A stretch of DNA of 64,000 nt from Clostridia bacterium (GCA_017547285.1 JAFYQB010000033.1:1678-65677), one strand, 5' to 3'. Positions 1-64,000 are shown, numbered from the stretch's first letter. The notes: generated from the sequence alone by a model not told the origin. Translations and numbers: made by a program.

Positions 1-508
1 CGTGGTTGTCGCGCATATTGGTCCAGGCAGCGTCCATGCCGTTGATGATGTAGTAGGTATCCAGATAGCCATCGTCCATCTGCGCAGCACACACGATGTC
101 GATTGCGCCGTCTGCAATCTTTTCCAGTTCCGGATCCGGATGCTGGGAAAGGGAATAACCTACCGCCTCGATCCACTTGGAAAAGTCGCTGTCCTGAAAC
201 AGGAAGCCGTAAAAACGGCCTTCTTCAGGATTGGACGGATCCTCCGGCAGGGCTTCAAAGCCGCGCCATACATATTTGGGCGGCACAAAAGCTTCGCCTT
301 TTTCCTTCTTTTCTGCCTGCAGTGCAGCAGCCGTGCGGAAATTGCGCATGCACCAGCTGGGCGCGGCGTCCGGCACACGGTCGTTGAGGGTTTCCCACTG
401 GTAGGGAATCACCTCTTTGCGCACCAGTTCCATGTTGCGCTTCCAGAAACCATCGCTGATGGTTACATTTTCAAAAGCAAGGGGCTTGCTGAAAAAACGG
501 TTATCCAT
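1..508 (-). CDS. glycoside hydrolase family 127 (DUF1680, beta-L-arabinofuranosidase-like), N-terminal part; the gene runs off the left edge
   Basis: Not in the ORF track because it is truncated by the window edge. Reverse-strand ATG at 506-508 is preceded by GGAGG. My translation is MDNRFFSKPLAFENVTISDGFWKRN...FQDSDFSKWIEAVGYSL...DDGYLDTYY...NMRDNH. This fits the N-terminal pattern of DUF1680/GH127 proteins as I remember it. Confidence 0.75.
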   Translation of the reverse strand, partial: MDNRFFSKPLAFENVTISDGFWKRNMELVRKEVIPYQWETLNDRVPDAAPSWCMRNFRTAAALQAEKKEKGEAFVPPKYVWRGFEALPEDPSNPEEGRFYGFLFQDSDFSKWIEAVGYSLSQHPDPELEKIADGAIDIVCAAQMDDGYLDTYYIINGMDAAWTNMRDNH

Positions 509-526
509 TTGGTAAGCCTCCATTTG

Positions 527-2044
527 TTATTTTGCGGCAGGACGTTCCTTTGCCTTGTCGGCTTCAGCGGCGTTCTTGCGGGCTGCTTCCTTGTCGGCGG
601 CCATCTCCTCCACCGTCTTGGTGTGCAGGCGGGCCGCGCCTTCGGTGATAATGGGCGGAATGAGCGTGCCGTTCTTTTCCGCCTCCGCCCAGCGCTGCTT
701 GGCCCTGGCAATTTCATCGGCATACTGGGGCAGCCACTCTTCCTGCGCAATGAGCATTTCATCCACCATCTGCCAGATCTCGTTGGTGTTGCAAACAGCA
801 CCCACCAGCGGGTCCATCATCATGGCCTGACGCAGCAGGTTGATATCCGCATGTGCGCCGGCTTCCATGGCCAGGCGCTGCACGGTAATGTTGCTTTGGC
901 AGCAGGCTGCGCAGCCCAGCGGCAGATCGCCCAGAACAGGAATGTTGATGCCGTGGGTATCCACAAAGCCGGGCACCTCCACCACGCAGTCGCTGGGCAG
1001 GTTGGTGATGCAGCCGTTGTTGACCACATTGAAATGCCCGCGGTAGGCGCGTCCGGTTTCGATGGATTCAATGATCCAGCTGCCGTGCTCCTGACTGCGG
1101 TCACTGGGATCAAATACCTTGGGCGGCTCCTTGAGCCAGTTGGGGAAGTCGGTTTCAAACCAGTTGCGGCCCTCGGTGCACACACGCAGATAGCCGCCGG
1201 TTTCGCCGTTGATCCATACGCCCAGATCGATCCAGTCTTTGATTTCATCGGGACGCTTGCGGTACCACGGCACATACTCGCTCAGGTGGCCGTTGCTTTC
1301 GGTAGAGAAGTAGCCGAAACGCTTCATCATATCGATGCGCACTTTTTCGGTCTGTGCGATCTCGGGATCCGCCATCAGGGCATCCAGAAGTTTTCCATTC
1401 AGTTCCTCGCCGTCGTGCTTCACAGACAGGTACCACGTCATGTGGTTGATGCCTGCGCAGATGATATCGATCTCTTCCTGCTTGTAGCCAAGCGCTTTGG
1501 CGATGAGCTGGTGGCCGCCCTGCACGCCGTGGCACAGGCCCACTGTAGGCACGCCGCCGTATTTGTTGCAGTACCAGGTGACCATGGCGTTGGGGTTAGT
1601 GTAGTTGAGCAGCATGCAGCCGGGGGCAGCCACTTCGCGGATGTCCTTGCACATTTCACTGAGCATGGCAATATCGCGCTGGGCATACATGATGCCGCCT
1701 GCGCACAACGTGTCGCCCACGCACTGGTCCACGCCGTATTTGAGAGGAATATTGACATCCAACTCAAAGGCGTCCAAAAGACCGATGCGCGCGCAGTCGA
1801 TCACGTATTTGGCGTCCTTGAGCGCCTCGCGGCGGTCGAGCGTGGCATGGATTTGGATATCCAGACCGTTGGCTTCGATATCGCGCTGGCACAGCTGATA
1901 GACCATGTCCAGATTGCGCTGGTTGATATCCATGAACGCCACGTCAATGTTCTGCAGTTCCGGCACGGACAGAATGTCCTTGAGCAGGCCGCGGGTAAAG
2001 CCAATGGAACCGGCCCCGATAAAGGCGATCTTAAACTTTTTCAT
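527..2044 (-). CDS. GH4 family NAD+/Mn2+-dependent alpha-galactosidase/alpha-glucosidase (MelA/AglA-like)
   Basis: 505-aa ORF with N-terminal Rossmann fold MKKFKIAFIGAGSIGFT. CHGV and GINH blocks are typical of GH4. AAGGAG RBS upstream. About 60 aa of Lys/Ala/Glu-rich C-terminal tail is atypical. Confidence 0.85.
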   Translation of the reverse strand: MKKFKIAFIGAGSIGFTRGLLKDILSVPELQNIDVAFMDINQRNLDMVYQLCQRDIEANGLDIQIHATLDRREALKDAKYVIDCARIGLLDAFELDVNIPLKYGVDQCVGDTLCAGGIMYAQRDIAMLSEMCKDIREVAAPGCMLLNYTNPNAMVTWYCNKYGGVPTVGLCHGVQGGHQLIAKALGYKQEEIDIICAGINHMTWYLSVKHDGEELNGKLLDALMADPEIAQTEKVRIDMMKRFGYFSTESNGHLSEYVPWYRKRPDEIKDWIDLGVWINGETGGYLRVCTEGRNWFETDFPNWLKEPPKVFDPSDRSQEHGSWIIESIETGRAYRGHFNVVNNGCITNLPSDCVVEVPGFVDTHGINIPVLGDLPLGCAACCQSNITVQRLAMEAGAHADINLLRQAMMMDPLVGAVCNTNEIWQMVDEMLIAQEEWLPQYADEIARAKQRWAEAEKNGTLIPPIITEGAARLHTKTVEEMAADKEAARKNAAEADKAKERPAAK

Positions 2045-2071
2045 GCGTTTCTCCTTTGCGCTGTATTGCTG

Positions 2072-2953
2072 TTATGTTCTGCTTCCGGCTTTGATTTCCT
2101 CAAACGCTTCGCGCGAGGCTCCGTTGGAAACGTCCGCATCATAGGGAACAAGGGGAATGTTTTTCAGCACCGCGCCGCTCCCCCGCTTCATGGAATTGCC
2201 CATCAGCCCCGTATGATCCGTTCCGCCCGAACGGTACAGGCCCAGTTTTTGAGCAAGACGGTCCGCTTCTGCGGAATCTTCTTCCGTCAGATCAGGATGA
2301 TCGACTTCCACGCCGCCAAGCCCCATCGCCGCCAGATCCGGCAGATACTGGGTTTGAAGATGCGGATGGGCCAGCACCGCCACTCCGCCTGAGGCGCGGA
2401 TCACATCAATCGCTTCTTCTGCCGGAAGGGAGTTGGATACGCCTTTGACGGGCGCACCGTTGAAATGATTGACAAACGTCCAGTATTCGGTATCCGCCAG
2501 TCCCTGCTGCTCCTGAAGCAGTTTGAACACCTGCTCGTTGCAGTACCAGCCCACATCCGGAAAGCGTTCCTCCACATCCTGCCATGTAATACCGCGGATG
2601 CTGCCTTCTTTCAGACAATGTTCCAGCCGCCGTACGGACAACTCTGTGATGTTCTTTTCCGTCCATTCGGTATAGGCCCGCATGCGCGGATGATCGGGAT
2701 CAATGTTCAGGCCCACAATATGAAAACCGCCGTAACGAACGCCCAGACCGTGCGCGGTGATTTCAATGCCGCTCAGGCATTCCAGACCGTACAAAGCTGC
2801 GGCCTGACGCATTTTTTCCGTGCCGCGCGTTGTTTCGTGATCGGTGAGGGCGACTGCCTGATAGCCCTTCTGCGCCGCCAGCCGGCACAGCTCCTGCGGC
2901 GTATGAATGCCGTCCGAATAGATGGAATGAAGATGCAGATTGGCGTATTTCAT
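2072..2953 (-). CDS. PHP-domain metal-dependent phosphoesterase
   Basis: ORF 2072-2995 trimmed to ATG 2953, which has a GAAGGGA RBS. MKYANLHLHSIYSDG...ALTDHE...AHPH shows the His/Asp metal motifs of the PHP family. Confidence 0.7.
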   Translation of the reverse strand: MKYANLHLHSIYSDGIHTPQELCRLAAQKGYQAVALTDHETTRGTEKMRQAAALYGLECLSGIEITAHGLGVRYGGFHIVGLNIDPDHPRMRAYTEWTEKNITELSVRRLEHCLKEGSIRGITWQDVEERFPDVGWYCNEQVFKLLQEQQGLADTEYWTFVNHFNGAPVKGVSNSLPAEEAIDVIRASGGVAVLAHPHLQTQYLPDLAAMGLGGVEVDHPDLTEEDSAEADRLAQKLGLYRSGGTDHTGLMGNSMKRGSGAVLKNIPLVPYDADVSNGASREAFEEIKAGSRT

Positions 2954-2966
2954 GTCATCGTCCCTT

Positions 2967-3764
2967 CTATCCGCGTGCAATGGGCGCAAGATCATCTTCC
3001 GTCAACGCAAGCAAATCCGCTACGAAGCTGGCATTGCCATAGGCGTCGTGACTGCCGGCGGAATGCGAATCGCTGCCGAACAGGAACCTGCAGCCCTGTT
3101 CCTTGGCCAGCCGGAACAGGCGGATCTGGCTCATTTTTTCAATCTCATCATGCGTTTTTTTCTGCATGCTGGACACATTGATCTCAAAGGCAACGCCCTT
3201 TTCTGCCATTACATCCAGCACGAGCCTGAATTCATCATCCGTGATCAAATCGATCAGCAGGCCGTTAGGATACGGGCAGGCCACCGCCTCAAACGGGTGG
3301 GCAATGGCGGTAATGTACTTGCTGACCGGGCTGTTCAGGATCTCATAGAGCGCCTGCAGCATGAAATCCGCATGCTTGCGGTAGGGTTCATAGCAATCCT
3401 TTGGCATCATCATGTGCGTATGGGAGTTGGGCACCAGCAGAAAATCCAGCTGTTCGGCAACGGCTTCGGTAATCGCCACTCCATGGTGGAAAGGATCGTA
3501 TTCCGTTTCGCAGCCGAAGAAAAACTGAATATCATCGCAGCGCAGCTGTTCCAGTTCCGGCTTGAGCTGAAGAATATGCTCATAATCCTGCGGCTGATAG
3601 AACTTGTTAGCCCCTTCGATGGCCGAATCCCAGAAATGATCGCTGAAGCCCAGTTTTTTGAGTCCCAGCCGGCGGGCATTGGCCACATAATCCGCTGCGG
3701 TGACTTCTCTTTTGGCGCATACGGATAAATGGGTATGCAGATGGAAATCATGTTTTATACGCAT
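2967..3764 (-). CDS. PHP/HisJ-family phosphoesterase (histidinol-phosphatase-like)
   Basis: ORF 2967-3800 trimmed to ATG 3764, which has a GGAGGG RBS. MRIKHDFHLHTHLS...FSDHF...GSDSHS motifs are present. Confidence 0.7.
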   Translation of the reverse strand: MRIKHDFHLHTHLSVCAKREVTAADYVANARRLGLKKLGFSDHFWDSAIEGANKFYQPQDYEHILQLKPELEQLRCDDIQFFFGCETEYDPFHHGVAITEAVAEQLDFLLVPNSHTHMMMPKDCYEPYRKHADFMLQALYEILNSPVSKYITAIAHPFEAVACPYPNGLLIDLITDDEFRLVLDVMAEKGVAFEINVSSMQKKTHDEIEKMSQIRLFRLAKEQGCRFLFGSDSHSAGSHDAYGNASFVADLLALTEDDLAPIARG

Positions 3765-3832
3765 GGCCGTTTCTTCCCTCCTGCAGAAATGGCGGCGCAT
3801 CCAGCAGATGCGCCGCTCATGGTCAGCTTTTT

Positions 3833-5986
3833 TTACTTCTTTTCAAACACATAAACCTTCGTGGCAAAATCGCCGCCGTAAGAAGGCATGATCAGGCCCA
3901 GATTCATCAGCGCGGCGCCGCTGGCGGAAATGCCGTTCTCAGCATCCGTATAGACAGCTTCGGGATCCAGACCGGCCAGCTTTACGCGGTGAGGCTGGGG
4001 ATTGGGCTGCTGGTGATCCACATACACGCATACGATGACCGTATTTTCGCGGGTAAACTGCCATGCAGCGCGGCCCTCGTTTTCAAAGGGATTGAGCAGG
4101 CGGGTATACTCGCCCTGCTGCATAACGGTACGCAGTTTCTTAACCATTTCCACCGCCTTTTTGGCTGTGGCAAGGTCTTCTTCGGTCTGCTTGCTCAGGT
4201 CCAGCTCAAAGCCGAAGTTGCCGCCCATGGCCACATCGCAGCGCGTCTGGAAGGAAGCGATACGTCCGGTCTGATGGTTCGGCACTGCGCTCACGTGTGC
4301 ACCCATGGCGCTGCAGGGATAGATCAGCGACGTGCCGTACTGAATGCGGGTGCGTTCGCGGGCGTCGGTATCATCGCTGGTCCAGGTCTGGGGCATATAG
4401 TAGAGCATGCCGCAGTCGAAGCGTCCGCCGCCGCCGGAGCAGCTTTCAAACAGCACTTCGGGGAACGCGGAGGTAATCTCCTCCAGCACACGGTACAGGC
4501 CCAGCATGTAGCGGTGCTGGGTTTCCATGCGCTGCTGAGCGGGCAGCATGCAGCTGAAGCCTTCCGCCATGTTGCGGTTCATATCCCACTTGACATAGCT
4601 GATGGGCGCAGAACGCAGCACACCGGACACGATCTCAATGATATAATCCTGTACCTCTTTGCGGCTCATATCCAGAATCAGCTGGTTACGGCATTCGGTA
4701 CGGTCGCGGCCGTCCACATGCAGGCACCAGTCGGGATGCGCACGGTAGAGATCGCTGTCAGGAGAAACCATCTCCGGCTCGAACCACAGGCCGAACTGCA
4801 TGGCCAGCTCGTTAATGCTTTCAGCAATTCGCTTGATGCCGCCGTCAAGCTTGCCTTCATTCACCACCCAGTCGCCCAGCGAGCAGTTATCGCTGTCGCG
4901 CTTGCCAAACCAGCCGTCATCCAAAACGAACAGTTCGCAGCCGATCTCCGCGCCGCGCTTGGCGATGGCGATCAGTTTATCGTAGTTGAAGCCGAAATAG
5001 GTGGCTTCCCAGTTGTTGACCAGAATGGGACGGGGCAGATCACGCCACTTGCCGCGGCAGATGCGCTGACGGACGAACGGATGCATACGGTGGCTGAGGC
5101 CGTTCAGGCCGTCCGGCGCATACACAAACAGCGCCTCGGGGCTCTGGAACACCGCGCCGGGAGCCATGTCCCAGTTGAACACATCAGAGCACATACCGAT
5201 CATCATGGTGGGTTCGTTGTCGATGCCCACATCCACGCCCGCGCTGAAGCTGCCGCTGTACACATGAGTCATGGCATACACATCGCCCTGATCCTCGGTG
5301 GTATGGGGCTTCACGATGGCCATGAAGGGGTTGTTTTCATGACCGGACGCGCCGCGGCGGCTCTTGATGGCGTAAGTTCCCTCGCCCAAGGCGACACGGC
5401 GGGCCTGACGTTCGCGTGCCCATGCGCCCTTGAGATGGATGATCTCATACTTGTCGGCAGGCAGGCGCATGGCGGACTGCACGTCCGTCAGTTTGAAGGG
5501 CTTATCGCCCTCATTCTTCACCTGCATGCTGCGGGCCAGCACATCATAGGCGTGGAACACGGTAAAGCTGAGCGTAACGGCCACGCCGGTCAGCTCATCC
5601 TTCAGGTCGATTTCCAGCGTATCGGCTTCGGTCTCGTTTTCCACATAGGAGGCAGGCAGGCCGCACAGCGGCTTCTTGCCGGACAGAATGCGGTAGCCCT
5701 GATAACGCAGGCTCAGCACATCATCGCCCTCGGGGTTTACCACGCACAGCGCGCGCTGGCCAAAGTAACCTTTTTCCTGCGTGGGCACCACCAGCGGGTG
5801 GCGGCTGTGGGCCGTATCGAAAGAAGCAGCCTCGCCACGCAGCTCGAGCAGGCCTTCCACTGCGTCGCTGGGCAGACGGCCGCCCCAGTAATACTGCATA
5901 AGCACATCGTTTTTTACCCCCAGCAGATAGCTGTAGGTGGGACCCTGCAGGTGGAAGAGCATGTTGGATTCATTGTACTGGATCAT
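3833..5986 (-). CDS. GH36 alpha-galactosidase
   Basis: ORF trimmed to ATG 5986 (GAGGTG RBS 7 nt upstream). YVKWDMNRNM and ESCSGGGGRFD blocks are diagnostic of GH36 (AgaA/RafA-like). 717 aa. Confidence 0.9.
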   Translation of the reverse strand: MIQYNESNMLFHLQGPTYSYLLGVKNDVLMQYYWGGRLPSDAVEGLLELRGEAASFDTAHSRHPLVVPTQEKGYFGQRALCVVNPEGDDVLSLRYQGYRILSGKKPLCGLPASYVENETEADTLEIDLKDELTGVAVTLSFTVFHAYDVLARSMQVKNEGDKPFKLTDVQSAMRLPADKYEIIHLKGAWARERQARRVALGEGTYAIKSRRGASGHENNPFMAIVKPHTTEDQGDVYAMTHVYSGSFSAGVDVGIDNEPTMMIGMCSDVFNWDMAPGAVFQSPEALFVYAPDGLNGLSHRMHPFVRQRICRGKWRDLPRPILVNNWEATYFGFNYDKLIAIAKRGAEIGCELFVLDDGWFGKRDSDNCSLGDWVVNEGKLDGGIKRIAESINELAMQFGLWFEPEMVSPDSDLYRAHPDWCLHVDGRDRTECRNQLILDMSRKEVQDYIIEIVSGVLRSAPISYVKWDMNRNMAEGFSCMLPAQQRMETQHRYMLGLYRVLEEITSAFPEVLFESCSGGGGRFDCGMLYYMPQTWTSDDTDARERTRIQYGTSLIYPCSAMGAHVSAVPNHQTGRIASFQTRCDVAMGGNFGFELDLSKQTEEDLATAKKAVEMVKKLRTVMQQGEYTRLLNPFENEGRAAWQFTRENTVIVCVYVDHQQPNPQPHRVKLAGLDPEAVYTDAENGISASGAALMNLGLIMPSYGGDFATKVYVFEKK

Positions 5987-6014
5987 GTTTGTACACCTCA
6001 TCTATAGAATAATT

Positions 6015-7277
6015 TTAGATATGATCAGAAAGAGCGGCATTTTCGCCGGATTTGTCTTTCGGCACCCATGCATCCTCAAAATGGATAATCACGCCTGTTT
6101 CAGAAAGCGCGTCCTGCAAGGGTTTGACCGGCAGTTCTGGCAGCGGCGCGCCGCTGTCAAGGCTCATGGCGGCGGCAATGCCCGCTGCCTGCCCGGTGAG
6201 AACAGCCGGCGGAATCACGCGCAGCACATCCCAGCCCCAGCCGGAGGCGCTCGCGCTGCGTCCGCAGGTAATCAGGTTATCAAACCCGTTTTTCACCAGC
6301 GTGCCATATGGTACTTCATAAAGAATATCACGCCGTTCAAAATCACAGATGGCGCCGATGGAGGTTTCAAAGTGGCGGTATTCATCCGCGCCATCCAGCG
6401 TTTCATCACCGTCGATACGGCGGGAGGTCCTGAATTGCGGCATGCCGGGCAGCATGTGCACATTGCGTTCCATGCGCGGCTTGTTTTTTTCCTTTTCAAG
6501 CATCAGCAGCTGGTTTTCCTGCAGATACTCGTTCACCACCTCCAGGCTTACGCCCTTGTAAGTGGGCTTGTCCTTGGGGTGCTGATGACCGTACAGGTTT
6601 GAAGGGCCGCCGGAAGGATGTTGATAGGCATGCCACAGGTTGCCTGTTTCCAGCGCGCGGCGGCAGCCCTCCAGCGAGATCCCCTCGCCGTAATAAGTAA
6701 AGTAGTTTTCTCCATCCACAGTGGGCACGCCGGCCATCTTCAGCACATCAGCATCGCCGGTGGCGTCCACCACCACGCCCGCTTCATAGAACTGCCTGCC
6801 GGATTTGCCGTCGATAAACACGCCGCTGCAATGTCCGTTTTCCATCTGAACACCGGTGATGAGCGCGTCATACAGAATGGTCACGCCGCTTTGTTTAAGC
6901 AGTTCCAACAGCTGCAGCGCAAACAGGCCGGAGGAAAAATGGCTCACGCAGCGCTCCTGCGTGGGATTTTCCGGTTCGCCTTCTTTCCAGCTTTCGGGAA
7001 AGGTATCGAAACCGTATTTCACGGACAGGCGCAAAAATTCTTCCGCCATGCCTTTAATGATCATTTTTCCGCGTCCGTTGCAAAGCGGCACCCAGAAATT
7101 GACCAGGCCGCTGGTAGCCAGGCCGCCCAGCCAGCATTGTTTTTCCACAAGCAGCACCTTTTTCCCCCTGCGCCCGGCTGCCAGCGCAGCTGCCGCGCCG
7201 CTCAAACCGCCGCCTGCCACAATCACATGGTAACTGCCCGTTACAGGAACCTCCTGTATGTGACGGATCGTTTTCAT
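6015..7277 (-). CDS. FAD-dependent oxidoreductase (PF12831-like), substrate unknown
   Basis: 420 aa. Dinucleotide-binding fold VIVAGGGLSGAAAALAAGRRGKKVLLVEK is near the N-terminus. It is the first gene of the minus-strand glycoside operon. Confidence 0.75.
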   Translation of the reverse strand: MKTIRHIQEVPVTGSYHVIVAGGGLSGAAAALAAGRRGKKVLLVEKQCWLGGLATSGLVNFWVPLCNGRGKMIIKGMAEEFLRLSVKYGFDTFPESWKEGEPENPTQERCVSHFSSGLFALQLLELLKQSGVTILYDALITGVQMENGHCSGVFIDGKSGRQFYEAGVVVDATGDADVLKMAGVPTVDGENYFTYYGEGISLEGCRRALETGNLWHAYQHPSGGPSNLYGHQHPKDKPTYKGVSLEVVNEYLQENQLLMLEKEKNKPRMERNVHMLPGMPQFRTSRRIDGDETLDGADEYRHFETSIGAICDFERRDILYEVPYGTLVKNGFDNLITCGRSASASGWGWDVLRVIPPAVLTGQAAGIAAAMSLDSGAPLPELPVKPLQDALSETGVIIHFEDAWVPKDKSGENAALSDHI

Positions 7278-7385
7278 CTGTCTCGTCCTTTCTGCACTTA
7301 TCCACAGAAAACCTTATTCTAACATTTCGATGCGCTTTCCGCTTTTCCTTCCAGCCTGATGATTCTAAGCTACATTAAAAGTGTC

Positions 7386-7414
7386 TTGCAACCGCCGGTC
7401 TTTTGTGTCATAAT
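7386..7414 (+). promoter_or_regulatory. candidate sigma-70 promoter for the nahK-HAD-GH3 genes
   Basis: TTGCAA (7386-7391), 17-nt spacer, CATAAT (7409-7414) with TGT immediately upstream (extended -10). It lies about 35 nt upstream of the start codon. Confidence 0.45.
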
Positions 7415-7449
7415 TTTAATAGCTTGTCTATGCAAAAGGAGAAATGCAT

Positions 7450-8514
7450 ATGGAACATATCTACCGCCAATTTCAGCTGGACGGTCTGCCGGTCAGCTGT
7501 ACCCGATACGGCAGCGGCCACATCAACCAGACCTACCTGCTGGTTACCAGCCGTCCGCACCTGTATGTGCTGCAGGGGCTGAACACCAGTGTTTTCAAAA
7601 ACATCCCCGGCCTGATGAACAATCTGATCGCCGTTACGGATCATCTGCGCAAAAACACGGATGATCCCCGCCGTGCGCTGCAGCTGGTGCCCACATTGAG
7701 CGGCCAGCCCTATCTGGCCTGCGAAAACGGCGAATACTGGCGTTTGTACGAATTTGTGCTGGACAGCCTTTGCCTGAACAGGGCTGAAACGGTGGAAGAT
7801 CTGTACCAGAGCGGCGTGGCGTTTGGCCAGTTCCAGAATCAGCTGGCGGATTTCCCGGCCGAAACCCTGACGGAAACCATTCCGCATTTTCACGATACGC
7901 CCGACCGCTACCGCCTGTTCCGGGAAGCCATCGCTGCAGACAAAGCGGGGCGCCTCAAGGACGTGCAGGCCGAGGTGGACGCTTACCTTGCCTACGAAAA
8001 AGAAGCGGACGCGCTGATGAGCCTGTGCCGCTCGGGCGAGCTGCCCCTGCGGGTCACGCACAACGACACCAAGCTGAACAACGTGATGCTGGACGCCGCT
8101 ACCCGCACGCCGCTGTGCGTGATTGATCTGGATACGGTCATGCCCGGCCTTGCCGCCAACGATTTTGGCGATTCCATCCGTTTTGGCGCGTCAACCGCCG
8201 CCGAGGATGAAGAGGATCTGAGCAAAGTGGAAATGTCGCTGGAGCTGTTTGAAGCATTTGCCAGCGGTTTCCTTTCCGCATGCGGCAGCCGCCTGACGGC
8301 CAGAGAGATCGAAACCCTTCCCTGGGGCGCCAAGCTTATGACGCTGGAATGCGGCGTGCGTTTCCTGACCGACCATCTGAACGGCGACGTTTATTTTCAC
8401 ATCAGCCGTCCCGGCCTCAACCTGGTGCGCTGCCGGACGCAGCTCAAACTGGTTCAGGACATGGACAAAAAATGGGATGAAATGAACGCCGTCATCCGAA
8501 AACTCACGAAATAA
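7450..8514 (+). CDS. nahK: N-acetylhexosamine 1-kinase (NahK/LnpB-like anomeric sugar kinase, APH fold)
   Basis: ORF 7444-8514. ATG 7450 has better spacing to the AGGAG RBS (8 nt) than ATG 7444. Blocks GSGHINQTYL, LTETIPHFHDTPDRY, RVTHNDTKLNNVMLD, IDLDTVMPG, FGDSIRFGASTA and QLKLVQDM match my memory of Bifidobacterium longum NahK. Confidence 0.8.
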   Translation: MEHIYRQFQLDGLPVSCTRYGSGHINQTYLLVTSRPHLYVLQGLNTSVFKNIPGLMNNLIAVTDHLRKNTDDPRRALQLVPTLSGQPYLACENGEYWRLYEFVLDSLCLNRAETVEDLYQSGVAFGQFQNQLADFPAETLTETIPHFHDTPDRYRLFREAIAADKAGRLKDVQAEVDAYLAYEKEADALMSLCRSGELPLRVTHNDTKLNNVMLDAATRTPLCVIDLDTVMPGLAANDFGDSIRFGASTAAEDEEDLSKVEMSLELFEAFASGFLSACGSRLTAREIETLPWGAKLMTLECGVRFLTDHLNGDVYFHISRPGLNLVRCRTQLKLVQDMDKKWDEMNAVIRKLTK

Positions 8515-8539
8515 AAACGTTTTCCCAAGGAGCATTAAC

Positions 8540-9385
8540 ATGGCAAACGATCTGGACATCTTTGTTCCAAAACACGACTTTCTGATCTGTGTGGACAGCG
8601 ACGGCTGCGCTATGGATACCATGGACGTGAAGCACTACCGCTGCTTCGGCCCCTGCATGGTGGACGAATGGGGACTGGAAGAATGGCGCGAGCCCATTCT
8701 CAGGCGCTGGAACGATGTAAACCTTTACACCATGACACGCGGCGTCAACCGTTTCAAGGCGCTTGCCATCTGCCTTGACGAGATCAGCAGGCAGTATACG
8801 CCCATTGACGACATCGATTCCCTGACCCTTTGGGTGGAAACCAGTCCTGAATTGTCCAACGGCGCGCTGAAACAGGCCATTGCCGCCGCGCCCTCCCCTT
8901 GTCTGGAAAAGGCGCTGAGCTGGTCCATCGCCGTCAACGCCTCCATCACCGCCCTGCCGGATGAAGCCAAGCTGCCCTTCCCCATGGCAAAGGAAGCGCT
9001 TGCCTTTGCCCATGAACGTGCGGACGTAGCCATCGTATCCAGCGCCAATCTGGATGCAGTGCTGGCCGAGTGGCAGGAGCACGGTCTGCTTCAGCACACC
9101 GACATCGTGCTTTCCCAGAACGCAGGCAGCAAGGCCTTCTGCATCGGCGAGCTGCTCAAAAAGGGCTATGCGCCGGATCATGTGCTGATGTGCGGCGACG
9201 CGCCCGGCGACCGCGATGCAGCGCAGAAAAACGGCGTGTTCTTCTACCCCATTCTGGTGCGCGGCGAGAAAGCCAGTTGGGAGGAGTTCATCGCTGAAGG
9301 CTTTGAACGGCTGTTGTCCGGCAGCTATGCAGGCGGATATCAGGCCAAAAAGATTTCTCAGTTTTTGAAAAATCTGGGAGCATAA
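8540..9385 (+). CDS. HAD-superfamily hydrolase (probable sugar-phosphate phosphatase)
   Basis: 281 aa. Motif I CVDSDGCAMDT and late MCGDAPGDRDAA (motif IV-like). AAGGAG RBS. Confidence 0.7.
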   Translation: MANDLDIFVPKHDFLICVDSDGCAMDTMDVKHYRCFGPCMVDEWGLEEWREPILRRWNDVNLYTMTRGVNRFKALAICLDEISRQYTPIDDIDSLTLWVETSPELSNGALKQAIAAAPSPCLEKALSWSIAVNASITALPDEAKLPFPMAKEALAFAHERADVAIVSSANLDAVLAEWQEHGLLQHTDIVLSQNAGSKAFCIGELLKKGYAPDHVLMCGDAPGDRDAAQKNGVFFYPILVRGEKASWEEFIAEGFERLLSGSYAGGYQAKKISQFLKNLGA

Positions 9386-9442
9386 ATCGTCTTCCGGATT
9401 CCTGATCAGCCAAAACGATTTTCACAAAGGGAGTGTATTCTC

Positions 9443-11206
9443 ATGGTCAATCTGAAAGCCAAACCCTATTACCTGTCGGATGAAGACATCCAGTGGGTCA
9501 GCGACACCATCGGCTCCATGACCCCTGAAGAAAAAGTGGGCCAGCTGTTTTTCCAGCTGACCGCCGGCATGGATGAAGCCTATCTGCGCGAGCTGATGGA
9601 AAAGTACCATCTGGGCGGCATCCGCTACAACAATATGCCCGGCCAGTACGTACAGATGCAGAACCGCATCCTGCAGAAGTATGCCAAAGTACCCGTCATC
9701 ATCGCCTGCAACACCGAATCCGGCGGCAACGGATGCTGCTCCGACGGCACCTATATTGCCCCCGGCATCAAGATCGGTGCGACCGGCAATGTGCAGTACG
9801 CTCACGATCTGGGCCGCATGGCCAATGAAGAAGCTGCCTCCCTGGGCTGCAACATGGCTTTTGCACCCGTGTGTGACATCCATCAGAACTGGGAAAACCA
9901 GGAGATCATCACCCGCGCTTTCGGCAGCGATCCCGTCCGCGTGGCCGAAATGAGCAGGGCTTATCTGGAAGGCGCTCATACCATTCCCGGCTTTGCCTGC
10001 GCCGCCAAGCACTTTCCCGGAAACGGCGAGGACTTCCGCGATGCGCACGTGGCCAACAACATCAACACCATGAATGAAGAAACGTGGATGGCTGCTTTCG
10101 GTCACGTGTACAAGACCCTGATTGATGCCGATCTGGACGCGATCATGGGCGGTCACATCATGATGCCGGAATACATGCGCGAAGTGAAGCCCGGCATTGC
10201 CGATGAGGAAATGCTGCCCGCCACCCTCTGCCCGGAGATTATGACCGGCCTGCTGCGCGACAAACTGGGCTTTAACGGCATGGTCGTTACCGACGCCAGC
10301 CACATGGTCGCCATGACCGACCGCATGACCCGCACCGATATGCTGCCCGCCGCCATCAACGCCGGCTGTGATATGTTCCTGTTCTTCAACGATCCTGAAG
10401 AAGATTTTGCCACCATGCTGAACGCCTACCAGACCGGCAAGATTTCCGAAGAGCGCATGACAGAAGCGCTCACCCGCATTCTGGGTCTGAAGGCACACAT
10501 GGGCCTGCACAAAAAGGCGAAGGAAGAACTGGTGCCTGCCTCTCCCGCACTGGGCAAAGAGGAAGCCAAAGCGGTCAGCGCCGCCATCAGCCGCGACGCG
10601 CTGACCCTTGTCAAATACAAGGATGCGGATGTGCTGCCCCTGACGCCCGAAAAGTACAAGCGCATCATGATCGTGCATGTCAAGGGCGCGGCCGGACCCA
10701 TGGAACTGATGATGAAACTGGCCATGGGCGGCGCCGGTCCTCAGAAGACCCCTGCCGAGGATCTTCGTGATCGTCTGATCGAAAAGGGCTTTGATGCTTT
10801 CATTTACGAAAGCCCGCTGGACAAGATCAAGCAGCAGATCGAAGCCGGTGAAAAGCCCAGCCTGAACCTGTACTTTGCCGGCAAGAATGCCATTGCCGAT
10901 TTCAAGGCGCAGCAGGATCTGGTAATCACGCTCTTCGACGTGAGCATGGGCCGTCCCGTTTTCGGCATGAGCAAGGGCGGCGGCGAAATTCCGTGGTACG
11001 TATTCGAGCTGCCCGTGATCGGCCTGAGCGTGAACCTGCCCACAATGCTTGCCGATGTGCCCCAGCTGCGCACCTACATCAACGCTTACGATTCCAAGCC
11101 CGCCACCATGGAAGCCATCGTGGACAAGCTGCTCTCCGGCCCCGGGGCGTTCACTGCCAAGGATCCCATTGACAGCTTCTGCGGCCTGTGGGACGCAAAA
11201 ATCTAA
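9443..11206 (+). CDS. GH3 glycoside hydrolase (beta-N-acetylhexosaminidase/beta-glucosidase-like)
   Basis: 587 aa. KHFPGNGEDFRDAH and GFNGMVVTDASHM blocks belong to the GH3 N-terminal domain. No signal peptide. AAAGGGAG RBS. Confidence 0.8.
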   Translation: MVNLKAKPYYLSDEDIQWVSDTIGSMTPEEKVGQLFFQLTAGMDEAYLRELMEKYHLGGIRYNNMPGQYVQMQNRILQKYAKVPVIIACNTESGGNGCCSDGTYIAPGIKIGATGNVQYAHDLGRMANEEAASLGCNMAFAPVCDIHQNWENQEIITRAFGSDPVRVAEMSRAYLEGAHTIPGFACAAKHFPGNGEDFRDAHVANNINTMNEETWMAAFGHVYKTLIDADLDAIMGGHIMMPEYMREVKPGIADEEMLPATLCPEIMTGLLRDKLGFNGMVVTDASHMVAMTDRMTRTDMLPAAINAGCDMFLFFNDPEEDFATMLNAYQTGKISEERMTEALTRILGLKAHMGLHKKAKEELVPASPALGKEEAKAVSAAISRDALTLVKYKDADVLPLTPEKYKRIMIVHVKGAAGPMELMMKLAMGGAGPQKTPAEDLRDRLIEKGFDAFIYESPLDKIKQQIEAGEKPSLNLYFAGKNAIADFKAQQDLVITLFDVSMGRPVFGMSKGGGEIPWYVFELPVIGLSVNLPTMLADVPQLRTYINAYDSKPATMEAIVDKLLSGPGAFTAKDPIDSFCGLWDAKI

Positions 11207-11217
11207 AATGGGAGAGT

Positions 11218-11316
11218 GCCTCCGGCGGCCAAGGGCTCTGCCCTTGGATCCCGCTCAATGGGCATTGCCCCTTGAGAATCCCGTTTCCGAACCCGTTTCA
11301 CGGGTTCGGGGCGGGG
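11218..11316. repeat. structured intergenic repeat, family B, copy 1
   Basis: Starts 12 nt after the GH3 stop. It shares with 18907-18999 the blocks gcctccggcgg and gggcattgcccctt(g/a)agaatcccgt (24/25 identical). It also shares two hairpins at the same spacing but with different stem sequences (11229-11247 and 11287-11309), followed by ggcgg. Confidence 0.55.
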
Positions 11317-11418
11317 TCTTTTTGATTGACGCTGCATCAAAAACCGGCCCTTTTCCTGTTTCACTTGCGCCAAATCCGGTTATCCTGTAATCAACCCAAA
11401 CAAAAGGAGTCGATCACC

Positions 11419-11877
11419 ATGTTGGAAGCCGGAATGAAAGCCCCTGATTTCACCCTGTACGACCAGAACGGTTCTGCCGTTACCCTGTCCGACTATCTGG
11501 GCAAAAAGGTCGTTCTGTATTTTTATCCCAAGGATAACACCCCCGGCTGCACCCGTCAGGCCTGTGCTTTTGCCCAGGCATATGACGCCTTCCGCCAACA
11601 GGATGTGGCGGTCATCGGCATCAGCAAGGACAGCGTGGCCTCCCACCTGAAATTTGCGCAGAAATTTGAACTGCCCTTCGTGCTGCTGGCCGATCCGGAA
11701 AAGATCGCCATTCAGGCCTACGATGTGTGGCAGGAAAAGAAAATGTGCGGCAAGGTCAGCATGGGTGTGGTGCGCTCCACCTACATCATTGACGAACAGG
11801 GCATGATTGAAAAGGTGATGCCCAAAGTCAAGCCCGATACCAACGCGGAAGAAATTCTGGCATACCTGAACAAATAA
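11419..11877 (+). CDS. bcp: thioredoxin-dependent thiol peroxidase (peroxiredoxin Bcp)
   Basis: ORF 11326-11877 trimmed to ATG 11419 (AAGGAG RBS). KAPDFTL...YFYPKDNTPGCTRQAC is the peroxiredoxin motif. 152 aa. Confidence 0.85.
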   Translation: MLEAGMKAPDFTLYDQNGSAVTLSDYLGKKVVLYFYPKDNTPGCTRQACAFAQAYDAFRQQDVAVIGISKDSVASHLKFAQKFELPFVLLADPEKIAIQAYDVWQEKKMCGKVSMGVVRSTYIIDEQGMIEKVMPKVKPDTNAEEILAYLNK

Positions 11878-11884
11878 AATGTGC

Positions 11885-12148
11885 AACGCCTCCGCACAAC
11901 GGCGGAGGCGTCAGCTTGTCAAAAAACGTTTTGGGAGGTGTCGGAGGGCCGCAACCCTCCGACTCTTGTTCCGAAGCTGACGACATGCGCGTCAGCTTCG
12001 GAAGCCTTGCTCAGCAAGGCTTTCCTTACACCGTTTGCCGCCCGGCGAGCCGTCAGGCGAGTAGGCAAACGGTGCATTCTTCGTCGGAAAAGATCGCGTC
12101 AGCGAGCTTTTTCGACGGTCTAACGCCTCCGCACAACGGCGGAGGCGT
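11885..12148. repeat. hairpin-rich ~210-nt insertion bracketed by a 27-nt direct repeat (MITE/REP-like element, family A)
   Basis: aacgcctccgcacaacggcggaggcgt occurs identically at 11885-11911 and 12122-12148. The intervening 11912-12121 holds at least five further stem-loops: 11941-11962, 11969-12003, 12004-12020, 12032-12071 and 12081-12119. Confidence 0.5.
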
Positions 12149-12153
12149 TTTGT
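12123..12153 (+). terminator. rho-independent terminator after bcp (second copy of the duplicated hairpin)
   Basis: 9-10 bp GC-rich stem acgcctccg/cggaggcgt followed by TTTT. It abuts the stop codon of the convergent HIT gene. Confidence 0.6.
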
Positions 12154-12806
12154 TATGCACGTTTTTTGCCCGAAACAATATGAAAAACCGGCATTGCCTG
12201 ATCATTCTTCCGCGGATTATGCTGATACACAAGCGAATACCCTTGCTGCACGATTCCAAACTGCGCATCCAGCCCATCGATACAGCGCAAAACGCCTGAC
12301 AAATAATCATCCCGCGCCGATGAAACCGATCGGATCACCAAATGAATGTCCCACTCGGGGTGAGCAGGCTTCAAAATACAGATCTTTTCATTCTGATAAA
12401 AAACAGCTGCGCCGTTTTCCTTTTCAGCGTTTTCGGTTACCAGCGGATGATCCGTAAACATGTGAAAATGAACCTGCTGAACCTCCTGCCGTTTCCCGCC
12501 GTTGGCAGCCAGTGTGAATGCGCGATCGATTTCCGGCTGTCCGGCATGCACCGCCATCGCTGCCGACCAGATGGCGGTAAAGTATGAAGGCTCCGCCGCC
12601 AGCTGCTGCAGGCTCCGGACGGGTCTTTTGGGCGAAAGGATCAGGTGATGGGGATAGCAGGGCTGAGGATGGGCAAAAATAAAGACCTCCTTGTTTGACA
12701 CGATTCTTTTGACAGGGATCAACCGGCTCATGTATTGAAATGCGAAGCCGACGATTTTACCCATCCAGGGGCTTTTGGCCATCCGAAACAACCATTTCCG
12801 AACCAT
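12153..12806 (-). CDS. HIT-family protein with a degenerate second HIT-like half
   Basis: ORF 12153-12848 trimmed to ATG 12806 (GAGGAAG RBS). It reads IFAHPQPCYPHHLILSPK...ANGGKRQEVQQVHFHMFTD. The C-terminal half repeats the pattern (ILKPAHPEWDIHLVI...PVFHIVSG). Confidence 0.7.
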   Translation of the reverse strand: MVRKWLFRMAKSPWMGKIVGFAFQYMSRLIPVKRIVSNKEVFIFAHPQPCYPHHLILSPKRPVRSLQQLAAEPSYFTAIWSAAMAVHAGQPEIDRAFTLAANGGKRQEVQQVHFHMFTDHPLVTENAEKENGAAVFYQNEKICILKPAHPEWDIHLVIRSVSSARDDYLSGVLRCIDGLDAQFGIVQQGYSLVYQHNPRKNDQAMPVFHIVSGKKRA

Positions 12807-12866
12807 TCTTTCTTCCTCTGCATACAGGAAAGCTGCGCTGACAGGCATCAGCGCAGCTTTGGATTT

Positions 12867-13451
12867 TTACATGGAGAACAGAATGCCAACCACAGCAGAG
12901 CCCAGAATGAACACAATGGGATGCAGGCTCTTGACCTTTTTGACCTTGTTGGTGAGCACCCACAATACAACCGCCAGGATCAGGCCCTTCCAGTTGAAGG
13001 CGTTCAGCGCAGCCAGACCGCCTGGCAACAGATTGGTGACCGCAACGCTCAGACCGGCAGCAGCGATGAGGCCGGTGGAGGCGGGGCGCAGGCCGTAGAA
13101 AGCTGCGTTCACATACTTGTTGTTGCGGAAGGCCTTCAGGATCATGCACACGATCATGATCACAATGAAGGAAGGCGTTACCAGACCCAGCGTCGCCGTC
13201 ACGGAACCCAGAATGGCGGTGGGCAGGCCGGATACATCCATGCCGGTCACAAAGCCCACGTAGGTGGCCATGTTCACGCCGATGGGGCCGGGGGTGGATT
13301 CGCCCACGGCGATCATGTTGGCCAGCTCGTTATGGGTAAACCAGCCGGTGGCGGTGGAGATATCATAGAGGAACGGAATGGTCGCCATGCCGCCGCCTAC
13401 GGCGAACAGGCCGGTCTTGAAGAAAGCCCAGAACAGTTCCAGAAAAATCAT
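12867..13451 (-). CDS. chrA: chromate transporter ChrA, half-size subunit
   Basis: 194 aa, FKTGLFAVGGGMATIPFL...GESTPGPIGVN. The start overlaps the upstream chrA stop in ATGA (13448-13451). Confidence 0.8.
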   Translation of the reverse strand: MIFLELFWAFFKTGLFAVGGGMATIPFLYDISTATGWFTHNELANMIAVGESTPGPIGVNMATYVGFVTGMDVSGLPTAILGSVTATLGLVTPSFIVIMIVCMILKAFRNNKYVNAAFYGLRPASTGLIAAAGLSVAVTNLLPGGLAALNAFNWKGLILAVVLWVLTNKVKKVKSLHPIVFILGSAVVGILFSM

Positions 13452-13984
13452 GCCTTCTTCCCTCCCATATTCTTCACAACTACGCCGAGAATACCGGCGG
13501 CCAGCACGAACACAACCGGGCTGACAGGGGTAAAGTAGCTGCCCAGCGCAACCACCAGGAATACGGCCAGCGTCAGCTTATCGATGACGGCCTTTTTGAA
13601 CAGCTTGGTCACGGCATTCAGAATCAGGATGCACACGCAGATGCGGATGCCGCCGAACGCATGCTGCACCCACGCAATATGGCTGAACGCTTCAATCACG
13701 CCGGCCAGCAGCATAATAATGATCAGAGACGGGAACACCACGCCCAGTGTGGCAAACAGACCGCCCCAGAAGCCCTTGACCTTCTGACCGGCAAAGGTAG
13801 CGGTGTTGACCGCAATAATGCCCGGCGTACACTGGCCGATGGCAAAGTAGTCCATCAGTTCTTCCTCGGTAGCCCAGCCTTTTTTCTCCACCACTTCACG
13901 CTGCAGAATGGGCAGCATGGCATAGCCGCCGCCAAAGGTCATCACGCCAACCTTGGCAAACGTCAGGAACAAATCCCACAACAC
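13448..13984 (-). CDS. chrA: chromate transporter ChrA, half-size subunit
   Basis: 178 aa, FAKVGVMTFGGGYAMLPILQREVV...GQCTPGIIAVN. It is a paralogue of the downstream half. Confidence 0.8.
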   Translation of the reverse strand: MLWDLFLTFAKVGVMTFGGGYAMLPILQREVVEKKGWATEEELMDYFAIGQCTPGIIAVNTATFAGQKVKGFWGGLFATLGVVFPSLIIIMLLAGVIEAFSHIAWVQHAFGGIRICVCILILNAVTKLFKKAVIDKLTLAVFLVVALGSYFTPVSPVVFVLAAGILGVVVKNMGGKKA

Positions 13985-14054
13985 GTTGTTTCACACTCCC
14001 GGTTTCAAATTGGATACTTTTTTACTATACCATAAAGTATCAAAAAAGCCAATC

Positions 14055-14083
14055 TTTCATCCTTTGAAGATTTATGCTATAAT
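14055..14083 (+). promoter_or_regulatory. candidate promoter for the GH43 gene
   Basis: TTTCAT, 17-nt spacer, then TGCTATAAT, a perfect extended -10 (TATAAT at 14078-14083). Confidence 0.4.
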
Positions 14084-14127
14084 GCAGGTACAGACTGCGT
14101 AAAAGTTAAATAAGGAGTGACGTTCCC

Positions 14128-15165
14128 ATGTTCCTATGCCCCGACAGCATCGCTGATCTTGAACGCTATCCCTATCACATTCGCGATGTACACATCAGCG
14201 ATCCGTTCATTCTGGCGGATCCCGTCAGCAAGCATTACTATACCTACGTGCAGTTTGCCAATCCAGACCGTTTTCCGGATGTTCCGCACGGCAGAGGTTA
14301 CTTTTACGTGCTGGAAAGCGAAGACCTGATCCACTGGACCGCGCCGCAGGTTTGCTTTGAAAAAGGCGATTTCTGGGCCGATCAGGATTACTGGGCACCG
14401 GAATGTCACATCTGGAAGGGCAAATATTATCTGATCAGCTCCTTCCGCGCGGTCGGCACCTACCGCCGGTGCCAGTGCCTGGTATCCGACAGCCCCAGGG
14501 GCCCGTTCAAACCCGTTCGCCCCGAGCCTGTCACCCCGCAGGGCTGGCAGTGTCTGGACGGCACGCTGTACGTGGACAGAAACGGCGATCCGTGGATGGT
14601 CTTCTGCCACGAATGGCTGCAGGTGGAGGACGGTCAGATCTGCGCCGTGCGCCTGAGCGATGATCTGGGCGAGGCCGTCGGCGATCCCATCATTCTCTTC
14701 CGAGCTTCCGAAGCGCCGTGGTCCGGCCCCATCCTTTCCGGCGGCGGCGTAACAGACGGCCCGTTCCTGCACCGTCTGCCCGGCGGCAGGCTGATCATGC
14801 TCTGGTCCAGTTTCATAAAAGGCGGCGGTTACGCCATGAGCTACGCCACCAGCCTTTCCGGCGAGATCACCGGCCCGTGGGTGCAGCGCGAGGATCCGCT
14901 CTATGCCATGGACGGCGCGCATTCCATGCTCTTCCGCACCTTCGGCGGCCAGCTGATGATGAGCTGCCATTGCCCCAACGATCATCCGCGCAAGCGCATC
15001 CTTCTGTTTGAAATGGAAGAAACGCCTACGGATCTGCGCATCATCAACGAAGTGACCGGGAACTGGTACAATCACATCGCCGGCCACGCCGGGCACTACG
15101 CCTACAAGGATCCATGCATCGAAACGCCCTGTTTCAGCCAGGATCCCCGGGCAAAGGACTGCTGA
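14128..15165 (+). CDS. GH43-family glycoside hydrolase (beta-xylosidase/alpha-L-arabinofuranosidase-like)
   Basis: 345 aa. ISDPFIL, YWAPECHIWKGKYYL and LDGTLYVDRNGDPWMVF are five-bladed-propeller blocks. The usual EGP acid block reads TDGPF here. No signal peptide. Confidence 0.75.
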   Translation: MFLCPDSIADLERYPYHIRDVHISDPFILADPVSKHYYTYVQFANPDRFPDVPHGRGYFYVLESEDLIHWTAPQVCFEKGDFWADQDYWAPECHIWKGKYYLISSFRAVGTYRRCQCLVSDSPRGPFKPVRPEPVTPQGWQCLDGTLYVDRNGDPWMVFCHEWLQVEDGQICAVRLSDDLGEAVGDPIILFRASEAPWSGPILSGGGVTDGPFLHRLPGGRLIMLWSSFIKGGGYAMSYATSLSGEITGPWVQREDPLYAMDGAHSMLFRTFGGQLMMSCHCPNDHPRKRILLFEMEETPTDLRIINEVTGNWYNHIAGHAGHYAYKDPCIETPCFSQDPRAKDC

Positions 15166-15218
15166 ACTGGTATACTGCCAAAAGGATCATTTTGTCCCAA
15201 ACTTATAAAGTAATGACG

Positions 15219-15247
15219 TTGTATCCAGAATTTTCGGCGCGTATAAT
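15219..15247 (+). promoter_or_regulatory. candidate promoter for the ABC importer operon
   Basis: TTGTAT (15219-15224), 17-nt spacer, TATAAT (15242-15247). Confidence 0.5.
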
Positions 15248-15309
15248 ATAGACAAATAGGGAGAGAAGCTCCCAAAACGTTAATCAAAACAGAAAAAGGA
15301 GTGGAAACA

Positions 15310-16941
15310 ATGAGGAAACTGTTGGCTGCTATCCTGGCAATCATGATGCTGCTGTCCATGACGAGCTTCGCCATGGCTGAGGAGCCCCTGACTGTTACCG
15401 TTTTCCGCGGCGATCCCGGCGATCAGCCCACGGAAGACAACAAGATCTACAAGATGATCGAAGAAGAATTCGGCGTCAAGTTTGAAATCGAATTCCTGGC
15501 TGGCGACCTGGACGAGACCCTGGGCACCAAGTTCGCCGGTGAAGACTATCCCGACCTGTTCGATGCTGGCAACAGCGCTGAGAAGGCCATCGCCGCCGGC
15601 GCCCTGATCGACCTGCTGCCCTACATCACCGAGGAAGGCACCCCCAACCTCTACAACCACATCAAGGATCTGCTGCCCCAGCTGGTCAATGAGAACGGCG
15701 AACTGTTCATCATCCCCAACTACGGCATCAACTACAACGCTCAGATCCAGAACGCCTGCAACGGCCCCGCCTTCTTCCTGCAGAAGCAGGTTCTGGAGTG
15801 GGCCGGCTACCCCCAGATCAAGACCCTGAACGAATACTTCGACGTGATCGAGAAGTTCCTGGCCGCCAATCCCACCAACGAGAACGGCGCTGCCTATGAA
15901 GGCTTTGCCATCCTGTGCGAAGACTGGCGTCACTTCTGCCTCATCAACCCCGTGCAGCACCTGATGGGCCGCCCCAACGATGGTGAGGTTATCATCAACG
16001 TTAACTCCGGCAACTGGGAGACCGAGACCTTCATCGACAAGCCCTACGCCAAGGACTACTACGCCAAGCTGAACGAAATGTTCAAGAAGGGCCTCATCAA
16101 TCCCGACACTTTCGTTATGACCTATGACCAGTACATCGCCAAGCTGTCCGCCGGCACCGTTCTGGGCATGTTCGACCAGACCTGGGACTTCGGCACCGCC
16201 ACTCAGGCGCTCGAGACCGCCAAGATGTACAAGAACACCTACATCGCTCTGCCTCTGGTCTATGACGAGTCCTACGGCCACGGCGTGATCGAAGAGCACT
16301 ACCTCAACGGCGCCGTTCCCAACAAGGACCGCGGCTTCGGTATCTCCGTGAACTGCGAATACCCCGAAAAGATGATCCAGCTGTTCGAAGGCCTGCTGTC
16401 CGACAAGTGGCAGAAGATCCTGCAGTGGGGCATCGAGGGCGAAGACTACTACGTAGAAAACGGCCGCATGCTCATGACCAAGGAACAGTACAACAACCGT
16501 TCCGACGCTACCTGGAAGATGGCCAACACCGCCATCACCATCTGGGAATCCGCTCCCAAGAAGCAGGGCACTCAGGACGACGGCAACGCCTGGGCTCACA
16601 GCGATCAGGGTGAAAACTACTTTGCTCTGATGAGCGACTATGACAAGGCTTTCCTGACCGCCTACGGCTACAAGAAGCCCGCTGACTTCTTCAACGCTCC
16701 CATCGAGCTGGCTCCCTACGGAGAAGCCTGGCAGATCGACAAGTCCCCCATCCAGGATGACTACGACAAGTACCTGCTGATCCAGGATCAGTGGCTGCCC
16801 AAGGTTATCATGAGCGCCGATCAGGCTGAACTGGACGCCAACTGGGATGCTTTCGTCGCCGAAATCACCCCCTATGCTGAGGTCTACACCGAGTTCATGC
16901 AGGCTGAAGTCCTCAAGCTCGTGGAACAGGCCACCAAGTAA
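15310..16941 (+). CDS. ABC transporter extracellular solute-binding protein (LplA-type, large)
   Basis: ORF 15301-16941. ATG 15310 lies 8 nt after AGGAG. Signal peptide MRKLLAAILAIMMLLSMTSFAMA has no lipobox Cys. It is followed by two permease genes. Confidence 0.85.
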   Translation: MRKLLAAILAIMMLLSMTSFAMAEEPLTVTVFRGDPGDQPTEDNKIYKMIEEEFGVKFEIEFLAGDLDETLGTKFAGEDYPDLFDAGNSAEKAIAAGALIDLLPYITEEGTPNLYNHIKDLLPQLVNENGELFIIPNYGINYNAQIQNACNGPAFFLQKQVLEWAGYPQIKTLNEYFDVIEKFLAANPTNENGAAYEGFAILCEDWRHFCLINPVQHLMGRPNDGEVIINVNSGNWETETFIDKPYAKDYYAKLNEMFKKGLINPDTFVMTYDQYIAKLSAGTVLGMFDQTWDFGTATQALETAKMYKNTYIALPLVYDESYGHGVIEEHYLNGAVPNKDRGFGISVNCEYPEKMIQLFEGLLSDKWQKILQWGIEGEDYYVENGRMLMTKEQYNNRSDATWKMANTAITIWESAPKKQGTQDDGNAWAHSDQGENYFALMSDYDKAFLTAYGYKKPADFFNAPIELAPYGEAWQIDKSPIQDDYDKYLLIQDQWLPKVIMSADQAELDANWDAFVAEITPYAEVYTEFMQAEVLKLVEQATK

Positions 16942-16957
16942 TTCATGATCCCGCGCG

Positions 16958-16993
16958 CCGTGGGGAGAGGTATGCCTCTCCCCATGGTTTTTT
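16958..16993 (+). terminator. intra-operon hairpin/attenuating terminator between the binding-protein and permease genes
   Basis: tggggagagg/cctctcccca 10-bp stem with a tatg loop, followed by TTTTTT. Confidence 0.55.
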
Positions 16994-17008
16994 AGAAAGG
17001 GGTGCCAA

Positions 17009-17965
17009 ATGATGAACGGAGCAGTACAAAAAAGCGTTATTCCGCCTCCGTCTACCAAAAAGAGCATCTGGAAAAAGCTGTGGGATCAGAAGTATCTGAT
17101 GCTGATGTCCATACCCGTGCTGCTCTACGTGATGCTCTTCAACTACTATCCGCTCTGGGGCTGGCGCTACGCCTTCCAGAACCTGGATCTGACCACCATT
17201 AAAAAAGGCGCAGACTGGATCGGTCTGGGCAACTTTCAATGGCTTTTCAATGAAAAACTGTTCTGGCTGGGCTTCCGCAACACCCTTGCCATGAGCCTGA
17301 TCAACCTGGTGTTCGGCACCACCGCCTCCATTCTGCTGGCGATTCTGCTGAACGAGGTTCGCAGCCGCGCCTTCAAGCGCACCGTGCAGACCGTTACCTA
17401 CCTGCCTCACTTTCTGAGCATGGTCATCGTTGTTGGCATGGCGCAGAACATGTTTATCACCGACGGTCCTATCAACCGCATGCTGATGTCCATCGGCCTG
17501 ATCGATTCGCCCGTGTGGTGGCTTGGCGAAGGCAAATACTTCTGGTGGCTGGTCGGTATCATCAATGTGTGGAAGGAAGTCGGCTGGAACTCCATCATCT
17601 ACATTTCCACCATGACTTCCATCGATCCCACGCTCTACGAGGCTGCCGCCATCGACGGCGCAGGCCGTTTCCAGCGCATCCTCAACGTTACGCTGCCCGG
17701 TATCAAGGCCACGTTCGTGGTGCTGCTTATCATGAACATCGGCCACCTGATGGAGGCTGGCTTTGAAATCCAGTACTTGTTGGGCAACAAGCAAGTGTAC
17801 GATTTTTCTCAGACTCTTGACGTATTTGTGCTGGAGTTTGGTATCCAGAACAACAAGTACGGCCGCGCCATCGCCGCCGGCATGTTCAAGAGTGTGGTTG
17901 GCATTATCCTGCTCTTCGGCGCCAACTTTGTGGCAAAGAAGATGGATGAAGAAACGCTGCTGTAA
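17009..17965 (+). CDS. carbohydrate ABC transporter permease (LplB-type)
   Basis: 318 aa, multiple TM segments. EAAAIDGAGRFQRILNVTLPGI is the permease EAA loop. Confidence 0.85.
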   Translation: MMNGAVQKSVIPPPSTKKSIWKKLWDQKYLMLMSIPVLLYVMLFNYYPLWGWRYAFQNLDLTTIKKGADWIGLGNFQWLFNEKLFWLGFRNTLAMSLINLVFGTTASILLAILLNEVRSRAFKRTVQTVTYLPHFLSMVIVVGMAQNMFITDGPINRMLMSIGLIDSPVWWLGEGKYFWWLVGIINVWKEVGWNSIIYISTMTSIDPTLYEAAAIDGAGRFQRILNVTLPGIKATFVVLLIMNIGHLMEAGFEIQYLLGNKQVYDFSQTLDVFVLEFGIQNNKYGRAIAAGMFKSVVGIILLFGANFVAKKMDEETLL

Positions 17966-17979
17966 GGGAGGGATATCCT

Positions 17980-18900
17980 GTGACTGTTCTGAACAGAAAA
18001 AAACGCAAGCCCCAGGACCGGGATATCGTATTCCCGATCGTCAACGGTTTGATTCTTTGTGTGCTGATGTTCGTTACCCTGTTCCCCGTGATCAACACCG
18101 TTGCCATCTCCTTCAACGATGGCATTGATGCCGTCCGCGGCGGCATTGGCCTGTGGCCGCGCGTGTTCAGCGTAGAGGCCTACAAGTCCCTGCTGTCCGA
18201 TAAGCTCACCTACAATGCTTTCGGCATCTCCGTTGCGCGTACGGTCATCACCACCGTGCTCAACCTGTTCTTTACCTCCATGCTGGCCTTTGCCTTAAGC
18301 CGCAAGGAATACATCTTCCGCAAGTTCATTACGCTGGCTGTGGTACTGACCATGTATGTGAATGCAGGCCTCATTCCCAACTTCCTGCTCATTCACCGCA
18401 CCCTCAAGCTGAGCAAGACCTTCTGGGTTTACATCATTCCCACCATGTTCAGCTGCTTCAACATGATCGTCATCCGCACCTACATCATCGGTCTGCCCGA
18501 GGCGCTGGCGGAATCCGCCCGCATCGACGGCGCCAACGACCTGCGCATCTTCTGGCAGATCATTTTCCCGCTGTGCACCCCCGTGCTGGCCACCGTTGCC
18601 CTCTTCGTGGCGGTTGGCAGCTGGAACCAGTGGTTTGATACCCAGCTCTACTGCGGCAGCAAAAAGTACCTGCACACCCTGCAGTATCTGCTCAAGATGA
18701 AGCTGGCCACCTCCATGAACACCACCAACATGGCCAACACCTCGGTTGACGCTCTGGCAAATGCCGGCGCGACCAAGTCCACCCCCGTCACCGTGCGCTG
18801 CGCCATCACCGTGGTATCCGCACTGCCCATTCTGCTCGTCTACCCCTTCCTGCAGCGTTACTTTGTAACCGGCATGGTACTGGGCGGCGTGAAGGGATAA
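17980..18900 (+). CDS. carbohydrate ABC transporter permease (LplC-type)
   Basis: 306 aa, GTG start. ESARIDGANDLRIFWQIIFPL is the EAA loop. Confidence 0.85.
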   Translation: MTVLNRKKRKPQDRDIVFPIVNGLILCVLMFVTLFPVINTVAISFNDGIDAVRGGIGLWPRVFSVEAYKSLLSDKLTYNAFGISVARTVITTVLNLFFTSMLAFALSRKEYIFRKFITLAVVLTMYVNAGLIPNFLLIHRTLKLSKTFWVYIIPTMFSCFNMIVIRTYIIGLPEALAESARIDGANDLRIFWQIIFPLCTPVLATVALFVAVGSWNQWFDTQLYCGSKKYLHTLQYLLKMKLATSMNTTNMANTSVDALANAGATKSTPVTVRCAITVVSALPILLVYPFLQRYFVTGMVLGGVKG

Positions 18901-18906
18901 CGGGGG

Positions 18907-18999
18907 GCCTCCGGCGGGCAGGGGCTCCGCCTCTGCACCCTGCTTAAGGGGCATTGCCCCTTAAGAATCCCGTGGCCGAGGGCTTCGCCCTCGGGGCGG
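18907..18999. repeat. structured intergenic repeat, family B, copy 2
   Basis: Starts 7 nt after the permease stop. It has the same sequence blocks and hairpin positions as 11218-11316. Its hairpins are at 18918-18936 and 18976-18994. Confidence 0.55.
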
Positions 19000-19009
19000 T
19001 ATCATGATC

Positions 19010-19040
19010 AAAGCGGTCTGTCGTGTGACAGGCCGCTTTT
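19010..19040 (+). terminator. rho-independent terminator of the ABC operon
   Basis: agcggtctgtc/gacaggccgct 11-bp stem (one G-U pair), 4-nt loop, TTTT. Confidence 0.6.
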
Positions 19041-19066
19041 GGTATGTTCCTTTTGATGGGAATGAT

Positions 19067-19513
19067 CTATTCTGCCGGATCAACATATCTCATTTCTTCC
19101 ATATTGTCCTGAACGAGCCCGGTTTCTTTGAAGCCAACAGAACAATATAATTGTTTTGCTCTCTCATTGCCTAACACTACACCTGTATATACTTCTTTGG
19201 CGCCGAATCGATCTTTCAAAAACTGAATTCCCTGTTTTAAAGCCTCTCTGCCGTATCCTTTGCCCTGTTGATTTTGATCGATCAAGAATTTCCACAACGT
19301 ATATTGCTTCTTGGCCTCATAGTAACCCAGCATAATAAAGCCTACTATTACGTTATCAGCATATATTGCAAAAGGAAATGCTGTATTACGATAGACATAG
19401 GCTTGAGCCAGTGAATGTGCTGTAGATGATACGAAGGGTTCCTGATATTGAAAAACACTTAACCGTAATACTTCTTCCCAATTTTCTGTGGTTATGGCTC
19501 TTAACTCAACCAT
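19067..19513 (-). CDS. GNAT-family N-acetyltransferase (SpeG/diamine acetyltransferase-like)
   Basis: ORF 19067-19525 trimmed to ATG 19513 (GGAGGAG RBS). QQGKGYGREAL is the acetyl-CoA-binding block. It is visibly AT-richer than its neighbours. Confidence 0.8.
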   Translation of the reverse strand: MVELRAITTENWEEVLRLSVFQYQEPFVSSTAHSLAQAYVYRNTAFPFAIYADNVIVGFIMLGYYEAKKQYTLWKFLIDQNQQGKGYGREALKQGIQFLKDRFGAKEVYTGVVLGNERAKQLYCSVGFKETGLVQDNMEEMRYVDPAE

Positions 19514-19579
19514 TGGCTCCTCCACGAATGCCTGTTAATCTCTTTATAAACAAATATGGCACGCCTTGGGTATACATAC

Positions 19580-19614
19580 AAGACCAGCCACAGCAGTTTG
19601 CTGTGGCTGGTCTT
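19580..19614 (-). terminator. 15-bp hairpin after the esterase gene (no clear T-tract)
   Basis: aagaccagccacagc/gctgtggctggtctt is a perfect stem located between the esterase stop and the GNAT start. Confidence 0.4.
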
Positions 19615-19626
19615 CAGAAATATTCC

Positions 19627-21129
19627 TTATTTCTTCAGCAGCAGCTCTTCCAGCTCTGTTTTCGGCCATGCAACCGGCTTGGCAGTATCGGCAAAGAGCA
19701 TTCTGGAAGGAGCTTCCTCCGTCAGTCTGGGCCACAGGGGCAGCGGATTTCCGTGGCTGTCAAGGCCGTTGGGATCGCCGGTTTTGATGTAGTTGCACCA
19801 GTAATCACACATCTGCCGCGCAAGGTCATAGTGCTTGCCAGTAAAGGGGCGCCAGCACTTGGCAAGCGTTTCAAAGAAGAACCACAGATCCACGGAGTGG
19901 AACGTACCGGGATGGTCCCAGCCGGGGATTTCGGGGTCAAAGTTATACGCATACAGCGGCTGGTCGATGCCGTTCTGACTGTTCTGCTGGCTGGCAATGC
20001 GGATGGCATAATCGATGGTATGCACACCGCCTTCTCTGGCGATGCTTTCCGCGGTTACAGGGCGCGAGAACACCTTCAGGAATGCATCAGCATCTTCTCC
20101 AAAACATTTCTCCGCCAGCGCTTTCAGCTCCGTTTCATCCTTAGCGGGCGGCGGGGCGATGAACTCGCTGCTGGTCTGTCCGAGCAGCACCGGGCATACA
20201 ATGCGGTCGGCATGTAAACTCCACTCATTGCTGGGATAGGTGCTGAAAACGCCGTCAATGGCCTCGCTCCAGCAGCCCCACGGCCATTCGAGGGATTTGT
20301 CCTCGATGACCCTTGCATCCAGCGCACGAGCCTCAGCAAGCGTTTTTACGCCCAGCGCTTCAAAGAAGCGCACACCCTGTTCCTCTGCCTCTTTCAGCGT
20401 GCGCGGGCCAAGGCCGAATTTCAATCCATACGGCTGCAGGAAGGTGCCGCTTTCCACAATGGCGCGCTGGAACAGGCCCTCATTCTGCGGGCTGGTCATT
20501 TGGGCACACACGCTCATGCCGCCGGCCGACTGACCGCCGATGGTAATATTCTCCGGATCGCCGCCAAAGGCCGCGATGTTTCGCTTGACCCAGCGCGTGG
20601 CAAACTGCTGATCCAGGAAACCGAAGTTGGCAGGAGCCTCCGGCGCCTCTGCTGTGATTTCGGGATGGCACAGGAAACCAAAGGCATTCAGGCGGTAGTT
20701 GATGGTAACCACCACAATGCCTCTGCGTGCAATGCGCTCGCCGTCAAATTCCATTTCCTGCGTATTGCCCACCTGCAGTCCGCCGCCGAAATACCACACG
20801 TATACAGGCAGATTCTTGCGGCCGTCCGCCGGAGCCCACACATTCAGGTACAGGCAGTCCTCGCTCATGGGCAATTCGCGATCCACATGCCATTCGCGGG
20901 CATAAATGTCCTTGGCGGGATCACCCGCGCAGTTGGCCTGCATGCCGATGGGTGCAAACTCTGCAGCGAACAGCTCTCCCTCCCAGTCCGGGCAGGGCTG
21001 CGGCGCACGCCAGCGGTTGGCCCCAATGGGTTTGGCTGCAAACGGGATACCCTTGTAACTGGTAATACGCGGATCAGCCGCAGGCAGACCGCGAACCCAG
21101 CCATTTTCAATTTTCACTTTACGGATCAT
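19627..21129 (-). CDS. type-B carboxylesterase/lipase family protein
   Basis: ORF 19627-21138 trimmed to ATG 21129 (AAGGAG 8 nt upstream). FGGDPENITIGGQSAGG carries the nucleophile elbow. 500 aa. Confidence 0.85.
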   Translation of the reverse strand: MIRKVKIENGWVRGLPAADPRITSYKGIPFAAKPIGANRWRAPQPCPDWEGELFAAEFAPIGMQANCAGDPAKDIYAREWHVDRELPMSEDCLYLNVWAPADGRKNLPVYVWYFGGGLQVGNTQEMEFDGERIARRGIVVVTINYRLNAFGFLCHPEITAEAPEAPANFGFLDQQFATRWVKRNIAAFGGDPENITIGGQSAGGMSVCAQMTSPQNEGLFQRAIVESGTFLQPYGLKFGLGPRTLKEAEEQGVRFFEALGVKTLAEARALDARVIEDKSLEWPWGCWSEAIDGVFSTYPSNEWSLHADRIVCPVLLGQTSSEFIAPPPAKDETELKALAEKCFGEDADAFLKVFSRPVTAESIAREGGVHTIDYAIRIASQQNSQNGIDQPLYAYNFDPEIPGWDHPGTFHSVDLWFFFETLAKCWRPFTGKHYDLARQMCDYWCNYIKTGDPNGLDSHGNPLPLWPRLTEEAPSRMLFADTAKPVAWPKTELEELLLKK

Positions 21130-21272
21130 GACATTCACTCCTTGCTGTTCACTTGCGTTACAGAAAAGGGAAGATGTATTTGTTTGATCAATCTATTCTC
21201 ATTATACGAAACCAGCAGCGTTTCATCAATGCTGCTTCAAGGCAAAAAAAGGACAAAATGATCTTTTTTCCT

Positions 21273-21301
21273 TTGACAAATTCCTTGTCTCCATATACAA
21301 T
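21273..21301 (+). promoter_or_regulatory. candidate promoter of the AraC-family gene
   Basis: TTGACA (21273-21278), 17-nt spacer, TACAAT (21296-21301). The A/T-rich motif at 21253-21269 lies immediately upstream. Confidence 0.55.
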
Positions 21302-21351
21302 CAAAGCATCGTTTTACTGTTCTTTTTTTCTGCATATTGGGGAGGCCGTGC

Positions 21352-22161
21352 ATGGGAACTTTGTTTTATGAGATCCGCACCGACGAGGCGTATATCGGCG
21401 AAATCTGCGATCATCCCTTTCCCCTTCATGTACACGATGTGGTGGAGATTGTTTGCGCCGTGAACGGCGTGCAGAAGCTGACCATTGCCGGAAAGCAGCA
21501 CACGCTGAAAAGCGGCGATATCGCCGTCATCTTCCCCGCGATTCCCCACTCCTATGATTATGTTTCGCAGGACGCCACCGGCGTAACGCTCATCTTTTCG
21601 CCGGACGTTATTTCGGAATTTACGTACCAGTTCCGCAGCATGACGCTGGAAACGCCCATTTTGCAGCACAACGAAGTACCTTCCGAACTGAACTTTCTGA
21701 TCGGCGACATGCAGAAGCGCTTTCCGGCCAACGGCAGCGGTCTGCTTTACGGTTTTCTGCATCTTTTTCTGGCATTCCTGTTTTCCGTTCTCAAGCCTGT
21801 CCCCATGGAAAAGTCTATCCACTTTGACCTTTCCTGTCAGGTGCTGCATTACATCGGCGAGCATTATGTGGAGCCGCTGACGCTGGAAACAGTCGCCCGC
21901 GCGCTGGGCGTAAGCCGCATTCACCTTTCGCATATCTTCTCCCAGCAGCTGCGCATCAACTTCCGCCAGTATATCAATGCCCTTCGCATCGACCGTGCCT
22001 GCTATATGCTGCGCAACCCGGCCCATGCCATTTCCGAAGTGGCGTACCTGTGCGGCTACGGCAATCCGCGCACCTTCCACCGGGCATTCTTTGCGCAATG
22101 CCAGATGACGCCTTCCCAGTACAGAGAGCAGTTTTTTGAAAAGGATACAGCGCAGGTCTGA
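21352..22161 (+). CDS. AraC-family transcriptional regulator (cupin plus HTH)
   Basis: ORF trimmed to ATG 21352 (GGGGAGG RBS). The C-terminal region LETVARALGVSRIHLSHIFSQ...YGNPRTFHRAFF is the AraC HTH signature. Confidence 0.85.
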   Translation: MGTLFYEIRTDEAYIGEICDHPFPLHVHDVVEIVCAVNGVQKLTIAGKQHTLKSGDIAVIFPAIPHSYDYVSQDATGVTLIFSPDVISEFTYQFRSMTLETPILQHNEVPSELNFLIGDMQKRFPANGSGLLYGFLHLFLAFLFSVLKPVPMEKSIHFDLSCQVLHYIGEHYVEPLTLETVARALGVSRIHLSHIFSQQLRINFRQYINALRIDRACYMLRNPAHAISEVAYLCGYGNPRTFHRAFFAQCQMTPSQYREQFFEKDTAQV

Positions 22162-22175
22162 GGGACAGTATTCAA

Positions 22176-22210
22176 AACCCCCGCTTTCGGCTGAGGCGAA
22201 AGCGGGGGTT
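22176..22210. terminator. bidirectional hairpin terminator between convergent genes
   Basis: aacccccgctttcg/cgaaagcgggggtt is a 14-bp stem. Confidence 0.55.
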
Positions 22211-22215
22211 CTCCA

Positions 22216-23157
22216 TTATTCTCCAACTTCAAACTGTGTACTTTCCTGTTTGGGCGTCATTTTCAGAAAATCCGCCAGCTGCTTGCGCGCCAGTTCAAAA
22301 TCCACCTGACGGGTTTCCATTCCGGCGTAGGTGATGGGTTCCAGCGCGTCGTCCGAAGGCATCTGCATGCCTTCCGGCTCCACGCCCCGCAGTTCCATGG
22401 CGTAACCTGCCGCCTCCACCAGATCGGCCATGGTCAGGTTCATGGTCACCAGATTTTCAGATACGGTGGACAGCAGCGACATCGCCTCGCCCAAGCTGGC
22501 GTCGGCATAATCATTGGCCAGGGTGGAAAGCACGGTACGCATACGGCGGGTGCGGCCTGCATCGCCGTCGCCGCCCACCTTGCGGATGCGCATATAGATG
22601 ACTGCCGCATGACCGCCGAACAGATAGGTGCCGCCCTTGCCCATGCTGGGGGTGGTGGAATCGCGGCTGATGCGGTAGCGGTTGAGGTAATCGGCCTCAG
22701 CATCGGTCACGGTGATGTACACGCCGCCCATGGCGTCGATAATGCTCTGCACATTATCCATGCTGAAGATGATGTACTTATCCACCTTCACGCCGAAATG
22801 CGTGCTGATGATTTTGCACAGTTCCTCAGGGCCGTAGTTCTTGGCGATGTAGGTAATGCGGCCGATGCCGCCGTCCGGACGCTTGATGAGCATTTCGCGG
22901 GTAAAGGTGGTAAACAGCAGGCGTTTGGCCTCCGTATCCAGCGTAACCAGAATCACGCCGTCCGTGTTGCTCAGCTTCTGATTTTCGCTTTTCCAGTTAT
23001 CGATGCAGGCCAGCAGATAATGGTGCTGGCCTTCCTGAGGTTCCGGCAGACTGTCGTATTCCAGCGGATCAATTTCACGGGGTTCAGCGGCGCAGGCCGT
23101 TCCCATGCTCAAAAGCAGCATCAGAGCCAGCAGTGCACACAGAAAACGCTTGAACAT
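22216..23157 (-). CDS. LCP (LytR-CpsA-Psr) family cell-envelope phosphotransferase
   Basis: ORF trimmed to ATG 23157 (MFKRFLCALLALMLLLSMGTACA signal/anchor). LVTLDTEAKRLLFTTFTRE...DAMGGVYITV are LCP blocks. Confidence 0.8.
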   Translation of the reverse strand: MFKRFLCALLALMLLLSMGTACAAEPREIDPLEYDSLPEPQEGQHHYLLACIDNWKSENQKLSNTDGVILVTLDTEAKRLLFTTFTREMLIKRPDGGIGRITYIAKNYGPEELCKIISTHFGVKVDKYIIFSMDNVQSIIDAMGGVYITVTDAEADYLNRYRISRDSTTPSMGKGGTYLFGGHAAVIYMRIRKVGGDGDAGRTRRMRTVLSTLANDYADASLGEAMSLLSTVSENLVTMNLTMADLVEAAGYAMELRGVEPEGMQMPSDDALEPITYAGMETRQVDFELARKQLADFLKMTPKQESTQFEVGE

Positions 23158-23185
23158 AGTAGGGTCTTCCTTTCGTGCAGGATAC

Positions 23186-23220
23186 AAAAATGATATGGCG
23201 GTGCAAAAACCGCCATATCA
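23186..23220 (-). terminator. rho-independent terminator of htpG
   Basis: tgatatggcgg/ccgccatatca 11-bp stem. On the minus strand it is followed by TTTTT. Confidence 0.6.
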
Positions 23221-23272
23221 TGTATACGCGATTCAGCAGGCAAAACCCTGCTTTATGCGCTGTATTGTTACA

Positions 23273-25132
23273 TTATGCGTTGGCCAGCATTTCCAGCAGC
23301 TTGTGGCTGCGGGTAAGGAACGCAGTTACTTCATCCTTTTCAAGAGGACGGGTGGACATGCGGGCCAGGTCGTACAACTGGGCGGCCATCAAATCGCGCT
23401 TTTCGCCTTCAGCGCTCATGAGGCTCTTGACCACGGCGTTGGAGGCATTCAGCACCAGCGTGTGCATTTCGGGCATCTGGAAATCCTGACCGTAGATGCG
23501 GCTCATTTCGCCAAAGCGGCGGCCCTGTTCATCCTGGGTAAGCAGCGCAGGCATGCTTTCATCCTTGAGGGCGGCCAGCTTCACGGTCAGCTCTTCCTTG
23601 CCGGTGGCGGCCTTGAATACGTTCAGCAGATCAGCTTCCTTTTCTTCATTGGCCTTCTTTTCATCCTCGGTCTGATCCCTGGTGAAGGTATCGCTGTCAG
23701 CGTCCACGCGGGCAAACTGCAGGCCTTCCACGCCGCCCTGGTATTCCATAAAGCTGAGGAAGTTCAGGTCGATCAGCGCATCCATCACCACCACGTCCAC
23801 GCCCTCGGCGTCATACATGGCCACGCTGGCGCTCTGACGGGTGGGATCGTTGGTGTAAACAATCTTCTTGCCCAGCTTGCCTTCGTGCTTGGCAAAGTAT
23901 TCTTCCACGGTGAAATACTCGCCCTTGGTGGTCTTGTACAGAAGGGTACTCTTGACCTGATCGTAGAACTTCTGATCGCGCATGCAGCCGTACTTCACGA
24001 AGGGGTGAATATCATCCCAGTACTTCTGGTAATCCTCGCGGGCGGTGTTGAACAGGCCGCACAGCTTATCCGCAACCTTGCGGGTGATGTAGGCGGAGAG
24101 CTTCTTTACATAGCCGTCATTTTGCAGGAAGGAGCGGCTTACGTTCAGGGGCAGGTCGGGACAGTCGATCACGCCCTTGAGCAGCATCAGGAACTCAGGA
24201 ATGACTTCCTTGATGTTATCCGCCACGAACACCTGACCGCTGAACATTTTGATCTCGCCCTCGCGGGTACCGAAATCGTTGGTCAGCTTGGGGAAGTACA
24301 GAATACCCTTCAGATTGAAGGGATAGTCCACATTGAGGTGCACATAGAACAGCGGATCCTCAAAGGTGTGGAACACGTCCTTATAGAAGCTCTTGTACTC
24401 GTCCTCGGTGCAGTCCTTGGGGCTCTTGAGCCACAAAGCTTCGGTGGCGTTGATGCGTTCGGGGGCCTTCGGCTCTTCAGGCTTCACTTCTTCCCCTTCA
24501 GCAGCGGTAACGGGCACATCTTCCTTCACTGTATCCAGATAAACAGGGGTGTTCATGAAGCCGCAATAGCGCTTGAGCACCTCGCGCACGCGGAATGTCT
24601 GCAGGAATTCCTTTTCTTCTTCAGCAACGTGCAGAATGATATCGGTGCCGCGCATGGTACGGCTGCCCTCGCTCATGGAGAAGGCCATGCCGTCCTCGCT
24701 CTCCCAGCGCACGGCCTGAGCGCCGTCCTTGCCGGAGAGGGTTTCGATGGTTACCTTGTCAGCCACCATAAAGGCAGAGTAGAAGCCCAGACCGAAATGG
24801 CCGATGATGCCGCCCTTGTCGTCGCCCTCATAGTTCTTGAGGAACTCCTCCGCGCCGGAGAAAGCCACCTGGTTGATGTACTTTTCCACTTCTTCGGCGG
24901 TCATGCCGATACCGTTATCGCTGAAACGCAGCTCGCCGGCCTGCTCGTCCACGGTCACGTTCACGCGCCAGTCGCAGTCCGCATCGGGGGTGAGCATTTT
25001 CTGCTTGGTGATAGCGTCGCAGCCGTTGGAAACCAGCTCGCGGATGAAAATGTCCTTGTCAGAATACAGCCAACGCTTGATGATGGGCATGATATTCTGT
25101 GCATGGATGGAAATGTTGCCCTGATTGATCAT
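23273..25132 (-). CDS. htpG: molecular chaperone HtpG (Hsp90)
   Basis: ORF trimmed to ATG 25132 (AGGAGG RBS). IIKRWLYSDKDIFIRELVSNGCDA and GHFGLGFYSAFMVADKV are Hsp90 ATPase blocks. 619 aa. Confidence 0.92.
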   Translation of the reverse strand: MINQGNISIHAQNIMPIIKRWLYSDKDIFIRELVSNGCDAITKQKMLTPDADCDWRVNVTVDEQAGELRFSDNGIGMTAEEVEKYINQVAFSGAEEFLKNYEGDDKGGIIGHFGLGFYSAFMVADKVTIETLSGKDGAQAVRWESEDGMAFSMSEGSRTMRGTDIILHVAEEEKEFLQTFRVREVLKRYCGFMNTPVYLDTVKEDVPVTAAEGEEVKPEEPKAPERINATEALWLKSPKDCTEDEYKSFYKDVFHTFEDPLFYVHLNVDYPFNLKGILYFPKLTNDFGTREGEIKMFSGQVFVADNIKEVIPEFLMLLKGVIDCPDLPLNVSRSFLQNDGYVKKLSAYITRKVADKLCGLFNTAREDYQKYWDDIHPFVKYGCMRDQKFYDQVKSTLLYKTTKGEYFTVEEYFAKHEGKLGKKIVYTNDPTRQSASVAMYDAEGVDVVVMDALIDLNFLSFMEYQGGVEGLQFARVDADSDTFTRDQTEDEKKANEEKEADLLNVFKAATGKEELTVKLAALKDESMPALLTQDEQGRRFGEMSRIYGQDFQMPEMHTLVLNASNAVVKSLMSAEGEKRDLMAAQLYDLARMSTRPLEKDEVTAFLTRSHKLLEMLANA

Positions 25133-25208
25133 GGTTACGCCTCCTGTAAAACAAGCCCTTACGGGTGAAAAGTAATAACAGCGGACGAAAAATGCGCCCG
25201 ACTCTGGT

Positions 25209-25237
25209 ATTGTAGCAGAGTCGGGCGCATTTTGCAA
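25209..25237 (-). promoter_or_regulatory. candidate htpG promoter embedded in an 18-bp inverted repeat
   Basis: On the minus strand: TTGCAA (25232-25237), 17-nt spacer, TACAAT (25209-25214). The -10 sits in the loop of the perfect hairpin at 25189-25233. Confidence 0.5.
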
Positions 25238-25244
25238 TGGATTT

Positions 25245-25271
25245 TTAGCACTCAACATGCAAGAGTGCTAA
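25245..25271 (-). promoter_or_regulatory. CIRCE operator (HrcA binding site)
   Basis: TTAGCACTC-aacatgcaa-GAGTGCTAA matches the canonical CIRCE consensus TTAGCACTC-N9-GAGTGCTAA at 18/18 arm positions. It lies 7 nt upstream of the -35 proposed for htpG. Confidence 0.8.
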
Positions 25272-25435
25272 CAATTTTCGATTCGTTCATAATTGGCTTT
25301 GGTTTCATCCAATCTTCTGGCCTGTTCCCGGTTGATGGTTTTCATCAGTTTGAGCGCAGCCTTCACGTTGCCTTCTTCAAACAGCTGCGCAGCTCTTAAT
25401 TGCAGAAAACGCCATTCATCCCGCTTTTCAAACAT
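25268..25435 (-). CDS. small hypothetical protein (55 aa)
   Basis: ORF 25268-25567 trimmed to ATG 25435 (AAGGTGGGA RBS). Sequence is MFEKRDEWRFLQLRAAQLFEEGNVKAALKLMKTINREQARRLDETKANYERIENC. No family recognised. Its stop codon lies inside the CIRCE right arm. Confidence 0.3.
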   Translation of the reverse strand: MFEKRDEWRFLQLRAAQLFEEGNVKAALKLMKTINREQARRLDETKANYERIENC

Positions 25436-25596
25436 GTTTCTCCCACCTTTCGACAACAGAATACCAGCAGTTTCTGTCGTTTGCAATGGGAAAGAATGTC
25501 GAAAAATGGTTGATGGAGGAATCATGCGGATGGGGTGACAGCTTCCCTCGAGGGAAAGCCATAGCAATTCCGCAGGCTTTCATTCTTTGCTGACAG

Positions 25597-25627
25597 CAAA
25601 AACCGGAGCTGCGCAGCCCCGGTTTTT
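25597..25627 (-). terminator. terminator after hisS
   Basis: On the minus strand: aaaaaccgggg ctgcgcag ctccggttttt, an imperfect stem followed by TTTTT. Confidence 0.5.
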
Positions 25628-25649
25628 CACTAGAATGATCAAAAGGGCA

Positions 25650-26894
25650 TTACTCTGCCTTCTGCCCCAGCACCTTGATCTCTTCGTTATCAAAGAACGC
25701 CACGGCAGCATAGCCCGCCGCTTCCAGATTGCCCAGCTGCTTGCCCAGCTTCTTCTGCTGGGGCAGCGCGGTTACAGCATACTCGCCGCGCAGGCGGGCG
25801 GCCTTCTTGAGCACCTCCGCAAAGGAAACGTCGCTGCGGTAGAGCAGCGCCAGCTTCTGTGCGGTGGGCACCTGATAACCCGCTTCCATCAGCAGACCGC
25901 AGATACGTTCAAAGCCGATGGAGAAACCAACCGCAGGCACCTGCTGGCCCAGGAACTTGCCGATCAGGCCGTCATAGCGTCCGCCGCCGGCGACCGCACC
26001 GGGGAATGCAGCGCAGGTCACTTCAAAGACCATACCGGTGTAATAGCCCTGACCGCGCACCAGAGAGGGCGCATAGGCGATGCGGTACTTGCCCTCCGCC
26101 AGCGCTTCCACAGTATTGATCACATTCATCAGGTTATTGGGCAGGGTCTGATCTTCCAGCATTTCAGCCACGCGCTGAATGGAGAAGTCGCCGCCGCGCA
26201 GGTAGGCGTCCAGCGCATCGATGGCAGCAGCCGGATATTCCTTTTCGGTCAGTTCGGCCTTTACGCCGTCCGCGCCGATTTTGTCCATCTTGTCAAAGGT
26301 GATGCACACGCTGTCCAGCGTTTCGGGCGCAAAGCCCATGGCGGTCAGCATGCTGCGCAGCATACGGCGGTCGTTCACATTCACGGTGAAATCGTCAAAG
26401 CCGATCGCCAGCAGCGCGCGGGCGGTCACGTCGATCAGTTCGATCTCGGCGTTGATGCTCTCATCGCCCAGAATATCGATATCGCACTGCACAAATTCAC
26501 GCATGCGGCCCTTCTGGGGACGCTCAGCGCGGAACACGCGGTCGGTTTGAATGACCTTGAACGGCGTGGGCAGGCTGGCGCGGTTGGCAGCATAGTAACG
26601 GGAGAGAGGCAGAGTCAGGTCGTAGCGCAGGCCGATATCAGACAGTTCCTTTTCATCGCCCGCAGCCAAAGCAGCGTTCAGCTTTTCGCCGCGCTTGAGC
26701 ACCTTGAAGATCAGGTTCAGGTTATCGCCGCCCTCGCTCTTGTCCAGATTTTCCATATCCTCCAGCATGGGGGTGGAAATGCGTTCAAAGCCGCTGGCGC
26801 GGTAGGTTTCCAGAATTTTGCCCTGCACATAGTCGCGCATGCGCATTTCATCCGGCAGATAGTCCTTCATACCCTTCAAAGGATTGATTTTCAT
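25650..26894 (-). CDS. hisS: histidine--tRNA ligase
   Basis: ORF trimmed to ATG 26894 (AAAGGAG RBS). GMKDYLPDE, FRAERPQKGRMREFVQCDIDILG (motif 2) and GGGRYDGLIG (motif 3) are present, with a C-terminal anticodon-binding domain. 414 aa. Confidence 0.9.
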   Translation of the reverse strand: MKINPLKGMKDYLPDEMRMRDYVQGKILETYRASGFERISTPMLEDMENLDKSEGGDNLNLIFKVLKRGEKLNAALAAGDEKELSDIGLRYDLTLPLSRYYAANRASLPTPFKVIQTDRVFRAERPQKGRMREFVQCDIDILGDESINAEIELIDVTARALLAIGFDDFTVNVNDRRMLRSMLTAMGFAPETLDSVCITFDKMDKIGADGVKAELTEKEYPAAAIDALDAYLRGGDFSIQRVAEMLEDQTLPNNLMNVINTVEALAEGKYRIAYAPSLVRGQGYYTGMVFEVTCAAFPGAVAGGGRYDGLIGKFLGQQVPAVGFSIGFERICGLLMEAGYQVPTAQKLALLYRSDVSFAEVLKKAARLRGEYAVTALPQQKKLGKQLGNLEAAGYAAVAFFDNEEIKVLGQKAE

Positions 26895-26913
26895 ACTTTC
26901 TATCTCCTTTCGT

Positions 26914-28215
26914 TTATCCAACAGATGGTTTCTTGACTCTGAAATGTACATAAGCCGCCGCAGCCAGCGCAGCCAGCAGACTGACTGCAGAAAGCAGCTG
27001 CTGTGCGTAAACCGTGATGCCAAACAGCTGGTTGCCGCCGTGCTGCATGGCTGTGACCACCGTGCTGAGCGCCAGCGTGATCAAAAAGCCGCAAAGTCCG
27101 GAAATGCTCTGGCACATTGCCAGCGAATCTGCGCGTTCCTCGGGCCTTGCGCAGTCGAACACAAGGTTGAACATGCCGCTGTTCACGCCTCCCATGGCAA
27201 TGCCATGAATGATGTAGTACAGCGCAAACATCACTTTGCCGTTGCCGGGCGCCGCCAGCGCCGTAAATGCAAAGCCCGCGCCCATCACCAGAAAGCACCG
27301 TTCCAGCATGGCTGCAAAGGAAAGCCTGTCAGCCAGCTTGCCCCAGTAGGGGGATACGATCATTCTGGCCACGCTGGACAGAATGCCGAAGCCGGAAATG
27401 AGCGTAAGACTGAAACCCAGTTCATTGAGCTGATAGGTGGCAAAGAACGGAATCGCTGAATTGTTGATGAAAAAGTACATCAGGTAGAGCAGCATGACCG
27501 AGCGCAGCTTTTGATTCTGCCAAAGCCCCTTCACCGTCTGGCTGATGGGTTTGCGCTTGGCGGCAGGCAGCGGCGGTTCCGCCATGAATACCTGACACAG
27601 CACGCACAGCAGCATGCAGATGGTCATGACGCACGCCATGATGCCAAAGGCGGTGTACAGCCTGCCCGAGCCCTCCAGCCAGTCAAACAGCGCGCCCATG
27701 CCAAAAGAAAACGCCATGCCCATGACCAGCGAGAACATTTCCTTGTACGCCGAGAACACGCCGCGCTTGCGGTCATCCACCAGGCTCATCATCCAGGTGG
27801 ATTTTTTTGGGGCTGCCACATTGATCAGCAGATTGGCCATCACAATGCTCATGGTAAACAGCACGCCGCTCACCTGCTGCCCCAGCGCCAGCCGCGGGAT
27901 CAGATACAGTGAAATGAACAGCAGCTGGTTGGCCGCCGTCAGCGCAAGCACAAATTTCTTGACACGGCTTTTGTGGATGAACATGCTGATGAGCTGGAAC
28001 AAACCGCCCAGCGTGCCCACCGCAGCAATCACGCCGGTCATACCATCGCTCATGCCGATTTCTGCAGTCAGTTTGGCAAGAAACGAACCGCTGACCGCCA
28101 GTGCAATCAGGTACTCCACCGCTGCATGGAAAATATAGAGAAGTCGTCCCCTTTTGAATGCTTTTTCATCGCAGGCCTGCACACAGGGTCCCTTCCTTTC
28201 GTACCCACGCATCAT
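26914..28215 (-). CDS. MFS transporter (start codon uncertain)
   Basis: Hydrophobic 12-TM-like ORF 26914-28251. No good RBS precedes any candidate start; ATG 28215 was chosen arbitrarily. The stop lies 20 nt before the hisS start. Confidence 0.7.
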   Translation of the reverse strand: MMRGYERKGPCVQACDEKAFKRGRLLYIFHAAVEYLIALAVSGSFLAKLTAEIGMSDGMTGVIAAVGTLGGLFQLISMFIHKSRVKKFVLALTAANQLLFISLYLIPRLALGQQVSGVLFTMSIVMANLLINVAAPKKSTWMMSLVDDRKRGVFSAYKEMFSLVMGMAFSFGMGALFDWLEGSGRLYTAFGIMACVMTICMLLCVLCQVFMAEPPLPAAKRKPISQTVKGLWQNQKLRSVMLLYLMYFFINNSAIPFFATYQLNELGFSLTLISGFGILSSVARMIVSPYWGKLADRLSFAAMLERCFLVMGAGFAFTALAAPGNGKVMFALYYIIHGIAMGGVNSGMFNLVFDCARPEERADSLAMCQSISGLCGFLITLALSTVVTAMQHGGNQLFGITVYAQQLLSAVSLLAALAAAAYVHFRVKKPSVG

Positions 28216-28277
28216 AGCACAACCGGCGCACGAAAACAACCGCAAAAGCAATGTTTTGCGCCATTTTCATGCCTCCA

Positions 28278-28306
28278 TTGACCGCAGTCCGCCGCAATGC
28301 TACAAT
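28278..28306 (+). promoter_or_regulatory. candidate promoter of the ATPase gene
   Basis: TTGACC (28278-28283), 17-nt spacer, TACAAT (28301-28306). Confidence 0.55.
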
Positions 28307-28337
28307 AAATGCACTTTCTACAGAGGGAGTGTGGACC

Positions 28338-29207
28338 ATGCTGTATCTGTCCCGTTTTTCTTTTCCCGGCAGCGAGCGCGAGTTCGACTTTTTTCTGCAG
28401 CAGAAACGCACCTGCCACGACAGCTATTATCCTTTTCAGATTCTGTCCAGACATCATGTAACGGATTTGACCTTTGAACCCGTCACCATTCTGTACGGCG
28501 GCAACGGAAGCGGCAAGACCACCGCCATCAATGTGATCGCCGAAACCCTCAAGCTCAGCCGTGACACCCGTTTCAATCAGTCGCCCTTTTTTGGCGACTA
28601 CACCGCTCTGTGCGATTACGAGCTTCGTCAGCCTATTCCTGCCGAAAGCCGCATCATCACCAGCGATGACGTATTCGATTACATGCTCAATCTGCGCGCC
28701 CTCAATGAAGGCATCGACCTCAGGCGCGAGGAGCTGTTTCAGGAATTTCTGGAGGACAAGTATTCCGATTTCAAATACCGCACGCTGGAGGACTATGAAC
28801 AGCTGAAACGTGTGAACATGGCGCGCAGCAAAACCCAGTCCAAATACGTGCGCAAAAGGCTGATGGACAATCCCCGCGAGCAGTCCAACGGCGAAAGCGC
28901 CTATTTCTATTTCACCAGCAAAATTCAGGAAAACGGCCTCTATCTGCTGGATGAACCGGAGAACAGCCTTTCTCCCCAGCGGCAGCAGGAGCTTCTTTCT
29001 TTTCTGGAAGACTCCGTTCGTTTCTTCGGCTGCCAGTTCATCATCGCCACCCACTCCCCCTTCCTGCTTTCCATGCGCGGAGCCCGGATCTACGATCTGG
29101 ACGCTGAACCTGTGCAAACCCGCAGATGGACGGAGCTGCCTGCGGTTCGGGCATATTTTGATTTTTTTCAGAAGTATGCTGATGCTTTTGATCATCCGGA
29201 TGATTGA
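28338..29207 (+). CDS. stand-alone ABC-type (AAA_21-like) ATPase
   Basis: ORF trimmed to ATG 28338 (GAGGGAG RBS). Walker A is YGGNGSGKTT, Walker B/D-loop is LYLLDEPENSLSP, and the H-loop is IATHSP. 289 aa, with no transmembrane or nuclease partner gene. Confidence 0.7.
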   Translation: MLYLSRFSFPGSEREFDFFLQQKRTCHDSYYPFQILSRHHVTDLTFEPVTILYGGNGSGKTTAINVIAETLKLSRDTRFNQSPFFGDYTALCDYELRQPIPAESRIITSDDVFDYMLNLRALNEGIDLRREELFQEFLEDKYSDFKYRTLEDYEQLKRVNMARSKTQSKYVRKRLMDNPREQSNGESAYFYFTSKIQENGLYLLDEPENSLSPQRQQELLSFLEDSVRFFGCQFIIATHSPFLLSMRGARIYDLDAEPVQTRRWTELPAVRAYFDFFQKYADAFDHPDD

Positions 29208-29234
29208 CCGTCTGTTCGGAATATGTTCTGAACA

Positions 29235-29263
29235 TTGACATTTTCGACCATTCATGATAAGCT
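29235..29263 (+). promoter_or_regulatory. candidate promoter of the eut operon
   Basis: TTGACA (29235-29240), 17-nt spacer, TAAGCT (29258-29263) preceded by TGA (extended -10-like). It leaves a ~75-nt leader before eutA. Confidence 0.5.
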
Positions 29264-29343
29264 TACGAGAAATGGGAGCAGCGTTTTTTTGTCTTTCTTT
29301 GCTGCTTTCCGGAAGCAATCTGCCGATTGGTCAGGAGTACGGA

Positions 29344-30765
29344 ATGGCAAGTATTTTGAGCGTTGGCGTCGACATCGGCACCTCCACCACACAGGTGATC
29401 TTCAGCCGGATCGATATGGAAAACACGGGCGGCTATTTTTCGGTACCGCGCGTTTCCATTGTGGACAAGCAGGTGATCTTCAAAAGTCCGGTCTACCTGA
29501 CGCCGCTGAAAACCCAGGTGCTGATCGACGGCGCAGCCGTGAGGGATCTGGTCGCAGGCGCTTACCGGCAGGCCGGGTACACGCCTGCGGATGTGAATAC
29601 AGGCGCGGTGATTATCACCGGCGAATCCGCCCGCAAGGAAAACGCGGCGGAGGTGCTGAACCAGCTGAGCGATTTTGCAGGCGAGTTTGTGGTATCCACC
29701 GCCGGGCCGGATCTGGAATCCATCATCGCGGGCAAGGGCAGCGGCGCCTATCAGTACAGCATGGATAACGGCTGTACGGCCGTCAACCTGGATATCGGCG
29801 GCGGCACCACCAACATCGTTATGTTCAAGGATGGCGAAACCGTCGCCAAGGGCTGTCTGGATATCGGCGGCAGGCTGATCCGGCTTGAGCAGGATCTGAC
29901 GGTTACCTATATCAGCCCGGCAGCGCAGGCCGTTGCGGATGCACTTGGTGCTGAAATCGAAAAGGGACGGCGCACCAGCTATGCTGTGCTGGAACGTATT
30001 ACCGACAAAATGGCTGATCTGCTTTTGCAGGCGCTGGGGGCCAAACCTCAGGAACCGCTGCTTACCAGAATCCAAACGCCGGAAAGTTCATGGTTTATGC
30101 CGGATGAACCCATTCACGCCATCTGTTTTTCCGGCGGTGTGGCGGACTGCATCGCCCAGCCGCAGGAAGGCATTCCCTACGGGGATATCGGCGCGATTCT
30201 CGGACGTTCCATTGCCGGAAGCGAACTGATGAAACGTTTCCGCTGCATCTCCGGCAGCGAAACCATCCGCGCGACCGTGGTCGGCGCGGGTACGTATACC
30301 ACCAGCATTTCCGGCAGCACCATCGATTACGCCGACGGGCTGCTGCCCCTCAAAAACATTCCCGCGCTCAAGCTGAACGCTCAGGAACAGGCGGACTGCT
30401 TTGCAGGCCGGGACGGTCTGGAAAGGCAGATGCGCTGGTTTATGGAACAGAGCGCGTCCGACCTGATCGCTGTAGCCATGGCAGGCGAACGGGATCCCGA
30501 TTACGCGACGGTCTGCCGGACAGCGGAATGCCTGGCGCATGAAATGGACGCCGCGCTGCCGCAGGGCAAGCCGTTGATTGTGATTCTGGAGCACGACATG
30601 GCCAAGGTGCTGGGCATGGCGATGCGCAGAGCGCTCGGCGAACGGCGCAAGGTCATCTGCATCGACAGCATCAAGGTGGAACAGGGCGATTATGTGGATC
30701 TGGGCCGCCCGGTGCTGGATGGACTGGTGATTCCGATTGTGGTAAAGACTCTCTTATTTGGCTAA
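29344..30765 (+). CDS. eutA: ethanolamine ammonia-lyase reactivase EutA
   Basis: ORF trimmed to ATG 29344 (AGGAG RBS). LSVGVDIGTSTTQVIFSR, IITGESARKENA, STAGPDLESIIAGKGSGA and NLDIGGGTTN match E. coli EutA blocks. Confidence 0.9.
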   Translation: MASILSVGVDIGTSTTQVIFSRIDMENTGGYFSVPRVSIVDKQVIFKSPVYLTPLKTQVLIDGAAVRDLVAGAYRQAGYTPADVNTGAVIITGESARKENAAEVLNQLSDFAGEFVVSTAGPDLESIIAGKGSGAYQYSMDNGCTAVNLDIGGGTTNIVMFKDGETVAKGCLDIGGRLIRLEQDLTVTYISPAAQAVADALGAEIEKGRRTSYAVLERITDKMADLLLQALGAKPQEPLLTRIQTPESSWFMPDEPIHAICFSGGVADCIAQPQEGIPYGDIGAILGRSIAGSELMKRFRCISGSETIRATVVGAGTYTTSISGSTIDYADGLLPLKNIPALKLNAQEQADCFAGRDGLERQMRWFMEQSASDLIAVAMAGERDPDYATVCRTAECLAHEMDAALPQGKPLIVILEHDMAKVLGMAMRRALGERRKVICIDSIKVEQGDYVDLGRPVLDGLVIPIVVKTLLFG

Positions 30766-30786
30766 GAAGCAAATGGAGGTATGAAT

Positions 30787-32151
30787 ATGAAACGATCCAC
30801 CGTGCTGGCCGGAAAACATTTTGAGTTCCGGTCAGTCAAGGAAGTGCTGGCCAAGGCCAACGAAGAAAAATCGGGCGACAAGCTGGCGGGTCTCGCCGCA
30901 GCGTCCGATCTGGAACGCGTGGCTGCCAAGGTGGTGCTCAGCAATTTCCTTGTCAGCGATCTGAGGGAAAATCCCGTGGTGCCCTACGAGGATGACGAGG
31001 TTACCCGCATCAATCAGGATTCCATTGATCCTGCGGTGTACAACCGCATCAAGAACTGGACGATGGCAGAGCTGCGCGAGTATATCCTTTCCTATGATAC
31101 AACGGAGGAGGATATCCACACCCTGAGCCGCGGCCTGACCAGCGAAGTGGTTGCGGGCGTTTGCAAACTGATGAGCAATCTGGACCTCATCTACGGCGCC
31201 AACAAGGTGCGCGTGACCGCCACCTGCAACACCACCATCGGCAAGCGCGGCACGCTCAGCACCCGTCTGCAGCCCAACCACGCCACCGACAACGTGGAAG
31301 GCATCACGGCTTCGCTGTTTGAAGGTCTCAGCTATGGCTGCGGCGACGCGCTGCTGGGTCTGAACCCGGTCAACGATACCGTATCCAGCCTGGCGGAAGT
31401 GCTCAAGCGTTTTGACGAAGTCAAGAACCGCTTTGAGATTCCCACCCAGATCTGCGTGCTGGGCCATATCACCACCCAGATCGAGGCCGTCAAGCGCGGC
31501 GCGCCCTGCGATATGATCTTCCAGTCCATCGCAGGCTCCCAGAAGGGCAACGAGGCCTTTGGTTTCAGCACCGCCACGGTTCGTGAGGCGCTGGCCCTGC
31601 TCAGGGAGCGCGGCACCGCCAAGGGCCCGAACGTAATGTATTTTGAAACCGGTCAGGGCAGCGAGCTGTCCAGCGATGCGCACTACGGCGCGGACCAGGT
31701 GACCATGGAAGCCCGCTGCTATGGCTTTGCCCGCGAGTTCAAGCCCTTCATGGTCAATACCGTGGTTGGTTTCATCGGCCCGGAATACCTGTACGACAGC
31801 CGCCAGGTCATCCGCGCCGGTCTGGAGGATCACTTCATGGGCAAGCTCACCGGCGTGCCCATGGGCTGCGACTGCTGCTATACCAACCATATGATGGCCG
31901 ACCAGAACGACATCGAAAACCTCGCTCTGCTGCTGGGCAGCGCGGGCATCAACTACATTCTGGGCGTGCCCACCAGCGATGATATCATGCTCAACTACCA
32001 GACCAACGCCTATCACGACTCCGCTGCCGTGCGCGAGATCCTGAATCTGCGCCCCATCCGCGAGTTCGAAGTCTGGCTGGAAAAGATGGGCATTATGGAA
32101 AACGGCAAACTCACGGCTCGCGCAGGCGATCCGACCATCTTTTTGAAGTAA
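30787..32151 (+). CDS. eutB: ethanolamine ammonia-lyase large subunit EutB
   Basis: ATG 30787 lies 8 nt after GGAGG. FRSVKEVLAKANEEKSGDKLAGLAAAS is near-identical in pattern to E. coli EutB. 454 aa. Confidence 0.95.
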   Translation: MKRSTVLAGKHFEFRSVKEVLAKANEEKSGDKLAGLAAASDLERVAAKVVLSNFLVSDLRENPVVPYEDDEVTRINQDSIDPAVYNRIKNWTMAELREYILSYDTTEEDIHTLSRGLTSEVVAGVCKLMSNLDLIYGANKVRVTATCNTTIGKRGTLSTRLQPNHATDNVEGITASLFEGLSYGCGDALLGLNPVNDTVSSLAEVLKRFDEVKNRFEIPTQICVLGHITTQIEAVKRGAPCDMIFQSIAGSQKGNEAFGFSTATVREALALLRERGTAKGPNVMYFETGQGSELSSDAHYGADQVTMEARCYGFAREFKPFMVNTVVGFIGPEYLYDSRQVIRAGLEDHFMGKLTGVPMGCDCCYTNHMMADQNDIENLALLLGSAGINYILGVPTSDDIMLNYQTNAYHDSAAVREILNLRPIREFEVWLEKMGIMENGKLTARAGDPTIFLK

Positions 32152-32164
32152 GGAGGGACATGCT

Positions 32165-33013
32165 GTGGATGAAAAATTGATTGCCCAAATTGTGGAGGAA
32201 GTCATCCGGCAGCTGCAGGCCGTGCAGACGCAGGGCGGCCAAAAGCCAACCTGCAGTGCCTGTGAGGATATTACCTCGCCTGCCTGCAAGGCGGTTCCCA
32301 TGCTCAAGGCGCAGGATCCCGAAGCGCTGCTGCGCATGAAGCGCAAAACCAACGCCCGCATTGGCGTGGGTAAGGCTGGCGCACGTTTGAACACCCAGAC
32401 CATGCTCACCCTCCGTGCGGATCACGCCCAGGCGCGCGACGCTGTGTTTGTAGACGTGAACCCGCAGGTGCTGGAAGATCTGGGCCTTTTCACCGTCCAG
32501 ACCTGCTGTGAAGACAAGAATACCTATGTAACCCGTCCCGATCTGGGCCGCACGCTCAGCAAGGAAGCCGTCAAAACCCTCAAGGAAAAGTGCGTGATGA
32601 ATCCGGACGTGCAGATCTACGCTGCCGACGGTCTCAGCTCCACTGCCATTCAGGTCAACCTGCCCAAGATCCTGCCCGTTCTGATGGACAGCCTCAAAGC
32701 CAAGGGCCTCAAAGTGGGCACGCCTTTCTTCCTGCGCTTTGGCCGCGTCGGCTCGCAGGAGCATGTGGCTGAAACGCTGGGCGCGAAGGTTGTGTGTGTG
32801 CTTATCGGCGAACGCCCCGGCCTTGCCACGGCGGAATCCATGAGCGCCTACATCGCCTACAACGCCTATGTGGGCATGCCGGAATCCAAGCGAACGGTCG
32901 TATCCAACATCCATAAGGATGGCACGGCCGCTGTGGAAGCCGGTGCGTATGTGGCCGATGTGATCGAAATGATTCTGGATCAGAAAGCCAGCGGCGTAGA
33001 ACTGGTCAAGTAA
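32165..33013 (+). CDS. eutC: ethanolamine ammonia-lyase small subunit EutC
   Basis: GTG start 7 nt after AGGAGGG. The nearby ATG 32160 is out of frame and hits a stop after 6 codons. It has an N-terminal amphipathic helix DEKLIAQIVEEVIRQL and a conserved C-terminal EutC core. Confidence 0.9.
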   Translation: MDEKLIAQIVEEVIRQLQAVQTQGGQKPTCSACEDITSPACKAVPMLKAQDPEALLRMKRKTNARIGVGKAGARLNTQTMLTLRADHAQARDAVFVDVNPQVLEDLGLFTVQTCCEDKNTYVTRPDLGRTLSKEAVKTLKEKCVMNPDVQIYAADGLSSTAIQVNLPKILPVLMDSLKAKGLKVGTPFFLRFGRVGSQEHVAETLGAKVVCVLIGERPGLATAESMSAYIAYNAYVGMPESKRTVVSNIHKDGTAAVEAGAYVADVIEMILDQKASGVELVK

Positions 33014-33029
33014 AGGAGGATGAATCTTT

Positions 33030-33680
33030 ATGCGCGGAGATCGCATTCAGACGAAAGTGCTGAGCGTACAGATCATCCCCAATGCCGACCCCATGCTGCT
33101 GAGTCAGCTGCCCATTCCCGAAGGCCACCGCAGCCTTGGCCTGATCACCACAGACTGTGACGACGTTTCCTACGCCGCTCTGGACGAAGCCACCAAAAAG
33201 GCGCAGGTGGAAGTGGTGTATGCCCGCAGCATGTACGCGGGTGCAGCCAATGCCAACACCGCGCTGGCCGGTGAATTCATCGGCATCCTGTCCGGTGAAA
33301 ATCCGGAGGAGGTGCGCAGCGGACTGGACGCGGCGGTCAGCTACATTGAGCACGACGCGGCGTTCTGTCAGGCCAACGACGATGGCTCCATCGTCTACTT
33401 TGCCCACACCATCTCCCGCACGGGCAGCTACCTGTCCAAGTGCGCGGAGGTGCCGGAAGGCACGGCGCTGGCCTACCTGATCGCTCCTCCGCTGGAAGCG
33501 ATGGTGGCGCTGGATGCAGCCGTCAAGGCAGCGGATGTAACGCTCAGAGTGTTCTACGGTCCGCCCTCCGAAACCAACTTTGCGGGCGGACTGGTGAGCG
33601 GCGATCAGGCGGCCTGCAAGGCAGCCTGCGAAGCTTTTGCCGAAACCGTCTGCAAGATTGCAGACGCGCCTATTCAATAA
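33030..33680 (+). CDS. eutL: BMC-T shell protein EutL
   Basis: 216 aa. It aligns along its length with E. coli EutL: RSLGLITTDCDDVSYAALDEATK, VVYARSMYAGAA and PPSETNFAGG. Confidence 0.9.
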   Translation: MRGDRIQTKVLSVQIIPNADPMLLSQLPIPEGHRSLGLITTDCDDVSYAALDEATKKAQVEVVYARSMYAGAANANTALAGEFIGILSGENPEEVRSGLDAAVSYIEHDAAFCQANDDGSIVYFAHTISRTGSYLSKCAEVPEGTALAYLIAPPLEAMVALDAAVKAADVTLRVFYGPPSETNFAGGLVSGDQAACKAACEAFAETVCKIADAPIQ

Positions 33681-33707
33681 ATCAACAACTACAAGGAGGT
33701 GATACTC

Positions 33708-35204
33708 TTGGAATTTGATCGCGATCTGTATTCCATTCAGGAAGTCAGAAATGCCGTGAAGGCTGCCAAGGCAGCTCAGGCGGTTTACCGTACCTTCGAT
33801 CAGGCGAAGGTGGACGGCATCGTGGCCAAAATCGCGCAGGCCTGTGCCGCCAATGCTGAAAAGCTGGCCAAGATGGCCGTCGAAGAGACGGGCTTTGGTA
33901 TCTGGCAGGACAAGGTGCTCAAGAATCTGCTGGGCAGCTCCATCACCTACGACTATATCAAGGACATGAAGACGGTCGGCATCCTCTGCGAGGATAAGGA
34001 AAAGGGCCTGATGGAGATCGGCGTTCCCATGGGCGTTGTCGCCGCGCTGATCCCTTCCACCAACCCCACGTCCACCGTCATGTACAAGGTGCTGATCTCG
34101 CTCAAGTCCGGCAACGGCATCGTCATCAGCCCCCACCCCAGCGCCAAAAACTGTATCATTGAAACCTACAAGGTGATCATCGAGGCCGCCCGCGCGGCGG
34201 ATGTGCCGGACGGACTGATCCAGTGCATCATGACCCCCACCAAGGAAGCCACGGATACGCTGCTGCGCCACCCGGATATCAGCATCATTCTGGCCACCGG
34301 CGGCGAGGCGATGGTTCGCGCGGCCTATTCCTCCGGCAACCCCGCTCTGGGCGTAGGCCCCGGCAACGGCCCCTCGTTCATCGAGCGTTCCGCCAACATT
34401 CCGCTGGCAGTCAAGCGTATCTTTGACAGCAAGACTTTTGACAACGGCACCATCTGCGCCTCTGAGCAGAGCATCGTAACCGAAGCCTGCATCAAGGATC
34501 AGGTGATCGCTGAGGTCAAAAAGCAGGGCGGCTACTTCATGTCCGAGGAAGAAACCGCCAAGGTCGGCCGCTTCATCATGCGCGCCAACGGCACCATGAA
34601 CCCCAAGATCGTGGGCAAATCCGCCCAGGTGATTGCGGACATGGCCGGCATCACCATTCCCGCCGGCACCCGCGTGCTGGTTTCTCCCCAGAAGACCGTG
34701 GGCAAGGATAACCCCTACTCCCGCGAGAAGCTCTGCCCCATTCTGGCCTTCTATGTGGAAGAGAACTGGGAAGGCGCCTGCAAGCGCAGCATTGAAATTC
34801 TGCAGAACGAAGGCGCAGGCCACACCATGACCCTGCACACCGAGGACATGGACGTTGTGCGTGCCTTTGCGCTGGAGAAGCCCGTTTCCCGTCTGCTGGT
34901 CAACACCCCCGGCGCGCTGGGCGGCGTTGGCGCCACCACCAAGCTGGCTCCCGCGCTCACGCTGGGCTGCGGCGCAGTGGGCGGCAGCGCAACGAGCGAC
35001 AACGTAACGCCCCTGCACCTGATCAACATTCGCCGCGTGGCCTTTGGCCGCAAGGAGCTGGAAGAGCTCCGCGGCATGTCCCCCTGCGGAAGCGCGCCCT
35101 GCGCTGCTCCCTGCAAACCCTGTGAGGAGAAGGCCGCTGCCGGCCTCAACCGTCAGGAGATCGAAGCCATCACCCGTGCAATTCTTGCGCGGCTTGGAAA
35201 ATAA
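33708..35204 (+). CDS. eutE: acetaldehyde dehydrogenase (acetylating) EutE with a C-terminal Cys-rich linker and helix
   Basis: ORF 33699-35204. TTG 33708 lies 8 nt after AAGGAGG, whereas GTG 33699 overlaps the RBS. It has an aldehyde dehydrogenase fold (TGGEAMV, ICASEQS catalytic Cys). The extra 42-aa tail is encoded at 35076-35201. Confidence 0.85.
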   Translation: MEFDRDLYSIQEVRNAVKAAKAAQAVYRTFDQAKVDGIVAKIAQACAANAEKLAKMAVEETGFGIWQDKVLKNLLGSSITYDYIKDMKTVGILCEDKEKGLMEIGVPMGVVAALIPSTNPTSTVMYKVLISLKSGNGIVISPHPSAKNCIIETYKVIIEAARAADVPDGLIQCIMTPTKEATDTLLRHPDISIILATGGEAMVRAAYSSGNPALGVGPGNGPSFIERSANIPLAVKRIFDSKTFDNGTICASEQSIVTEACIKDQVIAEVKKQGGYFMSEEETAKVGRFIMRANGTMNPKIVGKSAQVIADMAGITIPAGTRVLVSPQKTVGKDNPYSREKLCPILAFYVEENWEGACKRSIEILQNEGAGHTMTLHTEDMDVVRAFALEKPVSRLLVNTPGALGGVGATTKLAPALTLGCGAVGGSATSDNVTPLHLINIRRVAFGRKELEELRGMSPCGSAPCAAPCKPCEEKAAAGLNRQEIEAITRAILARLGK

Positions 35205-35247
35205 AACCCACCACACACCCTAACATAAATTGATGGAGGTATGTATT

Positions 35248-35541
35248 ATGTCTACTCTGCAGGCTCTGGGTATGGTTGAAACCAAAGGTCTTATCGGTTC
35301 TATCGAAGCTGCTGATGCTATGGTCAAGGCTGCGAACGTCAACCTGATCGGCAAGGTGCACGTTGGCGGCGGTCTGGTGACCGTGATGGTTCGCGGCGAC
35401 GTTGGCGCCGTGAAGGCCGCTACCGATGCCGGTGCTGCTGCTGCTTCCCGCGTTGGCGAGCTGGTTTCCGTGCACGTGATCCCGCGTCCCCACAACGAAG
35501 TGGAAATGATCCTGCCCACGCTGGCTACCACCGATAAGTAA
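35248..35541 (+). CDS. eutM: BMC-H shell protein EutM
   Basis: ATG 35248 lies 8 nt after [31 protein letters not shown]...GDVGAVKAA is the canonical BMC domain. Confidence 0.9.
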
Positions 35542-35578
35542 TCGGTAACTGAAAAGAGTATGACGAAGGGGTGGCAAA

Positions 35579-36340
35579 ATGAGTAAAGCGACGATTCTGA
35601 CGGATATTGAGCTGCGTGCGCACTGGTACCGCACCCGGCAAACCACCTATACGGTGGCTCCGGGTACCTGTATCACGCCCGCTGCGCAGGACTTTATCCG
35701 GGAACATCAGATTCAGCTGCATTTTGCCGCCCCTGTCTCATCAGGCATGACGGTCACGCCCATTCCCACGCAGGCAGGCCGCGCCAAGTACGTGGATTAC
35801 GTAACAGGCAAGGCGCTGGACGTGAAGCCGGAAAACATGACCCATCTGAGAGGCAATCTGCTGGTGAACAAGCGGCATCCGCGCATTGCGTTCCGCGGCA
35901 GGCTGGACTCCCTGATGGCCAAAGTGATCTGCGTACAGCTGGCCGCGGCGGAAGCCGGAAAGGAAAAGCTGTGCGAAGAGCTGGAAGAACTGCTGGGTTA
36001 TCTTCGCACCATTCTGGCCGCCGAGGTCAAGGATGAACCGCTTCAGCCCATGAATCTGCTGGGCATGGACAGCGAAGGCATCCGCCAGTGTTCCCACCAT
36101 GTGAAGGAACACATTGGAATCAATCACCCCATCCCCTCTTACCGGATGGGCAAACTGTGTGTGATGCTCAACGAGCTGCGCACGCAGGTAAGAGAAACCG
36201 AACTGAGCGCGGTGAATGCCCTCGGTCAGGAAGGGCCTGATATGCGTCTGGATATCATTGAAGGCCTGAACCGCTTCTCAAGCTGCGTATACATTCTGTT
36301 CTGCCGTACCGTGGCAGGAAAATATGAAGAGGAGAAATGA
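35579..36340 (+). CDS. eutT: ethanolamine-utilisation cobalamin adenosyltransferase (PduO/PF01923-like core with a ~90-aa N-terminal extension)
   Basis: 253 aa. KRHPRIAFRGRLDSLMAKVICVQ aligns with the RVEAYGTVDELNS region of PduO-type adenosyltransferases, from memory. Its position between eutM and pduL matches Firmicutes eut loci. Confidence 0.65.
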   Translation: MSKATILTDIELRAHWYRTRQTTYTVAPGTCITPAAQDFIREHQIQLHFAAPVSSGMTVTPIPTQAGRAKYVDYVTGKALDVKPENMTHLRGNLLVNKRHPRIAFRGRLDSLMAKVICVQLAAAEAGKEKLCEELEELLGYLRTILAAEVKDEPLQPMNLLGMDSEGIRQCSHHVKEHIGINHPIPSYRMGKLCVMLNELRTQVRETELSAVNALGQEGPDMRLDIIEGLNRFSSCVYILFCRTVAGKYEEEK

Positions 36341-36344
36341 TAGC

Positions 36345-37016
36345 ATGCATTACTACAGTGAAAAGGAAATCCGCGATATCATTGCTTCTGTTGTAGCGCA
36401 GCAGCTGGGTACCCCGTGCGCTCCGCAGGCCAAATCCTGCGAAAACAGCAAGCAGACCGTTCCCGTGGAAGTATCCGCCCGCCATGTGCACCTGACGCAG
36501 GAGGCGGTAGAAATTCTCTACGGCAAGGGCCACAAGCTGACCAAAAAGCGCGATCTCAGCCAGCCAGGCGAGTTTCTGGCCGAGGAACGCGTAAAGATCG
36601 TTACCAACAAAGGTGAATTTGCCAATGTAGCCGTTCTTGGCCCGGCCCGTCCTGCCGTGCAGGTGGAGCTTTCCATGACGGACTGCAAAACCCTTGGCAT
36701 CAAAGCGCCGGTCAATCTGTCCGGCGATCTGAACGGCGCGGCTGACGTCGTGCTCTTCAGCCCCACGGGCATGGTGAAGGCCGATGGTTCCGCCATCGTT
36801 GCCAAGGCCCATATCCACATGACCACCAAGGACGCCCAGACCTACGGCGTGAAGGATGGTCAGAAGGTGCGCGTTCATCTGAACAGCGCACGTCCCATTA
36901 CCATTGATGACGTCATCATCCGCGTCAAAGACAGCTTTGCGCTGGCTATGCACATCGATTTTGATGAAGCCAACGCTGCTGCTGTTGCCGGAAACATCAC
37001 CGGTACGCTGGAGTGA
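36345..37016 (+). CDS. pduL: phosphate acyltransferase PduL
   Basis: ORF 36324-37016. ATG 36345 lies 10 nt after AGGAG. The duplicated PduL blocks VEVSARHVHL and AKAHIHM are present. N-terminal helix is EKEIRDIIASVVAQQL. Confidence 0.85.
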   Translation: MHYYSEKEIRDIIASVVAQQLGTPCAPQAKSCENSKQTVPVEVSARHVHLTQEAVEILYGKGHKLTKKRDLSQPGEFLAEERVKIVTNKGEFANVAVLGPARPAVQVELSMTDCKTLGIKAPVNLSGDLNGAADVVLFSPTGMVKADGSAIVAKAHIHMTTKDAQTYGVKDGQKVRVHLNSARPITIDDVIIRVKDSFALAMHIDFDEANAAAVAGNITGTLE

Positions 37017-37028
37017 GGAGGAACCCCC

Positions 37029-37685
37029 ATGCATGAATCCATGGACGAACTCGTCCGCCTCGTTACCGAACGGGTGATGGCTGCCCTGAACACCGAAAAC
37101 AAGCTCACCGAAGCACAGAACGAAGGCAAAAAGAAGTGCCTTGTGCTCGGCGGGATGGAAGATATCCCCGAAACGCTCAAACAGGATATGATTCTGTTTG
37201 ACGTAACGGATTATGAAACCGTACAGAATATTCTGCGCTACAGCCGCGTCATCATTAGCAAACTTACCCTGCGCCAGCTGGCGGATATTGCCGCAGGCCG
37301 CCCGGGAGACTCCCTTTGCTGCGCCGTTTGTCAGGCGCTTTTGCAGGGCGTGGATGTGGTGATGCTGGAAACCGCCGCGCCGCACCGTGCGCATGCCGGC
37401 AAGGGCAGCACCGCTTTCTACCGCATGCTGGAAGGCTATATGAACAGCCTGCAGGTATTTGGAATCAAGCTGATCGTCAAGGAAAGCGCACTCAACTATG
37501 GCCCTGAAAAGAAACAGGGCGAACCCGTCCGCTGCGAGGTGAACGGTACCAAGCTGATCACCGAGGAAATGGCGGAACGCCTGGCCAAAAAGGCGCAGGA
37601 AATTGTGGTGCCCGCCTCCACGATCATCACCCCTGCCGCTATGGACGTGCTCAAAGAAGCCCGTATCACCGTTATCCGGAGGTAA
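37029..37685 (+). CDS. eut-locus protein of unknown function
   Basis: 218 aa, tightly packed between pduL and eutN, with GGAGGA upstream. N-terminal amphipathic helix is MDELVRLVTERVMAAL. The C-terminal ITPAA.D module is shared with the adenosyltransferase N-terminus. I recognise no family. Confidence 0.75.
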   Translation: MHESMDELVRLVTERVMAALNTENKLTEAQNEGKKKCLVLGGMEDIPETLKQDMILFDVTDYETVQNILRYSRVIISKLTLRQLADIAAGRPGDSLCCAVCQALLQGVDVVMLETAAPHRAHAGKGSTAFYRMLEGYMNSLQVFGIKLIVKESALNYGPEKKQGEPVRCEVNGTKLITEEMAERLAKKAQEIVVPASTIITPAAMDVLKEARITVIRR

Positions 37686-37688
37686 TCC

Positions 37689-37973
37689 ATGATTATTTGC
37701 AAAGTGGTGGGCCATGTATGGGCCACCAAAAAGGAAGAACGCCTGAACGGCCTCAAGCTGATGGTTGTGCAGGAGGATTCGCCCGATAAAAAGAAGCGGG
37801 ATATTTTTGTAGCTGCCGACACGGTTGGCGCGGGCATCGGCGAACAGGTGCTGGTGGTTAGCGGCAGCACGGCGCGCAAGGCGTTTGGCCGTGAAGATGT
37901 GCCTGCCGATATGGCGATCGTCGGCATCATCGATACGCTGGAAGTCAACCGTGAAAAACTGGATCTGAAATAA
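37689..37973 (+). CDS. eutN: BMC-P vertex protein EutN/CcmL
   Basis: 94 aa. MIICKVVGHVWATKK...DTVGAGIGEQVLVVSGSTAR is the EutN/CcmL fold signature. Confidence 0.9.
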   Translation: MIICKVVGHVWATKKEERLNGLKLMVVQEDSPDKKKRDIFVAADTVGAGIGEQVLVVSGSTARKAFGREDVPADMAIVGIIDTLEVNREKLDLK

Positions 37974-37988
37974 AAGGGAGTGCCAAAA

Positions 37989-39338
37989 ATGAGCATTACC
38001 GATCAAATTGCAGCCGCTGGCATTGTTGGCTGCGGCGGCGCGGGTTTCCCCACGCACGCCAAACTCAAAGGAACTTTTGAACACCTGATTATCAACGGCG
38101 CGGAGTGCGAACCGCTGCTCCGCACCGACCGCTATATCATGCTCAACAAGGCGGATGAGCTGGTGCGCGCCCTGTGCGCTATCACGAAGGAATTGAACGT
38201 TCCCAAGTGTACCATTGCGCTCAAAGCCGATTACAAAGACGAAATCGCTTCTCTGGAAAAGGCCATCGCCAAAGCTGGCGCTGATATCGCCATCCACAGG
38301 ATGGAAAGCTTTTATCCGGCCGGCGACGAACAAACCATTGTATACGAAGTAACGGGCCGTGTTGTACCGCCTGCAGGCATTCCCGGCATGGTGGGCTGCG
38401 TGGTGGATAATATCGCCACCATTCTGGCCGTGAACGATGCGCTGGACGGCAAACCCCTGACGCAGAAGTACCTGACCGTTACCGGTGAAGTGAAGCATCC
38501 CATGGTGCTGCGCGTACCCGTTGGCACCAGCTTTGCCCGCTGCATCGAACTGGCAGGCGGCGCTCTGCACAGCGATTACTTTGTGGTATCCGGCGGTCCC
38601 ATGATGGGCAAGCCGCTGACCAGGGAACAGGCTGCCAATGAAGTGGTGACCAAAACCACCTCCGGCATTCTGATTCTGCCTGCGGACGGTTATCACGCCA
38701 CGCAGAACGAGATCAGCGTTCGCCACATGCTCAACCGCGCCAAATCTGCCTGCATCCAGTGTTCCGCCTGTTCGCAGCTGTGCCCGCGCCACATGCTGGG
38801 TCACCCTATTGAGCCGCACCGGATCATGCGCAAAATGGCCATGGCCAACGAGATCGGCGAGGACCTGAACGATCCCGTCATCCGCAATGCAGCGCTGTGC
38901 TGCGAATGCGGCGTATGCGAGGCGTATGCCTGCCCCATGGGCCTGCAGCCCCGCAGGATCAACAGCCTGCTCAAAAAGCAGCTGGGCGCAGCCGGGATCC
39001 GCTATGCCCGTCCCGAAGGCGCGGAGTATGAAGCAGATCCCCAGCGTGATGCCCGCAAGGTGCCCAGCAAGCGTCTGGCTGCCCGTGTGGAGGTACTCCC
39101 CTATTACCACTACACCATTCGCGAACTGGCAGAGGATCAGCCTGCACAGGTACGCATTCCCCTGAGGATGCACATCGGCGCGCCTTCTGTGCCGGTGGTG
39201 CAGGCAGGCGATTCCGTGACCGCCGGTCAGCTGATCGCCAAATGCCCGGATGGTGCGCTGGGCGCTGCCATCCACGCCAGTATTTCCGGCAAGGTTGTTT
39301 CGGTCAACGATTCCATTGAAATCAGCAGCGCGCTGTAA
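37989..39338 (+). CDS. pduS: PduS-like Fe-S flavoprotein (RnfC/NuoF-like, cobalamin reductase family)
   Basis: ATG 37989 lies 8 nt after AAGGGAG. GCGGAGFPTHAKLK is the NADH/FMN block. CIQCSACSQLCP and CCECGVCEAYACP are two 4Fe-4S motifs. 449 aa. Confidence 0.8.
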   Translation: MSITDQIAAAGIVGCGGAGFPTHAKLKGTFEHLIINGAECEPLLRTDRYIMLNKADELVRALCAITKELNVPKCTIALKADYKDEIASLEKAIAKAGADIAIHRMESFYPAGDEQTIVYEVTGRVVPPAGIPGMVGCVVDNIATILAVNDALDGKPLTQKYLTVTGEVKHPMVLRVPVGTSFARCIELAGGALHSDYFVVSGGPMMGKPLTREQAANEVVTKTTSGILILPADGYHATQNEISVRHMLNRAKSACIQCSACSQLCPRHMLGHPIEPHRIMRKMAMANEIGEDLNDPVIRNAALCCECGVCEAYACPMGLQPRRINSLLKKQLGAAGIRYARPEGAEYEADPQRDARKVPSKRLAARVEVLPYYHYTIRELAEDQPAQVRIPLRMHIGAPSVPVVQAGDSVTAGQLIAKCPDGALGAAIHASISGKVVSVNDSIEISSAL

Positions 39339-39350
39339 CAGGAGGACGCT

Positions 39351-39896
39351 ATGGATTCGATTGGTTTTCTGGAGTTCAACAGCATCGCCAAGGGCATTGA
39401 AGCCGCCGATGCTGTGATCAAGGCTGCGGACGTGCATCTGGCGTTTGCCAAGGCCAGCTGTCCCGGCAAATATTATCTGCTGTTCCACGGCGAAGTCGCC
39501 GCTGTGCAGGCCTCTCTGGACGCCGGCGCAGCCATCGGCGGCAAGCACGTGGTGGATCACTGTGTGATCCCGCGCGTGCATCCGCAGGTCATCAAGGCCA
39601 TCGGCATGGCCAACATGCCCGAGTACAACGGCGCCATCGGCGTGATGGAATTCTACAGCGTGACTGCTTCCATCTACGGCGCGGATGCTGCCGTCAAGGC
39701 AGCGGATGTTTCGCTGATCGACCTGCGCCTTGGCACGGGCATCGGCGGCAAGTCCTTTGTGACCCTGACCGGTGATGTGGCCGCTGTAACGGAATCCATC
39801 CGCTGCGGCACCACCACGCCCAACGCTGAAGGCATGCTGGTATCCAGCGTGGTCATCCCCAACCCGGCTCCCGAACTCTTCCAGAGTCTGCTGTAA
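39351..39896 (+). CDS. pduT: tandem-BMC shell protein PduT-like
   Basis: 181 aa with two BMC domains (SIGFLEFNSIAKGIEAADAV and AIGVMEFYSVTASIYGADAA). The Cys in KASCPGKY sits where PduT ligates its pore 4Fe-4S cluster. Confidence 0.8.
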   Translation: MDSIGFLEFNSIAKGIEAADAVIKAADVHLAFAKASCPGKYYLLFHGEVAAVQASLDAGAAIGGKHVVDHCVIPRVHPQVIKAIGMANMPEYNGAIGVMEFYSVTASIYGADAAVKAADVSLIDLRLGTGIGGKSFVTLTGDVAAVTESIRCGTTTPNAEGMLVSSVVIPNPAPELFQSLL

Positions 39897-39911
39897 CAGA
39901 GGAGGAACAAA

Positions 39912-40280
39912 ATGGCAGTTTACGAAAACTCTCCTTTTGAGAAGCAGCGCGTTATTCAGGAATTCGTACCCGGCAAACAGGTGACCATGGCGCATCTGAT
40001 CGCCAATCCCATGCCGGGCCTGTACAAGAAGCTTGGCGTGATCGGCAATCCTTCCGGCGCGCTGGGCATTCTGACCATCACCCCCAGCGAAGCGGCCATT
40101 ATCGGCGCGGACGTTGCCTCCAAGGCGGCAAACGTGGAGGTTGTATTTGTGGACCGCTTTAACGGCTCTCTGGTGATCAGCGGCGATGTTGCCAGCACCG
40201 AGGCAGCCGTGCGTGATGTACTGGACGTGCTGCAGAACATTCTGGGCTTTACCATTGCAACGGAAATTACAAGAACATGA
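39912..40280 (+). CDS. eutS: circularly permuted BMC shell protein EutS/PduU
   Basis: 122 aa. [21 protein letters not shown] matches E. coli Eut[22 protein letters not shown]. Confidence 0.85.
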
Positions 40281-40705
40281 AAAAGATTATGCTGATCGGG
40301 CACATTGCCTGCGGAAAAACCACCCTGTGCCAGCGGCTGAACGGCCTGAAGCAGGAATACAAAAAGACCCAGACCATTGAGGTCATCAACCATACCATCG
40401 ATACACCGGGCGAATACCTGGAGCACCGCGCGCTTCTGCGCAGCCTGACCGTGACCTCTGTCGATGTGGATGTAGCGCTGTTTTTGCAGGATGCGACCTC
40501 TGAACGCTTTCTCTTCTCCCCCGGCCAGTCGATGGCATTCCCCATCCCGGTCATCGGCGTGGTAACCAAAACCGACATCGCCACTCCCGAGCAGACTGCG
40601 CAGGCCGTGGAGCTGCTGGAACTGGCAGGCGCGGAGCGTATTTTCTGCGTCAGTTCCATCAACGGCGATGGCATGGACGAACTGATCCAGTATCTGAGTG
40701 AATAA
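40277..40705 (+). CDS. eutP: EutP/PduV family GTPase
   Basis: 142 aa. P-loop is [12 protein letters not shown] and DTPGEY is the switch. The start overlaps the eutS stop (ATGA). Confidence 0.85.
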
Positions 40706-40719
40706 GGACGGAACCACAC

Positions 40720-41157
40720 ATGCAGGAATTCAGCAAAGAAACCATCGAGGCCATTGTACGTCAGGTTCTTGGAAAACTGCTGATCGAAAACGATGATTGC
40801 CCCGTTAAAAAGGTTGCCGTTCCGTCTCTGACCGTAACGGAAGAACACCGGATGGACACCGGCAATCCCGCCGACCGTGTATGGACGCGCGATCTGTTCA
40901 CGCTGGAACAGTCCCCGCGCCTTGGCTGCGGCCTGATGGTGATGGAGCACACCACCTTCCCCTGGACGCTCAACTATGATGAAATCGACTACGTAGTGGA
41001 AGGCCAGCTGAGCATCCTGATCAATGGAAAGCGTGTTACCGCCGGCCCCGGCGAGATCATCCTGATCCCCAAGGGCTCCTCCATTCAGTTTTCCGTGGAG
41101 GACAAAGCGCGTTTCCTCTATTTTGTTTATCCCGCCAACTGGCAGGAGCAGGCCTGA
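40720..41157 (+). CDS. eutQ: cupin protein EutQ
   Basis: 145 aa. C-terminal cupin is YDEIDYVVEGQLSILINGKRVTAGPGEIILIPKGSSIQF. N-terminal helix is ETIEAIVRQVLGKLL. Confidence 0.8.
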   Translation: MQEFSKETIEAIVRQVLGKLLIENDDCPVKKVAVPSLTVTEEHRMDTGNPADRVWTRDLFTLEQSPRLGCGLMVMEHTTFPWTLNYDEIDYVVEGQLSILINGKRVTAGPGEIILIPKGSSIQFSVEDKARFLYFVYPANWQEQA

Positions 41158-41162
41158 TTTTC

Positions 41163-41188
41163 AGCCGTCAGCTACGCTGGCGGCTTTT
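41163..41188 (+). terminator. rho-independent terminator of the eut operon
   Basis: agccgtcagc/gctggcggct 10-bp stem, 3-nt loop, TTTT. It lies 6 nt after the eutQ stop. Confidence 0.6.
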
Positions 41189-41276
41189 GCTTTCGAATTA
41201 TCATTTCCTTTTTGAAAAATATCCATAATTCGATCCAACAACCGCTTTCCCGCCACGTCCCCGCGTACGAAAGCCC

Positions 41277-41305
41277 TTGACAAACAAGGCGCTGACGCGT
41301 ACAAT
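41277..41305 (+). promoter_or_regulatory. promoter of tRNA-Arg
   Basis: TTGACA (41277-41282), 17-nt spacer, TACAAT (41300-41305). The tRNA 5' end is 12 nt downstream. Confidence 0.65.
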
Positions 41306-41316
41306 ATTCCCTGTAC

Positions 41317-41393
41317 GCGCCCGTAGCTCAGCTGGATAGAGTGTCAGACTCCGACTCTGAAGGTCGTGCGTTCGAATCGCATCGGGCGTACCA
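41317..41393 (+). tRNA. tRNA-Arg (anticodon CCG), CCA encoded
   Basis: Hand-folded cloverleaf. Acceptor stem is gcgcccg/cgggcgt, D arm is gctc-agctggata-gagt, and the anticodon stem tcaga/tctga has the loop ctCCGac. T arm is gtgcg-ttcgaat-cgcat, with discriminator a and CCA. Confidence 0.92.
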
Positions 41394-41400
41394 AGGAAAA

Positions 41401-41433
41401 CCCTCGAAGCCGTAAAGGTTTCGGGGGTTTTTT
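41401..41433 (+). terminator. rho-independent terminator after tRNA-Arg
   Basis: ccctcgaagcc/ggtttcggggg 11-bp stem (two G-U pairs), gtaaa loop, TTTTTT. Confidence 0.7.
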
Positions 41434-41643
41434 AGTATGCCCGGAATCGAGCGAAAAAGCTGTAGAATTCACAGGAAGATCCACAGTTCTTAGAATTGTG
41501 AGAATAAAATCGTAAATGCCCTTTTATTATTATATCATATGAACATTGAAACAACCAACGAATTACACCCTAAGCACAAGGTGTTGTCTGAAATAAAATC
41601 AGCTTAAGCGTAAACGCGACTCTGATAAATACATAATATACAG

Positions 41644-42405
41644 TTACTCCAAGCGCATTGCTTCAGTGGGTGTCTGGCCAGTCAGCCGATGAAACTCATA
41701 GCTGAAATAGCTCAGACTCTGAAATCCGCAGCGCGCAGCGACTTCGCTTACCGAATAATAGCCGGTTGACAACAGCAGCCGGGCGTTCTCGATGCGGATT
41801 TTTTTGAGATAGGCACTCGGAGAGGTGCCGAACCATTCCCGGAACTCCCGGCGGAAGTATGTTTCGCTTACGCCTGCCTGCTGCGCCAGCTGGTCAACAG
41901 AAAGCGCTGAATCGCCAAAACTGCGGTCAATTTGTTTGCGCGCTGCGTGCATGCGAAGCGGAATGCTGTCGCGTTCCACGTGCAGCTCTTCGTGCTGGAT
42001 CAAGGCAAGAATGTGGTAAAGGATAGACAGACAAGTATAGTCCTGCTCACGGCCTACTTTGTAGCGCTCCAGCAGAGCCTTAAAATGACTGAGTATCGCT
42101 TCACTGTGCTCCGGAACAAGCACTTGCGGAGGCTGCTTTTCTGATCCGCCTGTGGTGGTAAAATGGATCACGATGATTTCGCTGGGTTCAAGAACCTCGG
42201 TTTCATAGCTGGTTCCCTGCGGAGTGAAGGTAAGGCAGCCCGCTTCCGAGATCAGATTTTGACCAGCGCAGGCAATGCTGACTTTTCCGCTCAGTCTTAG
42301 GGAAAGGGCGTGGTGAGGGCGCCCGGCAACCCAAACGGGTTCCGATTTCTGAAAACGAGCAGAAAGCACCTGCAGACCCGTCACCACTTCACCTATACAT
42401 AACAT
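41644..42405 (-). CDS. AraC-family transcriptional regulator (start uncertain)
   Basis: ORF 41644-42465. ATG 42405 (GAAGAGG RBS) is preferred because ATG 42438 overlaps the best -10 element. The C-terminal HTH signature is VDQLAQQAGVSETYFRREF...GFQSLSYFSYEF. Confidence 0.8.
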   Translation of the reverse strand: MLCIGEVVTGLQVLSARFQKSEPVWVAGRPHHALSLRLSGKVSIACAGQNLISEAGCLTFTPQGTSYETEVLEPSEIIVIHFTTTGGSEKQPPQVLVPEHSEAILSHFKALLERYKVGREQDYTCLSILYHILALIQHEELHVERDSIPLRMHAARKQIDRSFGDSALSVDQLAQQAGVSETYFRREFREWFGTSPSAYLKKIRIENARLLLSTGYYSVSEVAARCGFQSLSYFSYEFHRLTGQTPTEAMRLE

Positions 42406-42436
42406 AAGGATCGCCTCTTCAATGCTTTCTTCCGGC

Positions 42437-42465
42437 ATTATATCACTTCTCTGAATACCTATCAA
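42437..42465 (-). promoter_or_regulatory. candidate promoter of the AraC gene
   Basis: On the minus strand: TTGATA (42460-42465), 17-nt spacer, TATAAT (42437-42442). Confidence 0.45.
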
Positions 42466-42568
42466 GTTTCGAATTCTGAAAATACTTTCGGTATCTGTGA
42501 TTGATTTTTATAGCTGGATGCGCGATAATATAGATAAGGATATCCTATCACAAAGGAGGAAAAATATC

Positions 42569-43474
42569 ATGAATGATCTCAAGCAGCGTATTGAAGAAGC
42601 TGTTCGCAAGGAAAGTATTGACCTGATCGGTTTTGCCCCCAAGTCCCGTTTTGAAGGTTTGGATGCCCGCCTGAATCCTTTCACCATCTTCCCTGAAGGC
42701 AAGACGGTGATTATGCTGGGCAAGCGCATCTGCCGCGGCTCCCTGCGCGGTATTGAAGAAGGCACCAACTTTGGCGATTACGGCCTGTTTGGTCGCAACT
42801 GGCTGGAAGACGAGTTCCTGTCCCTGGCCTGCTATGGTCTGACCAATGTGCTGGAAGATGAAGGCTGGGAAGCCGTGCCCGTATTCCCCAACCCCTCCGA
42901 ACTGGCTCCCACCGGCGTACCCGTTCGTGAAGGACAGCCCGCGCCCAACGTATTCCCCGACTTCACCTATGCCGCCGTGGCTTGCGGCCTGTGTGAAATC
43001 GGCCGCAGCGGCGTGCTGCTGTCCAAGCAGTTTGGTTCCCGTCAGCGTTTCCAGATGATCATCACCGACGCTGAAATCGAAGCCACTCCTCTGCTGGAAA
43101 GCAAGGTCTGCGACGGCTGCATGAAGTGTGCCGATGCCTGTCCTCTGGGCGCTATCAGCAAGGACGAAACCCGCACCATCACCATCTGCGGCAAGGAAAT
43201 GACCGTTGCTGTGGTGGATTATGACAAGTGCCGCATCTGCAAGAACGGCGCGCTGCCCAACCGTTTCACCAACAAAGCGCTGCCCGACCGCGTGCCTGCA
43301 CTGTGCAACCGCACCTGCATGTGCCACCTGGAGGAGAACAAGCTGGTGGGCAACCTGTTTGAAAACGCCTTCCGCCAGAACCCCATCTGGGCGCTGGATG
43401 CCTCCGGTGCCTGGACCGGCGACAGCCGCGTTCAGGATGTGCAGGGCGGCGTGTTCACCCGCGCACAGAAGTGA
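42569..43474 (+). CDS. 4Fe-4S protein of the epoxyqueuosine-reductase (QueG)/reductive-dehalogenase-like superfamily, paralogue A
   Basis: ORF trimmed to ATG 42569 (AAGGAGG RBS). The N-terminal domain reads LIGFAPKSRF...FPEGKTVIMLGKRICRGSLRGIEEGT. It continues FGSRQRFQMIITDAEIEATPLL and then CDGCMKCADACP plus further Cys motifs. No signal or Tat peptide. Confidence 0.7.
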   Translation: MNDLKQRIEEAVRKESIDLIGFAPKSRFEGLDARLNPFTIFPEGKTVIMLGKRICRGSLRGIEEGTNFGDYGLFGRNWLEDEFLSLACYGLTNVLEDEGWEAVPVFPNPSELAPTGVPVREGQPAPNVFPDFTYAAVACGLCEIGRSGVLLSKQFGSRQRFQMIITDAEIEATPLLESKVCDGCMKCADACPLGAISKDETRTITICGKEMTVAVVDYDKCRICKNGALPNRFTNKALPDRVPALCNRTCMCHLEENKLVGNLFENAFRQNPIWALDASGAWTGDSRVQDVQGGVFTRAQK

Positions 43475-43485
43475 GGTGACGCTAT

Positions 43486-44607
43486 ATGAAGCTGACCTCT
43501 CAAATGATCAAGGAGAAAGCCAAAGAGATAGGCCTTGATTGTATCGCCATCGGCAACATTGAGCGTTTTGAGAAAGCACCCTATCTGATGTCTCCCAAAA
43601 CCTATTTCCCCGGCGCAAAGTCTGTCATCGCCGTCGCCATGCGCATTCCCCGCGGCACCTACCGCGGCATTGAAGAAGGCACGCACTGGCACAACTATAC
43701 CTTCTACTCCTACAACAAGCTGAACACGCTGTTCCGCCCCAAGAAGTCCTATGAGCTGTGCTGCTTCATCGAGGATCACGGCTGGGAGGCTGTGGCGCAC
43801 TATCCCGCCGTTCCGGAAGGCAACGGCGTTCTGACCGAGCCTCTGGCCCCCGGCAAGCCTCCGCGTGATGTGGTATGCAGCGCACGTATTATCGCCGCCG
43901 GCACCGGTCTGGGCGAAGTGGGCTTCTCCAAGGTATTCCTGACCAAGAAGTTCGGCCCCCGTGTGCGTATCGGCCTCATCTTTACCGACTGTGAGCTGGA
44001 GCCCGATCCGATCCTGGATACCGGCGATATCTGCATCCACTGCGGCGCTTGCGCCCGCGAGTGCCCCGGCAACGCCATTCCGAGCGTCAAGAATCCCGAT
44101 GTGCGCATCGAGATCGACTACGGCGAAAAGAAGACCTGGTACGGCGACGTACAGATGGGCCGCTGCACGCTGAGCCACCACGGCTTCAACAATGAGTGCT
44201 CGCCCTTCCACAAGAAGGAATTCCCCAACATGGCCTTCGATGTGCGCAACACCGATATGACCGAGGAGGAAGCCTACATCCTGTGCTACTCCATGGCCTT
44301 TGCCAAGTGGGGCCGCAAGCCGGGCACCGACGCTGTGATGGAATATTATGATTACATCCTCAAGCATACCGGCTACTTTGCCATCTGCGGCGCTCGCGGC
44401 TGTATCCGTGCCTGTATGAATGCGCTGGAAAAGAGCAAGCGCATTGAGAACCTGTTCCACAATCCGTTCTACAAAAAGCCCAGCTGGCTGCTGCCCAACA
44501 AGCCGGAAACCATCTCCCGCGGTGTAAATCCCTATCGCGAGAAATATCTGGATGAAAAGTATCCCGGCATTCGTGAAAACGAATACGAAAAGAAAGCTGA
44601 CTGGTAA
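43486..44607 (+). CDS. 4Fe-4S protein of the QueG/reductive-dehalogenase-like superfamily, paralogue B
   Basis: 373 aa with a GAGGTG RBS. It aligns with paralogue A: IPRGTYRGIEEGT, EDHGWEAVA and FGPRVRIGLIFTDCELEPDPIL. It also carries CIHCGACARECP plus a second Cys cluster (CGARGCIRAC). Confidence 0.7.
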   Translation: MKLTSQMIKEKAKEIGLDCIAIGNIERFEKAPYLMSPKTYFPGAKSVIAVAMRIPRGTYRGIEEGTHWHNYTFYSYNKLNTLFRPKKSYELCCFIEDHGWEAVAHYPAVPEGNGVLTEPLAPGKPPRDVVCSARIIAAGTGLGEVGFSKVFLTKKFGPRVRIGLIFTDCELEPDPILDTGDICIHCGACARECPGNAIPSVKNPDVRIEIDYGEKKTWYGDVQMGRCTLSHHGFNNECSPFHKKEFPNMAFDVRNTDMTEEEAYILCYSMAFAKWGRKPGTDAVMEYYDYILKHTGYFAICGARGCIRACMNALEKSKRIENLFHNPFYKKPSWLLPNKPETISRGVNPYREKYLDEKYPGIRENEYEKKADW

Positions 44608-44636
44608 AACCGCAAGCTGGAATGGAGGATGACCCT

Positions 44637-46106
44637 ATGTATCTGCCGGTTTATCCCAAACCCACTTCCATGGTAGAAAGCGGCGGAAGCTATGTTCTTC
44701 CGCTGAAGGCTGAAATGCGTATTGCCGCCGGTGCAATGGATGAAACCCGCAAGGAGCTTGTGTGCGATATGTGGTATCGCTTTGCCTGCACCGCAGCCAA
44801 GCTGGTGATTGCAGAAGATGCCAGCCTGCCTGCCCATACGGCGGTCATTGGCTGCACTGAATGCGCCTGCAATGAGACGGATGATTACGCCATTACCGTT
44901 ACCGAAAGCGGCGTATGCGTGAAGGGCAAGGATGATCTCGGCCTGCTGCGTGGCTTTTATACGCTTTTGCAGCTGATTCGCCCCGTGTGCCTTGACGAAG
45001 GCAACGAGGATCTGCAGATCGACTGTGTTGTGGTGCACGACCGCCCCGCATTGGGCATGCGCGCCATTCACTTCTGCCTGTTCCCGGAAACTACGCTGGA
45101 TGTGCTGGAAAAGACCATCCGTCTGGCAGCGTTCATGAAGTATACGCACTTTGTGCTGGAGCCCTGGGGCGCATTAAAGCTGGACAGCTTCCCAGAGCTG
45201 GCATGGGCGGAGTGCTCCTACAGCAAGGATGAGATCAAGCCCTATCTGAAGCTGTGCAATGCCATGGGCATGGAAGTGATCCCCATGATCAACCATCTGG
45301 GTCACGCCACCCAGAGCCGCGGCGGCATGGGACGTCACACGGTGCTGGATCAGAATCCGCGCCTGTCTTTGATGTTTGAGCCGGACGGCTGGACCTGGTG
45401 CCTCTCCAATCCCATGGTGCATGAGAAGCTTCGCGCCGTGCGCGAAGAGCTGATCGACCTGTGCGGTGAGGGCAGCTATTTCCACCTTGGCTGCGACGAA
45501 TCCTACTCCTACGCCAGCTGCCCCAAGTGCCGCCAGCAGGATCATATTGCCATGCTGGCCGACTACCTGAACGGCCTGTGCGAAGAACTGGCTCAGCAGG
45601 GCCGCCGCGCCATCATCTGGCACGATCAGCTGCTTGAACGCGATGCATGGGAGCGTCCTCTGGTAGCCACTTCCCGTCCTGATCAGAAGACCCATCTGGC
45701 ATTGGAAAAGCTGGACCGCCGCCTGCTGATCGCCGACTGGCAGTACAACATTACTACGCCCGAACTGCCTACCAGCGAGTACTTCGTGAAGCAGAGGTTT
45801 GACGTGCTGATCTGCCCGTGGGACAAAGCGGGCAATGCGGTTGCCATGCATGCCGGCGCTGATAAACTGGGCCTTATGGGCGCCATGGATACCACCTGGC
45901 ACCATATGGATCCTATGCTGCGCGGCATGCTGGAATACGGCGGAAGCATCTGGAACGGCGCCAACTATGAGGCAAATCCCGGACAGGGCGTGCACTGTGC
46001 TGCACTTCTGCGCAAGATTATGCCCCACGCCCGCAGCTTTGCCAAGAGCGGCTTCCTTACCCACGAAATCGACCCGGATTACTGCCGCATCCTGTATGGC
46101 GGCTGA
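44637..46106 (+). CDS. divergent GH20-like protein (beta-N-acetylhexosaminidase fold suspected)
   Basis: ORF trimmed to ATG 44637 (GGAGG 7 nt upstream). VHDRPALGMRAIHFCL and FHLGCDES resemble the GH20 D.PRF.YRG and H.GGDE blocks. The HWH-type block is not evident. No signal peptide. Confidence 0.55.
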   Translation: MYLPVYPKPTSMVESGGSYVLPLKAEMRIAAGAMDETRKELVCDMWYRFACTAAKLVIAEDASLPAHTAVIGCTECACNETDDYAITVTESGVCVKGKDDLGLLRGFYTLLQLIRPVCLDEGNEDLQIDCVVVHDRPALGMRAIHFCLFPETTLDVLEKTIRLAAFMKYTHFVLEPWGALKLDSFPELAWAECSYSKDEIKPYLKLCNAMGMEVIPMINHLGHATQSRGGMGRHTVLDQNPRLSLMFEPDGWTWCLSNPMVHEKLRAVREELIDLCGEGSYFHLGCDESYSYASCPKCRQQDHIAMLADYLNGLCEELAQQGRRAIIWHDQLLERDAWERPLVATSRPDQKTHLALEKLDRRLLIADWQYNITTPELPTSEYFVKQRFDVLICPWDKAGNAVAMHAGADKLGLMGAMDTTWHHMDPMLRGMLEYGGSIWNGANYEANPGQGVHCAALLRKIMPHARSFAKSGFLTHEIDPDYCRILYGG

Positions 46107-46114
46107 TCAATACC

Positions 46115-46156
46115 AACCAAAAAGAAGCGGAGCAAATGCTTCGCTTCTTTTTGGTT
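46115..46156. terminator. bidirectional terminator between the convergent GH20-like and serine-hydrolase genes
   Basis: aaccaaaaagaagcg/cgcttctttttggtt is a perfect 15-bp stem with A/T runs on both sides. Confidence 0.65.
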
Positions 46157-46163
46157 GATTGTT

Positions 46164-47213
46164 TTATCCTTTGCACCACGCCGATACCGCTGCATTGTGC
46201 GCATACCGGCGCACACGCCAGATGGAATCGGTATCGAATTGTTCTTTGCAGGTACGGTTCGTAAGCAGCGCCATGTAGAAACCCAGTTCCGGATCAGCCA
46301 TCACGCTGGTCCCGGTCCAGCCGCTGTGGCCGAATGCCATGGGCGAGCAGGTATCACATACGGTTTGACCGCGCTGGGCGGAACGATAGAAGCCCAGTCC
46401 GCGCTGCATATTGCTGAAGGGCGTCAGGTTCTGATTGGCCGCAGCCAGCGTGGGTGCGGATACGATTGGTTCGCCGCCGCGCAGCAGCATGCGGGCGAAT
46501 TTACCGCAGTCTTCGATGGTGGAGAACACGCCCGCGTTGCCCACCGGACGGCCCAGATAGCGCGCGTTGTAATCGTTCACAATGCCCTTCACCGGCTCGG
46601 TCAGGCTGGTCGCTGCGATGTTATCGCCCACGGGTGCGTAACCGGTGTTTTTCATGCCCAGAGGATCAAACACGCGCTCTTGGGCCAGCACATCCAGTGA
46701 CTTGCCGCCCAGCTTTTCCAGCAGTTCGCCCAGCACGATAAAGCCAAGGCAGGCGTAGGAAACCTGCGTTTCTGCCTCATAGGAGCCGTTGCCGTACAGC
46801 ACGTCCTCCGATTTGAGAATGGCCTCTGCAATGGTATCCTTGGGGAAACCCACAATGGATTTGCCGCCCGGCAGACCGCTGCAATGGCTCAGCAGCTGAC
46901 GAACCGTCATTTTGGCGGATTTTTCCGGCAAACTGTCCCAGAAAAGGCCCAGATGATCGGTGGGAGAAAGGATGCCTTCCTCGATCATGGTCAGAGCAAT
47001 CATCGTAACGGAAAAAATTTTGCTAACGGAAGCCATATCAAAAATGGTTTCTTCATTCACGGGCAGCAGCTCCGGCTTTACCTGCCGCATGCCCTCGGCA
47101 TAGCGCCAGAGAGGGCCGTGCACATCGCCGATTTCCACCACGGCGCCGGGAAAGATTTCCTGCTGGATGGCTCTGCTGATGACCTGCTGAACACGCTCAA
47201 AACGATTTATCAT
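46164..47213 (-). CDS. serine hydrolase (beta-lactamase/class C/PBP4*-like family)
   Basis: 349 aa. The S-x-x-K motif is in FDMASVSKIFSV. No signal peptide. Confidence 0.8.
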   Translation of the reverse strand: MINRFERVQQVISRAIQQEIFPGAVVEIGDVHGPLWRYAEGMRQVKPELLPVNEETIFDMASVSKIFSVTMIALTMIEEGILSPTDHLGLFWDSLPEKSAKMTVRQLLSHCSGLPGGKSIVGFPKDTIAEAILKSEDVLYGNGSYEAETQVSYACLGFIVLGELLEKLGGKSLDVLAQERVFDPLGMKNTGYAPVGDNIAATSLTEPVKGIVNDYNARYLGRPVGNAGVFSTIEDCGKFARMLLRGGEPIVSAPTLAAANQNLTPFSNMQRGLGFYRSAQRGQTVCDTCSPMAFGHSGWTGTSVMADPELGFYMALLTNRTCKEQFDTDSIWRVRRYAHNAAVSAWCKG

Positions 47214-47300
47214 AACAAACGCTCCTTTGCTAATGGTACAAATAAGGCAGGGCGTAAACCCTGCCTTGACGGCGGTGATCCGCCAGTATGTTGTTTTGAA

Positions 47301-48227
47301 TCAACCCTTCACAGAACCGATCATAACGCCCTTGATGAAGTAGCGCTGGATGAAGGGATATACGCACAGGATGGGCGCGGTGGCGACCACGATCAAGGCG
47401 TACTTGAGGATGTCGGCCAGGCCCTGCTTGGCAACCATGGCTTCAACGTCGACCATGTCGTCCAGAGAGATCTGGCTGGCCAGCAGGATCTCACGCAGGA
47501 TCAGCTGCAGGGGGTACTTGTCAACGTCATTGAGGTAGATCATGGCGTTGAAGTAGGCGTTCCAGTGGCCTACGGCGTAGTACAGGGTGATAACAGCGAT
47601 GATGGGCTTGGACAGCGGCAGCAGAATCTTGAAGAAGAATCCTGCGTCGCTGCAGCCGTCGATCTGGCTGGCTTCCAGCAGTTCTCCGGGAATGGAGGAG
47701 CTCATGTAGGTGCGCACCAGAATCATGTTGTACACGCTCAGAGCACCGGGGATCAGCATGACCCAGCGGGAGTTTACAAAGCCGATCTTGCTCATGAGGA
47801 TGTAGGTGGGAATCAGACCGCCGCCAAAGTACATGGTGAACAGGAACAGCAGGCTGAAGAAACGGCGCATGGGGAAATCGCGGCGTGCCAGCGGGTAGGC
47901 ACAGGTAAGGGTGATGGCAAGGTTGATAATCGTACCAACAACCGTGTAGAAGATGGTGTTGGAATAAGCAGAAATGATGTGCTTATGAGCAAACACGGTG
48001 CGGTAGCCTTCCAGCGTGGGTTCCACAGGCCACAGCAGCACACGGCCGGTACTTACGGCAGTGCCGCTGGAGAAGGAGGAGGATACCACGTAAATCAGCG
48101 GATAGAGAACAACAATGGTAAACAGGGTCAGGATGGTTCCAACAACCGCATACAGAATCTTATCTTCTGTGGGATCCTTGATGCGGCGCTTTTTGATTTC
48201 CTGCTTGCTCAGCTTGATGGCGCTCAT
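47301..48227 (-). CDS. carbohydrate ABC transporter permease (LplC-type)
   Basis: 308 aa. The EAA loop is EASQIDGCSDAGFFFKILLPL. Confidence 0.85.
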   Translation of the reverse strand: MSAIKLSKQEIKKRRIKDPTEDKILYAVVGTILTLFTIVVLYPLIYVVSSSFSSGTAVSTGRVLLWPVEPTLEGYRTVFAHKHIISAYSNTIFYTVVGTIINLAITLTCAYPLARRDFPMRRFFSLLFLFTMYFGGGLIPTYILMSKIGFVNSRWVMLIPGALSVYNMILVRTYMSSSIPGELLEASQIDGCSDAGFFFKILLPLSKPIIAVITLYYAVGHWNAYFNAMIYLNDVDKYPLQLILREILLASQISLDDMVDVEAMVAKQGLADILKYALIVVATAPILCVYPFIQRYFIKGVMIGSVKG

Positions 48228-48247
48228 GGTCTATGCTCCTCCTTTCT

Positions 48248-49192
48248 TTAGAATAGACCCATGCTGCCACGGGACAGCTTGTTGGACAGGGTGTTGAAAA
48301 TGACCAGCATGCAGCAGTTCACAGCAGAGTTGAACAGGCCAATGGCAGAAGCATAGGAGAACTGCGTGGTGCCGCGGCTCATACCGGTCTTGTAGACGTA
48401 GGTCGAAATGACCTCGGAAGCAATCAGGTTGGTGCTGTTCTGCATCAGGTAGGTCTTTTCGAAACCTACGTTCATGATGGAACCGGCGTTCATGATCAGC
48501 ATGATCGCAGCGGTGGGGATCAGAACAGGGAAGTCGATGTAGATGATGCGCTTCAGGCGGGAAGCGCCGTCGATCTCCGCTGCTTCATGCAGCTCGGGGT
48601 CAACGCTGGACAGGGCGGAAATATAGATGATGGTATTCCAGCCAAGGTTCTGCCAGATGCCGCTCCACACATACATGTGACGGAACGCGCCGGCATTGGT
48701 CAGAATATCCTGAGGATAACCCTCACCGCCAAACAATCGGTATACGGTGCCATACATACCCATAACCGGGTTGAACATTTGGGTGATCATACCAACCAGA
48801 ACTACCACGGAGATGAAGTGCGGCATGTAGGTGATGGTCTGCACCATCTTTTTGAACTTGGCATTGCGCACGGTGTTAATGCACAGCGCCATGATGATGG
48901 AAAGCGGGAAGTTCATGAACAGGCTGTAGAAGGAGATGATCAGCGTATTCGAGAGTACGCGGCCAAACTGATAGGAATTGAAGAACTTGGTAAAGTGTTT
49001 GAGGCCTACCCACGGGCTGTTCCAGATGCCAGCGCGGGGCTGATAGTTGCGGAAAGCGATCTGTACGCCAAACATGGGGTAGTAAGCAAAAATCAGAATG
49101 TAAACAACCGCAGGGACCAAAAAAAGAAACAGCTGCCAGCGCTTAGCACAGTTGCGCAGAAATTTCTTTGTCGGAGATACAGTGTTGGTCAT
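48248..49192 (-). CDS. carbohydrate ABC transporter permease (LplB-type)
   Basis: ORF 48248-49309 trimmed to ATG 49192. The EAA loop is EAAEIDGASRLKRIIYIDFPVL. Confidence 0.85.
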   Translation of the reverse strand: MTNTVSPTKKFLRNCAKRWQLFLFLVPAVVYILIFAYYPMFGVQIAFRNYQPRAGIWNSPWVGLKHFTKFFNSYQFGRVLSNTLIISFYSLFMNFPLSIIMALCINTVRNAKFKKMVQTITYMPHFISVVVLVGMITQMFNPVMGMYGTVYRLFGGEGYPQDILTNAGAFRHMYVWSGIWQNLGWNTIIYISALSSVDPELHEAAEIDGASRLKRIIYIDFPVLIPTAAIMLIMNAGSIMNVGFEKTYLMQNSTNLIASEVISTYVYKTGMSRGTTQFSYASAIGLFNSAVNCCMLVIFNTLSNKLSRGSMGLF

Positions 49193-49268
49193 GGAGCCAC
49201 CACCCCTATTACTTAATAGAAAGGGGCGGAGGAAAGAGGTCTTCCCTCCGCCCGAGGTTATGAAAGAA

Positions 49269-50927
49269 TTACTTGAACATACGGTCGTAGGCGCCCTGCA
49301 TGGTCTCAACGTAAACGTCCAGACCGATGGCGTTCAGTTCGGTCAGGTAGGCGTCCCAGTCAGTCTCAACGTTCTTGTTGCCAAGGATGAAGTTGGACAT
49401 GGCTTCGTTAACGTAGCTCTGCAGGCTGGTTTCGATATCAGCAACCAGATCGATTTCATCCTGAGTCTTGATCAGGCCGAAGGCCAGGTTTTCAGGATGC
49501 TTGGAGTGACGCAGCGGCACAGAGGAGTACCACAGGGTATCCATCTGGTAGCGGCGGTTGCCTTCGGGATAGGGCTCGCCAGCCAGACCGGCGAACAGTT
49601 TCGGAGGCAGCATGTTGAAGGAGTTGTCGTTCCAGATGATGGCGTTCTCGGTGGTCCAGGGGGTACGGCTGGTAGCGGGCTGACCATAGATGGCGGTGAA
49701 GCCTTCCAGGTACTTATGACGGATTTCACCTTCGGTGGTGTATTCCCAGTCAATGTTCTGCTCGCCGTAGCGCATGGTCAGAGACAGATCCTCACGGGCG
49801 ATGGCGTCCAGAACGCGGAAAGCCAGTTCAGGATTCTCGCAGTCAGCGGTGATGTAGGTCTTGCAGGTGGGCTTGGCCAGCTTGTAGGGAGACCACTGCA
49901 CGCCTTCGGGACCAACCATAGCGGGAACAGCAACGTACTCCTGTACGCGGTCAACGGAACCGTCAGAACCGAACAGGGGAGAGGGATGGCCAACGAAAGC
50001 GCCAACCAGAGTAGCCTGATCGTTGGGGGCAGACAGGATAGCCTTCAGCTCGTTCTGAGACTGAGAGAAGCTCAGGGGGCTCAGCAGGCCTTCAGCGTAC
50101 AGCTTGGCCAGGTAGCGCAGACCTTCGTGCCACTCTTCGGTAACGAAAGGAGCGGACAGAATGCCGTCGTTCACGTTCAGCTGCCAGCCGAAATCGCCGC
50201 TCCAAGCGTCATAGATGAAAGCGTTCATCAGCTGGGTGCGTACGTCGCCCATCCAACCGGCATGGCCGATCAGGGGGATTTCGTCGTTGACATCGCCGTT
50301 GCCGTTGGCGTCATTTTCCTTGAAAGCCTTCAGCACGTTGTACAGTTCTTCGGTGGTGGTGGGGATTTCCAGACCCAGGTTATCGCACCAGGTCTTGTTG
50401 ATCCACATACCCAGAGCGGAGTTGTCGCCGGGGTCGGAGTAGTAGGAAGGATAGCCGTAGATGTTGCCGTCGGCGGAAGTGGCATACTTCAGAACCAGTT
50501 CCTTTTCATCGGCAGCATAGGTATCCATGGCCAGATTCCAGTAGTAAGCGTCGTTCTCCAGCCAATCGTTCATGGGCAGGAAGTAACCGGAAGAGCCGTA
50601 ATCCAGCTTTTCGGTGTCGTTCAGGCTCAGAACCAGAATGTCGGGCAGCTTCTGGCCGCCGGCGACCATCAGGCTGAACTTCTGCTTGGCTTCGGAGCCG
50701 TCGGTGGGCAGGGTTTCGATGACCAGTTCAACACCGGTCACTTCCTTGATCAGCTTGGTCAGGTAGTTGTCGGTGTAGTCGGTGACCATCGCGTGCTTCT
50801 GAATCATCATGGTCAGCTGCACGGGTTCATCAACCAGGGGCAGGGTGCCGGGAGCTGCGATTTCCAGTGCGAAAGCATTGGAAGCCAGCATGATCAGCGC
50901 CAACAGGGTTACCAGGAACTTCTTCAT
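49269..50927 (-). CDS. ABC transporter extracellular solute-binding protein (LplA-type, large)
   Basis: 552 aa with an AAGGAGG RBS. Signal peptide MKKFLVTLLALIMLASNAFA has no lipobox Cys. Confidence 0.85.
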   Translation of the reverse strand: MKKFLVTLLALIMLASNAFALEIAAPGTLPLVDEPVQLTMMIQKHAMVTDYTDNYLTKLIKEVTGVELVIETLPTDGSEAKQKFSLMVAGGQKLPDILVLSLNDTEKLDYGSSGYFLPMNDWLENDAYYWNLAMDTYAADEKELVLKYATSADGNIYGYPSYYSDPGDNSALGMWINKTWCDNLGLEIPTTTEELYNVLKAFKENDANGNGDVNDEIPLIGHAGWMGDVRTQLMNAFIYDAWSGDFGWQLNVNDGILSAPFVTEEWHEGLRYLAKLYAEGLLSPLSFSQSQNELKAILSAPNDQATLVGAFVGHPSPLFGSDGSVDRVQEYVAVPAMVGPEGVQWSPYKLAKPTCKTYITADCENPELAFRVLDAIAREDLSLTMRYGEQNIDWEYTTEGEIRHKYLEGFTAIYGQPATSRTPWTTENAIIWNDNSFNMLPPKLFAGLAGEPYPEGNRRYQMDTLWYSSVPLRHSKHPENLAFGLIKTQDEIDLVADIETSLQSYVNEAMSNFILGNKNVETDWDAYLTELNAIGLDVYVETMQGAYDRMFK

Positions 50928-50982
50928 GTTTGTTCCTCCTTATGAATTTTTGCATGGACTCACGCCATGTTTTATTGCAATT

Positions 50983-51011
50983 ATTATAGCATTTATAAAG
51001 GAAGCTTGCAA
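50983..51011 (-). promoter_or_regulatory. candidate promoter of the minus-strand ABC operon
   Basis: On the minus strand: TTGCAA (51006-51011), 17-nt spacer, TGCTATAAT extended -10 (TATAAT = 50983-50988). Confidence 0.55.
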
Positions 51012-51157
51012 GTAAACTATATTCAAAAATATAACTATTTTGTTCAAAAATCGTCTTTTTTGGTCAAACAAAACATCTTTTTAACAAATAGCTTGGGTTT
51101 GCAGGAAGAACCTTATATGCTTCACATCACGCTGGTATTTTGATTTTCTTCTTCAAT

Positions 51158-51192
51158 AAAAAGAACATCCAGCCGCTTAAAACAGCTGGATG
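51158..51192 (-). terminator. terminator after the SDR gene
   Basis: catccagc/gctggatg 8-bp stem. On the minus strand it is followed by TTCTTTTT. Confidence 0.5.
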
Positions 51193-51208
51193 CATATGTT
51201 TTGGATGG

Positions 51209-51955
51209 TTACAGGCTCTTGCCGCCATCCACATAGTAGTTCTGACCGGTGATGTAGCGGCCTTCGTCGCTGCACAGCAGGCGAACGATGTAGGCGCAGT
51301 CTTCCTTTTCACCGTAGAAGCCAACGGGGATCAGGTCGCGCACCTTCTGGGCGTACTCCGGATCGCTGAGGGCTTCCACATTGCGGTCGGTGTAGATGAC
51401 GCCGGGCGCCACATTGTTGATGGTAATGCCATCCTTGGCCACCTGCACCGCCAGCGACTTGACCATCATGGTCTGCGCCGCCTTGGTCGCGGAGTACACC
51501 AGCATGTCGGGATGCGGCTTGGCTTCCTGCACGCTGCCGATGGTTACGATGCGGCCCCACTTCTTTTCGCGCATGAAGGGCACGGCCTGCTGGATGAGCT
51601 TCATGGAGGAGCGCAGGTTGCAGTTTACCTGAATCTCAAAGTCCTCATCCGTGATGGTTTCCCAGGGTTTCTTGATCTGCACGGAGGCGTTGAGCACCAG
51701 AATATCCACCGGGCCGATCTTTTCGATCAGACCTTCGCAGGCGTGCGGATCAGAAAGATCAGACTGCACAATGCTGCTTTCGCGGCCCATGGCGCGAATC
51801 TGATCGCAAATATTCTGGGCTGCAGTTGCGTTGCCCGCATAATGAACCACCACATCCGCGCCCACGCGGGCCAGTTCCAGCGCGATCGCGCTGCCAATGC
51901 CGCGGCTTGCGCCGGTTACAAGGGCTTTTTTGCCTTCCAGCAACAGCTTTTCCAT
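51209..51955 (-). CDS. SDR-family NAD(P)-dependent oxidoreductase
   Basis: 248 aa. TGASRGIGSAIA is the cofactor motif and YSATKAA is the catalytic YxxxK. AGGAGG RBS. Confidence 0.85.
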   Translation of the reverse strand: MEKLLLEGKKALVTGASRGIGSAIALELARVGADVVVHYAGNATAAQNICDQIRAMGRESSIVQSDLSDPHACEGLIEKIGPVDILVLNASVQIKKPWETITDEDFEIQVNCNLRSSMKLIQQAVPFMREKKWGRIVTIGSVQEAKPHPDMLVYSATKAAQTMMVKSLAVQVAKDGITINNVAPGVIYTDRNVEALSDPEYAQKVRDLIPVGFYGEKEDCAYIVRLLCSDEGRYITGQNYYVDGGKSL

Positions 51956-51970
51956 AAAACTGCCTCCTGC

Positions 51971-52903
51971 TTACAGCGCACTCTGCGTATCATTGGGATC
52001 GCCGTTGCGCGCCAGATCGTATTCCTTGCTCCAGTCCAGATTGCGGTATTCCGCTGCGCGCTCATCGGTCTTGATGAACTCCATCAGCAGGTCCAGCATT
52101 TCTTCCGTCCAGGTGTTCTTGTCGATCTGGGCGGTGGTGAACTTGTTCAGGGTGATCATCTCAAAGCCGAACAGGTCCTTTACCTGCGTCTTGGCGCCGC
52201 CGTCCACCACTTCTTCCACCAGGTGCGGAGGAATGAACAGCACGCCGCCGGAGCAGCCGTACACCACGTCACCGGGCAGGCAGATGGCAGCCTCGCGGCC
52301 ATCACCGATGCGCACGGGGGTGTTGTAGCCGGTCATGGCAAAATCACGAATGGGGGTGGGATCGATGCCGCGGTAGTACACCTGAACATCGGGAACCTTG
52401 TGCATCTGCTCGATATCGCGGATGCCGCCCCAGATGACGGCACCGCCGGTGCCGGTCTTGTTGCGAAGCGCCGTGGTCAGGTTGCCGCCCAGGAAGGTGC
52501 CCTTGTAGATCTTGTCATACATATCCACAACCATCACGTCGCGGGGCTGCAGATGGTCCACCACCCACTGGTTGGGGGTGCCGGTCCAGCCCTTGTCCGC
52601 AGCGGCTGCAAACTGGGCCTGCGCATAGTCGGGACGGGTGGGCGCATACATGGCGGTTACGGCGCGGCCGATCATCTTGCGATTTACGGAGCCGTCTTCC
52701 TTGAATTCGGGATGCAGGGGCTTGATGGCCACAAAGTTGTTCTCATAACCCTGCACGAAGATGGGCTTCCACAGTTCTTCCAGCGTCATGGAATACAGCG
52801 CATCCAGATAGCGGTCGGCTACCTTGGGACGGCCGTCCTCAAAACGTTCGCCCTTCCAAAGGGGAGTCATGGCGATGACTTCTTCACGAGTGTAAAAAAT
52901 CAT
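51971..52903 (-). CDS. RraA-family protein (long form; possible class II pyruvate aldolase/decarboxylase)
   Basis: ORF trimmed to ATG 52903 (AAAGGAGG RBS). GGNLTTALRNKTGTGGAVIWGGIRDIEQM is the RraA/HMG-CHA-aldolase core block. At 310 aa it is longer than canonical RraA. Confidence 0.7.
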   Translation of the reverse strand: MIFYTREEVIAMTPLWKGERFEDGRPKVADRYLDALYSMTLEELWKPIFVQGYENNFVAIKPLHPEFKEDGSVNRKMIGRAVTAMYAPTRPDYAQAQFAAAADKGWTGTPNQWVVDHLQPRDVMVVDMYDKIYKGTFLGGNLTTALRNKTGTGGAVIWGGIRDIEQMHKVPDVQVYYRGIDPTPIRDFAMTGYNTPVRIGDGREAAICLPGDVVYGCSGGVLFIPPHLVEEVVDGGAKTQVKDLFGFEMITLNKFTTAQIDKNTWTEEMLDLLMEFIKTDERAAEYRNLDWSKEYDLARNGDPNDTQSAL

Positions 52904-52916
52904 ATTTTTTCCTCCT

Positions 52917-53900
52917 TTATACGGTCGTTCGGTCAAGGCAGATACATACCGCGCCGTCCATGGGGATGGACGCGCCGGCAGACGCCATCACGCCGCCTCC
53001 GGCCTGATGGGCGAACAGTATGCCGCCGGGTACGAAATCAAAATCACGCGGGATTTTTCCGCCGGTCAGCGTCCAGGCAGCGCTGACCATATGGCCTTTT
53101 TCATCAAGATCCATTTTGCACAGGCTGTCATGGCCGCGGTTGCTGACCCACAGCGCGCCTTCGTGCAGGCGGATGGCCGCGCTGGTGTTTTCGCCAGTCC
53201 AGTCAGCAGGCAGCGAGGACATTTCGCCGATAATCTTCCATCCGCCGTCGTTCACCACATAGCGAACCACGTTGTCCAGTTCTCCGGTCACATAGAAGTG
53301 ATCGGCATCTGCGAATACCAGATGGCGCGGACCCATGCCGCCGGGCATTGTGATCTCTTCTTTCAGAGAAAGCAGGCCGGTTCCGGGGTTCTGGCCGTAG
53401 ACCACGACCTTGTCGATGCCAAGGTCACAAACAAACAGCTCGTTCGTTCCGGGACGGAATACGCACTGGTGAATGTGCGCACACTCCTGACGCGCTTCGT
53501 TGGGGCCGCAGCCGGTGTGCTCCACCAGCTGAATACGCTGGCCCAGCACGCCGTTTTCCACGGGGAATACGGCCACGGAGCCGGTCAGGTAGTTGGCCAC
53601 ATAGAGGAAGCGTCCGTCGGCGCTTTCCGCCTGATGGCAGGCCGCCTTGCCCGCCGCCGCACTGATGGAGAGCAGCTCCAGGCTGTCGCCCGCAGCGCGG
53701 TAGCTGGCTGCGGCACTCTCTCCTGTTTCGGGCAGGCTGCCCACTGCATACAGCGTGCGCTGATCGCCGGACAGGATCACATAGGTTGTATCGTTCAGAT
53801 CATGGTACGCATTGACCATGGAAAGCTGGCCGTTTTCCCAGCGGCATACACCTACGCCGGGGCCGCCCATGCGGGTGTAGGAACCGGTATAGAATCGCAT
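52917..53900 (-). CDS. 7-bladed beta-propeller lactonase (Pgl/YbhE-like)
   Basis: ORF trimmed to ATG 53900 (GGGGAGGAA RBS). Its repeat pattern, with LYVANYLTGSVAVF and GPRHLVF, is typical of PF10282 lactonases. Confidence 0.7.
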   Translation of the reverse strand: MRFYTGSYTRMGGPGVGVCRWENGQLSMVNAYHDLNDTTYVILSGDQRTLYAVGSLPETGESAAASYRAAGDSLELLSISAAAGKAACHQAESADGRFLYVANYLTGSVAVFPVENGVLGQRIQLVEHTGCGPNEARQECAHIHQCVFRPGTNELFVCDLGIDKVVVYGQNPGTGLLSLKEEITMPGGMGPRHLVFADADHFYVTGELDNVVRYVVNDGGWKIIGEMSSLPADWTGENTSAAIRLHEGALWVSNRGHDSLCKMDLDEKGHMVSAAWTLTGGKIPRDFDFVPGGILFAHQAGGGVMASAGASIPMDGAVCICLDRTTV

Positions 53901-53919
53901 GGAGGTTCCTCCCCTTTCC

Positions 53920-55281
53920 TTAGCTCCAGAGACGGTCGTTGCAGATGTCGCCATCCCACTGGCTGGTCTCTTCCCACTGACCGGGGATGTTCTTGCAGAT
54001 CAGCGTGCTGATGAATTCTTCGTTGAGGGATTCAATGCCCAGACCGGGAGCATCCGGCACGGTGATGAAGCCCTCCTGAATGAGGGGCTTGGGCAGACCG
54101 TTCACGATATCCTGCCAGTAGGGCACATCCGCAGAGTGGAACTCCATGGCGATCACCTGAGGCAGAGCGGCGGCTACGTGCACGGCAGCCATCGCGCCGA
54201 TGGGACTTTCGGCCATGTGCAGAGCGGTCATCACGCCGTATTCATAGGCCAGATCGCCGATCTTCTTGGTTTCCAGCATACCGCCGGCCGTCAGCACGTC
54301 GGGGTGGATGACGCTCACGCCGCCGGCCTTCATCAGCTTTTCAAAGCCTTCCTTGCAGTAAATGTCCTCACCGGTGCAGATAGGCATGGTGGTGGAGTTG
54401 CGCAGACGTACATAGTGATCGGTGTAGTGCCAGGGGGCTACATCCTCGATCCAGGCCAGGTTGTAGGGCTCCATACGCTTGGCAAAGCGGATGGTGTCCT
54501 CCACGCAGATGTGGCCGAAGTGGTCAACCGCCAGAGGCACATCGTAGCCGATCACTTCGCGGCATTCCTTCACATAGTTTTCCAGCAGATCCAGACCCTT
54601 TTCGGTGATGCGGATGCCGGTGAAGGGATGACCGACCGTGTTGATTTCATAAGCCTTGTGGCTCATCTGGGAAATTTCCATGGAGCCGTGGGGCGCGTTG
54701 ACGGAGTGCTTGCCATAAGTCTTCATCTCTTCCAGGAAGCCAAGGGGCGCGGTGAGCGTGCCGGGCTCGTTGATCAGCAGGCCGATGCCCAGGTCCATCT
54801 TGAGGAAGGTGAAGCCCATGTCCATGCGGCGCTTAAGGGCCAGACCCATGTCGTGGCCGGTGTGCTTGCCGTCCACGTCGGTATCGCAGTATACGCGGAT
54901 CTTGTCGCGGAACTTGCCGCCCAGCAGCTGCCAGCAGGGAACACCCCAGGCCTTGCCCGCGATATCCCACAGGGCAACTTCCACGCCGCTTACGCCGCCG
55001 CCCTGACGGGAGTGATGGCCGAACTGCTTGACGCGGCGGAACAGCTTATCCACATTCAGCGGATTTTCGCCCAGCAGGCGGCTCTTGAGCATGGCGGCAT
55101 AGGTTTTGGTGGCGGCGTCGCGCACTTCGCCGTAACCGACAATGCCGGCATTGGTGTATACCTTGATGAGGGTGCAGCGCTTGGGCATGGTATCGATGTC
55201 GCAGAAGCGCATATCCGTGATTTTCAGTTCAGCGCGTTCCTGGGCTGTAAGGGGAGTCAAACGATCAGGCTGAAGATTCAT
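53920..55281 (-). CDS. enolase-superfamily acid-sugar dehydratase (mandelate racemase/MLE family)
   Basis: 453 aa. GVEVALWDIAGKAWGVPCWQLLGG, PLAVDHFGH, LAWIEDV and ICTGEDIY are metal-ligand blocks. AAAGGAGGAA RBS. Confidence 0.85.
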   Translation of the reverse strand: MNLQPDRLTPLTAQERAELKITDMRFCDIDTMPKRCTLIKVYTNAGIVGYGEVRDAATKTYAAMLKSRLLGENPLNVDKLFRRVKQFGHHSRQGGGVSGVEVALWDIAGKAWGVPCWQLLGGKFRDKIRVYCDTDVDGKHTGHDMGLALKRRMDMGFTFLKMDLGIGLLINEPGTLTAPLGFLEEMKTYGKHSVNAPHGSMEISQMSHKAYEINTVGHPFTGIRITEKGLDLLENYVKECREVIGYDVPLAVDHFGHICVEDTIRFAKRMEPYNLAWIEDVAPWHYTDHYVRLRNSTTMPICTGEDIYCKEGFEKLMKAGGVSVIHPDVLTAGGMLETKKIGDLAYEYGVMTALHMAESPIGAMAAVHVAAALPQVIAMEFHSADVPYWQDIVNGLPKPLIQEGFITVPDAPGLGIESLNEEFISTLICKNIPGQWEETSQWDGDICNDRLWS

Positions 55282-55416
55282 GGATGGTTCCTCCTTTGTT
55301 CATGCGTCATTTGGCAAATAGCAAACCTTTCCATCTACATATATTATAATCGCGCCGCCTTTCCGATGCGATAAATATACACCAAAAAATTTCAAAAATC
55401 ATCCAAAACAAAAGCA

Positions 55417-56328
55417 TTAAACGGCAGGCCCGAGCCGCACGTTCATAAGCACAACACACAGGATGCCAAACGCGACTCCCCAGCGCTGCCGGGAAGAAAG
55501 CCGGTCATGGAAGAACAGAAGGCCGATGGCTGTCATAATCAGCGACATGAGTCCTGAATGTGTGGGATGCAGAAATGTTCCTTCGATATTGGCAACACTG
55601 AGCATCATGCCCTTCTGGTAAACGCTGAGCACCGCAGCAATCGCCGCTACATACAAAAGCACATGCCAATCAAAACCCATGCTGCTTTTGCTGCGCAGAC
55701 CGCAGCGTGTATTGCAGAAATAGAACGCAAAAGCCAGCAGCGAAGCGATCACATACATGATCGCTGAAAAGGTGATATCCATATGGGGTGTCGCTGCACC
55801 CGGCGTAACGCTGAACATACGCTGCACAAAGCCAATGCCGCTGTCGCCTGTCATGGCAAGAAGCACCAGCAGCAGCCATCTGCCCTGACGCTTTTTTTCA
55901 TTTTCTTTCTTTTCCACGCTTAAAAACATGGATACCACCAGTGCTGCAATGCCCGCAATCTGCGTTGCATACAGCCTGTCGCCATACATCGCCATGCCAA
56001 AACCGGCAACCAGCAGCACGCTGAAATTAACGATCAGCGTAGTAAGCGATACCGGGCCGCTTGCCAGCGCAAGTGCATAGCAAGTCTGGAACAGCACCAC
56101 GCAAACGCCCGCTGCTGCGGCATGCAGCACGGTGGACAGATCCGGCTTTGCCAGCGGAAAGATCAGGCACATGCAGCAGGCGATGGCTGCAAACAGCATA
56201 CCGTTGAACCATACGCCATCCTGTGTGCAGCGAACGTAGCGGCGGCTCATGCTTCCCTGCAATGAAACCTTTACACACCCCAGAACGGAAATTCCAGCAA
56301 GGAGCAAAAACTGAACAAAGTAACTCAC
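55417..56328 (-). CDS. 10-TM membrane transporter (DMT/RhaT-like sugar transporter suspected)
   Basis: 303 aa, GTG start 7 nt after GGAGG. It is uniformly hydrophobic with two homologous-looking halves. The family call is tentative. Confidence 0.55.
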   Translation of the reverse strand: MSYFVQFLLLAGISVLGCVKVSLQGSMSRRYVRCTQDGVWFNGMLFAAIACCMCLIFPLAKPDLSTVLHAAAAGVCVVLFQTCYALALASGPVSLTTLIVNFSVLLVAGFGMAMYGDRLYATQIAGIAALVVSMFLSVEKKENEKKRQGRWLLLVLLAMTGDSGIGFVQRMFSVTPGAATPHMDITFSAIMYVIASLLAFAFYFCNTRCGLRSKSSMGFDWHVLLYVAAIAAVLSVYQKGMMLSVANIEGTFLHPTHSGLMSLIMTAIGLLFFHDRLSSRQRWGVAFGILCVVLMNVRLGPAV

Positions 56329-56349
56329 AGCAATTCCTCCTTCGTACGG

Positions 56350-57225
56350 TCAGGGCTGTACTTCTTTGCGGTATTGGGTAGGCGTTTTGTTGGTCTGCCT
56401 GCGGAATGCATAATTAAAATTGGCAGTTGTGTTAAAGCCGCAGTCCACGGCAATGCTTGTAATCGGCAGCGAGGTGGTGCGCAGCAGATTGGCAGCGTGG
56501 CTTATTCTGCGTGAAACGATATATTCCCAGGGTGAAAGGCCGTTCAGCTGTTTAAAAAGCGCAGAAAAGTGAGAGCGGCTCATGTGTGCGGTGTCTGCCA
56601 GGTCCTCCAACTTCAGATCAGAGCACAGATTATCATCAATATACTGCATCACCGTACGCAGCTGCTGGAGCAGCTGCGCTTTCTGTATGCCGGAATTATC
56701 TTCAAACCACAGCGCATAGTTTCGGCGGATCAGCACCAGCGCAACCAGCAGCATATTTTTAACCATCATATCATAAAAGTTCTCTTTATGCAGGACCTCC
56801 CGGTTGATTTGGAAAAGTGCGAAGCGGATTTCCTCCGCGCGCGGATCATCATGCTGCAGCTGATGGCTGAAAAGCTCATTCCTGTGAAAAAACACATCCA
56901 GATAGCGAAGATCAAAGGTATCGTGCCCCGGTCCCCAGATAAAACGCGGCTCGAACTGAAGGTTGAATATCTGCAGTTCATCCACTGCTTCCGTAATGCA
57001 GTGCGCTTCGTTGGTGGAAAACAGGAATACATCCTGCGGTTCAAAGCGGTATACCTTTTCTCCAACGCGGTACACGCCGTGCCCTTTGACCACAATGCTG
57101 ATTTCAAACGCGCCGTGGCGGTGCTCCGTATTTTCCCGGCGGAAAGGCTCGCGCATGGAATGATACGCTTTGAGCATGGGCAGATCGGTGTAGTTGGATA
57201 CTATTTCATTGCTCTGCAGAATCAA
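56350..57225 (-). CDS. AraC-family transcriptional regulator
   Basis: 291 aa, TTG start after AAAGGAAG. The HTH signature is LEDLADTAHMSRSHFSALFKQ...GFNTTANFNYAFR. Confidence 0.85.
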   Translation of the reverse strand: MILQSNEIVSNYTDLPMLKAYHSMREPFRRENTEHRHGAFEISIVVKGHGVYRVGEKVYRFEPQDVFLFSTNEAHCITEAVDELQIFNLQFEPRFIWGPGHDTFDLRYLDVFFHRNELFSHQLQHDDPRAEEIRFALFQINREVLHKENFYDMMVKNMLLVALVLIRRNYALWFEDNSGIQKAQLLQQLRTVMQYIDDNLCSDLKLEDLADTAHMSRSHFSALFKQLNGLSPWEYIVSRRISHAANLLRTTSLPITSIAVDCGFNTTANFNYAFRRQTNKTPTQYRKEVQP

Positions 57226-57404
57226 ATTTCCGCTTCCTTTCTTTCAAGCGCGGCATAAAACCGCAGCGTATCAAAAATATCTGTTTTTTCAGCATCCTGT
57301 TTCTGTTTACATTCGTGCTTTCCTGCGGTGAATCCTTCTGCAAGAGGAATTGAACTTTGGAATGTCGAATCCTCCATTCAACAAACTTTATGGAGGCATC
57401 CGCC

Positions 57405-58052
57405 ATGAGCATCACCCGCAACTGCAGCCTTGTGCTGCTTGGAGACAGCTATACCACCTTTGCCGGACATATTCCGGAAGGGAATTCCATCTTTTATCCC
57501 CGTCTGGAAGCCGTGCCCGATGTAACCGATGTGGAAATGACCTGGTGGAAGCAGCTGATTCACATGCGCGGCCTTCACCTGTTGTGCAACGAAAGCTCCT
57601 CCGGCACCACCATCTCCACCCGTGTGCGCGAGGTGCATACCCCCAAGGATGCTTTTATCAGCCGCATGAAGCGCGTGCTTGGCCCCGAGGGCGTGATGGG
57701 CGAAAAGCCGGAATTGGTTCTGATCATGGGCGGCACCAACGACAGCTGGATCGGCAACGAAGCAGGTGAACTGCAGTTTGAAGGATGGACGGATGAAACC
57801 CTTTTGCAGGTTCTGCCCGCAGCCTGCTATATGCTGGATTACATTACAACCCACAATCCCGATGCCGCCATCCTGTTTATGCTGAACACCGAACTGCGCA
57901 AAGAGATCGCTGACGGGCTGATCGCAGCCTGCGAACATTACGGCGTACCGGTTCTCTGCCTGCACGATATCAGCAAGCAAAGCGGCCATCCCGATGTTCT
58001 GGGCATGAAGCAGATCGCCCGGCAGGTTGATCAGGCGCTGGATGCGCTGTAA
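57405..58052 (+). CDS. SGNH/GDSL-family hydrolase (esterase)
   Basis: ORF trimmed to ATG 57405 (GGAGG RBS). Block I is VLLGDSYT, block III is IMGGTNDSW, and a late SGHP is present. Confidence 0.75.
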   Translation: MSITRNCSLVLLGDSYTTFAGHIPEGNSIFYPRLEAVPDVTDVEMTWWKQLIHMRGLHLLCNESSSGTTISTRVREVHTPKDAFISRMKRVLGPEGVMGEKPELVLIMGGTNDSWIGNEAGELQFEGWTDETLLQVLPAACYMLDYITTHNPDAAILFMLNTELRKEIADGLIAACEHYGVPVLCLHDISKQSGHPDVLGMKQIARQVDQALDAL

Positions 58053-58062
58053 ACCATAGGAC

Positions 58063-58092
58063 CCCCGTGTTTCCTCTGCAGGAAACACGGGG
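58063..58092. terminator. bidirectional terminator between convergent genes
   Basis: ccccgtgtttcc/ggaaacacgggg is a perfect 12-bp stem, followed by TGTTTGTTT on the plus strand. Confidence 0.65.
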
Positions 58093-58099
58093 TGTTTGT

Positions 58100-60034
58100 T
58101 TACTTGACTTTCAGATAGGCAATCGACATGGCAGGAACATCGACCGGCTCCGCTTTCCCGCCGGTCAGGGCGCTGGTCACGCTGCCGCTGGCATCCAGCC
58201 GGATGCTGTGCGCATCATCCAGTGAAGGATTGAGCAAGGCCACCACTGTATCTTCCTTGCCCGCCAGCACGATGGGCATTACGTTCAGACCGCCTTCCAC
58301 CGTCCACGTTTCTTCGCCCTTCATCAGCCATTTTACGATGGCGCGCACCTGCCCCGCACGGCATTTGTACAGCCAGTTGCGGTCCGGCACGATGGCGGAG
58401 GCAAAGGTGCATACACGGGCGCCGCGGCTGTTTTCATACAAATAGACAGCCGGTGCAAAAGGAACCTTGTCACAGCCGATGAAATGGGAGGCTGCAAATG
58501 CGCCCTCCATGGCGTCAAACAGCACGGGCTGATTGCGTTCATCGTGCACGTTGCGGCCATAGGCCGCTACATACTGACCATGGCAATTGCCGTCAAAGCC
58601 ATCCACGTCAAAGCATTCATAGCACGCCACATCCAGCCGGCGCGGATTCTCAAGACCGATCTCACTGCCAAAGCCGCGCTCGCACAGCTTGATTGCCGCA
58701 AACATATCCAGCAGCAGCGGTTTGGAAAGCAGACGGCTGATGTCTTCATCCGTCAGGCAGTTCACCACGTCGCCGTCCACAAAGTTGATATTGCCCTCGC
58801 CAAAAGCCACCGGCACGCCCATGCGCGCCATTACGCCGGAAGGATCGGCAATGGTGGAGTGCGGGTACAACCCCTGCACACTTCCGGTACGGTTTTCGAT
58901 GTTTCTTGAAATGGCCCAGTCCCACAGGAAATGAACGCCTTTGGGCTGACGGCCCTTTTTGAGTTCCTGCACCTGATCGTAGAGCGCGCGGCGGTCGCGC
59001 AGCATATCGCTGTATTCCTGGCAGTACAGAAAAGGCGTTTCAAAATGATCGAACAGGTTCAGCGTGGCCTGTCCGCATCCGGCCAGCGCATGCAGCTGGA
59101 TATGCAGGTCGGTCTGGCGTACGCTCTTGCTCATTACCGTGCGCGGATAGGAGTCCACTTCGCTTACTGCAAACAGCTCGCCGGGAATTTCCGCCAGCGA
59201 ACGCGCCGTGCCCAGGTACATGGAACACACGCCGCTCAGCAGCGTATCCGAATACGCGCCGCCGGCAGGACGGGCAAGCATGGTCTTGTTTTCGCCTGCA
59301 AAGGTCTGCAGAAGTTTGGGCAGATCACGGCCCTGATAGCTGCTGGACGCATTGGAACAGCACATCAAGCCAAGCTGCACATCGGGGTCCACGGCATGCA
59401 CAGCAGCTTCCACCACCCGGCCGGTCTGCAGCTGGTTTTCAAAGTTTACATCCATCCATGCCTGACGGATCCGCAGATCCTCTTCGCTGTTTCCGCACAC
59501 ATGATTGCGCAGGCTTTCCGGCGTGAGGGCCACACCGCAGCGCTCGGACGTTGCTTTCACATGCAGATCACAGAAGCATCCTGCCCGGCCCTGATAGTGG
59601 TTGTCCGAGCGGAAATCATCATCCAGATAAATGCGGGCAAAACCGGCGCGTGCGCAATCGGCGCATACGCGGGTGATATATGCCTGCCATTCGGGATCCA
59701 TGCCGCACGGCGCGGCAGGCGAGGCCTTCAGATCATGCCCCACAAATTTGGAGAAGGAAGGCATGCCCTCCACCGTTCCCTCATAATGTCCCATGCTGAC
59801 TTTGATGTACATGGAAGGAATCAGGCCTTCCGCCTTCAAAAGTGGAACGATTTCACAGTACGCATCCGCAATGCGATGGAAATATTCCTCACTCTGTACA
59901 ACCGTGGCAATGGCATAGCTTTCCTCGCTCAGAAGCACTTCGTCAATGTGCGCTTCATGGCAAAACCGGATCAGCTCCGGCAGAAAAGTACGCCACGTAT
60001 CCAGGTGAATGTTGGTGCGAAGTCCGTATTGCAT
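58100..60034 (-). CDS. 644-aa cytoplasmic protein of unknown function
   Basis: Long ORF with an AAGGAGG RBS and codon usage like its neighbours. No signal peptide or TM segment. I recognise no family. The first ~280 aa only loosely recall sugar-isomerase/epimerase TIM barrels. Confidence 0.8.
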   Translation of the reverse strand: MQYGLRTNIHLDTWRTFLPELIRFCHEAHIDEVLLSEESYAIATVVQSEEYFHRIADAYCEIVPLLKAEGLIPSMYIKVSMGHYEGTVEGMPSFSKFVGHDLKASPAAPCGMDPEWQAYITRVCADCARAGFARIYLDDDFRSDNHYQGRAGCFCDLHVKATSERCGVALTPESLRNHVCGNSEEDLRIRQAWMDVNFENQLQTGRVVEAAVHAVDPDVQLGLMCCSNASSSYQGRDLPKLLQTFAGENKTMLARPAGGAYSDTLLSGVCSMYLGTARSLAEIPGELFAVSEVDSYPRTVMSKSVRQTDLHIQLHALAGCGQATLNLFDHFETPFLYCQEYSDMLRDRRALYDQVQELKKGRQPKGVHFLWDWAISRNIENRTGSVQGLYPHSTIADPSGVMARMGVPVAFGEGNINFVDGDVVNCLTDEDISRLLSKPLLLDMFAAIKLCERGFGSEIGLENPRRLDVACYECFDVDGFDGNCHGQYVAAYGRNVHDERNQPVLFDAMEGAFAASHFIGCDKVPFAPAVYLYENSRGARVCTFASAIVPDRNWLYKCRAGQVRAIVKWLMKGEETWTVEGGLNVMPIVLAGKEDTVVALLNPSLDDAHSIRLDASGSVTSALTGGKAEPVDVPAMSIAYLKVK

Positions 60035-60138
60035 GGGCCAGCCTCCTTTATTTCGATGTCTGTTTTTGATTCCATTATAAAACCTTTTTCAATATAGTCA
60101 TCAAAAACCCTCTTCAATCCATCAAAAATCGTCTTTTT

Positions 60139-60915
60139 TCAAAAATCATTCAACTGAAAGTGATAGGAATATTCCGATGGGGAGGTGTCCATCATTTTTT
60201 TAAACACCACAGAAAAATATTTGGGATCGTTAAAGCCGGATTGCTCTGCAACATCTGCAATGCTGAAATAATCCGTTCTCAGCAGCGAAACGGCTTTCTG
60301 GATCCGTTTCTGCAAAAGGTACTGTTTGGGAGAAACGCCGTTTTCCTTCATAAACAGCCGCCGCAAATAAACCTCGCTGATATGCAGCTCGCGCGCCAGA
60401 TCGGCAATATAAAAATCTTTTCGAAGATAGTTGTTTTCCATCAGTTGCATCGATTTTTCCACCAAAGGATGTACTGTTTTATACACCTTGTTTTCCTCAT
60501 GCGCCAGTGCAAAAATCTGATACAGAATGGCAGCCGTCTGCAACCGATAGCCGGTCTGGCGGGCGTTCCAGCAGTTCAGCGCCTGCCGGAACAGCTGCTC
60601 ATAGGCTTCGGGATGCCTGGGTACAAACATTTCCAGCTGATTGGAAAAATACGTATGGCTTTCAAAGTGGATCACGATCAGGTTATCCCTTCTGGTGATC
60701 CGGTTATAGGGCATATGCGCCGGAAAATGGCACAGCGTATGGCTTACATCATATACCTTGCCTCCGCATTCGACCTGTGTATCCGAATCATAACGAAAAG
60801 AGAGCGCACTGAAAGGCCGCCCCTGATTGGTATATTTCCGGTTTTCCTGATGCAGCTCCAATACATCCAGAATCGAAAAGCCGATATTATCCCTCTCGAA
60901 AATCAAATCGATCAC
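60139..60915 (-). CDS. AraC-family transcriptional regulator
   Basis: 258 aa, GTG start. The HTH signature is IADLARELHISEVYLRRLF...GFNDPKYFSVVFKK. It is AT-richer than its surroundings. Confidence 0.85.
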   Translation of the reverse strand: MIDLIFERDNIGFSILDVLELHQENRKYTNQGRPFSALSFRYDSDTQVECGGKVYDVSHTLCHFPAHMPYNRITRRDNLIVIHFESHTYFSNQLEMFVPRHPEAYEQLFRQALNCWNARQTGYRLQTAAILYQIFALAHEENKVYKTVHPLVEKSMQLMENNYLRKDFYIADLARELHISEVYLRRLFMKENGVSPKQYLLQKRIQKAVSLLRTDYFSIADVAEQSGFNDPKYFSVVFKKMMDTSPSEYSYHFQLNDF

Positions 60916-61090
60916 CGCCTTGTTTGTTTCGATTATATTCCTGCCAGTTTCGTTTTGTCAACCTATTGTACCGGTTTGACAGTTTACTTGTGCTGCAGGC
61001 TGTGATATATTATGAACAATCAGATGCATATGGCTTGTTGGCTGTATGCGGCATTGCGGAAAAGTGGATATCTTAAGGGAGGTTATTTTC

Positions 61091-62443
61091 ATGAGCGAAA
61101 GAGCCAAGCAGGTGCTTAAGTATTTTGAGGAGCAAAAGGATTATCTGAACGCCCGCGTAACCAGCGGCATCGAACTGTATCGCAAGGGCAGCGCTCGCAT
61201 CCGCGTGGTGGATGAAAACGGCGATCCCGTAAAGGGCGCTGTGATCGACGCCAAGGAAACCAAGCAGGATTTCAAGTTCGGCGCCAACACCTTTATGATC
61301 GACGAGCTGGAAACCCCCGAAAAGAACGAGATCTACAAGAAGAAGTTCCCCGAACTGTTCAACCTGGGCACCATTCCCTTCTACTGGATGGATCTGGAGC
61401 CCGAAGAAGGCAAGCCCCGTTTTGCCAAGGACAGCCCCAAGGTCTACCGCCGTCCTGCTACCGACCTGTGCGTGGACTATTGCCTTGAAAACGGCATCGA
61501 GCCCAAGCTGCACTGCCTGAACTACGATCAGTTCACCCCCCAGTGGGCACGCGGCCGCAGCATCAAGGAGCATAAGGAGCTGCTGATCAAGCGTTTCCGC
61601 GAAATCGGCGAGCGCTATGCCAAGCTGATCCCCATGATCGAAGTCACCAATGAAACCTATTGCCTCAGCAACGTCAACGGCCGCGGCACTCCCTTCTTCT
61701 GGGAAGATGATTTCTGCGACTGGTCCTTCCGCGAGGCTCAGAAGTACTTCCCCGGCAACGAGCTGATCATCAACGAAGCCGGCATCCAGTGGAGCAGCCC
61801 CAACGCGCTGACCAACCGCAACCCCTACTATCAGCAGGTGGAAAAGCTGCTCAGGGACGGCGCGCCCGTGCACGGCATCGGCCTGCAGTATCACTCCTTC
61901 GTGAAGCGCGAGGACGAAGTCAAGTCCTTCGCCAAGCCCGACGGCCGCTATGCGCCTGAGTATGTATTCGCCATCCTGGACAAGCTGAGCGAGCTGAACC
62001 TGCCCCTGCAGATCACCGAGATGACCATTCCCGCCTACAGCTGGGAGGAAGAGGACGAAGCCATCCAGGCCGAACTGCTCAAGAACGTCTACTCCATGTT
62101 CTTCGCCCAGAAGAATATGGAAGCGATCATCTACTGGAATCTGCCCGACGGCTACGCTTACCGTGCCGAGCCTGGCGACATGACCTGCGGCGAGAACTAC
62201 TACTACGGCGGTCTGCTGCGCTTTGACATGAGCGAAAAGCCCGGTTTCAAGACCCTCAAGAAGCTGATCCGCGAAGACTGGATGACCAACACCCAGATCG
62301 TGACCGATGAGGACGGCTATGCCACCCTGCGCGGCTTCCACGGCGATTATGAACTGACCGTCCACGCCAACGAAAAGTCCTCTGTTCACACCTTCAAGAT
62401 GACCAAGGAAGACCTGAGCAACAGCGCAACTCTGACCATCTAA
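61091..62443 (+). CDS. GH10-family glycoside hydrolase (intracellular xylanase-like)
   Basis: ORF trimmed to ATG 61091 (AGGGAGG RBS). IEVTNET is acid/base-like and LQITEMTIP is nucleophile-like. No signal peptide. Confidence 0.7.
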   Translation: MSERAKQVLKYFEEQKDYLNARVTSGIELYRKGSARIRVVDENGDPVKGAVIDAKETKQDFKFGANTFMIDELETPEKNEIYKKKFPELFNLGTIPFYWMDLEPEEGKPRFAKDSPKVYRRPATDLCVDYCLENGIEPKLHCLNYDQFTPQWARGRSIKEHKELLIKRFREIGERYAKLIPMIEVTNETYCLSNVNGRGTPFFWEDDFCDWSFREAQKYFPGNELIINEAGIQWSSPNALTNRNPYYQQVEKLLRDGAPVHGIGLQYHSFVKREDEVKSFAKPDGRYAPEYVFAILDKLSELNLPLQITEMTIPAYSWEEEDEAIQAELLKNVYSMFFAQKNMEAIIYWNLPDGYAYRAEPGDMTCGENYYYGGLLRFDMSEKPGFKTLKKLIREDWMTNTQIVTDEDGYATLRGFHGDYELTVHANEKSSVHTFKMTKEDLSNSATLTI

Positions 62444-62476
62444 CATCTCTAATGTAAAAAACGGAAACATAAGTTC

Positions 62477-62836
62477 ACACAGGATACGGCAGAGGTAATG
62501 GCTGTATACGGTGGAGAATATTTCAAAGGAACGCCTGCCATCACATGCAATCGTTATGGAGAAGGAAAAGTCTATTACATTGCTACTGTCGGTTCGCAGA
62601 TGCTGTATCATTATCTGATTCGCCAGATCCTTGCGCAGAATGAAATTCCGTTTATATCGGATCTTCCTGCACGTGTAGAGATCACAAAGCGTTCCGGCTG
62701 CAGCATAAATGCGTACTTTATTTTCAACAACGATCGCACCGGGAAGGATTTCACTCTATTTGGCGAACCGTGCCATTTGTCCCCCTTTGAAATGAAAATC
62801 ATCAAGGAAAAGGGAATTTCTGCAGGCAAAGCATGA
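62477..62836 (+). pseudogene. 3'-terminal remnant of a GH42 beta-galactosidase gene
   Basis: Only ~115 codons are present. AEVMAVYGGEYFKGTPAITCNRYGEGKVYYIAT...LSPFEMKII matches the C-terminal domain pattern of ~680-aa GH42 enzymes. The reading frame is closed by a TAA at 62450-62452, just after the GH10 stop. GC content is lower here. Confidence 0.65.
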
Positions 62837-62853
62837 GACGCCCTTAACGACAA

Positions 62854-62908
62854 ACACAATGCCAAAGCCCCTGAAGCCATAAAGGTTTCAGGGGCTTTGG
62901 CATTGTGT
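62854..62908. terminator. very strong bidirectional hairpin (22-bp stem)
   Basis: acacaatgccaaagcccctgaa/ttcaggggctttggcattgtgt is a perfect stem with an 11-nt loop. It lies between the GH42 remnant and the convergent activase gene. Confidence 0.65.
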
Positions 62909-62921
62909 GAAGAGAAGAAAG

Positions 62922-63767
62922 CTACAAAACCATCACAGGAAAATTTCGGTTTTGGAAAGGTTCCAGAATGATTTGAGGCGCCAGGTCTGTATGAAAATCC
63001 GGGCGATAATTCATTCCGATCATCTCGTATTTGGCTCCTGCTGTTTGATGGTAGGGAAGAAGCTCTACGCGCACAAGCGGCCCTGGATTTTCAAGCAAAG
63101 CTGCCGTGTTTTCCAAATTTTCCGCATCGTCATTGACGCCGGGAATCAGTGGGATTCGTATGATGTAGGGTGTGTTTCCAAGCTTCAGCAGATTCAGGTT
63201 TTGAAGAATACGCACATTTTCAACACCGGTGTACCGTTTATGCTTCGTGTTGTCTGCCAGTTTTATATCCATCATCACCAATCGAACGGCGTTTTGCATA
63301 CGCAAAAACAGGTTTTCATCTGCATAACCGGACGTTTCAACAGCAACATGGATTTCCGGAAGAAAAGCGATGACCTGCTCGATGAAATCCCACTGCAGCA
63401 GGGGCTCGCCGCCTGAAAAAGTTACCCCGCCGTTGCTGGCATCAAAGGCCACTTTGTTTTTCACAAGCCGCTCCGCCAGAGCTTGCGCCGTCCAGGCTGT
63501 GCCCGCAATGCGGCGCAAGCCAAGAGGACAATGTGAAACGCACTTTCCGCAAGCTGTACATTTTTCGTTTTCACATACCTGGCGGCAGCTTCCGCAGTTC
63601 CTGCATGCTGCACGGCTAAACAGCAATTGAGGTTGTTTCGACAGTCCTTCCGGGTTATGACACCACTGACAACGCAGCGGACAGCCTTTCATAAATACCG
63701 TTGTGCGAATACCGGGACCGTCATAGATGGCAAATTCCTTGATATCAAATACGATTCCGCTGTTCAT
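62922..63767 (-). CDS. glycyl-radical enzyme activating protein (radical SAM, with an auxiliary ferredoxin-like insert)
   Basis: 281 aa. The CPLRCQWCHNPE radical-SAM cluster motif follows DGPGIRTTVFMKG. CRNCGSCRQVCENEKCTACGKCVSHCP provides two extra clusters. Confidence 0.9.
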   Translation of the reverse strand: MNSGIVFDIKEFAIYDGPGIRTTVFMKGCPLRCQWCHNPEGLSKQPQLLFSRAACRNCGSCRQVCENEKCTACGKCVSHCPLGLRRIAGTAWTAQALAERLVKNKVAFDASNGGVTFSGGEPLLQWDFIEQVIAFLPEIHVAVETSGYADENLFLRMQNAVRLVMMDIKLADNTKHKRYTGVENVRILQNLNLLKLGNTPYIIRIPLIPGVNDDAENLENTAALLENPGPLVRVELLPYHQTAGAKYEMIGMNYRPDFHTDLAPQIILEPFQNRNFPVMVL

Positions 63768-63771
63768 AGCC

Positions 63772-64000
63772 TTACAAACTCAGCTCGGCACGGCTGATAA
63801 TATGATCCTGATAGCACTTGTCCAGTTCAACAAAATATCCGCTCCAGCCCCATACACGGACAATCAGATTGCGGTAGGCTTCCGGATGCTTCTGCGCATC
63901 CAGCAGCTGGTCGCGGTTGACCGTGTTCAGCTGCAGCTGATGTCCGCCCAGATCAATGAAGAGCTTGACCAAAGCAGCTACCTTTGCAATGGCTTCATCA
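63772..64000 (-). CDS. glycyl radical enzyme (PFL-like), C-terminal end; the gene continues beyond the right edge
   Basis: The terminal sequence is ...LNTVNRDQLLDAQKHPEAYRNLIVRVWGWSGYFVELDKCYQDHIISRAELSL, containing the glycyl-radical fingerprint RVxG[FWY]. The stop lies 5 nt before the activase start. Confidence 0.85.
   Translation of the reverse strand, partial: DEAIAKVAALVKLFIDLGGHQLQLNTVNRDQLLDAQKHPEAYRNLIVRVWGWSGYFVELDKCYQDHIISRAELSL

Follow-up and report, generated by a model that had tools for sequence, protein, structure and literature searches.

A conserved regulator-linked pair of putative class-III cobalamin-type iron-sulfur reductases in gut Clostridia

The gene pair considered here has its nearest described relatives among corrinoid enzymes of two kinds. 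QueG (B. subtilis 5d08 and 5t8y, S. thermophilus 5d6s; TIGR00276) is, like both of our proteins, a cytoplasmic protein of about 300-380 aa, in which an N-terminal nitroreductase-like corrinoid domain is followed by a ferredoxin domain with two [4Fe-4S] clusters. Roles have been assigned to its catalytic tyrosine (Tyr105 in B. subtilis) and to Arg141 under the corrin (PMC5175355, PMC4646009), and a tyrosine lies above the corrin both in QueG (Tyr101/105) and in the dehalogenase PceA (Tyr246) (PMC4646009). The reductive dehalogenases, respiratory (RdhA/PceA, 4uqu and 8q4h) as well as catabolic (NpRdhA, 4ras and 6zxx), share with our proteins the core GLGE..G....T..FGPR.R....TD...PD-CxxCxxCxxxCP, the tyrosine and arginine positions (PceA Tyr246/Arg305) and the occurrence of multiple paralogues with their own regulators, but they are 450-700 aa long, as compared with 301 and 373 aa here.

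The window, that is, the whole 64,000-nucleotide stretch of a Clostridia bacterium that was analysed (GCA_017547285.1 JAFYQB010000033.1:1678-65677), contains the following features at this locus:

41644..42465, minus strand: AraC/XylS-family regulator gene, divergent from A (start placed at 42438 by gene callers, 264 aa)
42466..42568, no strand assigned: divergent AraC/A intergenic control region with promoter-like sites on both strands
42569..43474, plus strand: gene A, 301 aa, predicted cytoplasmic class-III-cobalamin-type (QueG/RdhA superfamily) protein with two [4Fe-4S] clusters, the shorter paralogue
43486..44607, plus strand: gene B, 373 aa, paralogue of A and the more conserved subunit
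44637..46106, plus strand: gene C, 489 aa, cytoplasmic GH20-family beta-N-acetylhexosaminidase-like protein
46114..46157, no strand assigned: strong hairpin terminator with a 20-bp stem, closing the A-B-C unit and a convergent beta-lactamase-fold gene

The open reading frame of A begins at 42497, and ATG 42569 is the start chosen by gene callers and homologues; for C the frame starts at 44622/44637, and gene callers take 44637. The promoter-like sites of the control region, at 42501-42529 on the plus strand and 42553-42525 on the minus strand, are consensus matches only. The regulator has a C-terminal double helix-turn-helix (HTH_18/HTH_AraC; PF12833, 81.7 bits, E 5e-23; PF00165, 76.7 bits, E 1e-21) and a weak Pfam match to the AraC-binding cupin domain at its N-terminus. 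Since the terminator scan detected no terminator-like site in the gap between B and C, and the 20-bp-stem terminator lies past C, the three genes appear to form a single transcription unit in this organism. The layout given in a preliminary description of this DNA, with the GH20-like gene 29 nt past B and the AraC gene divergent upstream, agrees with these coordinates. The source organism uses cobalamin: the genes immediately upstream of the cassette form an eut operon that depends on AdoCbl and includes an adenosyltransferase, so that B12 should be available to A and B.

A and B are paralogues, as had been noted, and ancient ones. BLASTP aligns 198 aa of the two at 37% identity (E 4e-37), and a second, C-terminal segment also matches (E 7e-7). 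The paired blocks quoted earlier, ICRGSLRGIEEGT/IPRGTYRGIEEGT, EDEGWEAVP/EDHGWEAVA and FGSRQRFQMIITDAEIE/FGPRVRIGLIFTDCELE, are found in the A/B translations. Both proteins also carry the CxxCxxCxxxCP cluster and the second cysteine group ascribed to them. The first motif is invariant (C181/184/187/191 in A, C183/186/189/193 in B), three further cysteines are invariant in both paralogues (C227, C306 and C310 of B), and the eighth is subfamily-specific in position, being C224 in A (KCRIC) and probably C300 in B (CGARGC). Each protein thus has eight cysteines for two [4Fe-4S] clusters, with non-canonical spacing in the second motif. B has a helical insertion of ~70 aa (about residues 233-300) that is absent from A, where only about 100 residues follow the first cluster motif. 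The N-termini (MNDLKQRIEE... and MKLTSQMIKE...) contain neither a twin-arginine motif nor a hydrophobic signal segment, which bears out the reported absence of signal and Tat peptides.

The proposed membership of A and B in the class-III cobalamin reductase superfamily, with a nitroreductase-like corrinoid domain and a double [4Fe-4S] ferredoxin domain, is supported by NCBIfam, the PceA match, hhalign and the predicted fold. The top NCBIfam matches of both proteins are the reductive dehalogenase profile TIGR02486 (A 49.6 bits, E 5e-13; B 54.0 bits, E 2e-14; profile positions 156-293 only) and the QueG profile TIGR00276 (A 26.9 bits, E 2e-6; B 35.5 bits, E 6e-9). PDB sequence matches comprise PceA, NpRdhA and QueG only, with PceA matching B at E 6e-11. 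In hhalign, B matches QueG (97.7%, E 1.5e-12) over 174 columns, from the corrinoid domain through the first cluster motif. Among Foldseek PDB matches of the AF2 models (pLDDT 86.9 for A and 84 for B), the 46 best for either protein belong without exception to QueG, NpRdhA or PceA (E 2e-9 to 5e-6), and the B12 chaperones CblC/CblD come next. Foldseek TM-scores reach only ~0.4-0.5, which tells against the assignment. The profile and structure searches suggested in the preliminary description thus uphold the superfamily, while the family cut-offs (160 bits for TIGR02486, 200 bits for TIGR00276) are far from reached. The enzyme class is already known, and A and B constitute an uncharacterised subfamily within it.

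Conservation in a set of 94 sequences that extends to members of 39-44% identity points in the same direction. Residues R56, G57, R60, G61, E64, G65, E96, E101, G141, R159, T167, D168 and seven cysteines are conserved at >=95% in both paralogues; Y71 is shared by >=95% of the B and 91% of the A sequences, and R161 by >=95% and 93%, respectively, whereas R134 is conserved in B only. At the level of alignment, hhalign places Y71 of B on Tyr105 of B. subtilis QueG, and via the QueG tyrosine on PceA Tyr246, and R134 of B on QueG Arg141, while in the phmmer alignment to 4uqu R161 of B (R160 of A) falls on PceA Arg305, so that both members of the Tyr/Arg proton-relay pair have aligned counterparts. 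The invariant RGxxRG[IV]EEGT loop, the tyrosine aligned to the catalytic one of QueG/PceA and the arginine aligned to PceA Arg305 are the marks of a subfamily of its own.

It is extremely improbable that either protein is isofunctional with epoxyqueuosine reductase and acts in tRNA modification, even though one source labels a homologue 'epoxyqueuosine reductase' and QueG tops the Foldseek list for B. The QueG profile scores only 27-35 bits, and the place of the DYH active-site motif of QueG is taken in B by N70-Y71-T72 and in A by D70-Y71-G72. In place of the catalytic Asp134 loop, hhalign shows an 18-residue insertion with no conserved equivalent of that loop in A/B, which have the RGxxRG[IV]EEGT loop instead. 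Moreover, the homology ends at residue 203 of B, short of the tRNA-binding helical domain of QueG, and this C-terminal, HEAT-like domain was not detected in A/B by hhalign or by Pfam, which has no match in the C-terminal part. Finally, QueG is one protein, whereas here two paralogous subunits stand under an inducible AraC, LacI or IclR regulator, an arrangement unlike that of a housekeeping tRNA enzyme.

Cytoplasmic reductive dehalogenases, catabolic or detoxifying, for natural or dietary organohalides are another reading of the same matches. TIGR02486 and PceA being the best NCBIfam and PDB sequence matches for both proteins, the conserved residues aligned to PceA Tyr246/Arg305, and the multiple paralogous cassettes with one regulator each at three loci (L020, L117 and L157), which recall rdh clusters, all favour it. 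However, 50-54 bits are far from 160, and the homology is limited to the cofactor-binding core; A and B have neither the Tat signal and neighbouring RdhB-like membrane anchor of the respiratory type nor the NAD(P)H reductase module that is fused in the catabolic type, and their hosts are fermentative gut Clostridia with sugar-type gene contexts. We regard this reading as very unlikely.

From these relationships we infer that A and B depend on B12. Corrinoid contacts in the class-III superfamily are mostly made by the backbone and hence are not scorable from sequence, and corrinoid-specific residues are not readable in A and B. The two proteins might share the fold without binding a corrinoid, being Fe-S, possibly flavin-binding and nitroreductase-like, redox or electron-transfer proteins, one of them perhaps a non-catalytic partner. 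The descent of the fold from that of flavin nitroreductases would suit this, as would the markedly lower conservation of A, which has no equivalent of QueG Arg141, and the Pfam result, Fer4 domains only. It seems nonetheless quite unlikely, as all of the closest structures are those of corrinoid proteins and none is a flavin nitroreductase, and the cofactor-core motif GLGE...FGxRxR...TD is conserved together with the catalytic tyrosine position.

Comparison of 80 species-level genome loci shows what is conserved around the pair. The cassette, A and B beside a regulator gene, occurs in hundreds of gut Clostridia, and A precedes B in 79 of the 80 loci. In 65 of them an AraC homologue is encoded divergently no more than 1.2 kb upstream of A; the median spacing is 190 nt. 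B has a median identity of 82%, as against 67% in A and 39% in AraC. In distant metagenomic loci the A-B pair is retained down to 39-44% identity, the regulator there being of the LacI, IclR, AraC or MarR family, and LacI regulators and ABC sugar permeases (CUT1-type) adjoin distant members. Apart from the regulator, the flanking ORFs of the loci contain no conserved neighbour: of the nearest flanking ORFs scanned, 101 gave Pfam matches, to 131 different families, each family in at most 4 ORFs, and in the flanks of the gut-clade loci neither an electron donor gene nor a transporter is consistently linked to A-B. In only 19 of the 80 loci is B followed within 150 nt by any gene of its own strand, and these genes are heterogeneous. 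The cassette is thus self-contained, consisting of a divergent regulator of the small-molecule type (AraC here) and the two-gene operon of A and B, and is found in varied genomic contexts of gut and anaerobic-digester Clostridia, and the conserved unit is regulator, A and B rather than A, B and GH20.

Relatives in which the superfamily core is repeated within one polypeptide of ~750-800 aa (among them P0267, P0272, P0276 and L020:9278-11488) have two full modules with Fer4 motifs and a degenerate middle module; they are 26-30% identical to A/B and likewise uncharacterised. The copy at L020 has its own divergent AraC gene adjoining it and an A-B cassette beside it. These fused relatives lack the RGxxRG[IV]EEGT loop (RGxxRGIEEGT) and are therefore a sister subfamily and no direct A-B fusion, which weakens the case that they make for a heterodimer.

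Gene C is a divergent member of its family. The GH20-like blocks noted before, DRPALGMRAIHF and HLGCDE, are present in the translations, and C scores 40.1 bits with PF00728 (cut-off 22.3) and 36.3 bits with PF02838 (cut-off 26.1), with no NCBIfam match. Its best PDB match is 8bal (E 3e-17), in which HLGCDE aligns to the catalytic Asp-Glu motif FHVGLDE. Like the GH20 beta-N-acetylhexosaminidases 8bal and 9fyl, it has a GH20b and a GH20 catalytic domain and keeps the H-x-G-x-D-E catalytic pair; in contrast to them it is divergent in sequence, cytoplasmic and, unusually, in an operon with Fe-S reductases. The A-B-GH20 triad of the preliminary description is not a conserved unit, as a GH20 gene past B is confined to the closest relatives (B at least 97% identical). 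Elsewhere, homologues of C (34-36% identity) adjoin the cassette in 2 of 80 loci (L038 and L050), where they lie between AraC and A and not past B. Recurring in this other order, the triad just escapes the refutation named in the preliminary description, absence of the neighbourhood from every other genome, but it stands outside the core. Gene C is a lineage-specific addition to the cassette and an occasional partner.

HexNAc-cleaving glycosidases are nevertheless concentrated close to the cassette. Within 3 kb there are 11 matches, namely three GH20 (one on a duplicate contig), seven GH89-like and one GH109, as opposed to 2 weak GH109-like matches farther out in about an equal amount of DNA. 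At three loci (L058, L101 and L127) B is immediately followed by a GH89-like gene in the same orientation. Such adjacency of HexNAc-ases is limited to about 7% of loci, and its instances are not independent of one another phylogenetically. The suggested link of A/B to amino-sugar glycosides therefore stands as a reasonable lead, suggestive and facultative rather than part of the core, because HexNAc-ases cluster beside the cassette and yet GH20 is adjacent in few loci.

The same data bear on whether A, B and the GH20 protein are a dedicated three-enzyme pathway, in which a HexNAc glycoside is hydrolysed and its sugar or aglycone reductively modified by the B12 enzymes. Apparent co-transcription across the 29-nt gap with a terminator only past C, the triad in the closest relatives, GH20 genes in another order at L038 and L050, the GH89-like genes past B, the 11 versus 2 distribution of HexNAc-ases, and the sugar permeases and LacI regulators of distant loci would all be expected from such a pathway. 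But about 90% of loci have no glycosidase adjoining the cassette, and the genes closely following B are few and heterogeneous, which makes it unlikely.

We consider it rather probable that the regulator and A/B form a cassette in which the pair is a heterodimeric corrinoid Fe-S reductase for an imported, probably carbohydrate-derived small molecule. A and B would work together, probably as a heterodimer, because their genes always lie side by side with A first and because single-polypeptide two-module relatives exist. The two clusters of each protein would pass low-potential electrons to a base-off corrinoid. The reaction of the pair, under inducible control, would be a two-electron reductive cleavage or elimination at a C-O or C-X bond of the imported compound, most likely derived from carbohydrate. 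B is the likelier catalytic subunit because it is more conserved and retains the QueG-like arginine under the corrin. The unusual conservation of B across families could instead mean a macromolecular or housekeeping substrate. In the source organism, whose operon has gained the gene for a cytoplasmic GH20 hexosaminidase, the substrate may be, or be released from, a HexNAc glycoside.

More speculative than the boldest form of this reading, given below, is the variant that the A/B family reduces dietary epoxides. QueG chemistry converts an epoxide to an alkene, and in formal terms anaerobic trichothecene de-epoxidation does the same. The latter is listed as an activity of rumen and chicken-gut bacteria (PMC12466796), and our literature search found nothing tying it to a QueG-type enzyme.

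Returning to the favoured corrinoid reductase, its boldest form, which we think unlikely, is that A/B is a heteromeric corrinoid-dependent enzyme with a reaction type so far not known among class-III B12 enzymes. This would be a reductive C-O cleavage or elimination, under inducible control, of a substrate derived from carbohydrate, such as one that GH20 or GH89 partners free from glycans or glycosides capped with alpha- or beta-GlcNAc. If true, gut glycan catabolism would gain a reductive step that depends on B12.

The locus is composed of a divergently transcribed regulator gene, two genes encoding paralogous Fe-S proteins (A and B) and an adjoining gene for a GH20-like protein (C).

Genes of the locus in the window
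41644-42465, minus strand, AraC-family gene (ORF map)
42569-43474, plus strand, gene A, 301 aa (ORF map)
43486-44607, plus strand, gene B, 373 aa (ORF map)
44637-46106, plus strand, gene C, 489 aa (gene callers), starting 29 nt past B

In the window A, B and C form one operon, since the terminator scan detected no terminator-like site between B and C and a hairpin with a 20-bp stem at 46114-46157, 3' of C. The paralogy of A and B claimed in the preliminary description was confirmed by BLASTP (37% identity over 198 aa, E 4e-37, and a second C-terminal segment), and all peptide blocks quoted there were found in the translations. The CxxCxxCxxxCP motif is invariant in both paralogues, as are three more cysteines of the further Cys group, and the position of the eighth Cys is subfamily-specific; the N-termini, read directly, carry neither a Tat nor a Sec signal, again as described. 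The third gene was also correctly recognized as GH20: both PF00728 and PF02838 exceed the Pfam gathering thresholds, and the catalytic Asp-Glu pair (HLGCDE) is aligned with its counterpart in 8bal in the PDB sequence comparison. In a matching 'Clostridia bacterium' MAG the products of A, B and C are annotated as '4Fe-4S binding protein', 'hypothetical protein' and 'family 20 glycosylhydrolase'.

A unit convergent to this operon (46164-50927, minus strand) encodes a serine hydrolase with a beta-lactamase fold (PF00144, E 2e-44; closest to the NCBIfam models PBP4B and AmpH), a pair of CUT1 ABC permeases and a solute-binding protein of 552 aa that had no Pfam match. In the closest relatives, L081 and L085, this unit is kept beside the A-B-GH20 triad. 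The unit and the GH20 gene could jointly constitute an uptake locus for HexNAc-oligosaccharides or muropeptides. Long antisense ORFs at 36255-39995 (minus), 43432-44460 (minus), 42548-43327 (minus) and 46884-48251 (plus) were rejected as artefacts: they reach 1246 aa, lie opposite well-supported genes, have low-complexity translations rich in Gly, Ala and His, and are explained by the GC content of about 55-60% of the coding strand.

Pfam yielded only weak Fer4 matches for A and B, and we considered the possibility that they are corrinoid-free Fe-S proteins. The significant non-ferredoxin sequence matches in PDB are PceA, NpRdhA and QueG, and they span the stretch just ahead of, and including, the first cluster motif. 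A profile of three QueG sequences (E. coli, B. subtilis and S. thermophilus) was aligned by hhalign with the A/B family profile with a probability of 97.7% (E 1.5e-12) over 174 columns, beginning at the N-terminus and ending at the first cluster motif. The AlphaFold2 models are confident (pLDDT 84 and pTM 0.84 for B; 86.9 and 0.88 for A), and in Foldseek searches against PDB the best 46 matches of each model are solely QueG, NpRdhA and PceA, followed by the B12 chaperones CblC and CblD; owing to dissimilar C-terminal parts, the TM-scores are modest (0.4-0.5). The QueG/RdhA architecture proposed earlier is thus upheld, and, judging from sequence and predicted structure, A and B belong to the class-III cobalamin reductase superfamily; we infer that they bind a corrinoid.

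Two further explanations, that A and B are genuine dehalogenases or are isofunctional with QueG, were considered. In the NCBIfam ranking the top models are TIGR02486 (reductive dehalogenase) and TIGR00276 (QueG). Both score below cut-off: A and B reach 49.6 and 54.0 bits versus 160 with the former, and 26.9 and 35.5 bits versus 200 with the latter. The proteins are neither QueG nor RdhA sensu stricto.

The catalytic tyrosine of B. subtilis QueG, Tyr105, is the counterpart of PceA Tyr246, and QueG Arg141 sits under the corrin (PMC5175355, PMC4646009). Y71 of the A/B family is aligned with this tyrosine, R134 of B with Arg141 (A is devoid of this Arg), and R161 of B (R160 of A) with PceA Arg305 in the PDB sequence alignment. 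In contrast to the D-Y-H motif of QueG, B has N-Y-T and A has D-Y-G at the same place. An invariant loop, R56-G-x-x-R60-G-[IV]-E-E64-G-T, is peculiar to the A/B family and is the lowest-confidence part of the corrinoid domain in the AlphaFold2 model. The counterpart of QueG Asp134 and PceA Asn272 is ambiguous: hhalign places an insertion in this region, and the candidates picked by eye are D128 of B with N127 of A, or E111 of B. The conserved residue set is upheld over 94 sequences, down to 39-44% identity.

Upstream of the AraC gene lies an ethanolamine-utilisation microcompartment operon.

Features upstream of the locus
29254-41157, plus strand, whole eut operon
29254-30765, plus strand, EutA
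30781-32151, plus strand, EutB
32165-33013, plus strand, EutC
33699-35204, plus strand, aldehyde dehydrogenase
35579-36340, plus strand, cobalamin adenosyltransferase
37980-39338, plus strand, PduS/RnfC-like flavo-Fe-S protein
39351-39896, plus strand, tandem-BMC shell protein
after 39896 and up to 41157, plus strand, EutS-, EutP- and EutQ-like ORFs (by eye)
41163-41185, terminator of the eut operon
41317-41390, plus strand, tRNA gene (Rfam RF00005, 63.5 bits), between this terminator and the AraC gene

The presence of this AdoCbl-dependent operon with its adenosyltransferase directly upstream shows that the window organism uses cobalamin. The Rfam gathering scan of the 64-kb window detected no cobalamin riboswitch or other known RNA, the tRNA being its sole match. 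A functional tie between the microcompartment genes and the cassette (regulator, A and B) was rejected: the eut operon has its own terminator, the tRNA gene intervenes, and the two are not adjacent in other loci.

The cassette itself is conserved over a wide range of gut bacteria. Screening a single genome for each species gave 203 loci. We retained 80 of them, all from uncultured Clostridia, Oscillospiraceae, Acutalibacteraceae and Christensenellaceae of ruminant, poultry and human gut. Gene A is immediately 5' of B in 79 of the 80 loci, the sole exception being truncated by a contig end, and 65 have a divergent AraC gene no more than 1.2 kb away. Median identity to the window proteins is 82% for B, 67% for A and 39% for AraC, and across MAGs of different families (L001-L080) the ranges are 78-86%, 52-75% and 29-48%, respectively. 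The conservation of B is unusually high for a non-housekeeping gene. Such a gradient speaks against a recent transfer of the cassette as a whole and points to a very strong constraint on B.

The neighbours of the cassette are far less regular. Clustering of ORFs over these loci revealed no other gene family in more than nine of them, the largest other cluster ('cluster 2') being a spurious one produced by the antisense ORF opposite B. Pfam analysis of 101 of the nearest flanking ORFs found 131 families, the commonest of which, MatE, occurs in four, and no conserved partner (transporter, electron donor or B12 genes) was found in the gut clade. A same-strand gene follows B within 150 nt in only 19 loci, and these genes are heterogeneous. 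Homologues of C adjoin the cassette only in L038 and L050, where they are placed between AraC and A, and the exact window order (A-B-GH20, convergent beta-lactamase-fold gene, ABC transporter) is confined to relatives whose B shares 97% identity or more. A-B-GH20 as a conserved triad is rejected by tblastn and ORF clustering over the 80 genome loci and by Pfam analysis of the flanks.

A URO-D-family gene (PF01208) adjoins the cassette AraC gene in three close relatives of the window organism (L086:5137-6090, L087:2390-3343 and L088:1255-2208) and is missing from the window itself; two further cases were seen among L106-L171. MtaA/MtbA-type corrinoid methyltransferases also belong to this family.

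Searching metagenomes with the A/B family profile added 80 loci from gut, digesters, fermenters and sediments, in which the A-then-B order is kept down to 44% identity. The nearest-neighbour regulators are of LacI (8), IclR (8), AraC (4) and MarR (3) types, and CUT1-type ABC permeases are nearest neighbours in seven cases; the order A-B-permease-permease-SBP is found in L114, L116 and L131, while L112 carries a GH109 gene. Several of these loci carry arrays of copies, such as A-B-A-A-B in L117.

Tandem arrays of A/B-like genes
L117:4276-9107
also in L120, L142, L157, L169 and L171

Such arrays suggest a substrate-diversified expansion of paralogues, reminiscent of rdhA gene clusters.

Association with HexNAc glycosidases was assessed by an internal control, in which tblastn matches to GH20 (C), GH89-like (L058) and GH109 (L112) queries were binned by distance from the cassette over 160 loci. 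Eleven matches lie within 3 kb in 646 kb of sequence (three GH20, one of them on a duplicate contig, seven GH89-like and one GH109), versus two weak GH109-like matches (21-25% identity) in 609 kb farther out. Three GH89-like genes (L058, L101 and L127) are on the same strand, 14-94 nt past B, and four others are located beyond AraC; these glycosidases also lack signal peptides. Counting the two GH20 arrangements, the juxtaposition arose independently at least four times. As a matter of position the association is real, but it is rare (about 7% of loci, a count that ignores phylogeny). The reductase-hexosaminidase pathway proposed in the preliminary description, which we considered in the form of a dedicated A-B-GH20 route, is borne out only in part.

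The family is large. Word-indexed search gave 2096 clusters at 90% identity for B and 1195 for A, and an exhaustive search with the profile among 1.84 billion representatives found 5312 matches at E <=1e-3 and 248 at E <=1e-30 (50%-identity clusters). Many matches are proteins of about 750-800 aa with two full modules, and a 737-aa protein of this kind, 28-33% identical to P0267, P0272, P0276 and P0283 from this set, is encoded immediately beside an ordinary AraC-A-B cassette in L020.

Tandem-module locus in L020
L020:9278-11488, minus strand, 737-aa protein, two full QueG/RdhA-like modules and a degenerate middle module
L020:11705-12388, plus strand, its divergent AraC gene

The view of these proteins as direct A-B fusions (Rosetta stone) is only partly true, as they form a sister subfamily without the RGxxRGIEEGT loop. 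Together with the A-B pairing, they make two or more modules acting together a recurrent theme, which lends support, without proof, to a putative A:B complex.

The mechanism that we propose builds on features that the analysis shows, namely the fold of the superfamily, ligands for the clusters, Tyr and Arg at conserved positions, the obligate A/B pairing and regulators of inducible type. Electrons from a low-potential donor would travel via both clusters to a corrinoid in the base-off state, and Co(I) would attack a C-O or C-X carbon; the substrate would be imported and is probably derived from a sugar. Analogy with QueG and RdhA suggests Tyr71 and the acidic EE loop as proton donors. B would be the catalytic subunit, because it is more conserved and has Arg134, and A may be a second catalytic or an electron-transfer subunit.

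To our knowledge, only two chemistries are known for class-III cobalamin enzymes, organohalide reduction and epoxyqueuosine reduction. Full-text literature search found no paper on the A/B family and nothing linking QueG-like enzymes to trichothecene de-epoxidation. The family adds a third branch beside RdhA and QueG to this known enzyme class. The branch is large, tightly conserved, widespread and uncharacterised; its two subunits are invariably encoded as a pair of paralogues under an inducible regulator. It is abundant in Clostridia of ruminant, poultry and human gut and in anaerobic digesters, where annotation goes no further than 'hypothetical' or '4Fe-4S binding protein'. Being small and self-contained (a regulator and two genes), the cassette is open to direct experimental test. 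It is worth pursuing, together with the HexNAc-ases and sugar transporters that occur beside it sporadically but at specific positions. Assignment of the substrate would probably uncover a new B12-dependent reaction of the gut and show a new reason for cobamide demand in gut and digester communities.
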